Source: Kiritimatiellia bacterium
Lineage (GTDB): Bacteria > Verrucomicrobiota > Kiritimatiellia > RFP12 > UBA1067
Length of the DNA: 39,651 nt
Direction: 5' to 3'
NCBI GenBank assembly: GCA_050949565.1
Contig: JBMNFY010000009.1
Span: forward strand, 1 to 39,651
Shown: positions 1-39,651 of the stretch, piece by piece
How positions within the stretch are numbered: position 1 is the first letter of the stretch
How the letters are laid out: each line of letters begins with the position of its first letter
Notes under the pieces: model-generated
Seen by the model: the letters and a program-made list of their open reading frames with translations, nothing else
Told to the model about the DNA's origin: nothing
Databases searched by the model: none
Translations under genes and position numbers: made by a program

Positions 1-1944
1 GTTCAGATCCTCCCAGACAAAGTCGCCGATGCTGTAGCCGGCCACGTTGATCGTGAAGGTGTACTCCGCACTGCGGTCTTCGCCGCCGTTGGCTCTGCCG
101 CCGTCATCCTGGAGATAGACCGTGACGGTGGCGATGCCGCTCATGTTCGGCGCGGGCGTATAGGTCAACGTGCCGTCGGCGGAGATGGCCGGCGGTACGG
201 AGAAGAGTGCGGCGTTGTTGTTCGTTACATGAAAGGTCAGCGTCTGCCCGCTTTCATTCGCCGGGCCTTTGCTGATGTTTGTGGCCCACGCGGGCACGGT
301 CTGTGCGCCCGCTCCCACCGTCAGATTCTGGTCAGCACCTCCCGTGAAGCCCGGCGCGTCGTTCACCGGCAGCACCGTCAGATACACCGTGGCGGTGTCC
401 GCGCGCCCGTTGAAGTTCGTGATCGTGTAGGTAAAGCTGTCGCTACCGTAGTAATCCGGCTCAGGTGTGTAGGTGTAGGAACCGTCGGCATTCAGTACAA
501 GCGTGCCGTGCGCGGGCTGGGTGTGGGCGACCACGGCGATGTCAAAGCCGTTCAGGTCGCTGTCGTTGTTCATCACTCCCGGCGCGGGACGGTCCCATCA
601 CACCTCCACCATTGAGACATTGTCATCGACCGCCGTAGGCGGCAACAGCGTGCGCACGATCGCTTCCCCCGGCACATTGTCGCTTGTGCTGAGGGTCGTG
701 TCGATGATCGTGCTTGTTCCACCCACGTAGGCCACCACACTGTTGGTCGTTACCCCCGCAATCATCGCCCGCGCCTGAAAGGTGAAGTCGACGGTACTGT
801 TGGCCGGAACATGCTCGGTCTCCGACCAGACCAGCCGCGTTCCGCTGATCGACGGATCAAGCATCGTCACCCCGTTCAACTGCGAACTGCCCGGTATGTA
901 CGCCATGTGCGGCGGCAGGGTATCGACAACACGGTCGATCGCCATATCGTTCGGCCCGCTGTTGGTGAAGCGCACGGTATAGGTCACGATCTCATTGGTA
1001 TAGGCCCGCGTGACGTTGGCCAGCTTGGCGAGTGTCGTGATATTGGTCGGCGACTGGATTGGCTGGAAAAGGCCATAGCCCGAAGTGCTCGGATGCGAAC
1101 TTTTATTATTCTGCGAGGCATAGGTCATCGGGCTGACCGGCGTGCTTTGCGCGGTCTCGACCAGCGCCCTGAACGTATAGTAGGCGGTATAGGTGATCTC
1201 GCCGTTGGACCACTGTACCACATCCGCCGGCAGTTGCAGATAGTCGGAGATCGTCTGTGTCTGACTGTTTTTATTCTTTAGCACCAGCGAGACGTCGCAA
1301 AGCTGGAAGGCCCCCGCGTTCCAGGTGCTGAAAACCGCCGGGCTGAAGTTGATCAGATCGCCCGTCTTTACGTTGCCCGCATCGCCTGTTACCTCCACCA
1401 ACACCGTGCCGCCGACCGTCGGCGGGTTCGGGCCGTAGGTCACGGTATAGACCTTGCTGGAGTTGTTTTCACCTGTCGTGGCCACAGTCAGGGAGAAGGT
1501 CTGGTTGGCGACCAGCGTACCGCCCTCTGGGTATCCTTCATACACTTTTACCGTGTGGCTCTGCGGCTGCGTGGTGACCGCCGAAGCGCCCAGATAAAAG
1601 TAGACGGTCTTGTACGCCCCCGGCGGAAGATCATCGACGTGGTACAACCCGTTGTCCCCGCCGGCCAGCGAGACGATATTGCCCGTGAAATCCTCCACTT
1701 GAACCCAGATGTTGGAGTACGGCACATCCGTGTCATTGCGAATGATGTACGAGACAAAACCGCATGAGAGCCCGTTCGGGATGTCCGTCTACAGAATCGC
1801 CCCAGAGGTCCGCGTGATCGTGATCGCCTCGGCCACCAAGGGTGCGCCGGCCAGCGCCAGCGCAAGAAACACGCACGCGCCCGCGCGGCGCAGCAAGCCG
1901 CTTCGAGAGACACGCGGATAAAAGCCGGAATCGATTGCCAACAT
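1..1944 (-). pseudogene. Large secreted/surface adhesin-like protein (signal peptide, DUF11-like domain, cadherin/Big_9-like repeats, start of SdrD-B-like domain); interrupted by in-frame TAG (1789-1791) and TGA (598-600); runs off window
   Basis: ORFs 1789..2007 and 598..1725 and the open frame 1..597 are all the same frame. ATG at 1944 has AAGAGGG upstream and a hydrophobic signal peptide. Motifs: 'VTYTVRFTNSGPN...VVDTLPPHMAYIPGS', 'PTAVDD...GVMNNDSD...HGTLVLNADGSYTYTP', 'SIGDFVWEDLN'. Confidence 0.75.
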
Positions 1945-2108
1945 ATTTCGCCCTCTTATCTGATGCTTGATATTTTTGGAGTTCGCTATTCCCTCCGTGT
2001 AGCGCAACGTCAGCAGACACCGACTTCACACTTCCACTCCTACTCCTGACGCGGCGCAAAACCGCCGCCCCGTCCGCCCCATGCACAAGGCGGTCACAAC
2101 GGGGGCAA

Positions 2109-2137
2109 ATTGTCCCCGAAAAGCCGAATCACGTCAA
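2109..2137 (-). promoter_or_regulatory. Putative sigma70 promoter of the adhesin gene
   Basis: TTGACG-17 nt-GACAAT on the minus strand, ~165 nt upstream of ATG 1944. Confidence 0.55.
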
Positions 2138-2164
2138 CCGTCTTGTGACCGGGAGGGGGACCGC

Positions 2165-2192
2165 GCAAGTGTCACTTGCCCGGCGGCGGCCA
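2165..2192. repeat. REP-like palindromic repeat, copy 1
   Basis: gcaagtgtcacttgcccggcggcggcca, identical to 3841-3868; core palindrome GCAAGTG-T-CACTTGC. Confidence 0.8.
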
Positions 2193-2330
2193 GCGTAAAC
2201 GGTGAGTTCCGGCCTACTTCCGTGGGACAGGCAATGACCGCTTTGGCGGTTTTGGGAGCGGGTGAATGACGATTGAGGTGATGACCAGTTTCACAGCACC
2301 CTAGGCGCTGTGAAGCGTGGTTTACAAGAC

Positions 2331-3605
2331 TCAACTCTTTTTAGGTTTGCGTAGGTTGTTGGCGAGAGCCGCGCGAACGGCGGCAGTATTGGGCCACTGC
2401 TGTTCCAGCGAGGCGTCGACGTCTAGTGCGATGAGGGTGGCGCGGTGGGTTCGGCGCAGGTCGCGTGCTCGGCGGACCCAAGCCCACGGCACGCCCGCCA
2501 GTACGCGCGCACAGGGGTAGCGTTCGGCCAGAAACGCTCTGGGCATAAAGATACGACTCAGTGCCAGTCGAGCGCGCCCAAACAAGCCGGCTTGGCGATA
2601 GCTGAGCGTCGTCGATTCTGCCCCACGTTCTGACCCGCGTGGCAAGTATGCGAGGGCGTGAATCGCGGCGTTACGCCAAAACGCGTCGATATACGGCACG
2701 TCTTTCGCCAGGGTAGCGGGCAGAGGCACGTCAAAGAGTTCCGCAGTGAAACGTAAAACGAACGGGATAGCCGTTCCAATTTGCCAGCGTGCGCCTGCGG
2801 CGGTGATTGCTTCGGGCGTGAGCGCATCGCCTCGCGTACGCATGAGCAGCGCGACATCCAGATAAGAACGTAGCGGAATTGCAAACAGATGGTGCAGCAT
2901 GCGGTGTACAAGGTGTGCGAGTTGGTCGGGAATTGACAAGGCGAAACAGGGAGAACCGTAAAGCCGTACTGGTTCGACATACCACCATATCGCTGCCATG
3001 TCCGCTTCTGGTGAGTCGGCCTCCAGCTTGCTGAACACGTCCCAGTGCATCTCTACGGTGTAAAGGTGCTGGGGGTGGCGGTAGCCTTGAGCGCAGGCAA
3101 AGCGGTTGCGCAGCGTGTCGGCGGTAGCGGTGTAGCCAAGTTGCAGCATCACGGCATGACTGCGGTCGCGCTGGTCGGCACGGATCAGTACATCGATATC
3201 GCTCATGCTCCGCAATGCCGGATTCGCGTACACCGACTCGGCAAGCCAAGCACCTTTCAGCATGACCAGATCCAGGCCAGCGCGTTCAAAGCCCGCCGCC
3301 AACTCGGCAAGTTGGCGATGCCGCAGTGTTGCGCGCTGTAGTTCCCGCAAGGCACGCATGCGCCACGCGCCCGGCACGCTGTCGGGCAGGGCGGACGACG
3401 TGGTGAAATGCTCGGGAAAATGGGCTGCCAGCCACGGGAAGAGAAAGGCGTCTACGCCTTGTTTGCACGCCGTACGATCGAGCAGCGGCCACAATGGCTC
3501 GTCTGTGTCGACCGACAGCGGCCGATCGTGCAGGGCGTCGCGTACGCATACGATCAGCATGCGAAGTCCAGTTAGATCTGACAGGGCGGTGGTTTCGGAA
3601 TCCAT
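2331..3605 (-). CDS. Nucleotidyltransferase family protein (NTP_transf_5-like)
   Basis: Motifs LKGAWL, Y..P..R.MSDIDVL, VEMHW; start uncertain (3605 or 3692). Confidence 0.8.
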   Translation of the reverse strand: MDSETTALSDLTGLRMLIVCVRDALHDRPLSVDTDEPLWPLLDRTACKQGVDAFLFPWLAAHFPEHFTTSSALPDSVPGAWRMRALRELQRATLRHRQLAELAAGFERAGLDLVMLKGAWLAESVYANPALRSMSDIDVLIRADQRDRSHAVMLQLGYTATADTLRNRFACAQGYRHPQHLYTVEMHWDVFSKLEADSPEADMAAIWWYVEPVRLYGSPCFALSIPDQLAHLVHRMLHHLFAIPLRSYLDVALLMRTRGDALTPEAITAAGARWQIGTAIPFVLRFTAELFDVPLPATLAKDVPYIDAFWRNAAIHALAYLPRGSERGAESTTLSYRQAGLFGRARLALSRIFMPRAFLAERYPCARVLAGVPWAWVRRARDLRRTHRATLIALDVDASLEQQWPNTAAVRAALANNLRKPKKS

Positions 3606-3840
3606 GATGTCAGTAATACCACGAGAGACGGTGCAGGGGCAAGTATCTACCGCACGTTTACTCTTGCCTTGTCCCCTCCCTTCCGTCATCATGTCCCCAT
3701 AACGGATTTCGGATGATGTTTATGCCGCATCCAATCCAGCCCAAAGGTTAACCATGAACAATAACGCCGCATCGCGTCTCTTGTCTTGCGTCTTTGCTCA
3801 GGTTCAGGTTTTCAGGATTCACTGCGAAGCGCCGGGAGGG

Positions 3841-3868
3841 GCAAGTGTCACTTGCCCGGCGGCGGCCA
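3841..3868. repeat. REP-like palindromic repeat, copy 2
   Basis: 28 bp identical to 2165-2192. Confidence 0.8.
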
Positions 3869-3933
3869 CGCCGCCACCCCGTAGAAACTCTCTGCGTCTC
3901 TGCGCCTCTGCGTTAAAAAAAGGAAACGGTGTC

Positions 3934-5079
3934 ATGTTGAAAAAGGAGTGGTTACACGGGGTTTGTTTCGGACTGATTTTTCTTTTCGCTTCACAACTCG
4001 GAGCTATTCCCCTGCAACGCATCGAAGAGCAGTCGTTCGGGAGCACGCCCGCAGGCGAAGAGGTGCAACTCTACACACTACGCAACGCACACGGCATGGT
4101 AGCGCGTGTCATAGGATACGGCGCGACGATCACCGAACTGCGCGTGCCCGACCGTGATGGAAGGTTCGCCAATGTCGTTATGGGCGCGGAGTCGCTCGAC
4201 ACATACCTCAAAGGTTTCAGTGCGGCGGCCTCAGTCATGGGACGCGTCGCCAATCGCATCGCGAACGCGCGCTTCACATTGGACGGCCGCGAGTTCCGCG
4301 TGACAGCCAATGCCGGCCAGCACCAGCTCCACGGCGGTCGCAACGGGTTTGCGCGCAAGGTGTGGCGCGGCGAGGTATTGCCCGCCATCCCGAACGCTAC
4401 CGCCGTGCGCTTCAGCCTGCGCAGTCCAGACGGCGACGAGGGGTTCCCCGGCACGCTCAATGTGACCGTCACCTACACGTTGAACGATGACAACGAGTTG
4501 CGCATCGACTATACGGCGACTACCGACAAACCCACGCCGGTCAACTTCACCAACCACGCTTACTTCAATCTTGCAGGCGAAGGGGACGTGTGGGACCACC
4601 AGGTTTGGATCGACGCCGATCGTATCACGGCAGCCGATGCCGAACTGATCCCCACCGGTGAGTACGCGCCCGTCACGGGAACTCCGCTGGATTTCAGCGC
4701 GCCGACCGCGATCGGCGCGCGGATTGAGGCGCTTACGTCAACCAAAGGGTACGACCACAACTACGTTTTGCGCAACGGTGGTCAGAGCTTCGCATGCGCG
4801 GCGTGGTGCTACGAACCGCGCAGCGGCCGTCTGATGCACGTCTACACCGACCAGCCCGGCATGCAGCTCTACACGGGAAAACGTTACTTCCGCAACGGCA
4901 AGCCAGTAGCGGCAACGCCGGATCAAAAGCACAACACCGTCTGCTTTGAGACGCAGCACTTTCCGGATGCCGTCAATCATCCGAACTTCCCGTCGGTCAT
5001 CCTGCGTCCCGGCCAGACCTTCCGTCGTGCGACATCCTACCGGTTTTCCGTGGCCAACGCGCTACCGGCGGTGCCCTGA
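3934..5079 (+). CDS. galM: Aldose 1-epimerase (galactose mutarotase) with signal peptide
   Basis: GRVANRIANA, LHGG, GFPG, NFTNHAYFNL, GYDHNY, TDQPGMQLYTG, CFETQHFPD; frame stays open upstream to ATG 3754. Confidence 0.92.
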   Translation: MLKKEWLHGVCFGLIFLFASQLGAIPLQRIEEQSFGSTPAGEEVQLYTLRNAHGMVARVIGYGATITELRVPDRDGRFANVVMGAESLDTYLKGFSAAASVMGRVANRIANARFTLDGREFRVTANAGQHQLHGGRNGFARKVWRGEVLPAIPNATAVRFSLRSPDGDEGFPGTLNVTVTYTLNDDNELRIDYTATTDKPTPVNFTNHAYFNLAGEGDVWDHQVWIDADRITAADAELIPTGEYAPVTGTPLDFSAPTAIGARIEALTSTKGYDHNYVLRNGGQSFACAAWCYEPRSGRLMHVYTDQPGMQLYTGKRYFRNGKPVAATPDQKHNTVCFETQHFPDAVNHPNFPSVILRPGQTFRRATSYRFSVANALPAVP

Positions 5080-5254
5080 TCCGTGCCGCACCCGCAAGCA
5101 AGAGGTTTTGTAAGAGCCTCGGTTAGTGACAGAGACGCGCGAAGATCATGAGTTTCTGGAGAAAAGAGGCACGGCGAGTCGGGACTGCGGGCGTCCTCGC
5201 CCGCAGCAGCGTGTCATGAAAAAGGCCGACGCATGTATCTGTTCAAGCAGGAGA

Positions 5255-5432
5255 AGAACGCAGAACGCTCAACGTCGAACACAGAACGCAGAAGTGGAGA
5301 ACATGAAACGTTCAGTGTCAGAATTGCGGAACGTTGGGAAGATGAGAGCAACGCAGAACCTCTGCGCCTCCGCACCCCTGTGAGAAAAACCGAACAATAA
5401 AACTTGGGACCAGAAACCTGAAACCCAAAGCC
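5255..5432. repeat. Direct repeat A, copy 1 (heptamer/octamer composite)
   Basis: 5255-5398 matches 6273-6416 with about 8 mismatches in 144 bp; looser tail follows. Confidence 0.9.
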
Positions 5433-5442
5433 GCCCCGTTAC

Positions 5443-6126
5443 TCACTCCTCACTTTCCTCAGCCCTCCAGGCGCGGATGTAGCGGCGGCGCACCTTGGCA
5501 ATGAACCCCTCGGCGGCGTCCGGTTTCGCCTCCGGCGCGGGTGCAGCTTTTTTCTTCTGCTTTGGCTTCGGCGCGGCGACACGCGCATGCAACTCTTTCA
5601 GGCTGTCGATTCGGAGCTCCGCGGCACAGATCGTGCCCTCGCGCATCCTCCTTAATTCCGGGAAGTCGTCGAGCGGATAGAGGAGCCCGTTGTTGAAGTG
5701 ATAGATAGTCCGGTTGACAATCGGCAGAAGCCGCCGCTCCTTGATGCCCGGACCGAACCTGAATACGCGCACCTTCACCTTCGCGGCCTCGGGATGACGG
5801 TAACGCGCCTCTTCGGGCATCGCGGCGCCTTTCGCGACGAAGAGTGCGTTCATGCCCTTTTTAAGATAGTTGCGGTTGACGCACATCTTCCACGAGATCC
5901 CGAGCGAACCGCGCACTGTCACCAGCGCATACCTTTCATTCGCCTTCGGAATCTCCTTGTAGGCGACCACCCTGACGATACACGCGAGCGGCAGCGCCGT
6001 CGGCATCGTCTCGCCCTCGCCACGCCGCAGCTTGTCGAGGTACGCAATCGCGATAACATCTTCCGGCGTCCTCTCCGGCTTCTTCGGCCACTCCGGCTTC
6101 TCAGGTCTCTCGTTTTCTTTATTCAT
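5443..6126 (-). CDS. Hypothetical protein resembling the N-terminal OB-fold of DRB0094-type RNA ligases, without a ligase domain
   Basis: 227-aa ORF under promoter copy 1; 'LACIVRVVAYKEIPKANERYALVTV..W.MCV...LKKGMNALFV...AAMP' and 'NGLLYPLDDF...EGTICAAELRI' patterns. Confidence 0.55.
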   Translation of the reverse strand: MNKENERPEKPEWPKKPERTPEDVIAIAYLDKLRRGEGETMPTALPLACIVRVVAYKEIPKANERYALVTVRGSLGISWKMCVNRNYLKKGMNALFVAKGAAMPEEARYRHPEAAKVKVRVFRFGPGIKERRLLPIVNRTIYHFNNGLLYPLDDFPELRRMREGTICAAELRIDSLKELHARVAAPKPKQKKKAAPAPEAKPDAAEGFIAKVRRRYIRAWRAEESEE

Positions 6127-6143
6127 CTATTCCACCGCCATCA

Positions 6144-6224
6144 TCCACAAGGCACTCAACAACGCACCGACACCCACGATGGCACCCATTATGCGAGGGA
6201 GAGTGAAAACCGTCAACCCGCAAA
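6144..6224 (-). promoter_or_regulatory. Repeated promoter + hairpin leader, copy 1
   Basis: TTGACG(6216-6211)-17-CATAAT(6193-6188), then 7 nt and ATCGTGGG hairpin; aligns ungapped with 10170-10250 and 10667-10748. Confidence 0.85.
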
Positions 6225-6272
6225 ACTCGCGCATCAGTTTTGTGGGCGGCGTTCACGATGCCCTCTGCGATG

Positions 6273-6455
6273 AGAACGCAGAACGCCCAACGTCGAACAC
6301 TGAACGCAGAAGTGGAGAACATGAAACGCCCAACGTCAGAATTGCGGAGCGTTGGGAAGGTGAGAGCAACGCAGAACCTCTGCGCCTCCGCACCCCTGTG
6401 AGAAAAACCGAACAATGCCTGAAACTTGGAACCAGCAAACCTGAAATCCCAAGGC
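6273..6455. repeat. Direct repeat A, copy 2
   Basis: Matches 5255-5432; lies just past the mcrC stop. Confidence 0.9.
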
Positions 6456-6467
6456 CCCCACTATTCG

Positions 6468-7943
6468 CTATTCACTTTTTTCATTCACTTGACTGACCAG
6501 CCAGCCAAGACCCTCCCGAGCCTTGGCGTCCATCTCCGTTGCAAATTCTTTAAAGTCAGAATGTCCTTGGGGAACGGGTAGCCCCAGTTCAAAAAGACAG
6601 CGTTTGCAGTCAGCATTTTCCGCTGGCTGGTGGGCGCGCGCCCCTAAGAAACACCGTGTTTTTTTGTAAATCCCGTTTTCGTCTTTAACATCGCTTTTAT
6701 CATCGCCGTCGTACGGGAAGAGCAGAGAGGCGCGATTACATTCATACCGGTACATGTAGGTGGTGACTTGATAATAATCTTCCCGCGATGCCTCTTCACC
6801 GCGTTTGTCAATGCGCTTGTACTTTGCATCAGCCACGAAATGCGCGGTTAGAACGTTTTTGCCGTCAGGTTCTTTCACCTTGATGAAGTCTGGATATATT
6901 TCCTGACCATCTTTAAAAAGCGTATCTCTTCCCTTGCGTTCTTTGTTGCACGGATGTTTTATTTCTTCGCCAATCTCACGGAACATGACATCCAGATACT
7001 CCTCCCAGAGCCACGCTCCGTCGAAGATCAGGCCGTAGACCTTGCCCTTTTCCCTGCCGTACGTCAGTTTGTCGTGCCGCAGGATACGCAGGCAGAGTTG
7101 CTGGAGACGACGCCACTCCGTGAAGTAGGGATGCGTCACGGGATGTGTCAGGTTGGCATTGATGACCCGACCGCGCTCATTGCGGTTGTAACCCAGAGTG
7201 TGAAATTCAATCTGGTTGACGGCATCCGACATCTCGGTACTGTTGCGCAGAGTGCTCCGCCCCCATGGATGCGCCTTGATATGTTCGATCGTATGACGCA
7301 CGAGTTGTGTCACGGCGTTGTCGTACCGATACTCTCGCGTGTTGTAGGCGATCTTGCCCGCGAACGGAATATTCCGCTTTAAGTGCCGCGCGACATCAAT
7401 CGCACCCTTCACGTTGGCGTCGTTATGTTTGATCCGTCTGTACTCTTTGTAGAGTCCCTGACGCATCGCCGGCATCAGGTGTGACGGAAAGAGATAGAGC
7501 AGAAAATCATAGATGTTATCGCGAAGATCTGTCCGCACTTGGAAATTAACGATGTTCAACCTAAACACCTTGTGCAGCATGTGGTGCAGAAAGAAGTCAT
7601 GAGCATCGTCTTTGGCAAAGCGCGAGGTGATGGTCAGTTGGGTGTTGTTCCGCCCGACAAACCCCATGACGTTGCCCGTGGCAAGCGACCAAGCTCCGGC
7701 TTCTTGAGGGTGCAACGAAAAGAGTCGCAATGTTTCGGCTTTGTCTTCTCCGCTGCGGTACGTGTCTAAACCGTAAGGGAACGCCAACAACGACGGATTA
7801 TCACCGCGCAGCTCCGCTATCGTTTGCACGGCGATGGGAGCCAAGTCGTCGACCGCTTGGGGAGCCAACTGCAGCGACTTGGCCGTGGTATTATCGGTTG
7901 TCACCAGATGAGTTGTGCCGTCATCAAGAGTGCGCCCCGCCAT
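6468..7943 (-). CDS. mcrC: McrC-like PD-(D/E)xK nuclease subunit of a modification-dependent restriction system
   Basis: TGNVMGFVG, RQGLYKEY, KGAIDVARH, LWEEYL, YPDF...DAKYK...DYYQ..TYM; overlaps the mcrB stop. Confidence 0.88.
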   Translation of the reverse strand: MAGRTLDDGTTHLVTTDNTTAKSLQLAPQAVDDLAPIAVQTIAELRGDNPSLLAFPYGLDTYRSGEDKAETLRLFSLHPQEAGAWSLATGNVMGFVGRNNTQLTITSRFAKDDAHDFFLHHMLHKVFRLNIVNFQVRTDLRDNIYDFLLYLFPSHLMPAMRQGLYKEYRRIKHNDANVKGAIDVARHLKRNIPFAGKIAYNTREYRYDNAVTQLVRHTIEHIKAHPWGRSTLRNSTEMSDAVNQIEFHTLGYNRNERGRVINANLTHPVTHPYFTEWRRLQQLCLRILRHDKLTYGREKGKVYGLIFDGAWLWEEYLDVMFREIGEEIKHPCNKERKGRDTLFKDGQEIYPDFIKVKEPDGKNVLTAHFVADAKYKRIDKRGEEASREDYYQVTTYMYRYECNRASLLFPYDGDDKSDVKDENGIYKKTRCFLGARAHQPAENADCKRCLFELGLPVPQGHSDFKEFATEMDAKAREGLGWLVSQVNEKSE

Positions 7944-9312
7944 ACGCCTTCCTCAATTCTCTTAGCTTCGCTTCCGCATCCGGCATCCCGCGCAGGTACT
8001 CACGCAACAACGGTTCAATGTGATACTGCCAGAGAGCGTTGAAATCTCCGTCGTACTTCTTCAATTTCAGGAAATATGCGCCGCCGATGTGATACGAGGA
8101 GTTAAGGCCGTCGGCTTCAGAAATTGCTTTGTTCAGTGCCGCCATCGTTTGCTTCACCTTGTCATCCAGCCCCATGTTCTCGGCGCTCTCTGCGGCAGTA
8201 ATCTCCTCCCAGACAAACCTTCGCCGCATTGCGAAGTCGAAACTCTCGACGCTCCGGTCGATGTCGTTCATCGTGCCGATGATGTAGACGTTCTCTGGGA
8301 CATAAAACTTCTTCTCATCATCAGACCCCGCTCGCATACTGACATACTGAGTCAACACTTTACCGGCGACACCCCGGTACCCCGGGTCAATAGAGAAAAA
8401 CAACTCGCCGAAAATCTTCGAAATCTCACCTCGGTTAATCTCATCAATGACGAAAACGAACTTCTCGCTGGTCTCGTCATATTTTCCATTATCCTTGTAC
8501 TTACACTCTTTACGAGCCGCCTCGCAAAACTTCTTGAAAGTACCATCGGTAAGCTCAAACCCGATATTCCCGTTCACGTCTGGTTGCTTCGGACGCAACC
8601 CCTCCACGAAATCGGTATAGTCATAGGAAGGGTGGAACTGGACGAAAGCGAACTGTTTGTCGAACTTCTCCTTTTCACTCTCCTCAAAGTTGTTTTCGTC
8701 CTTCGGCTCCCAATCGTCGCCAAAGATCAGCTTCTGCGCAAGTTGTCTGGCCAGATAAGTCTTCCCTGTCCCGGGCGCACCGGTCAGGATGAGATTGTAA
8801 TTGTTCCCTAACAGAGTGACCAACGCCTTCATACGGGCATTTTCTTCGTTCATTTTTACAGCCTCCTCCACAACGGTTTTCAGTTTCGACGCTATTTTCT
8901 GATCTTTCGGATTCTTTGACGGATGTAGTTCGTATATTGAAGGTATTCTTCTCGCACCTCCGAAAGCGGCCCCTTCAAAATCGAGTCCAAGCCCGGCAAG
9001 AGCGTCTTGGCCTATCATGCCTTTTAGCTTGCGCGCATAAGCATGATCCGGAACTCCATCCTTCTCCGGGGTCACCGCCTTGACATCAGAGTCAACAATA
9101 CCTGCGAAGTAGAGTTCCTTGCTCTTGTTTTCACCGCGCGCGATGAGAACGATATCCCCTCGCTTTACCGTATGATGAAAATCGCGGCCTCGCGCCGCAT
9201 GTGTCTCACCAGGCCCATAACCCATGTAAACGCAGTGATTCTTGCGAATGGCATCTATCCAAGCCCCGCTCCCTTCGTTTCTTACATTTGGCGAAACGAC
9301 CCAAAACCGCAT
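7924..9312 (-). CDS. mcrB: McrB-like AAA+ GTPase with N-terminal putative EVE/PUA-like DNA-reader domain
   Basis: Walker A GAPGTGKT, VQFHPSYDYTDFVEG, Walker B VIDEINRG, McrB signature GTMNDIDRS, AMRRRF; alternative start 9321. Confidence 0.92.
   Translation of the reverse strand: MRFWVVSPNVRNEGSGAWIDAIRKNHCVYMGYGPGETHAARGRDFHHTVKRGDIVLIARGENKSKELYFAGIVDSDVKAVTPEKDGVPDHAYARKLKGMIGQDALAGLGLDFEGAAFGGARRIPSIYELHPSKNPKDQKIASKLKTVVEEAVKMNEENARMKALVTLLGNNYNLILTGAPGTGKTYLARQLAQKLIFGDDWEPKDENNFEESEKEKFDKQFAFVQFHPSYDYTDFVEGLRPKQPDVNGNIGFELTDGTFKKFCEAARKECKYKDNGKYDETSEKFVFVIDEINRGEISKIFGELFFSIDPGYRGVAGKVLTQYVSMRAGSDDEKKFYVPENVYIIGTMNDIDRSVESFDFAMRRRFVWEEITAAESAENMGLDDKVKQTMAALNKAISEADGLNSSYHIGGAYFLKLKKYDGDFNALWQYHIEPLLREYLRGMPDAEAKLRELRKAYGGAHS
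8929..9296. repeat. 368-bp near-identical duplication, copy in mcrB 5' end
   Basis: Matches 9731-10098 (offset 802) with 2 mismatches seen (9153/9955, 9209/10011). Confidence 0.95.
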
Positions 9313-9338
9313 CTCAGGCATCCCTTCTCATATCGTCA

Positions 9339-9548
9339 TCAACCATCATTAGCATCCTTTCCTGCACCGTCTTGCGACGATTGTTCGTCGTTCCGCTTTT
9401 TTGTCGGTGTCTGAGACAGCCAAGCATACATAGGCCCAGAAAAACCGCATCCCCAGCAAACACTGTCGGGATAATCGTAGGGCTCATACCCGTTGGCCCG
9501 TATCCAATCGGAACACTGTTGGCTTCCGCATGGCTTTGTGCTCGTCAT
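9339..9548 (-). CDS. Small Cys4 protein (69 aa), possible zinc-binding
   Basis: GGAGG RBS then ATG; MTSTKPCGSQQC...VCWGC; co-oriented and immediately upstream of mcrB. Confidence 0.55.
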   Translation of the reverse strand: MTSTKPCGSQQCSDWIRANGYEPYDYPDSVCWGCGFSGPMYAWLSQTPTKKRNDEQSSQDGAGKDANDG

Positions 9549-9574
9549 CGCTGTCACGCCTCCCTGAACACCCC

Positions 9575-9619
9575 AAACCAGAAACAATGGATCTGACGGG
9601 AGTTTTCCGCCAGATCCAT
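9575..9619 (-). terminator. Strong hairpin (terminator/attenuator-like) after the stand-alone reader gene
   Basis: ATGGATCTGGCGG-AAAACTC-CCGTCAGATCCAT followed by TGTTTCTGGTTT. Confidence 0.6.
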
Positions 9620-9637
9620 CAAGTGTGTCGTTTTTAA

Positions 9638-10114
9638 CTACTGAGCCCCATCTTCTTTTGCAGTCTTCCCTAAAGCGGTCTTCAGTTTCGTGGCTATTTC
9701 TTGATCCTTCGGGTTCTTTGAAGGACGCAATTCGTATATTGAAGGTATTCTTCTCGCACCTCCGAAAGCGGCCCCTTCAAAATCGAGTCCAAGCCCGGCA
9801 AGAGCGTCTTGGCCTATCATGCCTTTTAGCTTGCGCGCATAAGCATGATCCGGAACTCCATCCTTCTCCGGGGTCACCGCCTTGACATCAGAGTCAACAA
9901 TACCTGCGAAGTAGAGTTCCTTGCTCTTGTTTTCACCGCGCGCGATGAGAACGACATCCCCTCGCTTTACCGTATGATGAAAATCGCGGCCTCGCGCCGC
10001 ATGTGTCTCATCAGGCCCATAACCCATGTAAACGCAGTGATTCTTGCGAATGGCATCTATCCAAGCCCCGCTCCCTTCGTTTCTTACATTTGGCGAAATC
10101 ACCCAGAATCTCAT
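9638..10114 (-). CDS. Stand-alone copy of the McrB N-terminal domain (158 aa)
   Basis: AAGGAG RBS, own stop codon; protein nearly identical to residues 1-~150 of McrB. Confidence 0.85.
   Translation of the reverse strand: MRFWVISPNVRNEGSGAWIDAIRKNHCVYMGYGPDETHAARGRDFHHTVKRGDVVLIARGENKSKELYFAGIVDSDVKAVTPEKDGVPDHAYARKLKGMIGQDALAGLGLDFEGAAFGGARRIPSIYELRPSKNPKDQEIATKLKTALGKTAKEDGAQ
9731..10098. repeat. 368-bp near-identical duplication, copy in stand-alone gene
   Basis: See 8929-9296. Confidence 0.95.
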
Positions 10115-10169
10115 TCCAGTCTCCTTTCTCATGTTGCACAGTTTGCTATGACAGGTCTCCTGTCATCAC

Positions 10170-10250
10170 TCCACAGGGCCACCGGCAACACACCGATGCC
10201 CACGATGGTGCTCATTATGCGGGGACGGATGAAACTCGTCAACCCGCAAA
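10170..10250 (-). promoter_or_regulatory. Repeated promoter + hairpin leader, copy 2
   Basis: TTGACG(10242-10237)-17-CATAAT(10219-10214); hairpin GGGCATCGGT-GTGTT-GCCGGTGGCCC; extra hairpin ATGACAGG-AGA-CCTGTCAT downstream. Confidence 0.85.
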
Positions 10251-10284
10251 GCGCAAAACGTTAACGCCGTAACCGAGTCTCGCG

Positions 10285-10611
10285 TCAGCAGTAGCGGTTG
10301 CTAATTTCTGCGATACCTGCGGTGCTGACTTCGTAAACGACGATCCTACTGCCGTCTTCGAACACCATCAAACGACCGTTCGCGTGTTTGAAGTTTCCGA
10401 CGCGGCTGCGATAGAGCCGTTCAATTTCATTGTCGGTCTCGGCGTTCACAATCACATACCGGTCGTCATCCCCAAAAACGAGGAAGTTCTTCCCGAACCC
10501 GCACAGGTCGCCGTCTCCATAGCGACTGGCGTAAATCCGGTTCGCCTCCCGGCTGTTCTCGTCATACACGGTATAAGCGTTACCGTCAAAAGCCACATCC
10601 GATATAGTCAT
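10285..10611 (-). CDS. Hypothetical protein (108 aa, three weak beta-rich repeats)
   Basis: GAGGGAG RBS, downstream of promoter copy 3; repeats YTVYDENSREANRIY / YVIVNAETDNEIERLY / IVVYEVSTAGIAEISNRY. Confidence 0.75.
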   Translation of the reverse strand: MTISDVAFDGNAYTVYDENSREANRIYASRYGDGDLCGFGKNFLVFGDDDRYVIVNAETDNEIERLYRSRVGNFKHANGRLMVFEDGSRIVVYEVSTAGIAEISNRYC

Positions 10612-10666
10612 GGTCGTCGCTCTCCCTCTCGTTTCGTTCGCCTTTCACTGGCATTTCTTCTTCTGA

Positions 10667-10748
10667 TCCTCAGGGTGACCGGAAAAACCCCGGCTCCCAT
10701 GATCGTCGTCATTATGCGGAGACAGATGAAACCTGTCAATCCTGCAAA
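10667..10748 (-). promoter_or_regulatory. Repeated promoter + hairpin leader, copy 3
   Basis: TTGACA(10739-10734)-17-CATAAT(10716-10711); hairpin GGGAGCCGGG-GTTTT-TCCGGTCACCC. Confidence 0.85.
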
Positions 10749-10766
10749 AAACGCGCGCAGACGTAT

Positions 10767-10815
10767 GGGGCACGGGTTTTCCAACCCGTGGCACGGACAG
10801 GAATGTCCGTGCTCC
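10767..10815. repeat. REP-like doublet
   Basis: cacgggtt-ttcc-aacccgtg followed by gcacggaca-ggaa-tgtccgtgc. Confidence 0.7.
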
Positions 10816-10844
10816 TTTCCCTGCCCATAACTTGGGTTTTTTCG

Positions 10845-10960
10845 CTCCTAACTCCTAAATCCTAAATCCCAAATCCGCGCGTAGCGCGGTTACGCGGTGC
10901 TCGGATTTAGGAGTTTTTTCACTTCTGCGTTCTGCGTTGGACGTTCGGCGTTCGGCGTTC
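10845..10960. repeat. Heptamer tandem arrays
   Basis: (aa[c/a]tcct)n with inverted copy at 10903-10915; 10921-10960 is the reverse complement of the gaacgca heptamer block of repeat A. Confidence 0.75.
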
Positions 10961-10987
10961 ACAAAACGGCGGCGTGAAACGCCGCCC

Positions 10988-11077
10988 GGACGAGCAGACG
11001 CTCGTCCCTCCCAGTTCCTACTTGAACGTTCGGCGTTCCAATCGATCCCGATCCCGATAGCGATACCGATTTGGATG
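10988..11077. repeat. Direct repeat B, copy 1
   Basis: ggacgagcagacgctcgtcc palindrome + gttcctac.tgaacgtt.ggcgtt + cgatNN hexamers; matches 13311-13396. Confidence 0.8.
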
Positions 11078-11108
11078 AAGCCTGTTTCCCAAAACCTTCT
11101 TTTGCGGC

Positions 11109-11714
11109 TTATTGGGGGGTTGCCCCTGTGCCTGACCCTTTCACGCCTTTAGGAGGGGCTTCGCGAACTGCAGGATATTTACTCTTCATTTCCGCCTCTT
11201 TGCGATCAAGGGCTGTTTCTGATATCCACTGTTTCTCTCCATCGATCTCAATGAACTCGGAACGGTTGACTAGCACCACCCTGGCAGACGTATATCGATA
11301 TTTCTCGACCATTCGAAAGCCGCCTTGGCCGGGATGTCGCCACCGGACAACGATCTCCGCTCCTGCATCATCCGGAAGTACATCAACTCCCTCAAAGATG
11401 GGTGTAACACCTTTGACATTGGTGTTCGCCTCACGGAGAAAGCGAACGTTGCCTTTTTCATCACATTCTGCAAAATCAATAAGATCCCCCTCGCTTCCTG
11501 ATCGACAATACTTGAGAACATACAGATCTTTTAGCCCTGATATCTTTACAGTGGATTCTCCTGAGAACTTGTAAACCCCCTCCCACGTGCGATGTGTTCT
11601 GGAAGGAAGCGCCCTGCGCTCAAGAACATTCGTCGCTCCATGGGCCGACAAAACGCCTGAAAGAAGGGATGCAAACATAGATATAAGAGTACTCAACAGC
11701 TTGATCGTTTTCAT
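11109..11714 (-). CDS. Hypothetical secreted protein (201 aa)
   Basis: Signal-peptide-like MKTIKLLSTLISMFASLLSGVLSAHG; visibly lower GC than the core genes. Confidence 0.75.
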   Translation of the reverse strand: MKTIKLLSTLISMFASLLSGVLSAHGATNVLERRALPSRTHRTWEGVYKFSGESTVKISGLKDLYVLKYCRSGSEGDLIDFAECDEKGNVRFLREANTNVKGVTPIFEGVDVLPDDAGAEIVVRWRHPGQGGFRMVEKYRYTSARVVLVNRSEFIEIDGEKQWISETALDRKEAEMKSKYPAVREAPPKGVKGSGTGATPQ

Positions 11715-11746
11715 GAATCGTTTCAAATCACCTGTCCCCTAGTTGT

Positions 11747-13150
11747 CTATTTCGTGTTTTCAGGGCTACCCTCGATGCCCCACGACTCTGGCGCGACCTT
11801 TCCCTGTTTGGCGTTTTCGACCTCGCGGAGCAAGGCATGAATGTCGATTATATGGTTTTCATCATCGTAGGGCTGGCCGTCATGCCGGCGAAAGAGGTCG
11901 AGCAATTCCAAGGCCTTTTTCCGCGTATAGTCGTCGCGACTCAGGAGACCCTCGCGCAGGATGGGGTAACCGATCAGCCAGCCCATATCCTCGGCGAAGA
12001 TTTTAGCGTAGACGATACGAACCCAGAGCGAGTAGCGGAAATGCTTCAGTATTTCAGGCGCATCTTTACGTGGCTGTGACTCCGCGACCGACGAGCATTT
12101 AGCGGTTTGTAGGTACCTGTTCCGGATTTGGCAGGCGACCAGTTCGTTCGTGGCCGCAGACTCGCGGAGCAGGGCCCGGATGTCGACCCGTCTGCCCGAG
12201 CCGTCGAAAGGCTTGCCGTCGAACGCCCTGAACCCGTCGAGCAGGGTCATGGCCTGATCATAGTGATCGCCATCATAACTTCTCCACAGCAGGCCTTCGC
12301 GCAGGACCGGGTAGCCGCCGGGGTCTCCCTTTTCAACACAATCCTTGGCGATCGACAGTCTCGCGGACAGGTCGCATTCGGGGTCAAACATCTCTTCCCG
12401 CCGGAAGCGTTCGGCAGCGTCCTTGTCGTAACGCTCCAGAACTTTTCTACAACGAATTTTTATGGACCAGTCGTTGTTAGTCTGATAACAGCAGATCAAA
12501 GCGTCAGTCAACTCGGGGAACCGATGATGATCGATATCAAGCCTTGCCATGGCGCAAAGGATTGAGTCTAACTCATCCCCTTCAGCCGTATCCCGGACCG
12601 CACTCTTCAGCTTGCCGGTCCGCGCCGACATGTCGCGCACAAACATGCGGATGTCCGGGGCCGCTTTGGACTGCTGCAGGACCTTGGCGCAAAGGTGCCG
12701 GACAACCCAATCCTCGCTCTGCTTGTAGCACCGGACGATCTCGTTCGTCAATTCGGGAAAGGCGTGGCCCGACTCGATAAGAACGGTAAGCGTGACATAT
12801 ACGACCGCACTTGCCTCACTGAATCTTACAAGACCTTGCCGTCCCCGCATGTCTTTCGGCACGCGCTTTGTCATGAAGCTTTCAAGCGCTTTCGGCGAGC
12901 GCAGACTTTCAACGAGGTTGGTGTAGTCGGCTTGCTTGCCTGTCACGATTTTGTACGAGGTTGCGCCATAGTCGTAACGGTACTCATGCAATTTGTTCTC
13001 GAGAAGCGCCGATTGCCGCTCCGCTGCTTCGCGCTCACTTTGTTTGAGGGATACGGGCTGAACATTCTCGCCAGCCCTGCAATTGCATACGGAAGCAACG
13101 ACAGAGGCCGTCAATAAGACAGGAATCAAGAATCTTTCCGTAATTGTCAT
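11747..13150 (-). CDS. Hypothetical secreted helical-repeat (HEAT-like) protein (467 aa)
   Basis: Signal-like N-terminus from ATG 13150; two pairs of internal repeats. Confidence 0.75.
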   Translation of the reverse strand: MTITERFLIPVLLTASVVASVCNCRAGENVQPVSLKQSEREAAERQSALLENKLHEYRYDYGATSYKIVTGKQADYTNLVESLRSPKALESFMTKRVPKDMRGRQGLVRFSEASAVVYVTLTVLIESGHAFPELTNEIVRCYKQSEDWVVRHLCAKVLQQSKAAPDIRMFVRDMSARTGKLKSAVRDTAEGDELDSILCAMARLDIDHHRFPELTDALICCYQTNNDWSIKIRCRKVLERYDKDAAERFRREEMFDPECDLSARLSIAKDCVEKGDPGGYPVLREGLLWRSYDGDHYDQAMTLLDGFRAFDGKPFDGSGRRVDIRALLRESAATNELVACQIRNRYLQTAKCSSVAESQPRKDAPEILKHFRYSLWVRIVYAKIFAEDMGWLIGYPILREGLLSRDDYTRKKALELLDLFRRHDGQPYDDENHIIDIHALLREVENAKQGKVAPESWGIEGSPENTK

Positions 13151-13269
13151 GGCGTGAACCCTTTTGGCTTTTAAATACCCGTCCCTTAGTTGTCTCTCGC
13201 CATCACACATCTCCTTTTCGTCTGCATTCTAGCATCTTGTGTCGTCAACAGCTACTTGAATGTTAGTCG

Positions 13270-13438
13270 CCAACGTCAGACTTGCGAAGCGTTGGAAAGG
13301 TGAGAGCAACGGACGAGCAGACGCTCGTCCCGGTTCCTACGTGAACGTTGGGCGTTTTGATCGATACCGATAGCGATACCGACAGCGATTTTGATGCGTT
13401 GCGTGTCCACAATGTCCACGACGTCCACAATGTCCACA
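13270..13438. repeat. Composite repeat: partial repeat A (13270-13311), repeat B copy 2 (13311-13396), nonamer array gtccacaat (13405-13438)
   Basis: Direct sequence comparison with 6329-6371 and 10988-11077. Confidence 0.8.
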
Positions 13439-13489
13439 AAAAAGTTGAGAGTTGAGCGTTTGATTTTTTAACGCCCAACTCTCAACTTT
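13437..13489 (-). terminator. Intrinsic terminator of the spc/secY transcript, built from inverted heptamer repeats
   Basis: 20-bp stem 13441-13460/13470-13489 (one G-U pair on the minus strand) ending in a T run. Confidence 0.7.
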
Positions 13490-13505
13490 CAACGCTCAAT
13501 GCAGA

Positions 13506-14891
13506 CTAGCGTCTGCTGCGCAGGCGGCCGTGCTTCAGGAAGCCGTCGTAGTTGCGCATCAGCAGGTGCGATTCCATCTGGCGCAGCGTGTCGAGCGCGA
13601 CGCCCACGATGATCAGCAAGCTGGTGCCGCCGAAAAACGAGGCCATTTCCCAAGGCAGATCCAGCATGCCGCGCAGGAATTGCGGCACGAGGGCGATGAT
13701 CAACAGACCCGTGCCACCAATCAGGGTGACGCGCGTCATCAACGCATCCAGATACTCCGCCGTGGCGCGTCCCGGCCGGATGCCCGGCACATAGGAACCT
13801 TCGCGCTTGAGGCTGTCGGAGATCTGCATCGCATTGAACTGGGTCGCCACCCAGAAGAAGGCGAAGAACATGATCAGCAGCGCGTAGGCCGTAAGATGCA
13901 ACGGGCTGGTCATATCGCTCAACTGCGCACCGATCCACTTCAGCCAGCCCAGCCACCTGATCTCGGCCGGAATACGGCTCAAGAGCGCGGCGGGGAACTG
14001 GATGAGCGGGCCGGCGAAGATGATCGGCATGACGCCGGTGTAGTTCACGCGCAGCGGCATATAGGTCTGCTGCATGCCGTAGGAGTTGCCTCCGCGGGCA
14101 GAGCGGCGCGTGGAGTGGATCGGCACTTTGCGGACGCCCTGCGTGAGCATCACGGTACCCATCATGATCAAGAAGCCAAAGATCAACAGCAGAAGCAACT
14201 CGACCGGGCTACGGGTGGCGGTGATGCCGCCCAGTCCGAAGTAGCGCGTCCAGGCGCCAATGATCGCCACGGGCAGGCGCGAGGTGATGTTGATCATAAT
14301 GATCAGCGAGGTGCCGTTGCCGACGCCGTGCTGCGTGATCTGATCCGCCAGCCACATGACGAGCAGCGATGCGGTCGTCATGGCGATGACCGTCGTGATC
14401 TTGAACCCGATACCGGGCCGCGTCACAATCTGCACGCCGCCCAGACCGAACGACGCCGGATTTTGCAGCGCGGTGGCGAGAGCGAAGGCTTGGAAGACAC
14501 AGATGCCGATGGTCAGATAGCGCGTGATCTGCGCCAGCTTGAGACGGCCCGATTCTCCCTCGCGGCGCAGTTTCTCGAGCCCGGGGATTACCGCCGTCAG
14601 AAGCTGGATGATAATCGACGCACTGATGTACGGCCAGATGCTCAGGAAGCCGACCGCGCACTGATTGAGCGCGCCGCCGCTGAACACGTTGAACCAGTCC
14701 ATGAGGCCGCCGCCTGCGCCGGCGGTCTCGCGGATACGTTCGAGTTCCTGCTGCAGGGTCATCCAGTCCACGCCCGGAGTCGGGATCATGGAGATCATCC
14801 GGCAGATGAAGACCAAGCCGACCGTAATCAGGATACGCTTCCGGAGCTCCGGGATTTTAAAGGTGTTCGCGAACGACTCTAACATGGCCAT
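13506..14891 (-). CDS. secY: Preprotein translocase subunit SecY
   Basis: PYISASIIIQLL, GVGNGTSLII, GVMPIIFA, PGIRPG, FGGTSLLIIVGVALDT. Confidence 0.98.
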   Translation of the reverse strand: MAMLESFANTFKIPELRKRILITVGLVFICRMISMIPTPGVDWMTLQQELERIRETAGAGGGLMDWFNVFSGGALNQCAVGFLSIWPYISASIIIQLLTAVIPGLEKLRREGESGRLKLAQITRYLTIGICVFQAFALATALQNPASFGLGGVQIVTRPGIGFKITTVIAMTTASLLVMWLADQITQHGVGNGTSLIIMINITSRLPVAIIGAWTRYFGLGGITATRSPVELLLLLIFGFLIMMGTVMLTQGVRKVPIHSTRRSARGGNSYGMQQTYMPLRVNYTGVMPIIFAGPLIQFPAALLSRIPAEIRWLGWLKWIGAQLSDMTSPLHLTAYALLIMFFAFFWVATQFNAMQISDSLKREGSYVPGIRPGRATAEYLDALMTRVTLIGGTGLLIIALVPQFLRGMLDLPWEMASFFGGTSLLIIVGVALDTLRQMESHLLMRNYDGFLKHGRLRSRR

Positions 14892-14902
14892 GATCGGACC
14901 TC

Positions 14903-15343
14903 TCAGACAATTTCGACACTGCCGCCGGCGGCCTCGATCTTTGCTTTCGCGGACGCGCTGACGCCGTTAGCCTTGACCGTCAACTTCTTGGTCAGATCGC
15001 CGTGGCCGAGGATTTTGACGCCGTCGAACTTCTTGGCATAAAGCCCGTTCGCGCGGAGCAGTTCCGGCGTGACTTCCGTACCGTTCTCGAAGCGCTCAAG
15101 GTCGCAGACATTGACCGGCGCGTAAACCACGCGCGTGGGATTGGTAAAGCCACGCTTGGGCAGACGCCGGATGAGCGGCATCTGGCCGCCTTCAAAGCCC
15201 AGTCTATGCTTGTGGCCTTTGCGGGCTTGCTGGCCCTTGTGGCCGCGGGTCGAGGTTTTGCCCATGCCTGACGCACGGCCGCGACCCACGCGTTTGCGCG
15301 TCGTGCGCGCTCCCGGGGTGTTTTTCAGTGATGACAGATCCAT
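14903..15343 (-). CDS. rplO: 50S ribosomal protein L15
   Basis: [32 protein letters not shown]. Confidence 0.98.
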
Positions 15344-15359
15344 TGCGAAAACTCCTATG

Positions 15360-15851
15360 TTACGCGCGTGTGGCGGCGATCTCCTCGGCCGAGCGCAGTT
15401 GGTTCAGCGCGTCGACCGTGGCCTTGACCACATTAAGACGGTTCTTGCTGCCCAGCGACTTGCCGACGGCATCACGCACACCAGCGGCCTCGAGGACGGG
15501 GCGCATGCCGCCGCCGACAATCAGGCCGGTGCCGTCCGGAGCGGGCTTCAGTAGCACACGGCCGCCGTCGCACACACCGGTCACCTCGTGCGGGATCGTC
15601 TTGCCCGCGAGCTTGACGTGCATCATCTCTTTGCGCGCCGCGTCGCCACCCTTGCGGATCGCGTCGCTGACCTCATTGGCCTTGCCGAAGCCGAAGCCGA
15701 CGCGGCCTTCGCGGTCTCCCACGACAACCACGGCGCTGAAGCTGAAACGGCGTCCGCCTTTGACCACCTTGGCGCAACGGTTCACAAACACGACGCGCTC
15801 GTCGAATTCGCTCTGCGCCTCATTCCGAGGAAATCTTGCCTCTGCGCTCAC
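15360..15851 (-). CDS. rpsE: 30S ribosomal protein S5
   Basis: [23 protein letters not shown]. Confidence 0.98.
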
Positions 15852-16228
15852 TTCGCCTCCTCTGCCGTCTCAGCGGCACGTTCCGAGATCTTCAGGCCGG
15901 CGGCGGTGGCGGCTTCCACGATCTGCTTGACGCGTCCGTGGAACTTGAACCCACCGCGGTCGACGACCACGATCGAAATGCCCTTCTCTTTCGCCACGTT
16001 GGCCGCTTGCTCACCGACCAGCTTGGCAGTCTCCAAATTGCACGGCTTAGCCTCCTTCAACGTGGAGGTGGCTGCCAGTGTGCGCATCGCGATGTCATCA
16101 ATGAACTGCACGTACATGTGCTTGTTCGAGATACAGATGGCCATGCGGGGGCGTGCGGATGTTCCTTTCACGCGCTGACGCAGGCGCATGTGGCGGCGAT
16201 TGCGTTGTTCTTTGCGATTAAAACTCAT
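15848..16228 (-). CDS. rplR: 50S ribosomal protein L18
   Basis: RPR....[23 protein letters not shown]. Confidence 0.97.
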
Positions 16229-16250
16229 GTTATTCAGCTCCGTTCGGGCC

Positions 16251-16790
16251 TTATGCGACCGTCTTGCCCTGCTTGCGGCGGATCTGTTCGTCCACGTACT
16301 TGATACCCTTGCCCTTGTAGGGCTCGGCCGGATAGTAACTGCGGATGCGGGCGGCAGTATCGCCGACGAGTTCCTTCTCGATACCCTCGACCGTGACCTT
16401 CAGCCCGTTCGGGTCGACCGTCACCTTGATGCCTTCGGGGATCAGATACTCTTTCGGGGACGCGAAGCCAAGCGAAAGGATCAGCTTCGGTTCCTGAAGC
16501 GCGGCCTTGAAGCCCGTACCGTCGATCGTGAGTTCTCTCCTGTAACCGACGGTCACACCTGCGATCATGTTCCTGACCAGCGTCCGGCTCAGGCCGTGGA
16601 AGCTCTTCTGCTCGCGCGAATCATCCGCGCGGGACACCAGCACCTCACCGTCCTTGATCTCAAAGGCGATGCCCTTCTGGAAGGTGCGGCTCAACTCGCC
16701 CAGCGGGCCTTTAACCGTGACGGTGCTGCCGTCGACGGTCACCGTGACTCCCGCAGGAATCGCGACCGGTAGTTTACCAATTCTCGACAT
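16251..16790 (-). CDS. rplF: 50S ribosomal protein L6
   Basis: MSRIGKLPV, EPYKGKGIKY. Confidence 0.98.
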   Translation of the reverse strand: MSRIGKLPVAIPAGVTVTVDGSTVTVKGPLGELSRTFQKGIAFEIKDGEVLVSRADDSREQKSFHGLSRTLVRNMIAGVTVGYRRELTIDGTGFKAALQEPKLILSLGFASPKEYLIPEGIKVTVDPNGLKVTVEGIEKELVGDTAARIRSYYPAEPYKGKGIKYVDEQIRRKQGKTVA

Positions 16791-16802
16791 CGTTGAACCC
16801 CC

Positions 16803-17195
16803 TTACCAGATTGTGCAGATCAGTTCACCGCCGAGCTTGCGCTTACGGGCGTCCTTGCCGCTGAGGATACCGCCCGACGTGCTCAAAACCGCGATACCCA
16901 GACCGCCCAGCACATTGGGGATTTCCTGCACGCCGCAGAACTTGCGGAGGCCCGGCCTGCTCTCGCGGCGCATGCCGCGGATCGCCGGCTCGGCGTCGTC
17001 ATTATACTTCAGTTCGATGCTCAGCAGGCGCGGAACGCCATCGGTCATCGTGAAGTCCGTGATGTAGCCTTCTTCCTTCATCACGCGAAGAATCTCGCCC
17101 TTGATCCGGGAGCCCGGAAGCTCGACCGAGGGCAATCCAGCTTTCAGCGCATTACGGATGCGCGCCAGCATGTCAGAAATCGGATCCGACGTCAT
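16803..17195 (-). CDS. rpsH: 30S ribosomal protein S8
   Basis: [29 protein letters not shown]. Confidence 0.98.
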
Positions 17196-17205
17196 GTTAC
17201 TCTCC

Positions 17206-17391
17206 TCACCAGCTTGCCTTGGTCACACCCGGGATCATGCCCGACAACGCCAGCTCGCGGAAGCAGATACGGCAGAGCTGGAACTTACGGATATACGCGC
17301 GCGGACGCCCGCACCGGGAGCACCGATGATACTTACGCGACGAAAACTTGGGCGTGCGTTTGGCTTTTTCTATCAGACAGGTTTTGGCCAT
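17206..17391 (-). CDS. rpsN: 30S ribosomal protein S14, short zinc-binding (type Z) form
   Basis: 61 aa, CSRC and CRIC motifs, PGVTKASW. Confidence 0.97.
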
Positions 17392-17405
17392 TGTGAAAAT
17401 CCTCC

Positions 17406-17945
17406 TTATTTGCCGGCGAACGGCATACCCAGGGCGGTCAACAACTCGCGGGCCTCTTTGTCGTCTCTTGCCGTCGAGACGAAGGTGACGTCCATACCGA
17501 CATCATTGCCATGTCCGCCAGAGTCTATCAGCTCGGGGAAGATCGTGTGCTCTTTCAGGCCCAACGTATAGTTGCCCCGTCCGTCAAAGCCGCGGGTTGC
17601 GACGCCGCGGAAGTCGCGGATACGCGGCAGCGCGCTGTTGATCAGGCGCTCCACGAAATCGAACATGCGGTCGCCGCGCAGGGTCACCTTCGCGCCGATC
17701 ACCATGCCTTCACGCAACTTAAAATTCGAGATGCTCTTGCGGGCCTTGCACAGCACCGGCTTCTGGCCGGAGAGCTTGCTCAGGTCGTCGAGGATCGCCT
17801 TCTGCACATCCTTCTCGACGATGCCGAAGCCCATGTTGATCACCACCTTCTGCAGGCGGGGAACAAGCATCTTGTTTTTGAGGCCGAGCTTCTCCTGAAG
17901 TTTCGGCGTCAGTTCCTTCGTGAATCTCTCTTTAAGATTGGCCAT
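17406..17945 (-). CDS. rplE: 50S ribosomal protein L5
   Basis: [32 protein letters not shown]. Confidence 0.98.
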
Positions 17946-17957
17946 GTCCGCTCCCCT

Positions 17958-18275
17958 TTAGTCCAGGCTCTTGCCCGTAGCCTTGGATTTACGCACCACC
18001 TTGTCGCCCTCGCGGACGCGGCGGATGCGGACGCCCTTTTTCGCGTCTGGATCGTAGGGCATCAGATTGGAAAGGTCGATCGGGGCCTCGCGGTCCACGA
18101 AACCGCCTTCGGGGGCGGTCTGCGAGCGGCGGATAGCCTTCTTCACCATATTCAGGCCCTGCACCACCGCCTTGCCCTTCTTGGGCAACACGCGCAGCAC
18201 CTTGCCTGTCTTTCCGGCGCTTTCGCCAGCAATGGCGATCACCGTATCGTTCTTCTTGATTCTAGCAACACTCAT
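17958..18275 (-). CDS. rplX: 50S ribosomal protein L24
   Basis: IKKNDTVIAIAG..AGKTGKV, EAPIDLSN. Confidence 0.97.
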   Translation of the reverse strand: MSVARIKKNDTVIAIAGESAGKTGKVLRVLPKKGKAVVQGLNMVKKAIRRSQTAPEGGFVDREAPIDLSNLMPYDPDAKKGVRIRRVREGDKVVRKSKATGKSLD

Positions 18276-18357
18276 GTTGTTTCCTAACCCGTAACCGTTT
18301 TGACGGCCGCCGCCCTGCGCGGGCAGGGACCCTCATCGGCGTTACGGCCTTCACTGC

Positions 18358-18723
18358 TTAGACCACTTCCGGTGCCAGCGAAATGATCTTCATGTAGTTC
18401 CTGTCGCGCAACTCACGGGCGACAGGTCCGAAAATGCGGGAACCGATCGGGTTCATCTTGTTGTCCACGATCACGCACGCATTCTGGTCGAACCGGACAT
18501 ACGAACCGTCGTCGCGACGGATGGGTTGGCCCGTACGGACGATAACCGCCGTGCAGACCTGGCCCTTCTTGATCGCGCTGGCCGGCGTCGCTTCCTTAAT
18601 GGCCACGCGCACGACATCGCCCAGACGGGCGTACTGCTTACGCTGGCCCAGAATACGGAAACACATCGCACGCTTAGCGCCGCTGTTGTCCGCGACCACC
18701 ATCATTGTTTGTTCTTGGATCAT
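18358..18723 (-). CDS. rplN: 50S ribosomal protein L14
   Basis: [28 protein letters not shown]. Confidence 0.98.
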
Positions 18724-18724
18724 G

Positions 18725-18994
18725 TCAATTCACCTCGGGCTTGCTGACAATGCGCCAGCGCTTCGTTGCGCTCAGCGGACGGGTTTCCGCGATGGTCACC
18801 ACGTCGCCCACCTGCGCGGTGTTGGCCTCGTCATGGGCGTGGAACTTCTTGAACCGGCGGATCACCTTGCCGTATATCGGATGGCGCTCACGGCGCTCGC
18901 TCTGCACGATCACCGATTTCTCGCCGCTCTTGCTCACCACGACGCCCTTGCGGACTTTGCGGCTGCCGCGTTTCTTTGTTGTCGTCTCGGCCAT
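18725..18994 (-). CDS. rpsQ: 30S ribosomal protein S17
   Basis: [22 protein letters not shown]. Confidence 0.98.
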
Positions 18995-18996
18995 TT

Positions 18997-19191
18997 TTAC
19001 TTCGCCTCCCGCTCAGCTTTCACAGTCTTCATGCGCGCGATTTCACGGCGCATCGTACGCAGACGGGCCGGCTTTTCAATGCCGGCGCCCGACTTGTGCT
19101 TGATCCGCAGGTCATAGAGTTCCTGTGACCGCTCGCGGATCAGTTGGTCGAGTTCCGCCGCTCCGAGTTCTCTCATCTCTCTTGCTTTCAT
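18997..19191 (-). CDS. rpmC: 50S ribosomal protein L29
   Basis: MKAREMR...RREIARMKT; operon position. Confidence 0.95.
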   Translation of the reverse strand: MKAREMRELGAAELDQLIRERSQELYDLRIKHKSGAGIEKPARLRTMRREIARMKTVKAEREAK

Positions 19192-19212
19192 GGTTCCGTA
19201 AGCTCCCGTTGG

Positions 19213-19623
19213 TTAGCGGCGCGTGACGAGCTGCGTGCGGATGCCGAGCTTGGTGTCTGCCAAGCGCAGGCACTCACGCGCTACAGAGTCGGGCACGCCG
19301 TCAATCTCGAACAGTATCTTGCCGGGCAGAATCACGGCAACCCACAATTCGGGGTTGCCCTTACCGCCGCCCATACGCACTTCGATCGGCTTGCGGCTCA
19401 CGGACTTGTCAGGGAAGATGCGGATCCACAGCTTGCCTTTACGCCTCATCTCGCGGTTGATGACCACACGACAGGCTTCAATTTGCGTATTGGTGACCCA
19501 GCCGCGCTCCAGCGCCTTCAGCCCGAACTGGCCGTATGCCAGCTCAGCGCCGGACGTCGCAAAACCCGCGCGGTTTCCCTTGGTCTGCTTGCGGTACTTA
19601 ACCCGCTTAGGCATTAAGGGCAT
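19213..19623 (-). CDS. rplP: 50S ribosomal protein L16
   Basis: [23 protein letters not shown]. Confidence 0.98.
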
Positions 19624-20284
19624 CTCTTCTCCTCCTTTGACCGCCGGTGCGGACCGGCTGGAAATCTTCCTTCTTGCAGATCCAGACCTTGACGCCGATC
19701 AGCCCCGCCGTGGTGTACGCCTCGGCAAAACCGTAATCGATGTTCGCACGCAACGTGTGCAGCGGGACCTTGCCCTGCTTGCTCCACTCGACGCGCGAAA
19801 TCTCAGCGCCGTTGATACGGCCGCTGCAGCGGATCTTGATCCCGTCGACGCCCATGTCCATGGCGACCTTCTCGGCGCGCTTCATGGCACGCTTGAGGCC
19901 CACACGGCGCTCGACCTGCTGCGCGATGTTCTCGGCGACCAACTGCGCGTTGGCGTCGGCATCGCGAACTTCGTGGATCTCGATGTAGATGTCTTTGCCG
20001 GTCTTCTTGGCGAGTTCCTGACGGATCTTGTCAATGTCCTGACCCTTGCGCCCGACCACAACGCCCGGACGGGCGGTGTACAGATTGATGCGCACGCGGT
20101 TGGCGTAACGCTCAATCAGGATCTTGGTGATCGCTGCGCTTTCGAGGCGCTTCTTGACCATTTCGCGGATCATCATGTCTTCGGCCAACAGTTCACCGAA
20201 CTGTTTCTTGTTGGCAAACCAACGGCTGCGCCATTCCTTGTCAACTGCGATCCGGAAACCGATAGGATTTACTTTTTGTCCCAC
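19607..20284 (-). CDS. rpsC: 30S ribosomal protein S3
   Basis: [23 protein letters not shown]. Confidence 0.98.
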
Positions 20285-20295
20285 AGTTCTGCTCC

Positions 20296-20640
20296 TTAGA
20301 TGTCGTCACGACCGTCAGTCAGGACAACCTTGCAATGACACAGCCTTCTGGCGATCGGGCTCGCGCTTCCGCGAGCACGCGGCCAGAACCGGCGCATGCG
20401 CGTCCCCTCGTCAAACACGCACAGACTGACCTTGAGCGTGTCGACATCGAGGTTCGCATTGTTCCGCGCGTTGGCGATCGCCGACTTGAGCGTCTTGCTC
20501 AGGATGGTCGCCGCTTTGCGCGGACTAAATTCAACGATCTGCAGGGCGGCGGACACCGGCAACCCCTGGCACTTGCGCGCCAGCGGGCGGCCTTTCCGCG
20601 CCGACATCCTGACGTTTCGGGTAATGGCAGTCACTTCCAT
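20296..20640 (-). CDS. rplV: 50S ribosomal protein L22
   Basis: [20 protein letters not shown]. Confidence 0.97.
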
Positions 20641-20655
20641 TATTCTCAGACTCCG

Positions 20656-20937
20656 TTATTTCGCGGCACCCTTATCTGTATGGATGCCGTGCGTCTTAAA
20701 GGTTCGCGTCGGAGCGAACTCGCCCAAGCGGTGCCCTACCATGTTCTCGGTGATGAAAATCGGCACATGCTGCTTGCCATTGTGGATGGCGAACGTATGC
20801 CCGACGAAATCCGGCAGAATCATCGAGCGGCGCGACCAAGTCCTGATCGGCTGCTTCCTGCCGGACGCGTTCATTTTCTCGACTTTATCGAGCAGGCTCT
20901 TCTCTACGTAAGGGCCTTTCTTGATAGACCGTGCCAT
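20656..20937 (-). CDS. rpsS: 30S ribosomal protein S19
   Basis: [28 protein letters not shown]. Confidence 0.98.
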
Positions 20938-20940
20938 GCG

Positions 20941-21765
20941 TTACTTTCTCCGCTTCACAATAAACTTGCTGCTGGTCTTCCGGCGGCTGCGCGTCTTGCC
21001 GCCCTTCGCCAGCTTGCCCCAAGGCGACCGCGGGTGACTGCCGCCAGACGTACGGCCTTCGCCACCGCCCATCGGATGGTCAACCGGGTTCATCGCCACG
21101 CCGCGCACCGTCGGGCGGATGCCCAGCCAGCGCTTGCGCCCCGCCTTGCCCAGATTGATGCTGCTCCACTCGGAATTGCCGACCTGGCCGACCGTCGCCA
21201 TGCACTTGCCCAGCACGCGGCGCACCTCGCCGGAGGGCAGACGCAACGTGACGAAATCGCCGTCGCGCGCCATCACCTGGCAGCTATTGCCCGCCGAACG
21301 GGCCAGCTTGCCGCCCTGACCGGGCACCAGCTCAATGTTGTGCACGAATAACCCCAGCGGAATCAGCGACAGCGGCAGGCAGTTGCCCACGCTCGGCTCG
21401 GCTTCCGGCCCCGCCATCACGGCGTCGTTCACCTTCAAGCCCTGCGGCGCGAGGATGTAGCGCTTCTCGCCATCGACGTACTTCAGCAACGCCAGATTGG
21501 CGGAGCGGTTCGGATCGTAGGCGATCGCCTCGACGCGCGCCGGGATGCCGATCTTGTTGCGACGGAAATCCACGATGCGGTAACGACGCTTGGCGCCGCC
21601 GCCGCGGTGGCGGGTCGTGATGCGCCCCTGATTGTTGCGCCCAGCCTTACGCTTCTTCGCCTCGGTCAACCTGCGGACAGGTTTGACCTCGGTGATCTCT
21701 TTGAAATCCGACGCGACGCGGTGTCGCACACCCGGACTTCTCGGTTTAAATGTCTTGAGCCCCAT
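20941..21765 (-). CDS. rplB: 50S ribosomal protein L2
   Basis: [33 protein letters not shown]. Confidence 0.98.
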
Positions 21766-21790
21766 GGCTTTTTATCCTTTCCGACGGCAG

Positions 21791-22072
21791 TTAACTGACG
21801 CTCTCAATGCGCTCGCCCGCCTTGACTGTCACGATCGCGCGCTTCCAGCCGGGATCGCGGACGACACGCCGGTTCTTCAGGGTACGCAACGCGCCCTTGT
21901 AGTTCTGGGTTCTGACCGCCAGCACATGCACGCCGAAATGCTTTTCAACGGCCTGCTTGATCTCGATCTTGTTCGCTTTGGGAGCGACCTCGAGAATGTA
22001 CTGGTTCTCGTACGCCAGCTTCGTGCCTTTTTCTGTGATCTGCACCTTGCGGATGATTCCTGCATGCTTCAT
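21791..22072 (-). CDS. rplW: 50S ribosomal protein L23
   Basis: ITEK, ANKIEIKQAVE..F.V.V, WKRAIVT. Confidence 0.97.
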   Translation of the reverse strand: MKHAGIIRKVQITEKGTKLAYENQYILEVAPKANKIEIKQAVEKHFGVHVLAVRTQNYKGALRTLKNRRVVRDPGWKRAIVTVKAGERIESVS

Positions 22073-22713
22073 GCGCTCACCTCCGTCTTCTTCCTCATGC
22101 GCGCCGTCAGCGCCTCAAACCCCGCCTTGGTGGCCACCAGCGTGCGGTACAAAAGCAATGAATATACATCAACTTCTGCCGCACTGACAACCTCAACCTT
22201 CTGGAGGTTCCGGGCCGCCAACATCACCTTCTCCTCGTGCTGATCCAGCACGATCAACACTGAGCGATCCAAACCCAGCTTCGCCAGCAGCGCTTTCAAC
22301 AGCTTGGTCTTCGGCTCGGCCAGATCAATCGTGTCGATCACCATCGTCTGCCCCCCGGCGATCTTCTCGCTCAGGGCGCGTGTGAAGGCGAGCTGCTGCA
22401 CCTTGCGGTTGATCTTCTGCGAGTAGTCGCGCGGCTTAGGCCCGAAGGCCACGCCGCCGCCACGCCACACCGGGCTCTGGCGGTATCCCGCGCGGGCACG
22501 GCCAGTGCCCTTCTGCCGCCACGGCTTCTTGTTGCTGCCGGCAACCTCGCCCTTGCTCAGCGTCGAGGCCGTGCCGGCGCGGTAGGCGTTACGAATCGCC
22601 ACCACCACGTCCTTGACAGCCTGCTCGCCCTTTTCCAACTCCAGCCGCTCTTTAGCGAACGTCATCTCGCCCGCTGGCTCACCGGCCGGATTAAAAACTT
22701 TGATCGTACTCAT
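22069..22713 (-). CDS. rplD: 50S ribosomal protein L4
   Basis: [28 protein letters not shown]. Confidence 0.98.
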
Positions 22714-22728
22714 CTCGGCTCTCCACCC

Positions 22729-23352
22729 TTACTTCTTCAGGGCTTTCCTGATAATGACCACGCCGCCCTTGGGCCCCGGCACCGAGCCGGCCACCAGCAG
22801 CAGGTTATCCTCGCCGCGGACTTCCACGACGGCCAGATTACGCGCCTTGCGATTGACCGCGCCCATCTGGCCCGGCATACGCCTGCCCTTCCTGACCAGG
22901 CCCGGCCTGCGCGCACCGATACTGCCGATGCGGCGCTTCGAGTGGCCGCCATGGGTCATCGCGCCGCCGCCCATACGGTAACGCCGCATCACGCCCGCGA
23001 AGCCGCGGCCCTTGGTGACGCCCGAGACGTCGACGTACTTGACACCCTCAAAGATGTTGACCGTCACCGTGTCGCCCGCCTTGACCTCCGTGCCCTCGTC
23101 GAACGCGAACTCTTTGGTCATCTTGCAGGGCTTGACCCCGGCCTTCTCGAAGTGCTTCACCTCGGCCTTGGCCAGGCGCGAAGGCTTCTGCTCTTCAAAG
23201 CCGAGCTGCGCCGCGCGGTAGCCGTCGGTCTCAGGCGTCTTCACCTGCACGACCGGGCACGGGCCCGCCTCAAGCACAGTCACAGCAATCCGACGCCCCT
23301 GGTCATCAAAGACCTGCGTCATCCCAATTTTTCTGCCTAAAATGCCTTCCAT
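22729..23352 (-). CDS. rplC: 50S ribosomal protein L3
   Basis: GRKIGMTQVF, KGRGFAGV, GSVPGP. Confidence 0.98.
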   Translation of the reverse strand: MEGILGRKIGMTQVFDDQGRRIAVTVLEAGPCPVVQVKTPETDGYRAAQLGFEEQKPSRLAKAEVKHFEKAGVKPCKMTKEFAFDEGTEVKAGDTVTVNIFEGVKYVDVSGVTKGRGFAGVMRRYRMGGGAMTHGGHSKRRIGSIGARRPGLVRKGRRMPGQMGAVNRKARNLAVVEVRGEDNLLLVAGSVPGPKGGVVIIRKALKK

Positions 23353-23365
23353 GGTGTCACCGTCC

Positions 23366-23674
23366 TTAGATTCGAATTGTGATGTCCACGCCAGCCGGCA
23401 GGTTCAGTTTCTTGAGCTCGTCGACGGTCTTCGCCGTCGGGCCCACGATATCCAACAACCGTTTGTGCGTGCGCATCTCGAACTGGTCCATGGACTTCTT
23501 GTCCACGTGAGGGCTGCGGTTGACCGTGAACCGTTCAATCCTCGTAGGCAGAGGAATCGGTCCCACAACCTGGGCCCCCGTGCCGCGCGCCGTGTCGATG
23601 ATCTCGCTCACGGCCTGATCCAGCACCCTGTGATCGTACGCCTGCAAACGAATGCGTATACGCTGACTTTGCAT
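23366..23674 (-). CDS. rpsJ: 30S ribosomal protein S10
   Basis: [35 protein letters not shown]. Confidence 0.98.
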
Positions 23675-23681
23675 TCTAACG

Positions 23682-25820
23682 TTACCTGTTCAGTAGTTGT
23701 TCTCTTACCGTCCGCGGCACGACCGCAAATTCGCCGGGCTCCATCGTATAGCTGGCGCGGCCGCGCGAGAGCGACCGGATTGCGGTTGAGTACCCGAAAA
23801 GTTCTGCCAACGGCACCTGCGCGCGCACGATCTGCATGTCTCCACGCGTCGTCATGTCGCGCACCGAACCGCGGCGGCCGTTAATGTCCCCCATGATGTC
23901 GCCGACATAGTCGGCAGGCGTCACGATGTCGAGGGACATGATCGGCTCCAGCAACTCCGGCGCGGCGGCCAAAGCCGCCTCGCGGAACCCCATCACGGCC
24001 GCGGTCCTGAAAGCCACGTCTGTCGCCGTTTCCTCATCCGAGACGGCCACGTCCGTCACGGTCGCCAGCACGTCCGTCACCGGATAGCGCGCCAGCACCC
24101 CGGTCAGGATGCCGTCTGTCAATCCCTGCTCCACGCACTCGGCCAGCTTCCCGTCAGGGAGCTGACGGCGCGCGGCGGCGGAAATCGCCACCGCATGCCC
24201 GCTGCCCCGCTTCTGAGGAGCCACCTCAACCGTCACCTTGGCGCAATGCCGCTTCCCGCCCAACTCGCGGTCAAAGAGGTATTCGCTCCTGCCCGTGGTT
24301 GTGACGGTTTCGTAGTACGACACCATCGGACGGCCTGTGTTCGCTTCACACTTGAACTCGCGGCGCAGACGGTCCACCAGAACTTCCAGGTGCAACTCGC
24401 CCATGCCGCTTAAAATCGTCTGCCCCGTCTCCGCATCCACACGCACCTGGCAGGTCGGGTCCTCTGCTGCCAACTGTGCCATGGACTGCTCCAGCTTCTC
24501 TTTGTCCGCGCGCGACCGGGGCTCGATCGCAATGAACATCACCGGCTCCGGCACCGTGATGCGCTCTAAATAAACCGGCTGGTGCTCCGCGCAGAGCGTA
24601 TCGCCGGTGGTGGCTTCCTTGAGCCCCACAATCGCGCCGATCTCACCCGGCCCCAGCGCCTCAACTTCAATCTGGTCATCCGCGAAAAGCCGCACCAGCT
24701 TCAAAATCCGCTCACGCTTGCGACTGCGCGGGTTGTAAACATTCTGCCCCTTCTTCAGCGTGCCGGCATACACCCGCACAAAGAAGAGCCGCCCCACATA
24801 CGAATCCGTCGCAATCTTAAAAATCAACGCGGTCAACGGCGCCGACGCGCTCTGCTCGCGCGTCACCTTGTTCCCGCTCTTCAGGTCCGTGGCCTCCACC
24901 GGCGGACGGTCAAGCGGCGACGGCAAATACCACACCACCGCATCCAGCAACTGCTGCACACCCTTGTTGCGCAGCGAAGAACCGCACAGCACCGGCACGA
25001 CCTTGCCGGCGATCGTCGAACGCCGCAACGACGCGCGCAGCACCTCCGCCGACAACTCCGGATTCTCGAAATAGGCCTCCATCAACGTATCGTCGGCCTC
25101 GGCCGCCTGCTCGCACAGCACGGCGCGCGCCGCAACAGCGGCCTCCCTCAACTCGGCGGGAATCTCCGACGCGCTGACGCCGCGCCCCTCGGTGCCATCG
25201 TCATACGTCAATGCGCGCATCTCCAAAAGATCAATCACGCCGCTGAACGTCTCTGTTTTGCCGATCGGCAATTGCACGCACACCGGATTGGCATGCAGCA
25301 GCGAGCGGATCTCCGACACACAGGCCTCAAAATCGGCGCCCATGCGATCCATCTTATTGATGAACGCAATCCGCGGCACATGATAGCGATCCGCCTGACG
25401 CCAGACCGTCTCAGACTGCGGCTGCACCCCGCCGACGGCACAAAAAACGCCCACCGCGCCGTCCAACACGCGCAATGAGCGTTCAACCTCTATCGTAAAA
25501 TCGACGTGACCGGGCGTGTCGATCAAATTGATCTGCACATCCTGCCAGAAGCAAGTGATGGCGGCGCTGGTAATCGTAATGCCGCGTTCGCGCTCCTGGA
25601 TCATCCAGTCGGTGACAGTGTTGCCTTCGTCTACATTGCCGAGACGGTGCGTGCGCCCTGCATAAAAAAGAATGCGCTCAGTCGTCGTGGTCTTGCCCGC
25701 GTCGATGTGGGCCACGATGCCGATGTTCCGGATCCCGCAAAGCGAGACATCGCCGCCGACCGGCATACCGCCGGCCGCAGCCATACGCTCTCTGTCTGCC
25801 TTGCTTTCCAAGACGCTCAC
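23682..25820 (-). CDS. fusA: Elongation factor G family GTPase, divergent (EF-G2/recycling-type features)
   Basis: [43 protein letters not shown]; degenerate domain IV loops. Confidence 0.93.
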
Positions 25821-25934
25821 CCTTCACCCTGACTTTTCAAAGAACAGCGGATTTTCCGGCAACCCTGCCGGCTTATCCTAAAACGGGCTCAACCGCCCGC
25901 GAAATTCGCCTCTTTGCGTCGAACAAAGGCGAGT

Positions 25935-25963
25935 AAATTAGCAAATTGGCTTACGCTAGGCAA
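25935..25963 (-). promoter_or_regulatory. Putative promoter of the fusA-S10-spc transcript
   Basis: TTGCCT-17-TAATTT with TGn extension. Confidence 0.55.
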
Positions 25964-25993
25964 GCGCGAAGTTTTGCGAATTTTTGCGCCCGT

Positions 25994-26118
25994 TTTGGAG
26001 TGCGGTGACAAGAGCCGCGCTGTGCGCGGGTCGCGGCACCGCTTTTGCGCGTAGCCTTGCCCCGCACCCCGGCTCAAAAAGCGGCGTCGCGCGGAATACC
26101 GCTTTGCCGCCGCACTCC
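25994..26118. repeat. REP/MITE-like element (repeat C copy 1) with terminal IR GGAGTGCGG/CCGCACTCC
   Basis: Terminal inverted repeats 25997-26005 and 26110-26118; first ~92 bp repeated at 27053-27145. Confidence 0.8.
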
Positions 26119-26145
26119 AGATTTTTTCGCGAGCCGTGCAACACC

Positions 26146-26984
26146 TCACGGCCGCACGACCCGATAAAACCGCGAAGGCACGGTATTGGTATCCGAGACC
26201 TCCGTGACCGCGCCGGTGGCGGCAAAAGTTCCGAGACTCGCCCACGCCGCATTCGTCAGACTGTCGCGACACTCCAGACGGAACGAGGCAAGATTCGTCA
26301 CCGCAATCTGAAAGCGGACAACATTCGTCCCGTCAGACAAAGCCTCTGTGCTCAAACCGAGAGGTTTCAAAGTAGGCACCACATACCACCCAGAAATATC
26401 CCCCGCAGACAAAGTCCCCGCGCCTGTTTGAAATGCTTGGAAATTAGAGACGCAAACGTCACCTATCCTCTCACCAGATTCTGCAATCAAAAGCCCCGTT
26501 TCAGGATCATAAGTGCCATAATTTCCATTTCCATTGAGATCGACAAAGGCTTCCCAACGACCATTGTCTGCGAAAGGATAATTTGCAGTTTGCCCAGCTA
26601 CAAAACCCCAATAATTCTCATCATCTACGTTAAAATAACCACTAGCCGAACCACCAGAACCATCCAAACCTCCGACAGCAGCGTAAGAAACATATCCTCC
26701 CCCCAAATCAATCCCCATAAAGTAGACTAAACTAAATGCAGGATTATCGACAATAATATTTCCATTTTGATCTCTGAAAGTTATCGAATGGGCCACATAA
26801 GTAACCGATTGCCCTTGCGGATTTGATTGGCTGGCATTGGGCACAATATCTTCAAAAGACCCCACTCAATCGGCTCCGCCTTCGCCTCTTTGACGCCGAA
26901 CACGGCACCCGCTCCGACCATTCCCGCCAGAGCCAGATGTTTCAGTGCGCTCCGCGCCATCATGCTAAAACCCCCAACATTCAT
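26146..26984 (-). pseudogene. Secreted protein with conserved C-terminal '...W...RFYRVV' domain, frameshifted at a G4 run (26860-26863)
   Basis: The signal-peptide ORF (26781..26984) joins the 26146..26865 ORF if one G is added: ...AKAEPIEWG-SFEDIVPN. Confidence 0.7.
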
Positions 26985-27023
26985 GCCTCAAGTATACCCC
27001 ATCCGCCCCCACCTTTCACCCCC
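26973..27023 (-). promoter_or_regulatory. Promoter/start module E copy 1 (leaderless-type)
   Basis: GTGAAA-17-TATACT-6 nt-ATG; 51 bp identical to 28010-28060. Confidence 0.65.
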
Positions 27024-27052
27024 TATTTTTCAATAAGTTTGGGTGTACGAAA

Positions 27053-27184
27053 TTTGGAGTGCGGTGACAAGAGCCGTGCTGTGCGCGGGTCGCGGCACCG
27101 CTTTTGCGCGCAGCATTGCCGCCGAACCCCTGCTCAAAAGGCGGCTCGTGGGGACACTCGCCCTCCACGCTTCGTGTCTTCGCG
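27053..27184. repeat. Repeat C copy 2 fused to repeat D copy 1
   Basis: 27053-27145 matches 25994-26085; 27129-27184 matches 29302-29357. Confidence 0.85.
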
Positions 27185-27517
27185 CACAGCGCAACAAGGC
27201 TCTGAAGAAGCTTTCGGGACAGTCTCGCCTGCCATGAGTGCGGCAACACCGCGCATGTCCACGCCCGTTTCGAAGAGCGCCCGCAGAGCCAAGTCGATGC
27301 TGACAGAGGGATCGCCCCTTTCAATGAACGAAAAACGGCTCTGGCTGGTTCCCAGCGCCTTGGCCATGCTGGCCTGGGAGAGCCCGAGCGCAAGCCGTCG
27401 CTCACGGACGGCGCGGGTGAGCACGGCCTTGGTTTCAATATAAGCCGCCTCCGCGTCGGTGAGCCCGAGCAGTTCCTGCGCACTACCCTCAACCCACCCC
27501 TTTCCGATCTCTTTCAT
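27134..27517 (-). CDS. XRE-family HTH antitoxin (HigA-like)
   Basis: RRLALGLSQASMAKALGTSQSRFSFIERG; ATGA overlap with the toxin stop. Confidence 0.85.
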   Translation of the reverse strand: MKEIGKGWVEGSAQELLGLTDAEAAYIETKAVLTRAVRERRLALGLSQASMAKALGTSQSRFSFIERGDPSVSIDLALRALFETGVDMRGVAALMAGETVPKASSEPCCAVREDTKRGGRVSPRAAF

Positions 27518-27843
27518 TTTGCGTCCCTCCTGTGGTAATCGCGCAACCGCCGTGCGCACCGCGTCAGAATTGTTTGTGGCGTCGTCCGGGTCGTTTTCTT
27601 GAACACGTCCAAGACAACAATCGCCTCAGGCGTAACCGCGTAGACGAGCCGCCATTCACCGCCCGTGTCGGTCACGCGCAACTCGTGACACCCCGCGCCG
27701 ATGTCGGGCATAGGCCTTGACTGCGGCATGGAAAGCGCCTCGCCGTCCTGAACCAGCCGCAACAGGAAACCCATCTCTTTTCGCGCGGCCGTGGTCATTG
27801 GCGGGGTCTTCACTTCGCCATATAGCCACCGAAGCGGTTTCAT
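27514..27843 (-). CDS. RelE/ParE-superfamily toxin (HigB/Gp49-like)
   Basis: SRPMPDIGAGCHELRV...WRLVY......VVLDVFKKTTRTTP; toxin-first gene order. Confidence 0.88.
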   Translation of the reverse strand: MKPLRWLYGEVKTPPMTTAARKEMGFLLRLVQDGEALSMPQSRPMPDIGAGCHELRVTDTGGEWRLVYAVTPEAIVVLDVFKKTTRTTPQTILTRCARRLRDYHRRDAK

Positions 27844-27849
27844 AAGGCT

Positions 27850-27880
27850 TATATTATCCCTTTTTTGATATAACCGTCAA
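27850..27880 (-). promoter_or_regulatory. Putative TA promoter/operator
   Basis: TTGACG then AT-rich GATAATAT just before the ATG; imperfect palindrome TATATC-N8-GATAAT overlaps the spacer. Confidence 0.45.
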
Positions 27881-27907
27881 GTGCGTTGTCAGGGGCGTAG
27901 TTTGACA

Positions 27908-28060
27908 TTAGACTTTTCGTGTTCCTAGCATCTGTTTCGCCAGAGCCAGATGTTTCAGCGCGCTCCTCGTCCTCTTCGAGACTCGCATCCGCGTCATCAT
28001 GATGACCCTCCCAACATTCATGCCTCAAGTATACCCCATCCGCCCCCACCTTTCACCCCC
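27908..28060 (-). pseudogene. Module E copy 2: promoter plus truncated 37-codon signal-peptide remnant paralogous to the 26984 gene
   Basis: MNVGRVIMMTR...RSALKHLALA versus MNVGGFSMMARSALKHLALA, then diverges and stops. Confidence 0.65.
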
Positions 28061-28148
28061 ATTTTCCGTTTTTGCGTTTTTGCGTTTTTGCGTTCGGCCT
28101 TGTCCTCGTCCAAGCACACAGGTATCATACCGCTATCAAGGAAAAGGC

Positions 28149-29189
28149 ATGGCCCGAGGCACAGCAGATCGCGGTGTAAACACCGCGCACAGAACCCGCA
28201 CCGCGCACGGGGCTGAGGGCGGTCCTGTGCGCCCCGTTCACAGGGCGTTTCAGCACAGCATGCTCCGCCGCTGTTTCAACCACGACTACCGCGATCCCTT
28301 CTTCTACATGATCACGATCACCACGCACCAGCGGCGGCCGTGGTTCGGCGTCTGCGAGAACAACGCCTGCACCCTCAGCGCCGACGGCTTGCTGGTGCGG
28401 GACCTCTGGTACCGCATCCCGCACGACACCCCCCAGATCGAGCTCTCTACGCTTTGCCTGATGCCCGACCATCTGCACGGCATCGTACACGTCACTGAGC
28501 ACATGGAGAAACCCGTCGGCGTCCCCTTGCGCGCCTTCAAGTCCCAATGCACCAGTGCCCTGCGCAAACGACACGGCGACGCCGCCCTCACGCTCTGGAA
28601 CCCCGGCTACAACGACCGCGTCGTCTGGCGTCGCGGTTCGCTACGCGCCTACAGACACTACATCTTGGACAACCCGCGCCGCTACTGCCTCAAGAAGGCG
28701 CACCCGGATTTGTTCCGCACCGTGACCGGTCTGCAACACGCCGCGTTGCCGCCCGATCAGCGTTGGGACGGCTACGGCAACCTCTTTCTCTTAGACCGCC
28801 CCGAGAAACTGGCGATCCGCGTCTCCCGCAAGGCCAGCGCAGACGAGATCGCGGCCTTGCGCGAGCAGACGCTGACGGAAGCCGCGCAAGGCACCGTCAT
28901 CGTCTCGCCCTTCATCTCGCCCGGCGAACGCGAGATCGCCACCGCCATTCTTGACGCACCCGTCGGGGACGTCATCCTACTGAAGCCCGACGGCTTCCCG
29001 CCGCTTTTCAAACCGAACGGGCGCTATTTCGACCTGTGCGTCCAAGGCCGTCTTCTCATCCTGTCCCGTTCTGTGGCCACCGTTCACGGTGGCGCGACGC
29101 CCCTCACCCGCGAGACCTGCCTCGCGCTAAACGCCGCCAGCGCACATATTGCAGAAGCAGACACTATGGAAGTAATAGGTAATAGGTAA
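28149..29189 (+). mobile_element. RAYT/Y1 HUH transposase-like gene with C-terminal DprA/SMF-like extension
   Basis: DY..P..YMITITT, HUH motif MPDHLH, WNPGYNDRV, catalytic YILDNP; start 28149 or 28260; palindrome cgcggtgt-aa-acaccgcg at 28170-28187 and a REP doublet downstream. Confidence 0.8.
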
Positions 29190-29357
29190 GAGGTAAGAAG
29201 TGGCATGGGCGTCCCGCCCATGAAACACGGGCAAGATGCCCGTGCCACATCTGAACGTCGAACGCCCAACACCCAACGCCCAACGCCGAAGTAGAAACAC
29301 TCCTGCTCAAAAAGCGGCTCGTGGGGACACTCGCCCTCCAAGCTTCGCGTCTTCGCG
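29172..29357. repeat. Composite: heptamers (29172-29200), REP doublet (29200-29248), heptamers (29253-29292), repeat D copy 2 (29302-29357)
   Basis: gtaatag/gtaagag array; catgggcg-tcc-cgcccatg + cacgggca-aga-tgcccgtg; caacgcc array. Confidence 0.8.
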
Positions 29358-29414
29358 TGAAAAAGCCGAGCAGTGCTTTTACACTCGTCATTGCGACCAC
29401 TGGGTGGTCGCAAT

Positions 29415-29444
29415 AAAAAAAGCCACGCGGACATCCGCATGGCT
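29415..29444 (-). terminator. Intrinsic terminator after rpsG
   Basis: AGCCATGCGGA-TG-TCCGCGTGGC-TTTTTTT; followed by a perfect 11-bp IR at 29390-29414. Confidence 0.8.
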
Positions 29445-29469
29445 CTTCAAAAAATCTCACGTGCAGCGC

Positions 29470-29940
29470 TTACCACGCGTAGTGCGCGAAGGCCTTGTTG
29501 GCCTGCGCCATCCTGTGCGTGTCGTCGCGCTTCTTGATCACGTTGCCTTGGTTGTTGTACGCTTCGATCAACTCCGCCGCCACCGCTTTGGGCATCGGGG
29601 TGCCGCGGCGCGCGCTGGCGTACGACGTCATCCAGCGCAGGGCCAGCGAAAGCTGACGCCCCGGACGGATCTCGACCGGCACCGGGTAGGTCGTGCCGCC
29701 CACGCGACGGGATTTGACCTCCACTTTCGGCTTCATGTTCGCAATCGCGGTGTCCATCACCTCGATCGGATCCTGGCCGGTCTTCTCCTTCAGCTCTTCC
29801 AGCGCGCCGTACACAATACGCTCGGCGGTCGTCTTCTTGCCGCTCTTCATGAGCGCACGGATCACGCGGGCCACCAGCTCGCTGTTGTATTTCGGATCAA
29901 CGGGCTGCACCCGTTTCACTGCTCTGCGCCGTCTTGCCAT
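29470..29940 (-). CDS. rpsG: 30S ribosomal protein S7
   Basis: GKKTTAERIVY, EVKSRRVGG, HRMAQANKAFAHY. Confidence 0.98.
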   Translation of the reverse strand: MARRRRAVKRVQPVDPKYNSELVARVIRALMKSGKKTTAERIVYGALEELKEKTGQDPIEVMDTAIANMKPKVEVKSRRVGGTTYPVPVEIRPGRQLSLALRWMTSYASARRGTPMPKAVAAELIEAYNNQGNVIKKRDDTHRMAQANKAFAHYAW

Positions 29941-29943
29941 GGC

Positions 29944-30327
29944 TTAGCTCTCCGACTTCTTCTGACGCTTCATGCCGTACTTAGAACGGCTGCGGTTGCG
30001 CCCGGACACGCCCAGGCTGTCCAGACAACCGCGAACGATGTGATAACGGACACCGGGAAGGTCCTTCACACGACCGCCGCGCACCAGCACCACGCTGTGC
30101 TCCTGCAGGTTGTGCCCCTCGCCCGGAATGTAGGCCGTCACTTCATGACCCGTCGTCAAACGGACACGGGCCACCTTGCGCAACGCCGAGTTCGGCTTCT
30201 TCGGTGTCTGCGTCTTCACGACGAGGCAGACACCACGGCGCTGCGGACACCCCTTCAGCGCGGGTGACTTGCTCTTCTTGCGCATCGGCACGCGGCCCTT
30301 GCGCACTAGTTGATTAATCGTCGGCAT
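29944..30327 (-). CDS. rpsL: 30S ribosomal protein S12
   Basis: [31 protein letters not shown]. Confidence 0.98.
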
Positions 30328-30369
30328 TGAATGCTTTTCCTTCTCGATTGGAAATAAATGGAGGGACAG

Positions 30370-30397
30370 ATTATCACAGTGCCGCGTCTCACGTCAA
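30370..30397 (-). promoter_or_regulatory. Putative rpsL promoter
   Basis: TTGACG-16-GATAAT with TGn extension. Confidence 0.6.
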
Positions 30398-30414
30398 CCG
30401 GGATTTTTGCAAAA

Positions 30415-31296
30415 TCAACCGCCGCGCTCGTCGAGAATCTGCTGGAGGCGTTCGACGGGCACCTCGTAACCCTTGCCGCACATGTGGCAGAAGATCCGCG
30501 CCGGGCGGTCTTCGCGCACCAACTCTTCGAGATCGGCGGACGGCATGGCGATCAGCATGGCGTCGACCCGCTCGGCCGTGCAGCGGCACGCGAACCGCAA
30601 CGGCTTGGCAGGCTGGAACACGCAATCGTCAAGCCCCAGCGTCGAACAAAGCGTCTGCGGCGAGGCTGCGGCCTCTAGGCTCTCTTGTACTGTGCCGTCC
30701 TCAAAATACCGCGCGATGCGTTCGAATACCTCGCGGTCGCTGTCGGGCAAACACTCCACGAGCAGACCACGCGAGCCGTCAATGAACCCACCATAAGCCA
30801 GTGCGGAGACCTGCACCAGCACCCGGCGTTGCAGCGAGTGCTGGTAGTACTGCTCCAACCCTTTGATGACCGAGGCGGGCGACACGGCAGCCATGCCGCT
30901 GGCCAGGATTTTACCGGGTAGCGAACGGATGATCTGAATCTCGCCTTGGTCGCCCAGCGCACATGAGAGATCCAACTCTTCGCATTCATCCAGTTCGTTC
31001 ATCACTTTGACATGCGTGTAACCGCGCAGACTGCCGTCGGCACCGGCCTCCACCAACAGACCGCCCACGGGCCCCGATACGCGCATGCGCAGGGTGACCG
31101 TCTCTTCGGGCTGTGACAACTCGGCACCGAGCAACGCCACCGCAGCCAGGGCTTCGGCCTGGATCAGGCCCGCCGTCGGCCCGCACAGATGACTACGCTC
31201 CAACTCGCGCGCGGAGTCGGTCACTTCAGCGAAGACGAGGTTGATATTCGCAGAGGGGGAGAACGCCGCCACCAGACTGTCGGCGGTTTTAGACAT
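30415..31296 (-). CDS. hslO: Hsp33 redox-regulated chaperone
   Basis: C-terminal CRC...CHMC zinc motif, G.LRGY, ~293 aa from ATG 31296. Confidence 0.9.
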   Translation of the reverse strand: MSKTADSLVAAFSPSANINLVFAEVTDSARELERSHLCGPTAGLIQAEALAAVALLGAELSQPEETVTLRMRVSGPVGGLLVEAGADGSLRGYTHVKVMNELDECEELDLSCALGDQGEIQIIRSLPGKILASGMAAVSPASVIKGLEQYYQHSLQRRVLVQVSALAYGGFIDGSRGLLVECLPDSDREVFERIARYFEDGTVQESLEAAASPQTLCSTLGLDDCVFQPAKPLRFACRCTAERVDAMLIAMPSADLEELVREDRPARIFCHMCGKGYEVPVERLQQILDERGG

Positions 31297-33457
31297 GATC
31301 ATAACCGTTGTCTCCCATCTCATCCTCTGACGTTTTCGACACCTGCTGTACATGTTGCATGAAGTGCGTCCGAAGACTTTCGATACGGCGCAACTGACGT
31401 TCCAGCGACCAGAGCGCGAACCGCCACCTCTTGGCAAAGCCGTAGTGCTTGGGCAGGCCTGGATCGAAATCGTCGAACTGCTCACGCCGCACTGAGTAGT
31501 TCCAGTGCATTTCGCGTGTCTTGAACTCGAACCCGTCGAAAAAGTGCTCCGCCAAGGTGGCGAGCGGCACAGCCTCGCGGTGATTGAGCCAAAAACGATA
31601 GAGCACCTGCGCATAGCAACCGAAGTAAAAATCGAACAGCTCGTTGAGGTTTTCTTCGGTGTGAGCATTGTTGGGCCAGCCGCAGGAGCCGCGGACCGAG
31701 CAGATCTTCACCCCCTTCGGCATTTCGCGCCTGACGGCGATATCATATCCGAAATCAAAAATCTCCTTTCCTTCCCCAAACCGGCATCCCCCGGTTTCGG
31801 GCAGGTATTTTTTGAGCACCAGATTCTGCGCCGCGGCGTCTCCCAGCAGCGCTCCGATCTTCAGCACCACCCTGGGATCCTTGCCGCCCTGATTACCGCC
31901 GAACTCACCCGTGCACTGAAACAGCCGCGGCGGGATATCCTCCAGCGGCTCGCCGGGGCTGCGGCTACGGATGAAATAGTTCATCTCACGCCCAGCGGTG
32001 CTGTCAAGCCACGACAGCAAACGGTATTCGCCGAAACCCACGCCCAACGCCTTGAAGGCTTCAACGCGCGCCAGCATGTAGCTGCCGTAGCCCGGTGTTT
32101 TCTGCGCCAGTCGTTTTTCGATCAAGCTCATGCAGAGCGGACGGCGATTGGTCTTGACGACGATTTCGCGCGTCGCGCCCGCGCCTACGGCCAAGTTGTT
32201 CGTGGCATCGCTTGCGGAGCGCACCTCGTAGATGTTGGCGTACTCGATGATCTCGCCCTGGCTCATGATCTGCTGGACGTTGGCCAACAGAACCCGCGTA
32301 CGCTCGTCGGCACCTGGATGGAAGTCCGGCCGGCCACCCCGGAAGGTTGCGCCCGGCAACGCCGTGCGGCGGTCGTCGAACGCCGGTGCAATGGCCGCGC
32401 CCGATCCGTAGTAGATCTCGCCCGTGAGGTGACTGTAAAGCGTCTCGACGAAATATTCGCTGGACTCGTCGGCCAGTTCAGGCCGCTCCAGCGAAGCTTT
32501 GAACCGCGCATCGACCGTCCGCATCCACTCGGCCACCTGCCGGGCGTCCAGTCGCTCCTGCTCGATGCCCTCCATGATCTGCTCCAGCTCGGGCACGATC
32601 GTCTTGCACGCCTCGCCGCGACGCAGACCGAACAGCTCAATCTCGTTGTGGCCATGATATTTCGGCGAGCGCATGCAGGAACGTACGTCGCCCTCAAAGA
32701 TCGAGACCAGTTCGCGCAGGCACTCTATGAACTCGGCGTAGTTTGTCTCGATCAACGCCAGCAACGTATTGAAATCGGTGTACGTCAAAAAGTGTACACC
32801 CTTGGCGCTGTGATAGTAACGCAGGCGGGTGTCGATGCGTGTGCGGCTCGCGGCCAGGGCTGCGTCCATTTCGCGCCGCGTCCAGGCCAACGGCTTGACA
32901 CGCCACTCCTGCCCCTGCTGCCGATAATATTCAAGGGCGGCGTCGTTGCGCTCGCCCATGATCACGTCGTTAAGCGCAAACCCGACGCTCTGCAACCACT
33001 CGTCGGCCTCGGTGACCACGTCGGTCGGCACGTCACGTTGCGAGACTTCGATCGTGCCGTCCACCACGTTCGCGCAAACGATGGCATCCTGCAACGTCTT
33101 GCTCCGCCGCGAGGTCGGCACACGGCCAAGGTTCCAGAATTGACCTGAGAGCAATGGAATGGCCGCGACCGTGTGGTTGCCGGTAGTCAGCGTCATGACG
33201 TAGCCGACGGTCCCCTTGATCAGATCCTGCTTGCGCACGATCAGCACCGGACTGTGATTTTCCAGATGCTTCCAGACATCTTTCTCAAAGATGAACGTGT
33301 CACTGCCCCAGTCATAGGCGATGAAGACACGCTCGTGGCCCATCGACTTCAGAACCACGGTCTCCCGCCTCAAACGCGCCTCACGCCGCACACGCGCAAC
33401 AAACGCACTCACGCCAGGCCTACGACGGCTCACGCTAGGTTTACGAACGGCACCCAC
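31289..33457 (-). CDS. Hypothetical protein (722 aa)
   Basis: Long ORF, GGAGG RBS before GTG, overlaps hslO start and lies 9 nt from the upstream stop. Confidence 0.85.
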   Translation of the reverse strand: MGAVRKPSVSRRRPGVSAFVARVRREARLRRETVVLKSMGHERVFIAYDWGSDTFIFEKDVWKHLENHSPVLIVRKQDLIKGTVGYVMTLTTGNHTVAAIPLLSGQFWNLGRVPTSRRSKTLQDAIVCANVVDGTIEVSQRDVPTDVVTEADEWLQSVGFALNDVIMGERNDAALEYYRQQGQEWRVKPLAWTRREMDAALAASRTRIDTRLRYYHSAKGVHFLTYTDFNTLLALIETNYAEFIECLRELVSIFEGDVRSCMRSPKYHGHNEIELFGLRRGEACKTIVPELEQIMEGIEQERLDARQVAEWMRTVDARFKASLERPELADESSEYFVETLYSHLTGEIYYGSGAAIAPAFDDRRTALPGATFRGGRPDFHPGADERTRVLLANVQQIMSQGEIIEYANIYEVRSASDATNNLAVGAGATREIVVKTNRRPLCMSLIEKRLAQKTPGYGSYMLARVEAFKALGVGFGEYRLLSWLDSTAGREMNYFIRSRSPGEPLEDIPPRLFQCTGEFGGNQGGKDPRVVLKIGALLGDAAAQNLVLKKYLPETGGCRFGEGKEIFDFGYDIAVRREMPKGVKICSVRGSCGWPNNAHTEENLNELFDFYFGCYAQVLYRFWLNHREAVPLATLAEHFFDGFEFKTREMHWNYSVRREQFDDFDPGLPKHYGFAKRWRFALWSLERQLRRIESLRTHFMQHVQQVSKTSEDEMGDNGYDHV

Positions 33458-33466
33458 TCATGCCTC

Positions 33467-35374
33467 CTACAGCAGAATCAACGTTTCTTTCGCAATCAAC
33501 TCCTCGGCAAGCCCGCCCACAGCATCCAGCCCGCAGATATCGGCCACCTCAAGCAGGTTCTGCAACGCCGGCAGGATGTACCGCATGAAGCCCGCCTGTC
33601 CCACGGAGGCCAGCCGCCCGAACGCACCCAACGCCTGAACCAGCCGTTGCACGGCACCGATGTGGAGCAGCGCCACACCGTCGTGCAGGCCGGGCGCGCA
33701 TATTTCATAGGCTCGCGCCAAACGCACTCTCAATTCAGGAGTAAGTGTAACATAAGGATCATACAAAAGAGAAGCCAGATCATAGGCGGCCGCTCCCATC
33801 CGCAATCCTTGGAAGTCGATGAACGCCATACGCCTGCCGCGAAACAGGATGTTGCTGGACTGGAAGTCGCGGTGCAGCGCCACCTGCGGCGCATCCAGCA
33901 GGCGCGCCGCGACTTGCCGCAGCTCGCGCGCCACGTCGCTCGGCAACGCTGCCAACCCGTAGCGCTCTTTGAGCAGATGTGTTTCAAACAAGCCGTGTTC
34001 CCATCCGTAGAGCGCGGCGTCAAACGGCGGCTCCAGTATCGTGTCCGACTCGGCCGCGACGCGGCGCGTGCCCTCTACATGAAGACGCGCCAACGCCTCC
34101 ATCACCGGCAGATACCACGTTTCGGCCCGCTCTGGACGCGCCGCCATGCGCTTCTGGAGCGAGTCATCGCCCCAGTCCTCCATCACCAGACAGCACCGCT
34201 GCGCCAACTCCGCCAACACCTGCGGCACCGGCACGCCGGCCTCCGCCAGCAGACGCGCGTGCCCGGCATAGTGCGCGTTCTCGCTCCGCTCAAGGCTGTA
34301 GCGGATATAGATCGCTCGGTCGGCACCGTGATATAGACGCCAAAAACTGCGGTTCGATCCGCGCGTCCCGAGAAACGCAGCGGCGGTCTCGCGCGGCGAC
34401 CACCCCAGTTCATCCAGCGCCTCCGGCAACGCATCATCACCCGCCTTGTCGGCCGCCACACACACGACGTCGTCAAGCCGTCCACCGACACACCCGCCGC
34501 CGATCACGCACCTCTTGAGGACGCTACCCGGCAACACGCGCGTCTCACCAAACACCACGCTGCGGCTTCCCCGCACATCTTCGGCCACCTCGGCACCTTC
34601 GCTCACCCACAGCCCCAGCTCCAGCCCGCCGTCCACCAACTGCTGATCCCGCTCCTCGGGCGGCATCCCTTTGGCCGCCGCCCCCCGGTCGTGCAACCGC
34701 AGGTAAGCATCGATCGTACCGGCGTCATCCCAGAAACTCCCCTTGGCCACCGCGCCCTGCACGCAGACGCCGCACATCAAGGCGTTCTCGTAAGCCTCCA
34801 CCAACGTGCAGAACGGACGATCCGGCAGAAACTCGAAAATGCGCGGCGAAACCAGTTGCAGGCCGCAGAAGGTAAAGGTGCCGGGCACACCGGGCGTCGG
34901 ACTCCGGTAGCAGGTGATGCGCCCGCGCCGATCGGCCTCGACCGTGCGCGGCCCCTTCTTCGGTTCCAGCCACGCCGCCGCCAAACCGTGGCCCGCCGCG
35001 AACGCTTGCAACAGCGGCTCGACCGCCACACGGGCGGCGATATCGGCGTTGACCACCCAGAAGGGCTCCGCGCCGAGAAAGGAGCGGAGCGGACGCAGCG
35101 CGCCCGCCGTTCCCAGAATCTCCGGCTCGTACGACGTGCGAATCTCGGCGCGGCTATCGCGGCGATCAAGAAAGGCCTGAATCTCTTCGGGCAGGCTGTG
35201 CAGGTTCACCGCGATGCGCTCCACTCCCCACTCCTCCAGCAGGCGCAGGATACGCTCTAGCAGCGGCACATTCCAAAGCGGCATCAGCGGCTTTGGCCGG
35301 GCGAGCGTCAGCGGACGCAGGCGCGTGCCGAGACCGGCCGCCAGAACGACAGCTTGTTTAGGACGCGGGATCAT
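33467..35374 (-). CDS. Fused sugar-phosphate nucleotidyltransferase (MurU-like) + APH-fold anomeric sugar kinase (AmgK-like)
   Basis: N-terminal LAAGLGTRLRPLT..PKPL, VVNAD, WDDAGT; C-terminal GS.R.FWR, EDWGD, LHRDFQSSNI, FIDFQG, YDLASLLYDPY, VQRLVQALGAFG.L. Confidence 0.85.
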   Translation of the reverse strand: MIPRPKQAVVLAAGLGTRLRPLTLARPKPLMPLWNVPLLERILRLLEEWGVERIAVNLHSLPEEIQAFLDRRDSRAEIRTSYEPEILGTAGALRPLRSFLGAEPFWVVNADIAARVAVEPLLQAFAAGHGLAAAWLEPKKGPRTVEADRRGRITCYRSPTPGVPGTFTFCGLQLVSPRIFEFLPDRPFCTLVEAYENALMCGVCVQGAVAKGSFWDDAGTIDAYLRLHDRGAAAKGMPPEERDQQLVDGGLELGLWVSEGAEVAEDVRGSRSVVFGETRVLPGSVLKRCVIGGGCVGGRLDDVVCVAADKAGDDALPEALDELGWSPRETAAAFLGTRGSNRSFWRLYHGADRAIYIRYSLERSENAHYAGHARLLAEAGVPVPQVLAELAQRCCLVMEDWGDDSLQKRMAARPERAETWYLPVMEALARLHVEGTRRVAAESDTILEPPFDAALYGWEHGLFETHLLKERYGLAALPSDVARELRQVAARLLDAPQVALHRDFQSSNILFRGRRMAFIDFQGLRMGAAAYDLASLLYDPYVTLTPELRVRLARAYEICAPGLHDGVALLHIGAVQRLVQALGAFGRLASVGQAGFMRYILPALQNLLEVADICGLDAVGGLAEELIAKETLILL

Positions 35375-35757
35375 GCGGGGCCACCGCCTCTCTGGCGCGT
35401 CACGGTGACAGCCGCCGCACGCAACCCCGGCACCGCGCCCTGCTTTTCGACGCGCACGCGCACCGACCGCACACGCGGATCATCAAGACAGACACGCGCC
35501 ACGCACTCGGCCGCGCGCTCGATCATCTGGCAACGCGCCGCGCGCAATTCCGCGCGGATCGCTGCGGCCAGCGCCGCATAATCCACCGTGTCGCGCAAAG
35601 CGTCGCTCGCGCCCGCTGCGGTCAGGTCACACGTCAACGACACATCAACCAGCAACCGCTGCTCACGGCCGCGCTCTTCGGGCAGGTCGCCAATGATGCA
35701 GGCGACTTCCAGCCCGAGCAACTCCAATCTGTCCGTGTCATGCATCGTGCAATCCAT
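35371..35757 (-). CDS. folB: Dihydroneopterin aldolase
   Basis: IIG..PEER..EQRL.VDV, SDAL.DTVDY, IER.AE, VRVEK. Confidence 0.92.
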   Translation of the reverse strand: MDCTMHDTDRLELLGLEVACIIGDLPEERGREQRLLVDVSLTCDLTAAGASDALRDTVDYAALAAAIRAELRAARCQMIERAAECVARVCLDDPRVRSVRVRVEKQGAVPGLRAAAVTVTRQRGGGPA

Positions 35758-36575
35758 CAAAACGGCCGACCGTACGCATTCCCCCGCTGACGCTGCATCT
35801 TGATTTTGGGCTGCTCAAGATGCAGGGCGTACCACTCGTCCCCCAGGCCGGCGTTGGAAAATTGGCCGATGCGGTTGTTCGCAAGATGTTCGCGATTACG
35901 CTTGAGCGTCTCGTTCTCCATCTTCTCACCCGCTTCGATCAACACTTTATGCGCCCCGTCGATATCCTGATTCTGCACCAGAATCCACGCATACAGGGCA
36001 TAGAGCAACGCGCCTTGACCATAGCGCAACCGGCGCGTCTGCTTCTTAAAGAAGGCCGCCATGCCCTCCTTCTGCTCCAGCATGTGCATGCGCGCCAGCT
36101 TGATCGCCGCCATCATGGGATCCATCACCAGCACCTTGGGCATCAGCTCATCGACTTTCTTGAAATCTTTCAGCATCCAATAGAGCTGCAACCGCAGCGT
36201 GGCAAGCTGGCGCCCCATCAACGGCGCCCAACGGTTAAAGCGCTCCAACTCCTGCGACGCCTCCAGCGCCCGCTCGACGACAACCCGCTGTTCGCGCTCC
36301 ATCTCGATCTGGGCCTGCTTGAGACTGCCCGGCGGACGCATCTGCCACTGATTAACCTTCGCCTGCAAGCGCTTCTGTCCATCCATCAAAATCTTCTGCA
36401 CGCCATCCATGGCAGCTTTGATGCGTCGCTGGATCAGGAATCCCGTAGCCACCTGCGCCACTGCGAAGGCCGCCACGCCCCAAAAAACCGCCCATCCCCA
36501 TCTGGCACCGCCGCTCATTCCCAAAGCCAGCAGCATCAACACCCCGAATCCGGCATTCAACATCACCGTCAGCAT
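35757..36575 (-). CDS. Hypothetical membrane protein (two N-terminal TM helices, TPR-like helical domain)
   Basis: GGGAGA RBS, hydrophobic N-terminus, TGATG coupling to folB. Confidence 0.8.
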   Translation of the reverse strand: MLTVMLNAGFGVLMLLALGMSGGARWGWAVFWGVAAFAVAQVATGFLIQRRIKAAMDGVQKILMDGQKRLQAKVNQWQMRPPGSLKQAQIEMEREQRVVVERALEASQELERFNRWAPLMGRQLATLRLQLYWMLKDFKKVDELMPKVLVMDPMMAAIKLARMHMLEQKEGMAAFFKKQTRRLRYGQGALLYALYAWILVQNQDIDGAHKVLIEAGEKMENETLKRNREHLANNRIGQFSNAGLGDEWYALHLEQPKIKMQRQRGNAYGRPF

Positions 36576-36791
36576 GCAGCACTCTCCCAAACAAAGCACT
36601 CAAACACAAAAAAGAAAAGGAAAGGCCAGTGTACTTTGAACGGCCTCATGCGGCAACAGAAAACGGTTTTTGAAAATCGGGAAATGCGCCGTGTTTACTC
36701 TTGCATCGCCCCCGTCTTTTCTGCATCACACGTCCGTGACTGTGTTTCGGGGCATGTTTGTTTCACATTCAATCCGGTCAAAAAAACAGTC

Positions 36792-38465
36792 ATGAACACC
36801 ACCGTACCCTGTCTCTCGTCTCACGTCCTTCACGAAATGCGTGAGACCTCTGCGTCTCTGTGCCTCTGCGTTAAAAAAAATGCTCAACTGTCAATGCTGG
36901 CGCTCGCTTGCGCGGGCCTGTTCGCGATAACCGCCGGCGCCGCCCCTGCCGGGGTGACGGCGACTCCGAAGGTAGCGCCGTTATCGCCGACACCGGGTGC
37001 CTACCTCACCTTCTCCAGCGCAACCGCCTTCACGATCAAACCGCAGCAAGAATCGTGGAACGGGACGCTGTACTGGTCCACCGACACGACGTTCTGGTCC
37101 GTCTTCACCGCCAGCGGCGCCACCGCCGCGCCCGACAACGGTGCCGGGGAGTACAAGCTCCACCTCTGCGGATCAGGAAACACGTACATCACCGGCAGTT
37201 CCACATCATCTCCCTGGCTCATCACCGCCGGCAACCCGGTCGACTGCTCCGGCAACATCGAGACGCTGCTCGACCATGCGACGGTGGCCGACGGCGAGCA
37301 TCCGACAATGGCGTCCTGCTGCTTCGCGTACCTCTTCAGGGACTGCGCGGCGCTCGCCAGTACGCCGTCGCTCCCGGCCACGAACCTGGCCAACCACTGC
37401 TACTACAACCTGTTCAACGGCTGCACGAGCCTGACGAGCGCGCCGGCACTGCCCGCCACGATACTGCCCGAAAGGTGCTATAATGGCATGTTCAACGGCT
37501 GCACGAGCCTGGCGCAGGCACCGGTATTGCGCGCCACGAATCTGGCTGAATCCTGCTACGGCTACATGTTCTACAAATGCTCCGGCCTGACGAGCGCGCC
37601 GGCACTGCCCGCCACCAATCTGGCCGACTACTGCTACAATCGCATGTTCTACGACTGCACCGGCCTGACGACGGCGCCGACGCTGCCGGCGACGACGCTG
37701 GCCGAAAGGTGCTACGAGTACATGTTCCGCGGTTGCACGAAGCTGACGCAAGCCCCGGCGCTCCCGGCCACCAATCTGGCCGACTACTGTTACGCCAACA
37801 TGTTCAACCGATGCACGGGACTGACCCGCGCACCGGCGCTACCGGCCACTAATCTGGCCGAAAGGTGCTACAACGGCATGTTCACCTCCTGCACAGGCCT
37901 GACGAACACGCCGGCGCTGCCCGCCACCACGCTGGCGCCCGACTGCTACTCCTACATGTTCCAAAGCTGCACAGGGCTGACGAGATTGCCGGATCTGCCA
38001 GCGACGAATCTGACTGACTCCTGCTACCGCTACATGTTCTACAAATGCACGGGCATCGAGCTGAACGCCGAAGGCCCCGGCATGGCGTGGAAGATCCCGG
38101 CCGACGCCGTGGCGGCAACAGATTGGAACCTCAGCATGTTCGCCGACACGAGCGGGACCTTCAAAGGTGCCCCAGTGATCGGCACCACGTACTATCTCGC
38201 GTCAGGCGCTCCCGACGCGCCGACCTTCGCCACGGACGGCACGGGGTTCGTCATCGGCGACAACGCGACCACCATCAAGATCGTCAACGCCGAAAGCGGC
38301 ATCTGGTACACGGTCTATAAGGTGGACGATCTCACCCAGACAAACTGGACGAAGATCGGCGACAGCATCAAAGCGACAGGCAGCGACGTCATCTTCACGA
38401 TACCCCGCGATCCGACGGTGCCCCGCCGCTTCTTCAAGGTGGTGGCCAGCTTCACAGCGCCCTAG
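36792..38465 (+). CDS. Secreted leucine-rich-repeat (BspA-like) surface protein, ~10 x 26-aa repeats
   Basis: Repeat CY..MF..CT.LT.APALPAT.LA; signal peptide MLALACAGLFAITAGA (alternative start 36894); C-terminal '...LTQTNW...RRFFKVV'. Confidence 0.85.
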   Translation: MNTTVPCLSSHVLHEMRETSASLCLCVKKNAQLSMLALACAGLFAITAGAAPAGVTATPKVAPLSPTPGAYLTFSSATAFTIKPQQESWNGTLYWSTDTTFWSVFTASGATAAPDNGAGEYKLHLCGSGNTYITGSSTSSPWLITAGNPVDCSGNIETLLDHATVADGEHPTMASCCFAYLFRDCAALASTPSLPATNLANHCYYNLFNGCTSLTSAPALPATILPERCYNGMFNGCTSLAQAPVLRATNLAESCYGYMFYKCSGLTSAPALPATNLADYCYNRMFYDCTGLTTAPTLPATTLAERCYEYMFRGCTKLTQAPALPATNLADYCYANMFNRCTGLTRAPALPATNLAERCYNGMFTSCTGLTNTPALPATTLAPDCYSYMFQSCTGLTRLPDLPATNLTDSCYRYMFYKCTGIELNAEGPGMAWKIPADAVAATDWNLSMFADTSGTFKGAPVIGTTYYLASGAPDAPTFATDGTGFVIGDNATTIKIVNAESGIWYTVYKVDDLTQTNWTKIGDSIKATGSDVIFTIPRDPTVPRRFFKVVASFTAP

Positions 38466-38489
38466 ACGCTGTGCAGTGAGTAATCCTAA

Positions 38490-38518
38490 AAAGAGCAGTT
38501 GAACCTTCAACTCTCTTT
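38490..38518 (+). terminator. Possible terminator after the LRR gene
   Basis: AAAGAG-C-AGTTGAA-CC-TTCAACT-CTCTTT hairpin. Confidence 0.45.
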
Positions 38519-38599
38519 GGTTTCTGGTTTCTGGTTTCAAGGTTTCATGGTTTCATGGTTTCATCCAAATCGAGATCGGGATCGCTATCGGGATCGATT
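38518..38599. repeat. Heptamer (tggtttc) and hexamer (atcgNN) arrays
   Basis: Direct reading; the hexamer block is an inverted relative of the repeat B tail. Confidence 0.75.
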
Positions 38600-38662
38600 G
38601 TTTAACCACGGAACACACCGAACACACGGAAAGGCATGGCTGTCCGCTGTGGCAAAGCCCAA

Positions 38663-38875
38663 GCCCCGAAGGGGTGGCCTCACCTTAGCCCAGGGCAAGC
38701 GGAGCGCGGCCCTGGGTCAAGAAAGCCGAAGTTCTGTGGCCTGAAGGGCCACCTCAAAGAAATGGCCGGACGCAGATTGAAGTGCCCTTTCAGGGCACAT
38801 GGATGGGGGTGACGTTCGTTACCCGGGGCTGCGCTTCGCTTGCCCCGGGCTATGGTGCATCCGGCCCTTTGGGCC
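38663..38875. repeat. REPIN-like fold-back element
   Basis: 38686-38717 is the reverse complement of 38821-38852 (4 mismatches); small CCC-GAAG/GAAA-GGG hairpins in mirrored orientation. Confidence 0.75.
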
Positions 38876-38986
38876 GGTGGGCGGTCCGAGACGTCCCGCC
38901 CCACCTTGCCATGCATAACTCTTTCACCAGAAACGCATGATCTTCGCATACCCCCTGTCACCAACCGCGCGATTACAACTAATCCC

Positions 38987-39014
38987 TTGCTTGCACAAGA
39001 CAGTGTGCTACACT
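38987..39014 (+). promoter_or_regulatory. Putative promoter with inverted repeat in the spacer
   Basis: TTGCTT-16-TACACT with TGn extension; GCACA-N6-TGTGC fills the spacer. Confidence 0.45.
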
Positions 39015-39081
39015 AGTGGCGACAATCGTATCTTGGGTTGTATCCAGCGGCGTTAATTCTCGACTCGACAAAGGAGGGGCC

Positions 39082-39651
39082 ATGATGATTACCTCGCGTG
39101 CAGTCCGGGCGGCCTTGTGCGGCCTGTCGTTTTCATTGGTATTCGGTGCGGCGGAGGGCATTGCGGCACCGCCGCTGCGCTGGAACGGTCCAGCGAACGG
39201 GGTGTGGGACGCCACCACGCCCAACTGGCTGGACGCGGGAAACAACGCGGTAGCGTGGATTTCCGGCGCCGAAGCGATCTTTGAGGGCGCGGGCGGATTG
39301 ATCGAGATCGCCACCGACGTCAGTGCCGTCAACCTCACCTTCACCGGTAACGGCTACACGCTGCTGGGCGCGGGACGCCTGTGCGTCGAGGGTACGATCA
39401 CGACCGCAGCCGCCACCACCAACTGCATCGCCGCCGATCTGCGTACAGTCAACGGTCTGACGAAGGATGGCGCGGGTGCGCTGGCGTTGGCGCGCTGCGC
39501 TGGTCTCGTGAGCGTCCAGGGCGGCAGCCTGCTGGCCGCCGGATCGCTCTTCGTAGACGCGGAGATCGCGGTCGCCGCTGGCGCGTCGCTGGTCACGCTG
39601 GGCGAGCCGGACAGCGGCGCGAATCTGATCGTTAACGGCAGCTTCGAGACA
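39082..39651 (+). CDS. Secreted protein with autotransporter-associated beta-strand repeats (partial, runs off window)
   Basis: AAGGAGG RBS; MMITSRAVRAALCGLSFSLVFGAAEG; W.G..NGVWDATTPNW, LTFTGNGYTL, GLTKDGAGALAL, NLIVNGSFE. Confidence 0.82.
   Translation, partial: MMITSRAVRAALCGLSFSLVFGAAEGIAAPPLRWNGPANGVWDATTPNWLDAGNNAVAWISGAEAIFEGAGGLIEIATDVSAVNLTFTGNGYTLLGAGRLCVEGTITTAAATTNCIAADLRTVNGLTKDGAGALALARCAGLVSVQGGSLLAAGSLFVDAEIAVAAGASLVTLGEPDSGANLIVNGSFET

Follow-up and report, generated by a model that had tools for sequence, protein, structure and literature searches.

Promoter-hairpin modules in a Kiritimatiellia genome are probably diverged solo copies of the outward-reading end of an IS4-family insertion sequence

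Bacterial mRNAs can be stabilized by 5'-terminal stem-loops of the ompA and papA type, and the target duplication generated by the insertion sequence (IS) IS10 is 9 bp long. Complete outward promoters occur in IS termini, including those of the IS4 family (PMC9330008, section 4.4). The pOUT promoter of IS10 is constitutive, faces outward and lies within 100 bp of the end, and its transcripts, which can reach neighbouring genes (PMC9330008), fold into a stem-loop (section 4.5 of the same source). In ISAba1, ISEcp1, IS1186 and others, complete -35 and -10 elements located in the end read through the inverted repeat and activate the gene alongside (PMC9330008, Table 2). Putative mobile promoters, that is, similar upstream regions preceding unrelated genes, in some cases across genera, were surveyed under the criterion of at least 80% identity over at least 50 nt between -150 and -50 from the start codon (Matus-Garcia, Nijveen, van Passel 2012), and 210 of them are known insertion sequences (PMC3575422); the text of this commentary names no case from Kiritimatiellia. 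Correia elements of Neisseria are short, transposon-derived repeats that carry promoters and are located in front of many genes (PMC3575422). With respect to the 5' end of transcripts, RppH is described as requiring at least two unpaired nucleotides (PMC3997798).

The stretch of DNA analyzed here (hereinafter the window) comprises 39,651 nucleotides of one contig (C9) from a Kiritimatiellia bacterium. A first-pass annotation had proposed three ~81-bp minus-strand copies of a portable promoter with a structured leader in front of unrelated genes. All three copies were located (A, 6224-6144; B, 10250-10170; C, 10748-10667), align without gaps from the -35 element through the end of the hairpin (MAFFT) and are followed by different genes. 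The features discussed below are as follows.

6136-6224, minus strand: module A, probably a diverged solo copy of an IS end (promoter, model match, alignment to IS ends)
10161-10250, minus strand: module B, heading the mcrBC operon (promoter, model match, other strains)
10659-10748, minus strand: module C (promoter, model match)
5443-6126, minus strand: cargo of A, 227-aa protein (open reading frame)
6468-10132, minus strand: cargo of B, McrB N-terminal-domain duplicate, McrB and McrC (AAA_5 and McrBC domains; McrB and McrC calls)
9638-10132, minus strand: McrB N-terminal-domain duplicate, 157/164 aa (internal repeat)
7924-9321, minus strand: McrB, in the cargo of B
6468-7943, minus strand: McrC, in the cargo of B
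10285-10611, minus strand: cargo of C, 108-aa protein (open reading frame)
6378-13300, no strand: strain-variable islet with modules B and C and their cargos (strain comparison)
6273-6459, no strand: intergenic repeat upstream of module A (repeat search)

The repeat search placed A, B and C in a single 76-nt family with 75-76% identity to the reference copy (overall range 75-77%; A versus B, 77% across 81 nt). The predicted promoters span positions 6216-6188 (A), 10242-10214 (B) and 10739-10711 (C) from -35 to -10, with predicted +1 positions near 6180, 10206 and 10703 and hairpin leaders at 6183-6136, 10209-10161 and 10706-10659, respectively. The -35 hexamers are TTGACG, TTGACG and TTGACA, the spacer is 17 nt and the -10 hexamer is CATAAT, which amounts to 10-11 of 12 consensus matches (10/12 in A, 11/12 in C). 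A 29-nt degenerate promoter pattern matched only these three sites (0.00 matches expected from 100 dinucleotide shuffles), which are also the three best of the 6 sigma-70-like sites within 5000-11800 (shuffle mean 3.6 sites). Each promoter is followed by a predicted hairpin of -14 to -19 kcal/mol, and a covariance model yielded exactly three window matches at E <= 0.001, with scores of 52.7 (A), 59.3 (B) and 47.5 (C) bits, although these copies were themselves part of the material from which the model was built. Downstream of the modules, the sequences part into different genes as originally described, in the reverse of the cargo order that had been given relative to the coordinates. The cargo of B includes a duplication of an McrB domain (repeat 8854-9153 / 9656-9955, 94% identity); in other strains, module B is located directly 5' of a full-length mcrB. 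The 227-aa protein has no family match in Pfam, NCBIfam or PADLOC, and no reliable family match was found for the 108-aa protein.

The covariance model (R1), built from the window copies, was searched against the window's own genome, the family and a phylum-wide sample, and further copies were indeed detected. The own genome contains 10 strong matches (E <= 4.8e-8; next best 0.158), which correspond to 8 loci because contigs C12 and C16 repeat the first 6.4 kb of the window. Across the family, matches were found in 31 of 151 genomes representing 13 of 27 genera, with up to 22 per genome; in the phylum-wide sample, there were matches in 3 of 151 genomes, all within the same order. Among the 28 loci with at least 67 nt of upstream sequence, CATAAT is found at the same distance in 27 and TTGAC in 24. 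Many matches are located at contig ends, with the contig always continuing downstream of the motif, a pattern characteristic of a collapsed repeat in which the motif forms the final 50 nt.

In its canonical form, the module constitutes the transposase-proximal end of a ~1.56-kb IS4-family insertion sequence, with the promoter reading outward. In 12 of the 28 loci, as well as at 3 of 5 in genome G029, a divergent gene starts ~85 nt upstream of the -35 element; in 5 of the 11 loci examined, it is a full-length transposase gene. The encoded DDE-type transposase consists of 424-430 aa, all three proteins tested contain the Pfam domains DDE_Tnp_1 (E down to 1.9e-31) and DUF4372, and relatives are named 'IS4 family transposase' in the source records. 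The only complete copy in the own genome (C7:154332-155896, 1565 bp; 94% identity to the query transposase) is delimited by 17-bp terminal inverted repeats at 154332 and 155896 (16/17 identical) and flanked on each side by an identical 9-bp direct repeat. Exact or near-exact terminal repeats border further IS copies on both sides, and 9-bp target duplications were identified in 3 of 7 complete copies (the C7 copy and two more), the other four having unlike flanks. The 3' arm of the leader together with its tail is this terminal repeat. Given that these 17 nt are found, in inverted orientation, at the two ends of a duplication-flanked element, they are the recognition end of a transposase. The outward promoter is located ~50-90 nt inside the transposase-proximal end and is close to consensus (TTGAC, a 16-19-nt spacer that includes a poly-C run, CATAAT), so that transcription is predicted to begin just ~50 nt from the terminus, with the transposase start codon at ~190 nt; the distal end contains a similar hairpin, likewise formed with the terminal repeat. 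At three loci (L069, L078, L095), the IS lies 1-3 nt ahead of the start codon of a secreted enzyme. The element is widespread in the Kiritimatiellia order that includes the window genome. A match to an IS end, which the first-pass annotation had listed alongside an Rfam match as evidence against its own reading, was thus obtained, the module family corresponding to an IS4-family end. Rfam gave no matches at gathering scores across the whole window and none at E <= 1 in four loci with canonical and window-type modules.

Transposase-less solo ends account for 16 of the 28 loci. They stop exactly at the IS terminus; on the inner side, the break falls anywhere from ~-90 to within the promoter. In none of 20 solo loci was there a second terminal repeat upstream, facing inward. 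Alignment of the window modules with the IS ends begins at about -20 and stops at the terminus. They have no transposase nearby, the only matches in the genome being on contigs C7 (full length) and C17 (fragment), and no terminal-repeat-like site with up to 3 mismatches was detected on contig C9. The window copies retain intact promoter hexamers and, with covariation, the hairpin; their terminal repeat has degenerated and is only loosely recognizable (in A, ~12 of 19 positions in a by-eye count on the alignment). Thus, A, B and C are probably diverged solo copies of an outward-reading IS4-family end that lack the transposase, presumably descended from this particular IS rather than from an unsampled sister element. 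As to the direction, we infer that solo ends derive from the IS because of the sharp boundary at the IS terminus; alternatively, the IS might have acquired a promoter and leader from the host in the distant past. Under the favored scenario, insertion would place an IS end ahead of a neighbouring gene, and the transposase side would then be lost with variable inner break points, leaving the promoter and hairpin in front of the neighbour. The outward transcript would start ~50 nt from the terminus, with the hairpin beginning 1-2 nt after +1, and would pass through the terminal repeat into whatever flanks the IS. Modules A, B and C would then most probably act as constitutive promoters of the 227-aa gene, mcrBC and the 108-aa gene, respectively, each supplying a 5'-terminal stem-loop leader.

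As described in the first-pass annotation, pairing of the hairpin occurs on the transcribed strand, with G-U pairs making up part of it. The hairpin also shows covariation in two alignments, both of which were fitted to the model's own structure and accordingly lean towards it. In 50 distinct sequences, 96.8% of cells are paired, compared to 33-51% when the partner is slid, and double changes affect 5 pairs; in the transposase-less copies alone (n = 30), 95.3% are paired, with double changes in 6 pairs. Compensatory hairpin changes in solo copies are not predicted for a simple decaying remnant. The hairpin may act at the RNA level as a protective 5' stem-loop; in the IS itself, its RNA might perhaps resemble, by analogy, the stem-loop RNA from pOUT of IS10. 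The promoter activity and +1 positions of A, B and C are predictions from sequence. Contigs assembled from RNA data cover the cargos and promoters and, in three of the four runs, extend 29-66 nt upstream of the predicted +1 (A, B), so that initiation is indistinguishable from read-through or DNA carry-over, given that assembled contigs cannot show starts.

A further step, which we regard as rather unlikely, is that the solo ends were domesticated across the order as a standard expression header, with the promoter and hairpin kept by selection once the transposase had disappeared, giving rise to a transposon-born regulon. If so, dozens of unrelated genes, among them those for secreted glycan-degrading enzymes, surface proteins and defence cassettes such as mcrBC, would have a common 5' end and, through it, a single point of post-transcriptional control, the living IS would also make the header RNA from its outward promoter, and the regulon might be tuned by changes in the length of the poly-C run in the promoter spacer.

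The first-pass annotation had also suggested a co-regulated regulon with a new cis-regulatory RNA. On this view, the module would be a lineage-specific host leader bound by a common factor, and the IS would simply have captured one copy at its end. Such a regulon would fit with the 16 of 28 loci devoid of transposase, most of which precede genuine genes, equipped with signal peptides and ribosome-binding sites, by 0-100 nt, as well as with the persistence of hairpin covariation in solo copies, the conservation of the module over 13 genera and the lack of an Rfam match. However, the inverted 17-nt end of the 1565-bp, duplication-flanked element and the precise termination of the solo copies at the IS terminus speak against such a leader, and the downstream genes, once tabulated, turned out to be functionally mixed (glycosidases, oxidoreductases, surface repeats, hydrogenase, peptidase, a LacI-type regulator, mcrBC; Pfam matches in 14 of 20 downstream proteins, all of different kinds). 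Furthermore, the gene that solo end H faces, an integrase gene, runs in the opposite direction, so that this end has no gene to head, CsrA was not found in the genome, and 96 of 151 genomes encode a NusG paralogue, some of them from motif-less genera. Altogether, a host regulon appears quite improbable.

A reading that we hold to be equally doubtful concerns a leaderless upstream open reading frame: the window-type transcript would start 3 nt before an NTG codon, with termination coupled to initiation of the cargo, and, as part of the same doubtful reading, the product would be a hydrophobic peptide of 14-30 aa. The codon located 10 nt past the -10 element is GTG, GTG, ATG, TTG and GTG in variants A, B, C, D and E, respectively. 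The small frame stops on the cargo start in A, where its TAG abuts the ATG of the 227-aa gene, and in B, C and E (ATGA); in frame-keeping shuffles of the intervening sequence, this arrangement arose in 2% of cases for A and 32-37% for B, C and E, before accounting for the one-in-three chance of the correct frame. By-eye reading also indicates a five-residue stretch common to the small frames of C and E via synonymous codons. A small frame ending exactly on the cargo start, as seen in window-type copies, is not predicted for a simple decaying remnant. Against translation of this frame, the codon is ATA, GTA or another non-start in about one quarter of the 50 distinct family sequences, loop indels of 1-2 nt shift the frame yet leave the hairpin intact, the cargos possess Shine-Dalgarno-like sites of their own and the anti-Shine-Dalgarno sequence of the 16S rRNA is normal, a second ATG may be the true start of cargo B, and the homology of A and E in the region of the start deprives the four cases of independence.

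At this locus, strains differ from one another by entire cassettes: the islet is missing from metagenome contig L012, where the flank is 99.9% identical, and contig joints connect 6257/6369 to 10986-10988 in 4 runs (with short sides). The intergenic repeat upstream of module A has a second, 90% identical copy at 5255-5436 and related pieces at 10879-11095 and 13270-13389. An integron-like array, in which a site-specific system inserts promoterless genes behind a standard header, as had been proposed, would account for these whole-cassette differences and for the swapping of promoter and leader halves among the copies (B promoter with A leader, C promoter with B leader), but can be practically dismissed given that the 7 tyrosine-recombinase matches (PF00589) in the genome include none on contig C9, in line with the original remark that no integrase is visible, that attC-like repeats were not seen at the cassette ends, that the strain-variant junctions fall within ordinary dispersed intergenic repeats and that the same header occurs singly, before single genes, throughout this and other genomes.

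Returning to the interpretation of the modules as solo IS ends, what is involved is a known route, the supply of promoters by mobile DNA, and not a new regulatory RNA or gene-capture system: an apparently novel cis-regulatory or cassette system becomes a documented case of promoter donation by a transposon. An IS4-family element that had not been named before is characterized here, from its ends and target duplication to its outward promoter, in a phylum that has received little study, and the analysis indicates that IS ends have been recycled as promoters of many accessory and secreted-enzyme genes in these bacteria. When genomes are annotated, matches to the motif are best taken as IS termini or what remains of them, and contig breaks at such sites as IS collapse. 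The progression from intact IS to truncated IS, solo end and promoter-only remnant provides a natural series for the study of mobile-promoter domestication.

In comparison with the described systems, the canonical copies would qualify as putative mobile promoters under the published survey criterion as quoted in the commentary, whereas the window copies (75-77%) fall below its identity threshold. As with the stabilizers of the ompA and papA type, the hairpin lies within 1-2 nt of the predicted 5' end, a functional likeness suggested by position alone. The element resembles IS10 in its membership of the IS4 family (Pfam domains and source names) and its 9-bp target duplication and, as far as pOUT and RNA-OUT are covered by the sections cited above, in an outward promoter near the transposase-proximal end whose transcript would form a stem-loop. 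In contrast to IS10, its promoter is close to consensus, a similar hairpin is present at the distal end too, and antisense overlap is not evident: given that the transposase gene is further from the terminus than the predicted outward start, overlap would need an inward promoter in the last 50 nt, and none was identified there by sequence. Like Correia elements, the modules are short, transposon-derived promoter repeats ahead of many genes; unlike those elements, which have both inverted repeats and are mobilizable, all 20 solo modules lack a second terminal repeat. The feature shared with ISAba1, ISEcp1 and IS1186, as these are tabulated in the cited source, is a complete outward promoter directed across the inverted repeat towards the adjoining gene; unlike those recent, intact insertions, mostly before resistance genes, the Kiritimatiellia modules are mostly old solo ends spread over many genera.

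The window carries three ~81-nt copies of a promoter and hairpin-leader module on the minus strand (A, B and C), which the repeat search of the window groups into a single family with 75-77% identity among the copies and which align without gaps from the -35 element through the end of the hairpin. The modules are listed below together with their cargo, that is, the gene or genes directly downstream.

Modules of the window, each supported by repeat-family membership and by alignment, and their cargo.
6224-6144, minus strand: module A; cargo, a 227-aa ORF
10250-10170, minus strand: module B; cargo, a 157/164-aa ORF duplicating the McrB N-terminal domain, followed by McrB and McrC
10748-10667, minus strand: module C; cargo, a 108-aa ORF

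A degenerate promoter pattern matched A, B and C only, with 0 matches expected from 100 shuffles, and the same three are the top-ranking among 6 sigma-70-like sites in 5000-11800, with the hexamers TTGAC(G/A) and CATAAT separated by 17 nt (10-11 of 12 positions matching). Downstream of each promoter come a predicted hairpin and, beyond it, unrelated genes, and the repeat, promoter, hairpin and ORF analyses agree in upholding this arrangement as described in the first-pass annotation. The non-McrBC cargos gave 0 matches in Pfam, NCBIfam and PADLOC; the N-terminal domain of McrB is presumably DNA-reading. Judging from the sequence, the promoters of A, B and C probably fire, with predicted +1 positions near 6180, 10206 and 10703, respectively. 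Of 24 sequencing runs with coverage, 20 recorded as RNA, four were compared with the window; their assembled contigs, in which no start, strand or level is readable, span the cargos and the promoter regions and, at A and B, extend past the predicted starts by 29-66 nt in the upstream direction. The promoter spacers at 6188-6216 and in three other loci (L061, L094 and L106) contain, between the two hexamers, a poly-C run that ranges from ~7 to 11 C among module copies, with spacers of 16-19 nt; such a slippage-prone tract could switch promoter strength.

A looser promoter search of the same genome (G000) recovered more promoters of like build, some with a related hairpin. Two paralogous genes (G000:C13:~29050 and C17:1972141) are preceded by a module-like promoter (T-run, C-run and CATAAT) and a longer leader without the hairpin, and promoter-only relatives of the module thus appear to exist. 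A covariance model derived from ten leaders produced 10 strong matches in this genome (next best E 0.158), two of which are module A again. The matches collapse to 8 loci because two other contig stretches (C12:1-6338 and C16:1-6472) repeat window positions 1-6474 at 99.2% and 99.95%, respectively, with the break in an intergenic repeat; these repeated stretches are strain redundancy in the MAG, and module A counts as a single locus. In the family (taxon) sample, the model matched 31 of the 151 genomes and 13 of the 27 genera, with a maximum of 20-22 matches per genome, whereas matches in the phylum-wide sample were confined to 3 of 151 genomes, all inside the order. The covariance search proposed at the outset has therefore yielded further copies in both the own genome and its relatives; a known Rfam family, the possible match envisaged there, did not turn up, with 0 matches in Rfam at gathering scores across the window and 0 at E <= 1 in four loci with canonical and window-type modules.

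A, B and C belong to the family as divergent members; its canonical form is strongly conserved. Among 50 distinct sequences, 96.8% of the hairpin cells are paired, compared to 33-51% with slid partners, and changes on both sides occur at five hairpin pairs; the observed values were reached for three of five measures by 0 of 500 shuffles and for the remaining two by 1 of 500, in alignments that were fitted to the covariance model, which favors its structure. Between A and its orthologue in a congeneric genome (G004), the inner stem differs at two positions only, which together make up one compensatory C-G to U-A change.

Scans for the window-type pattern, i.e., diverged variants like A, B and C, demanded a G after CATAAT and six more bases and are uninformative on the canonical family. 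This pattern was found in 3 of 41 relatives, in 3 stretches of genome contigs and in 16 stretches of metagenome contigs, of which one (L015) looks like a chance match; the variants are present in the congeneric Kiritimatiellia genome G004 and in one other genus (G018). The scans added one more cargo context, that of variant E, and revealed mosaics among the window-type copies that combine the B promoter with the A leader or the C promoter with the B leader. Another of the 16 metagenome stretches (L014:2997-3078) is a distant look-alike with 39 bits; it has like promoter spacing and a similar hairpin, carries CTG where the start codon would be, and precedes a 397-aa ORF.

A minor alternative is that the window-type leader is a leaderless upstream ORF: the codon 10 nt past the -10 element is a start codon in all window-type copies, and the frame opened by it stops on the cargo ATG in A, B, C and E, an outcome that, given the frame, has a chance of 2% in shuffles for A and of 32-37% for B, C and E. 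However, roughly a quarter of the 50 distinct family sequences have ATA or GTA at this position, and in the wider family loop indels of 1-2 nt leave the hairpin intact and break the frame; accordingly, the small ORF is not a family feature.

The canonical module is the transposase-proximal end of a 1.56-kb IS4-family insertion sequence. Numerous model matches are located at contig ends, and the contig invariably goes on downstream of the motif. Twenty-eight loci have 67 nt or more of upstream sequence; CATAAT lies at a fixed distance in 27 of these and TTGAC in 24, and in 12 of the 28 (230 nt upstream inspected) a divergent gene begins ~85 nt from the -35 element, an arrangement shared by 3 of the 5 loci of a nearly closed genome (G029). 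The product of this gene is 424-430 aa long in 5 of the 11 loci examined; for the other six, the ORF call halted at another frame in three, and three have no long ORF (one at a contig end, one truncated by a stop). All three proteins tested contain DDE_Tnp_1 and DUF4372, and 1788 relatives were detected at E <= 1e-20, chiefly on 1.5-2-kb contigs, some of them bearing the source name 'IS4 family transposase'. A single full copy of the element is present in the own genome (C7:154332-155896, 1565 bp), with 17-bp terminal inverted repeats (16/17 identical) and an identical 9 bp flanking both sides; such 9-bp duplications are present in 3 of 7 complete copies (this one and two more) and lacking in four. 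Among the element copies checked, two right ends were not found. From this boundary evidence it follows that the 3' arm of the leader stem together with the conserved tail is the terminal repeat, that the sharp 3' boundary of the module is the IS terminus, and that the module promoter is an outward promoter located at the transposase-proximal end. The outward strand of the distal end folds as well, the terminal repeat pairing with an internal complement. The suggestion of a new system made in the first-pass annotation is not supported: the modules match an IS end, which the annotation itself had named as evidence against that reading.

The transposase is absent from 16 of the 28 loci, from four further loci of the own genome (H, P, Q and R) and from A, B and C. 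These solo ends are not miniature two-ended elements (MITEs) because an additional, inward-facing terminal repeat was found upstream in 0 of 20 solo loci. Their inner break points range from ~-90 to within the promoter, and the -35 element is absent in 4 of the 28 loci, a pattern consistent with loss that proceeded from the transposase side and mostly spared the promoter; more terminal-repeat-like remnants are scattered over the own genome. Across 30 copies lacking the transposase, 95.3% of the hairpin is still paired, and six pairs show changes on both sides. Modules A, B and C align with the IS ends from ~-20 to the terminus and none aligns past it; they are most likely diverged solo ends of the IS4-family element and would supply the accessory cassettes with a promoter and a structured 5' leader. 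A module from another genus (L093, G056:C4) is identical to solo module H (L041, G000:C17:751443-751492), flanks included as far as shown, the result of recent transfer or else of mixed binning.

The region between the aldose epimerase gene and secY differs among strains, and the comparison of cassettes (a module with its cargo) between strains, also proposed initially, shows that the cassette sets differ. A metagenome contig (L012) that is 99.9% identical up to position 6377 lacks ~6378-13300; in L027, module B' immediately precedes full-length mcrB-mcrC, and both an 802-bp duplication and cassette C are missing; in L024, A is adjoined by cassette E; and in G004-type contigs cassette C is decayed, its hairpin having lost 1 nt and its gene 202 nt. 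Matching variant joints, with short sides, occur in RNA-run contigs. Positions 6378-13300 form an islet between the A cassette and secY, where other contigs carry other cassette sets. The variant junctions fall within dispersed intergenic repeats, and no tyrosine recombinase is encoded on the window's contig. The 802-bp tandem duplication (arms 8854-9153 and 9656-9955, 94% identical) accounts for the separate 157/164-aa McrB N-terminal domain copy ahead of full-length mcrB and is missing also in L016 and in one RNA contig of run X5.

Other repeats of the window include a ~107-nt dispersed repeat (5119-5226; >40 copies at ~80% identity on own-genome contigs), which is unrelated to the promoter module; a hairpin-rich region upstream of module C (10845-11100), where the summed RNA-contig depth is the highest of the window and each of the four runs shows many joints and loose ends, probably a multi-copy repeat; and 78-nt tandem units in at least 7 registers at 66-71% identity (37303-38070), probably a repeat-domain coding region.

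Under the mechanism that the sequence suggests, a near-consensus outward promoter ~50-90 nt inside the IS end would initiate a transcript whose hairpin would start 1-2 nt past the predicted +1 and which would read out via the terminal repeat into the flanking DNA; the hairpin would work as RNA. At L069, L078 and L095, an intact IS copy lies 1-3 nt ahead of the start codon of an exported-enzyme gene, and solo ends are located 0-100 nt ahead of genes encoding signal peptides. RppH is described as requiring at least 2 unpaired 5' nucleotides (PMC3997798), so a hairpin placed directly at the 5' terminus would be expected to protect the mRNA.

Three candidate partners were rejected. Pairing of the leader with 16S rRNA, which has a normal anti-SD, is limited to scattered 10-11-nt G-U-tolerant matches, with 0 at the 3' end. 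A specialized NusG paralogue as the reader of the tail (173 aa, G000:C17:788209-788727, with an Lrp-type regulator and a divergently oriented BamA-like gene as neighbors) has a much broader distribution than the motif, with 96 of the 151 genomes and 23 of the 27 genera, some of them motif-free, and shows no specific link. CsrA, considered as a binder of two GGA-containing motifs, was not found in the 92%-complete own genome.

Literature searches turned up no paper that describes this element or the promoters of Kiritimatiellia. The promoter-hairpin observation is real and is best accounted for by solo ends of an IS4-family element, and the reuse of promoters ahead of unrelated genes, with IS among the examples, is already a published concept (PMC3575422). 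Complete outward promoters that activate neighboring genes are reported for IS termini, those of the IS4 family included, and pOUT of IS10, located <100 bp from the end, produces an antisense stem-loop RNA, with transcripts that can run into neighbors (PMC9330008).

Follow-up and report, generated by a model that had tools for sequence, protein, structure and literature searches.

The closest described relatives of the module analyzed here are the EVE-McrB/McrC Type IV restriction systems (Bell et al. 2020, PMC7641849; Bell et al. 2024, PMC11090510), in which, according to the available parts of these papers, an AAA+ GTPase of the McrB type carries a modified-base reader of the EVE superfamily at its N-terminus, with McrC (DUF2357 / PD-(D/E)xK) encoded next. 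Among EVE fusions, EVE-McrB is reported there to be the commonest (Bell et al. 2020, PMC7641849). The module shares this plan, but adds an upstream, free, near-identical copy of the reader and a small Cys4 gene, neither of which is mentioned in the available text of PMC7641849 and PMC11090510. In E. coli K-12, mcrB yields a second product, McrB-S, that modulates McrBC activity (PMC2993543, available text), so that there, as here, a partial McrB product exists alongside the full-length protein. However, McrB-S keeps the GTPase, lacks the N-terminal reader and comes from the same gene, whereas here the reader is encoded alone, by a duplicated gene. Stand-alone EVE/ASCH proteins adjoin Type I restriction-modification and SWI2/SNF2-nuclease systems (PMC7641849, available text), which likewise place a free EVE-type reader beside a restriction system, but in those systems the free EVE protein is the sole reader and is thought to give specificity, whereas here the effector already has this same reader.

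The window (the whole stretch of DNA analyzed, 39,651 nt from a Kiritimatiellia bacterium) carries the module on its minus strand, with every element of the originally predicted order (promoter, 158-aa gene, hairpin, Cys4 gene, mcrB, and mcrC) in place (Table 1). An alternative in-frame ATG at 10132 would give a free gene product of 164 aa, and mcrB and mcrC overlap by 20 nt. McrB matches AAA_5 (Pfam, E = 3.1e-15) and NF008457 McrB (NCBIfam, E = 6.4e-36, below the equivalog cut-off), and its translation contains GAPGTGKT (Walker A), DEINR (Walker B), and MNDID, the last fitting the NxxD signature of McrB-type GTPases as named in the available text of PMC11090510. McrC matches PF10117 (DUF2357/McrBC domain, E = 2.2e-54). 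These matches, with the Walker, NxxD, and PD...DAK motifs, bear out the prediction of an McrBC-like system; the module has the composition of an McrBC-type Type IV restriction system, for which cleavage of modified DNA with GTP is predicted.

Table 1. Features of the module, in window coordinates
Feature	Position	Strand	Details
Sigma-70-like promoter match	10242..10214	minus	TTGACG-17-CATAAT; 10/12 consensus positions; consensus match only
Free reader-domain gene	9638..10114	minus	158 aa from ATG 10114; AAGGAG 7 nt 5' of ATG
Terminator-like hairpin	9621..9585	minus	14-15 bp stem, 7-nt loop, then UUGUUUCUGGUUU
Cys4 gene	9339..9548	minus	69 aa; CGSQQC...CWGC (CxxxxC...CxxC)
mcrB	7924..9312 or 9321	minus	Reader domain (codons 1 to ~150) + AAA+ GTPase
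mcrC	6468..7943	minus	PF10117; PD...DAK nuclease motif in translation
Duplicated segment, upstream copy	~9656-10134	minus	Shine-Dalgarno region + codons 1 to ~150
Duplicated segment, mcrB copy	~8854-9332	minus	5' end of mcrB

Three ORFs neighboring the module (108, 205, and 227 aa) are without a Pfam match, and Rfam gave no match within 4500-12000. An ~85-nt repeat (10164-10250) encloses the promoter-like site, and further copies of it within the window (6139-6224 and 10667-10748) lie 5' of two other genes on the minus strand. This repeat and the 227-aa gene were considered as a genome-wide multi-copy element and rejected, as the extra copies lie on contigs C16 and C12, which repeat window positions 1-6474 at 99.2-99.95% identity.

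About 480 nt of the mcrB 5' end are present twice, the second copy lying upstream at a spacing of 802 nt, which makes the free gene, as predicted, a paralog of the McrB N-terminal domain. The duplication could be absent from any single molecule and be an assembly artifact, given that the 21-contig assembly contains redundant contigs (C16 and C12) and that the identical core of the repeat exceeds the usual k-mer length. Against this, two independent metagenome contigs, L003 (100% identical) and L005 (~94%), each run without a break from the free gene through the hairpin and the Cys4 gene into the start of the second copy, and one contig from an independent DNA run bridges the mcrB 5' end, the Cys4 gene, the hairpin, and the free tail; the unique junctions are thus contiguous in both metagenome contigs and in run contigs. 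The core contig of DNA run X2 reaches a depth of 17.9 compared with 8.2 and 8.8 for its neighbors, which is suggestive only. Of the 24 listed public runs, 20, drawn from 19 studies, contained half or more of the words sampled from 9300-10300; six of the 20 are RNA libraries, and one of the 20 may be the source sample. In addition, the same architecture occurs in an isolate genome of another phylum (described below). An artifact is hardly credible.

The two copies differ at 23 of 450 aligned coding nt, and 2 of these differences fall within the 345-nt core (P = 8e-12 under a uniform spread). Synonymous sites are saturated at both edges of the duplication (dS about 1; 0.93 and 1.12, with dN of 0.036 and 0.14 and dN/dS of 0.04-0.13). 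Across the window (with L003), L005, and L004, edge variants track position (free vs mcrB), whereas 21 loop differences track strain and are common to both paralogs. Both copies in L005 carry one same loop allele, which is unlike that of the window, and the same loop allele is present in both copies in each of the two strains in which both loops are readable. These data show that the two copies, with their near-identical cores and diverged edges, undergo gene conversion and that, when the variable loop is swapped for another allele, both copies end with the new one. The pair is homogenized, not diversified. The original prediction had offered the free domain as a possible donor in specificity exchange; gene conversion is evident, but a store of alternative specificity is not supported, as the copies share their loop allele in both strains. 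A diversity-generating retroelement was also rejected, as the two core differences (A>G and G>A) run in opposite directions and are not confined to adenines of one copy; the module's own genes encode the reader, Cys4, McrB, and McrC.

One strain, L004, contains one fused gene, without a free copy and without Cys4, whose 5' edge is of the free type and whose 3' edge is of the mcrB type. This is the exact recombinant predicted if the repeats serve as a substrate for recombination, either as a one-way switch, in which a deletion would remove the attenuator and Cys4 and place mcrB under the strong promoter and ribosome-binding site, or with the free copy donating sequence by conversion once the McrB reader has been lost or altered. 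The evident conversion tracts are consistent with such a role, as is P0001, which combines an mcrB-type start with a free-type tail, the reciprocal edge combination, on a 913-nt contig. (P0001 was not counted as a triplication, as it may be only a cyclic path of the repeat graph.) However, an assembler mis-traversing the repeat graph can yield both L004 and P0001, no diversity is stored when both copies are the same allele, and no recombinase gene was recognized in the module. We consider a role as a recombination substrate very unlikely.

The architecture is not confined to the source genome. In Brachyspira intermedia DD9 (L021), a 146-aa free copy lies 15 nt upstream of a 622-aa mcrB, followed by mcrC, without Cys4. 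Only 1 of 12 differences between these two copies falls in the core (P = 5e-8) and both edges have diverged, by about 12% at the 5' edge; this arrangement arose independently. Of 32 other genome loci with the domain, one had the pair of free copy and mcrB, as did 1 of 6 Brachyspiraceae genomes carrying the domain; the pair was found in none of 17 genomes in Bacteroidales and in none of the nine domain-bearing genomes of the order of L022 (9 of 401 genomes matched, one of them twice, on different contigs). Plasmids, phages, and viral contigs gave no match to the pair; among 60 relatives of the window genome none matched, and in a 401-genome sample of the phylum of L009 the center genome was the sole match. 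In the order of L023, P0057 was matched in 17 of 401 genomes, once each, and by its tail only (query residues 94-173) in 12 of the 17; it was rejected as a further example, as this tail matches ~750-aa ORFs elsewhere. Additional free copies may be represented by the short N-domain-only proteins P0052 (148 aa, 29-kb contig), P0067 (146 aa, 11 kb), and P0012 (147 aa, 5.7 kb) and by the P0024/P0164 pair (90.7% identity across 140 aa).

The free copy could be a neutral relic, left behind by a tandem duplication or by the truncation of an older mcrB when an allele or cassette was replaced, with a core passively repaired by conversion from mcrB. The identity of the cores and the sharing of the loop allele require no selection, as gene conversion accounts for both, and the arrangement is rare among genomes carrying the domain. 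In the window lineage, the relic would persist because deletion would also remove the Cys4 gene, and selection on Cys4, which lies between the repeats, could by itself block loss of the duplication. The free copy may be dispensable, given that L004 has a single fused gene and that P0166, a free-type copy, departs from the other copies after residue 99. Against neutrality, the pooled edges hold 8 nonsynonymous and 13 synonymous changes (P = 0.008 at omega 0.55), which makes neutral drift of one copy unlikely, and the start, Shine-Dalgarno, and stop have stayed intact in all three strains despite the synonymous saturation of the edges. The low edge dN/dS could, however, have accrued in full-length mcrB alleles before recombination joined them. 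The tail of the free gene, KLKTALGKTAKEDGAQ, is similar to the linker between the domain and AAA+ in another allele, P0002. Brachyspira has nothing useful between its repeats, yet its tandem has been kept to the 5'-edge divergence given above. In both lineages, moreover, the free copy ends at the domain boundary and has the stronger Shine-Dalgarno. On balance, we find a neutral relic fairly unlikely, though a serious alternative.

The free domain gave a predicted model with pLDDT 91.8 and pTM 0.88, for which the top Foldseek matches were VcaM4I, PH1033, MJECL36, and 2eve (E = 3e-4 to 7e-3). VIA-align returned Z scores of 10.5 and 10.0 for the archaeal EVE-like proteins MJECL36 (2p5d) and PH1033 (1wmm), 9.7 for VcaM4I (6yex), and 8-9 for YTH domains, including 8.1 for the T. 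gammatolerans McrB N-domain (6p0f). These four named proteins share the fold over 121-134 aligned residues, but only 8-15% of the sequence. By sequence, no Pfam-A family matched the free copy or the Brachyspira copy at E <= 0.1, EVE PF01878 included, and a search of PDB chains gave no link to the reader domain (best E 0.76-0.93, matches unrelated). The predicted EVE/PUA-like character thus holds for the fold but not for a Pfam EVE assignment by sequence, and the model places the reader domain in the PUA-like fold of EVE/YTH type. W4, Y/W32, F45, and Y127 are conserved aromatics in the family alignment, and the McrB relatives P0005-P0010 carry the precomputed label Pfam PF28529.

Several signals in the module bear on the relative expression of the two readers. 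A promoter-like site is found upstream of the free gene only, and the free gene has the Shine-Dalgarno AAGGAG compared with the weaker AAGGGA of mcrB; the Brachyspira pair shows the same asymmetry (AAGGAG vs a bare AGG). The hairpin has a folding energy of -24.6 kcal/mol (z = -2.93), and none of 200 shuffles fold as well. Its sequence is identical in L005, and the stretch is without a counterpart in L006. In RNA libraries from two campaigns (X12 and X16; X20), contigs span the free gene and continue through the hairpin, so the hairpin is not a complete stop if these contigs derive from RNA. At the 3' end of the core, there is no contig branch in X12 and X16, in contrast to the branch in DNA run X2, but this is only a weak hint because DNA can occur in RNA libraries. 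The hairpin may plausibly attenuate transcription and thereby raise the abundance of the free domain above that of McrBC.

The best explanation for these features, which we hold at a little less than even confidence, is that the free copy, a reader of matching specificity produced in surplus, competes with McrB for modified sites. A separate gene encoding the modified-DNA reader of the enzyme itself would have arisen through an old partial duplication at the mcrB 5' end. This gene would have the only recognizable promoter and the best ribosome-binding site of the module, and attenuation at the hairpin of transcription into Cys4-mcrB-mcrC would leave more free reader than McrB. Binding as a monomer to McrB's exact modified sites, the free reader could occupy them without recruiting the GTPase ring or McrC. 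Occupied sites would raise the threshold for cleavage and provide a buffer against self-damage or over-restriction, and the free reader would be a functional mirror image of E. coli McrB-S. The persistence of the duplicated form in runs from 19 studies supports competition, whereas the interrupted U-tract of the hairpin and the rarity of the arrangement in the surveys above count against it.

The same excess-expression signals would be expected if the free reader were a decoy that soaks up phage inhibitors of the McrB reader domain. Such a decoy must match the McrB reader, because the inhibitors target that domain, and the paralogs do evolve in concert, loop allele included. Loop residues 32-52 are the most variable part among alleles, as expected of a contested surface, but loop dN/dS between strains is 0.35, not above 1. 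An inhibitor of an EVE-type McrB reader was not met in the literature, in a search not aimed at such inhibitors, and the same facts fit competition for modified sites. We regard a decoy for phage inhibitors as quite unlikely.

The Cys4 protein is a small partner whose conservation extends to the closest McrB relatives, within this McrB subfamily; a homolog with 62% identity is encoded upstream of mcrB in L006, and the dN/dS of the Cys4 gene is 0.16. No family was found for it in Pfam, NCBIfam, or PADLOC, a word-based search returned a 99%-identical protein as its sole match, and the Atlas gave no match at >= 0.9. A complex prediction for the free domain with the Cys4 protein gave a score of 0.00 and a mark of 0.32, which speaks neither for nor against an interaction.

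McrBC-type enzymes are dangerous to their hosts, as a newly acquired methyltransferase can turn the chromosome into a target. To our knowledge, tuning of McrBC in cells has been described for E. coli only, via McrB-S. The present results suggest that the free copy of the reader may be a built-in modulator of McrBC. It is possible, if doubtful, that Type IV enzymes more broadly include members with a built-in, specificity-matched antidote or decoy, in which an excess of free reader, locked to its target by gene conversion, is combined with a one-step deletion to unbuffered McrBC. In such systems, the excess would come from the leading position of the free gene in the operon, through a stronger ribosome-binding site or an attenuator. 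Gene conversion would automatically carry each newly gained reader allele over into its buffer, and the direct repeats would allow deletion to an unbuffered, highly expressed McrBC of the L004 form. The small reader protein, for which binding is predicted, would also be a ready-made reagent for binding modified DNA. If competition is the true role of the free copy, a same-site reader that evolves together with the enzyme through gene conversion would offer a simple and general means of setting a cleavage threshold and would provide a clean natural case of concerted evolution that matches a regulator to the specificity of its target.

The six elements of the gene order described in the original prediction (a promoter-like match, a stand-alone reader gene, a hairpin, a Cys4 gene, mcrB and mcrC) were all located on the minus strand of the window, which is one entire contig (C9) of an assembly of 21 contigs that is 92% complete. 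No further promoter-like match was found from 10214 to the mcrB start, and the NCBIfam McrB score of mcrB is below the equivalog cut-off.

Features of the McrBC module, in order of transcription
Feature	Position	Strand	Details
Sigma-70-like match TTGACG-17-CATAAT	10242..10214	minus	consensus match only
Free reader gene, 158-aa ORF	9638..10114	minus	AAGGAG 7 nt before ATG
Hairpin, 14-15 bp, then UUGUUUCUGGUUU	9621..9585	minus	-24.6 kcal/mol, z = -2.93, 0/200 shuffles fold as well
Cys4, 69-aa ORF	9339..9548	minus	CGSQQC...CWGC
mcrB	7924..9312	minus	AAA_5 E = 3e-15; NCBIfam McrB E = 6e-36; GAPGTGKT, DEINR, MNDID
mcrC	6468..7943	minus	PF10117 E = 2e-54; PD...DAK; 20-nt overlap with mcrB

The G+C content at 6-13 kb is 49-56%, compared with ∼58-64% in most flanking 1-kb bins. 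This low-G+C island contains four ORFs without a Pfam family, at 5443-6126 (227 aa), 10285-10611 (108 aa), 11109-11726 (205 aa), and 11747-13210 (487 aa); PADLOC also gave no match for the 227-, 108-, and 205-aa ORFs. An ∼85-nt repeat (6139-6224, 10164-10250, and 10667-10748; 77% identical; no Rfam match), made up of the promoter-like TTGAC(G/A)-17-CATAAT and ∼50 nt of conserved leader, stands 5' of the minus-strand 227-aa ORF, free reader gene, and 108-aa ORF, and may be a common regulatory module of the three. GAACGC-rich repeats of ∼145-190 nt (5255-5436 and 6273-6459; 90-94% identical) flank the 227-aa gene; together with a partial, inverted copy at 10857-10963 they also enclose the McrBC module.

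The 158-aa protein had no match in Pfam, NCBIfam, or PADLOC. Scanning 1.84 billion representatives in full with HMMER returned 159 proteins at E ≤ 1e-3, and the McrB relatives P0005-P0010 bear the precomputed label PF28529.1. We aligned 72 sequences: the two window copies, proteins P0001-P0004, and 66 more representatives from the best 150 of the 159. Of these sequences, 44 have AAA, 41 AAA_5, 4 ResIII, 2 GmrSD_N, and 1 NOV_C, so the reader recurs as an N-terminal module of restriction-type enzymes. An AlphaFold2 model built with this alignment reached pLDDT 91.8 and pTM 0.88, compared with a pLDDT of only 69.2 when six sequences were used. Foldseek ranked VcaM4I (an EVE-HNH enzyme), PH1033, MJECL36, and 2eve at the top, followed by THYN1, YTH domains, and the T. 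gammatolerans McrB N-domain; VIA-align gave Z scores, over 121-134 residues, of 10.5 (2p5d), 10.0 (1wmm), 9.7 (6yex), 8-9 (YTH), and 8.1 (6p0f). The predicted EVE/PUA-like character of the reader holds at the level of the modeled fold and does not extend to sequence membership in Pfam EVE.

The free gene and mcrB share a segment of ∼480 nt (the Shine-Dalgarno region plus codons 1 to ∼150) that is present twice, 802 nt apart, at 9656-10134 and 8854-9332, and nowhere else in the genome. The 23 differences between the copies over 450 aligned coding nucleotides are unevenly spread, with 5 in codons 1-12, 2 in the core (codons 13-127), and 16 in codons 128-150; under a uniform spread, ≤2 differences in the core have P = 8e-12. 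Both core differences are nonsynonymous (D35G and V55I). At the two edges, dS is 0.93 and 1.12 and dN 0.036 and 0.14 (Nei-Gojobori), an edge dS about equal to that of Cys4 between the window and the L006 locus (1.06). The pooled edge changes, 8 nonsynonymous and 13 synonymous (P = 0.008 at omega 0.55), would argue against neutral drift of one copy, provided that the divergence arose in place. The free-copy tail, KLKTALGKTAKEDGAQ, is similar to the linker that joins domain and GTPase in another allele, P0002.

We then aligned the copies from the window, from two independent metagenome contigs, L003 and L005, and from L004. The variants at both edges track position, with one set in all free copies and the other in all mcrB copies; a ∼50-nt loop region (residues ∼32-48) holds 21 differences that track strain, being identical between the paralogues within the window and likewise within L005. 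On the sequence evidence, this combination is what gene conversion between paralogues characteristically leaves. The loop alleles differ with dS 0.93 and dN 0.32, so they are old alleles swapped by recombination rather than products of fast local evolution. In protein P0167, the L005 loop is joined to the window tail, which shows further inter-strain recombination. In L004, Cys4 is missing and there is only one gene, whose 5' edge is of the free type and whose 3' edge is of the mcrB type; either recombination between the repeats caused a deletion or the assembler collapsed the repeat.

Among similar alleles, the hypervariable part is the loop at residues ∼32-52, GYGPDETHAARGRDFHHTVKRGD (window 9959-10021 and 9157-9219), which reads GWGPEDTDWRRGYYFHHKVKRGD, GYEPTAKGAGRCFNNKVSNND, and GYKPEDKGGQLFYNCGCGD in others; model confidence has its minimum there (block mean pLDDT 73). 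P0166, a free-type public NCBI record of 113 aa, diverges from all others past residue 99 (KLKGM, then RLLQNPLVTWASRP) and may be a disrupted or rearranged free-gene variant.

The arrangement was also present in independent data. L003 and L005 each contain the free gene, hairpin, Cys4, and the start of the second copy, at 100% identity to the window over 1041 nt and 93.8% over 1097 nt, respectively. Of the 24 listed sequencing runs, 20 contained half or more of the words sampled from 9300-10300; these 20 come from 19 studies of digester, bioreactor, and sludge metagenomes, one run may be the source sample, and 6 are RNA libraries. In DNA run X2, one contig spans 9300-9760 and continues to ∼9267 through its last 33 letters, read as an 802-back joint, and so bridges the mcrB 5' edge, Cys4, hairpin, and free tail. 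The X2 core contig (9731-10098) has a depth of 17.9, against 8.2 and 8.8 for its neighbors, a ratio that is suggestive of two copies and is not itself a copy number.

Two further contigs of the assembly (C16:1-6472 and C12:1-6341) begin just beyond the mcrC stop and repeat window 1-6474 with 99.95% and 99.2% identity, probably as overlapping contigs or as haplotypes of different strains; the branch point at ∼6474 suggests that co-assembled strains differ in their McrBC island. In L004 (1-148) and L005 (1-185), the promoter repeat directly adjoins a homologue of window 13306-13396, so the 108-, 205-, and 487-aa genes (10285-13210) are seemingly absent. Genes 3' of mcrC in L004 also differ from the window's; the module common to the strains is ∼6370-10250 only.

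The closest McrBs are few (P0005-P0010, 51-92% identical in the domain), and the domain was found in 0 of 60 relatives of the window genome. The L006 locus (61% identical) has the order dnaB-like fragment, Cys4, mcrB, mcrC with no free copy, indicating that the free copy was added 5' of a pre-existing Cys4-mcrB-mcrC operon. Between the two lineages, Cys4 has a core identity of 62% and a dN/dS of 0.16. Cys4 is a genuine gene and, in this McrB subfamily, an ancestral partner; it is absent from the 32 more distant loci.

A search of genomes for mcrB preceded by a paralogous stand-alone N-domain yielded a second case, so the architecture is not unique to the window. Of 32 genome loci from a domain-pattern search, only L021, from the isolate Brachyspira intermedia DD9, shows two copies in the flanking sequence that was retrieved. 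Its free copy is a 146-aa gene that stops 15 nt short of a 622-aa mcrB, after which comes mcrC (PF10117 E = 8e-55). The copies differ at 12 of 429 nt, with one difference in a 354-nt core (P = 5e-8) and six in the first 50 nt. The free copy has the Shine-Dalgarno AAGGAG and mcrB a mere AGG; the locus has neither Cys4 nor hairpin. The domain occurs in 6 of 38 genomes of this family, twice in L021 only, and wider genome samples gave no additional pair. Short domain-only proteins do occur on long contigs.

The passages covered of two census papers (PMC11090510 and PMC7641849) describe EVE-McrB fusions and stand-alone EVE genes near other restriction systems and contain no paralogous free copy 5' of EVE-McrB; our literature searches returned nothing closer. 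These analyses demonstrate that the partial duplication is old, that gene conversion has acted on it, that its signals are intact, and that the arrangement recurs. We conclude that the free-copy arrangement is a real variant of EVE-type McrBC, recurrent yet rare, which bears a clear signature of conversion.

Contigs from RNA libraries X12 and X16 (832 nt, 10098 to 9300, then ∼9267 through the last 33 letters) and X20 (9465-9812) cover the free gene and run through the hairpin. The X12/X16 contig is unbroken at the 3' end of the core, where the DNA-run contig breaks. This would fit more free-gene than mcrB RNA, a weak hint only, since contigs give no levels and RNA libraries may contain contaminating DNA.

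The host assembly G000 (92% complete) has 0 matches to C5-cytosine methyltransferase PF00145 and, above cut-off, 8 to PF01555 and 10 to PF02384 (N6/N4 methyltransferase families), so any risk of self-targeting would depend on the reader recognising N6- or N4-methylated bases. E. coli McrB-S, as described in PMC2993543, sets a precedent for a partial product that modulates the enzyme. In the mechanism that we propose, the free reader would be produced in excess and, because its specificity would be identical to that of McrB, would sit on the same modified sites. Once bound, it would recruit neither the GTPase ring nor McrC, and its occupation of these sites would damp McrBC.
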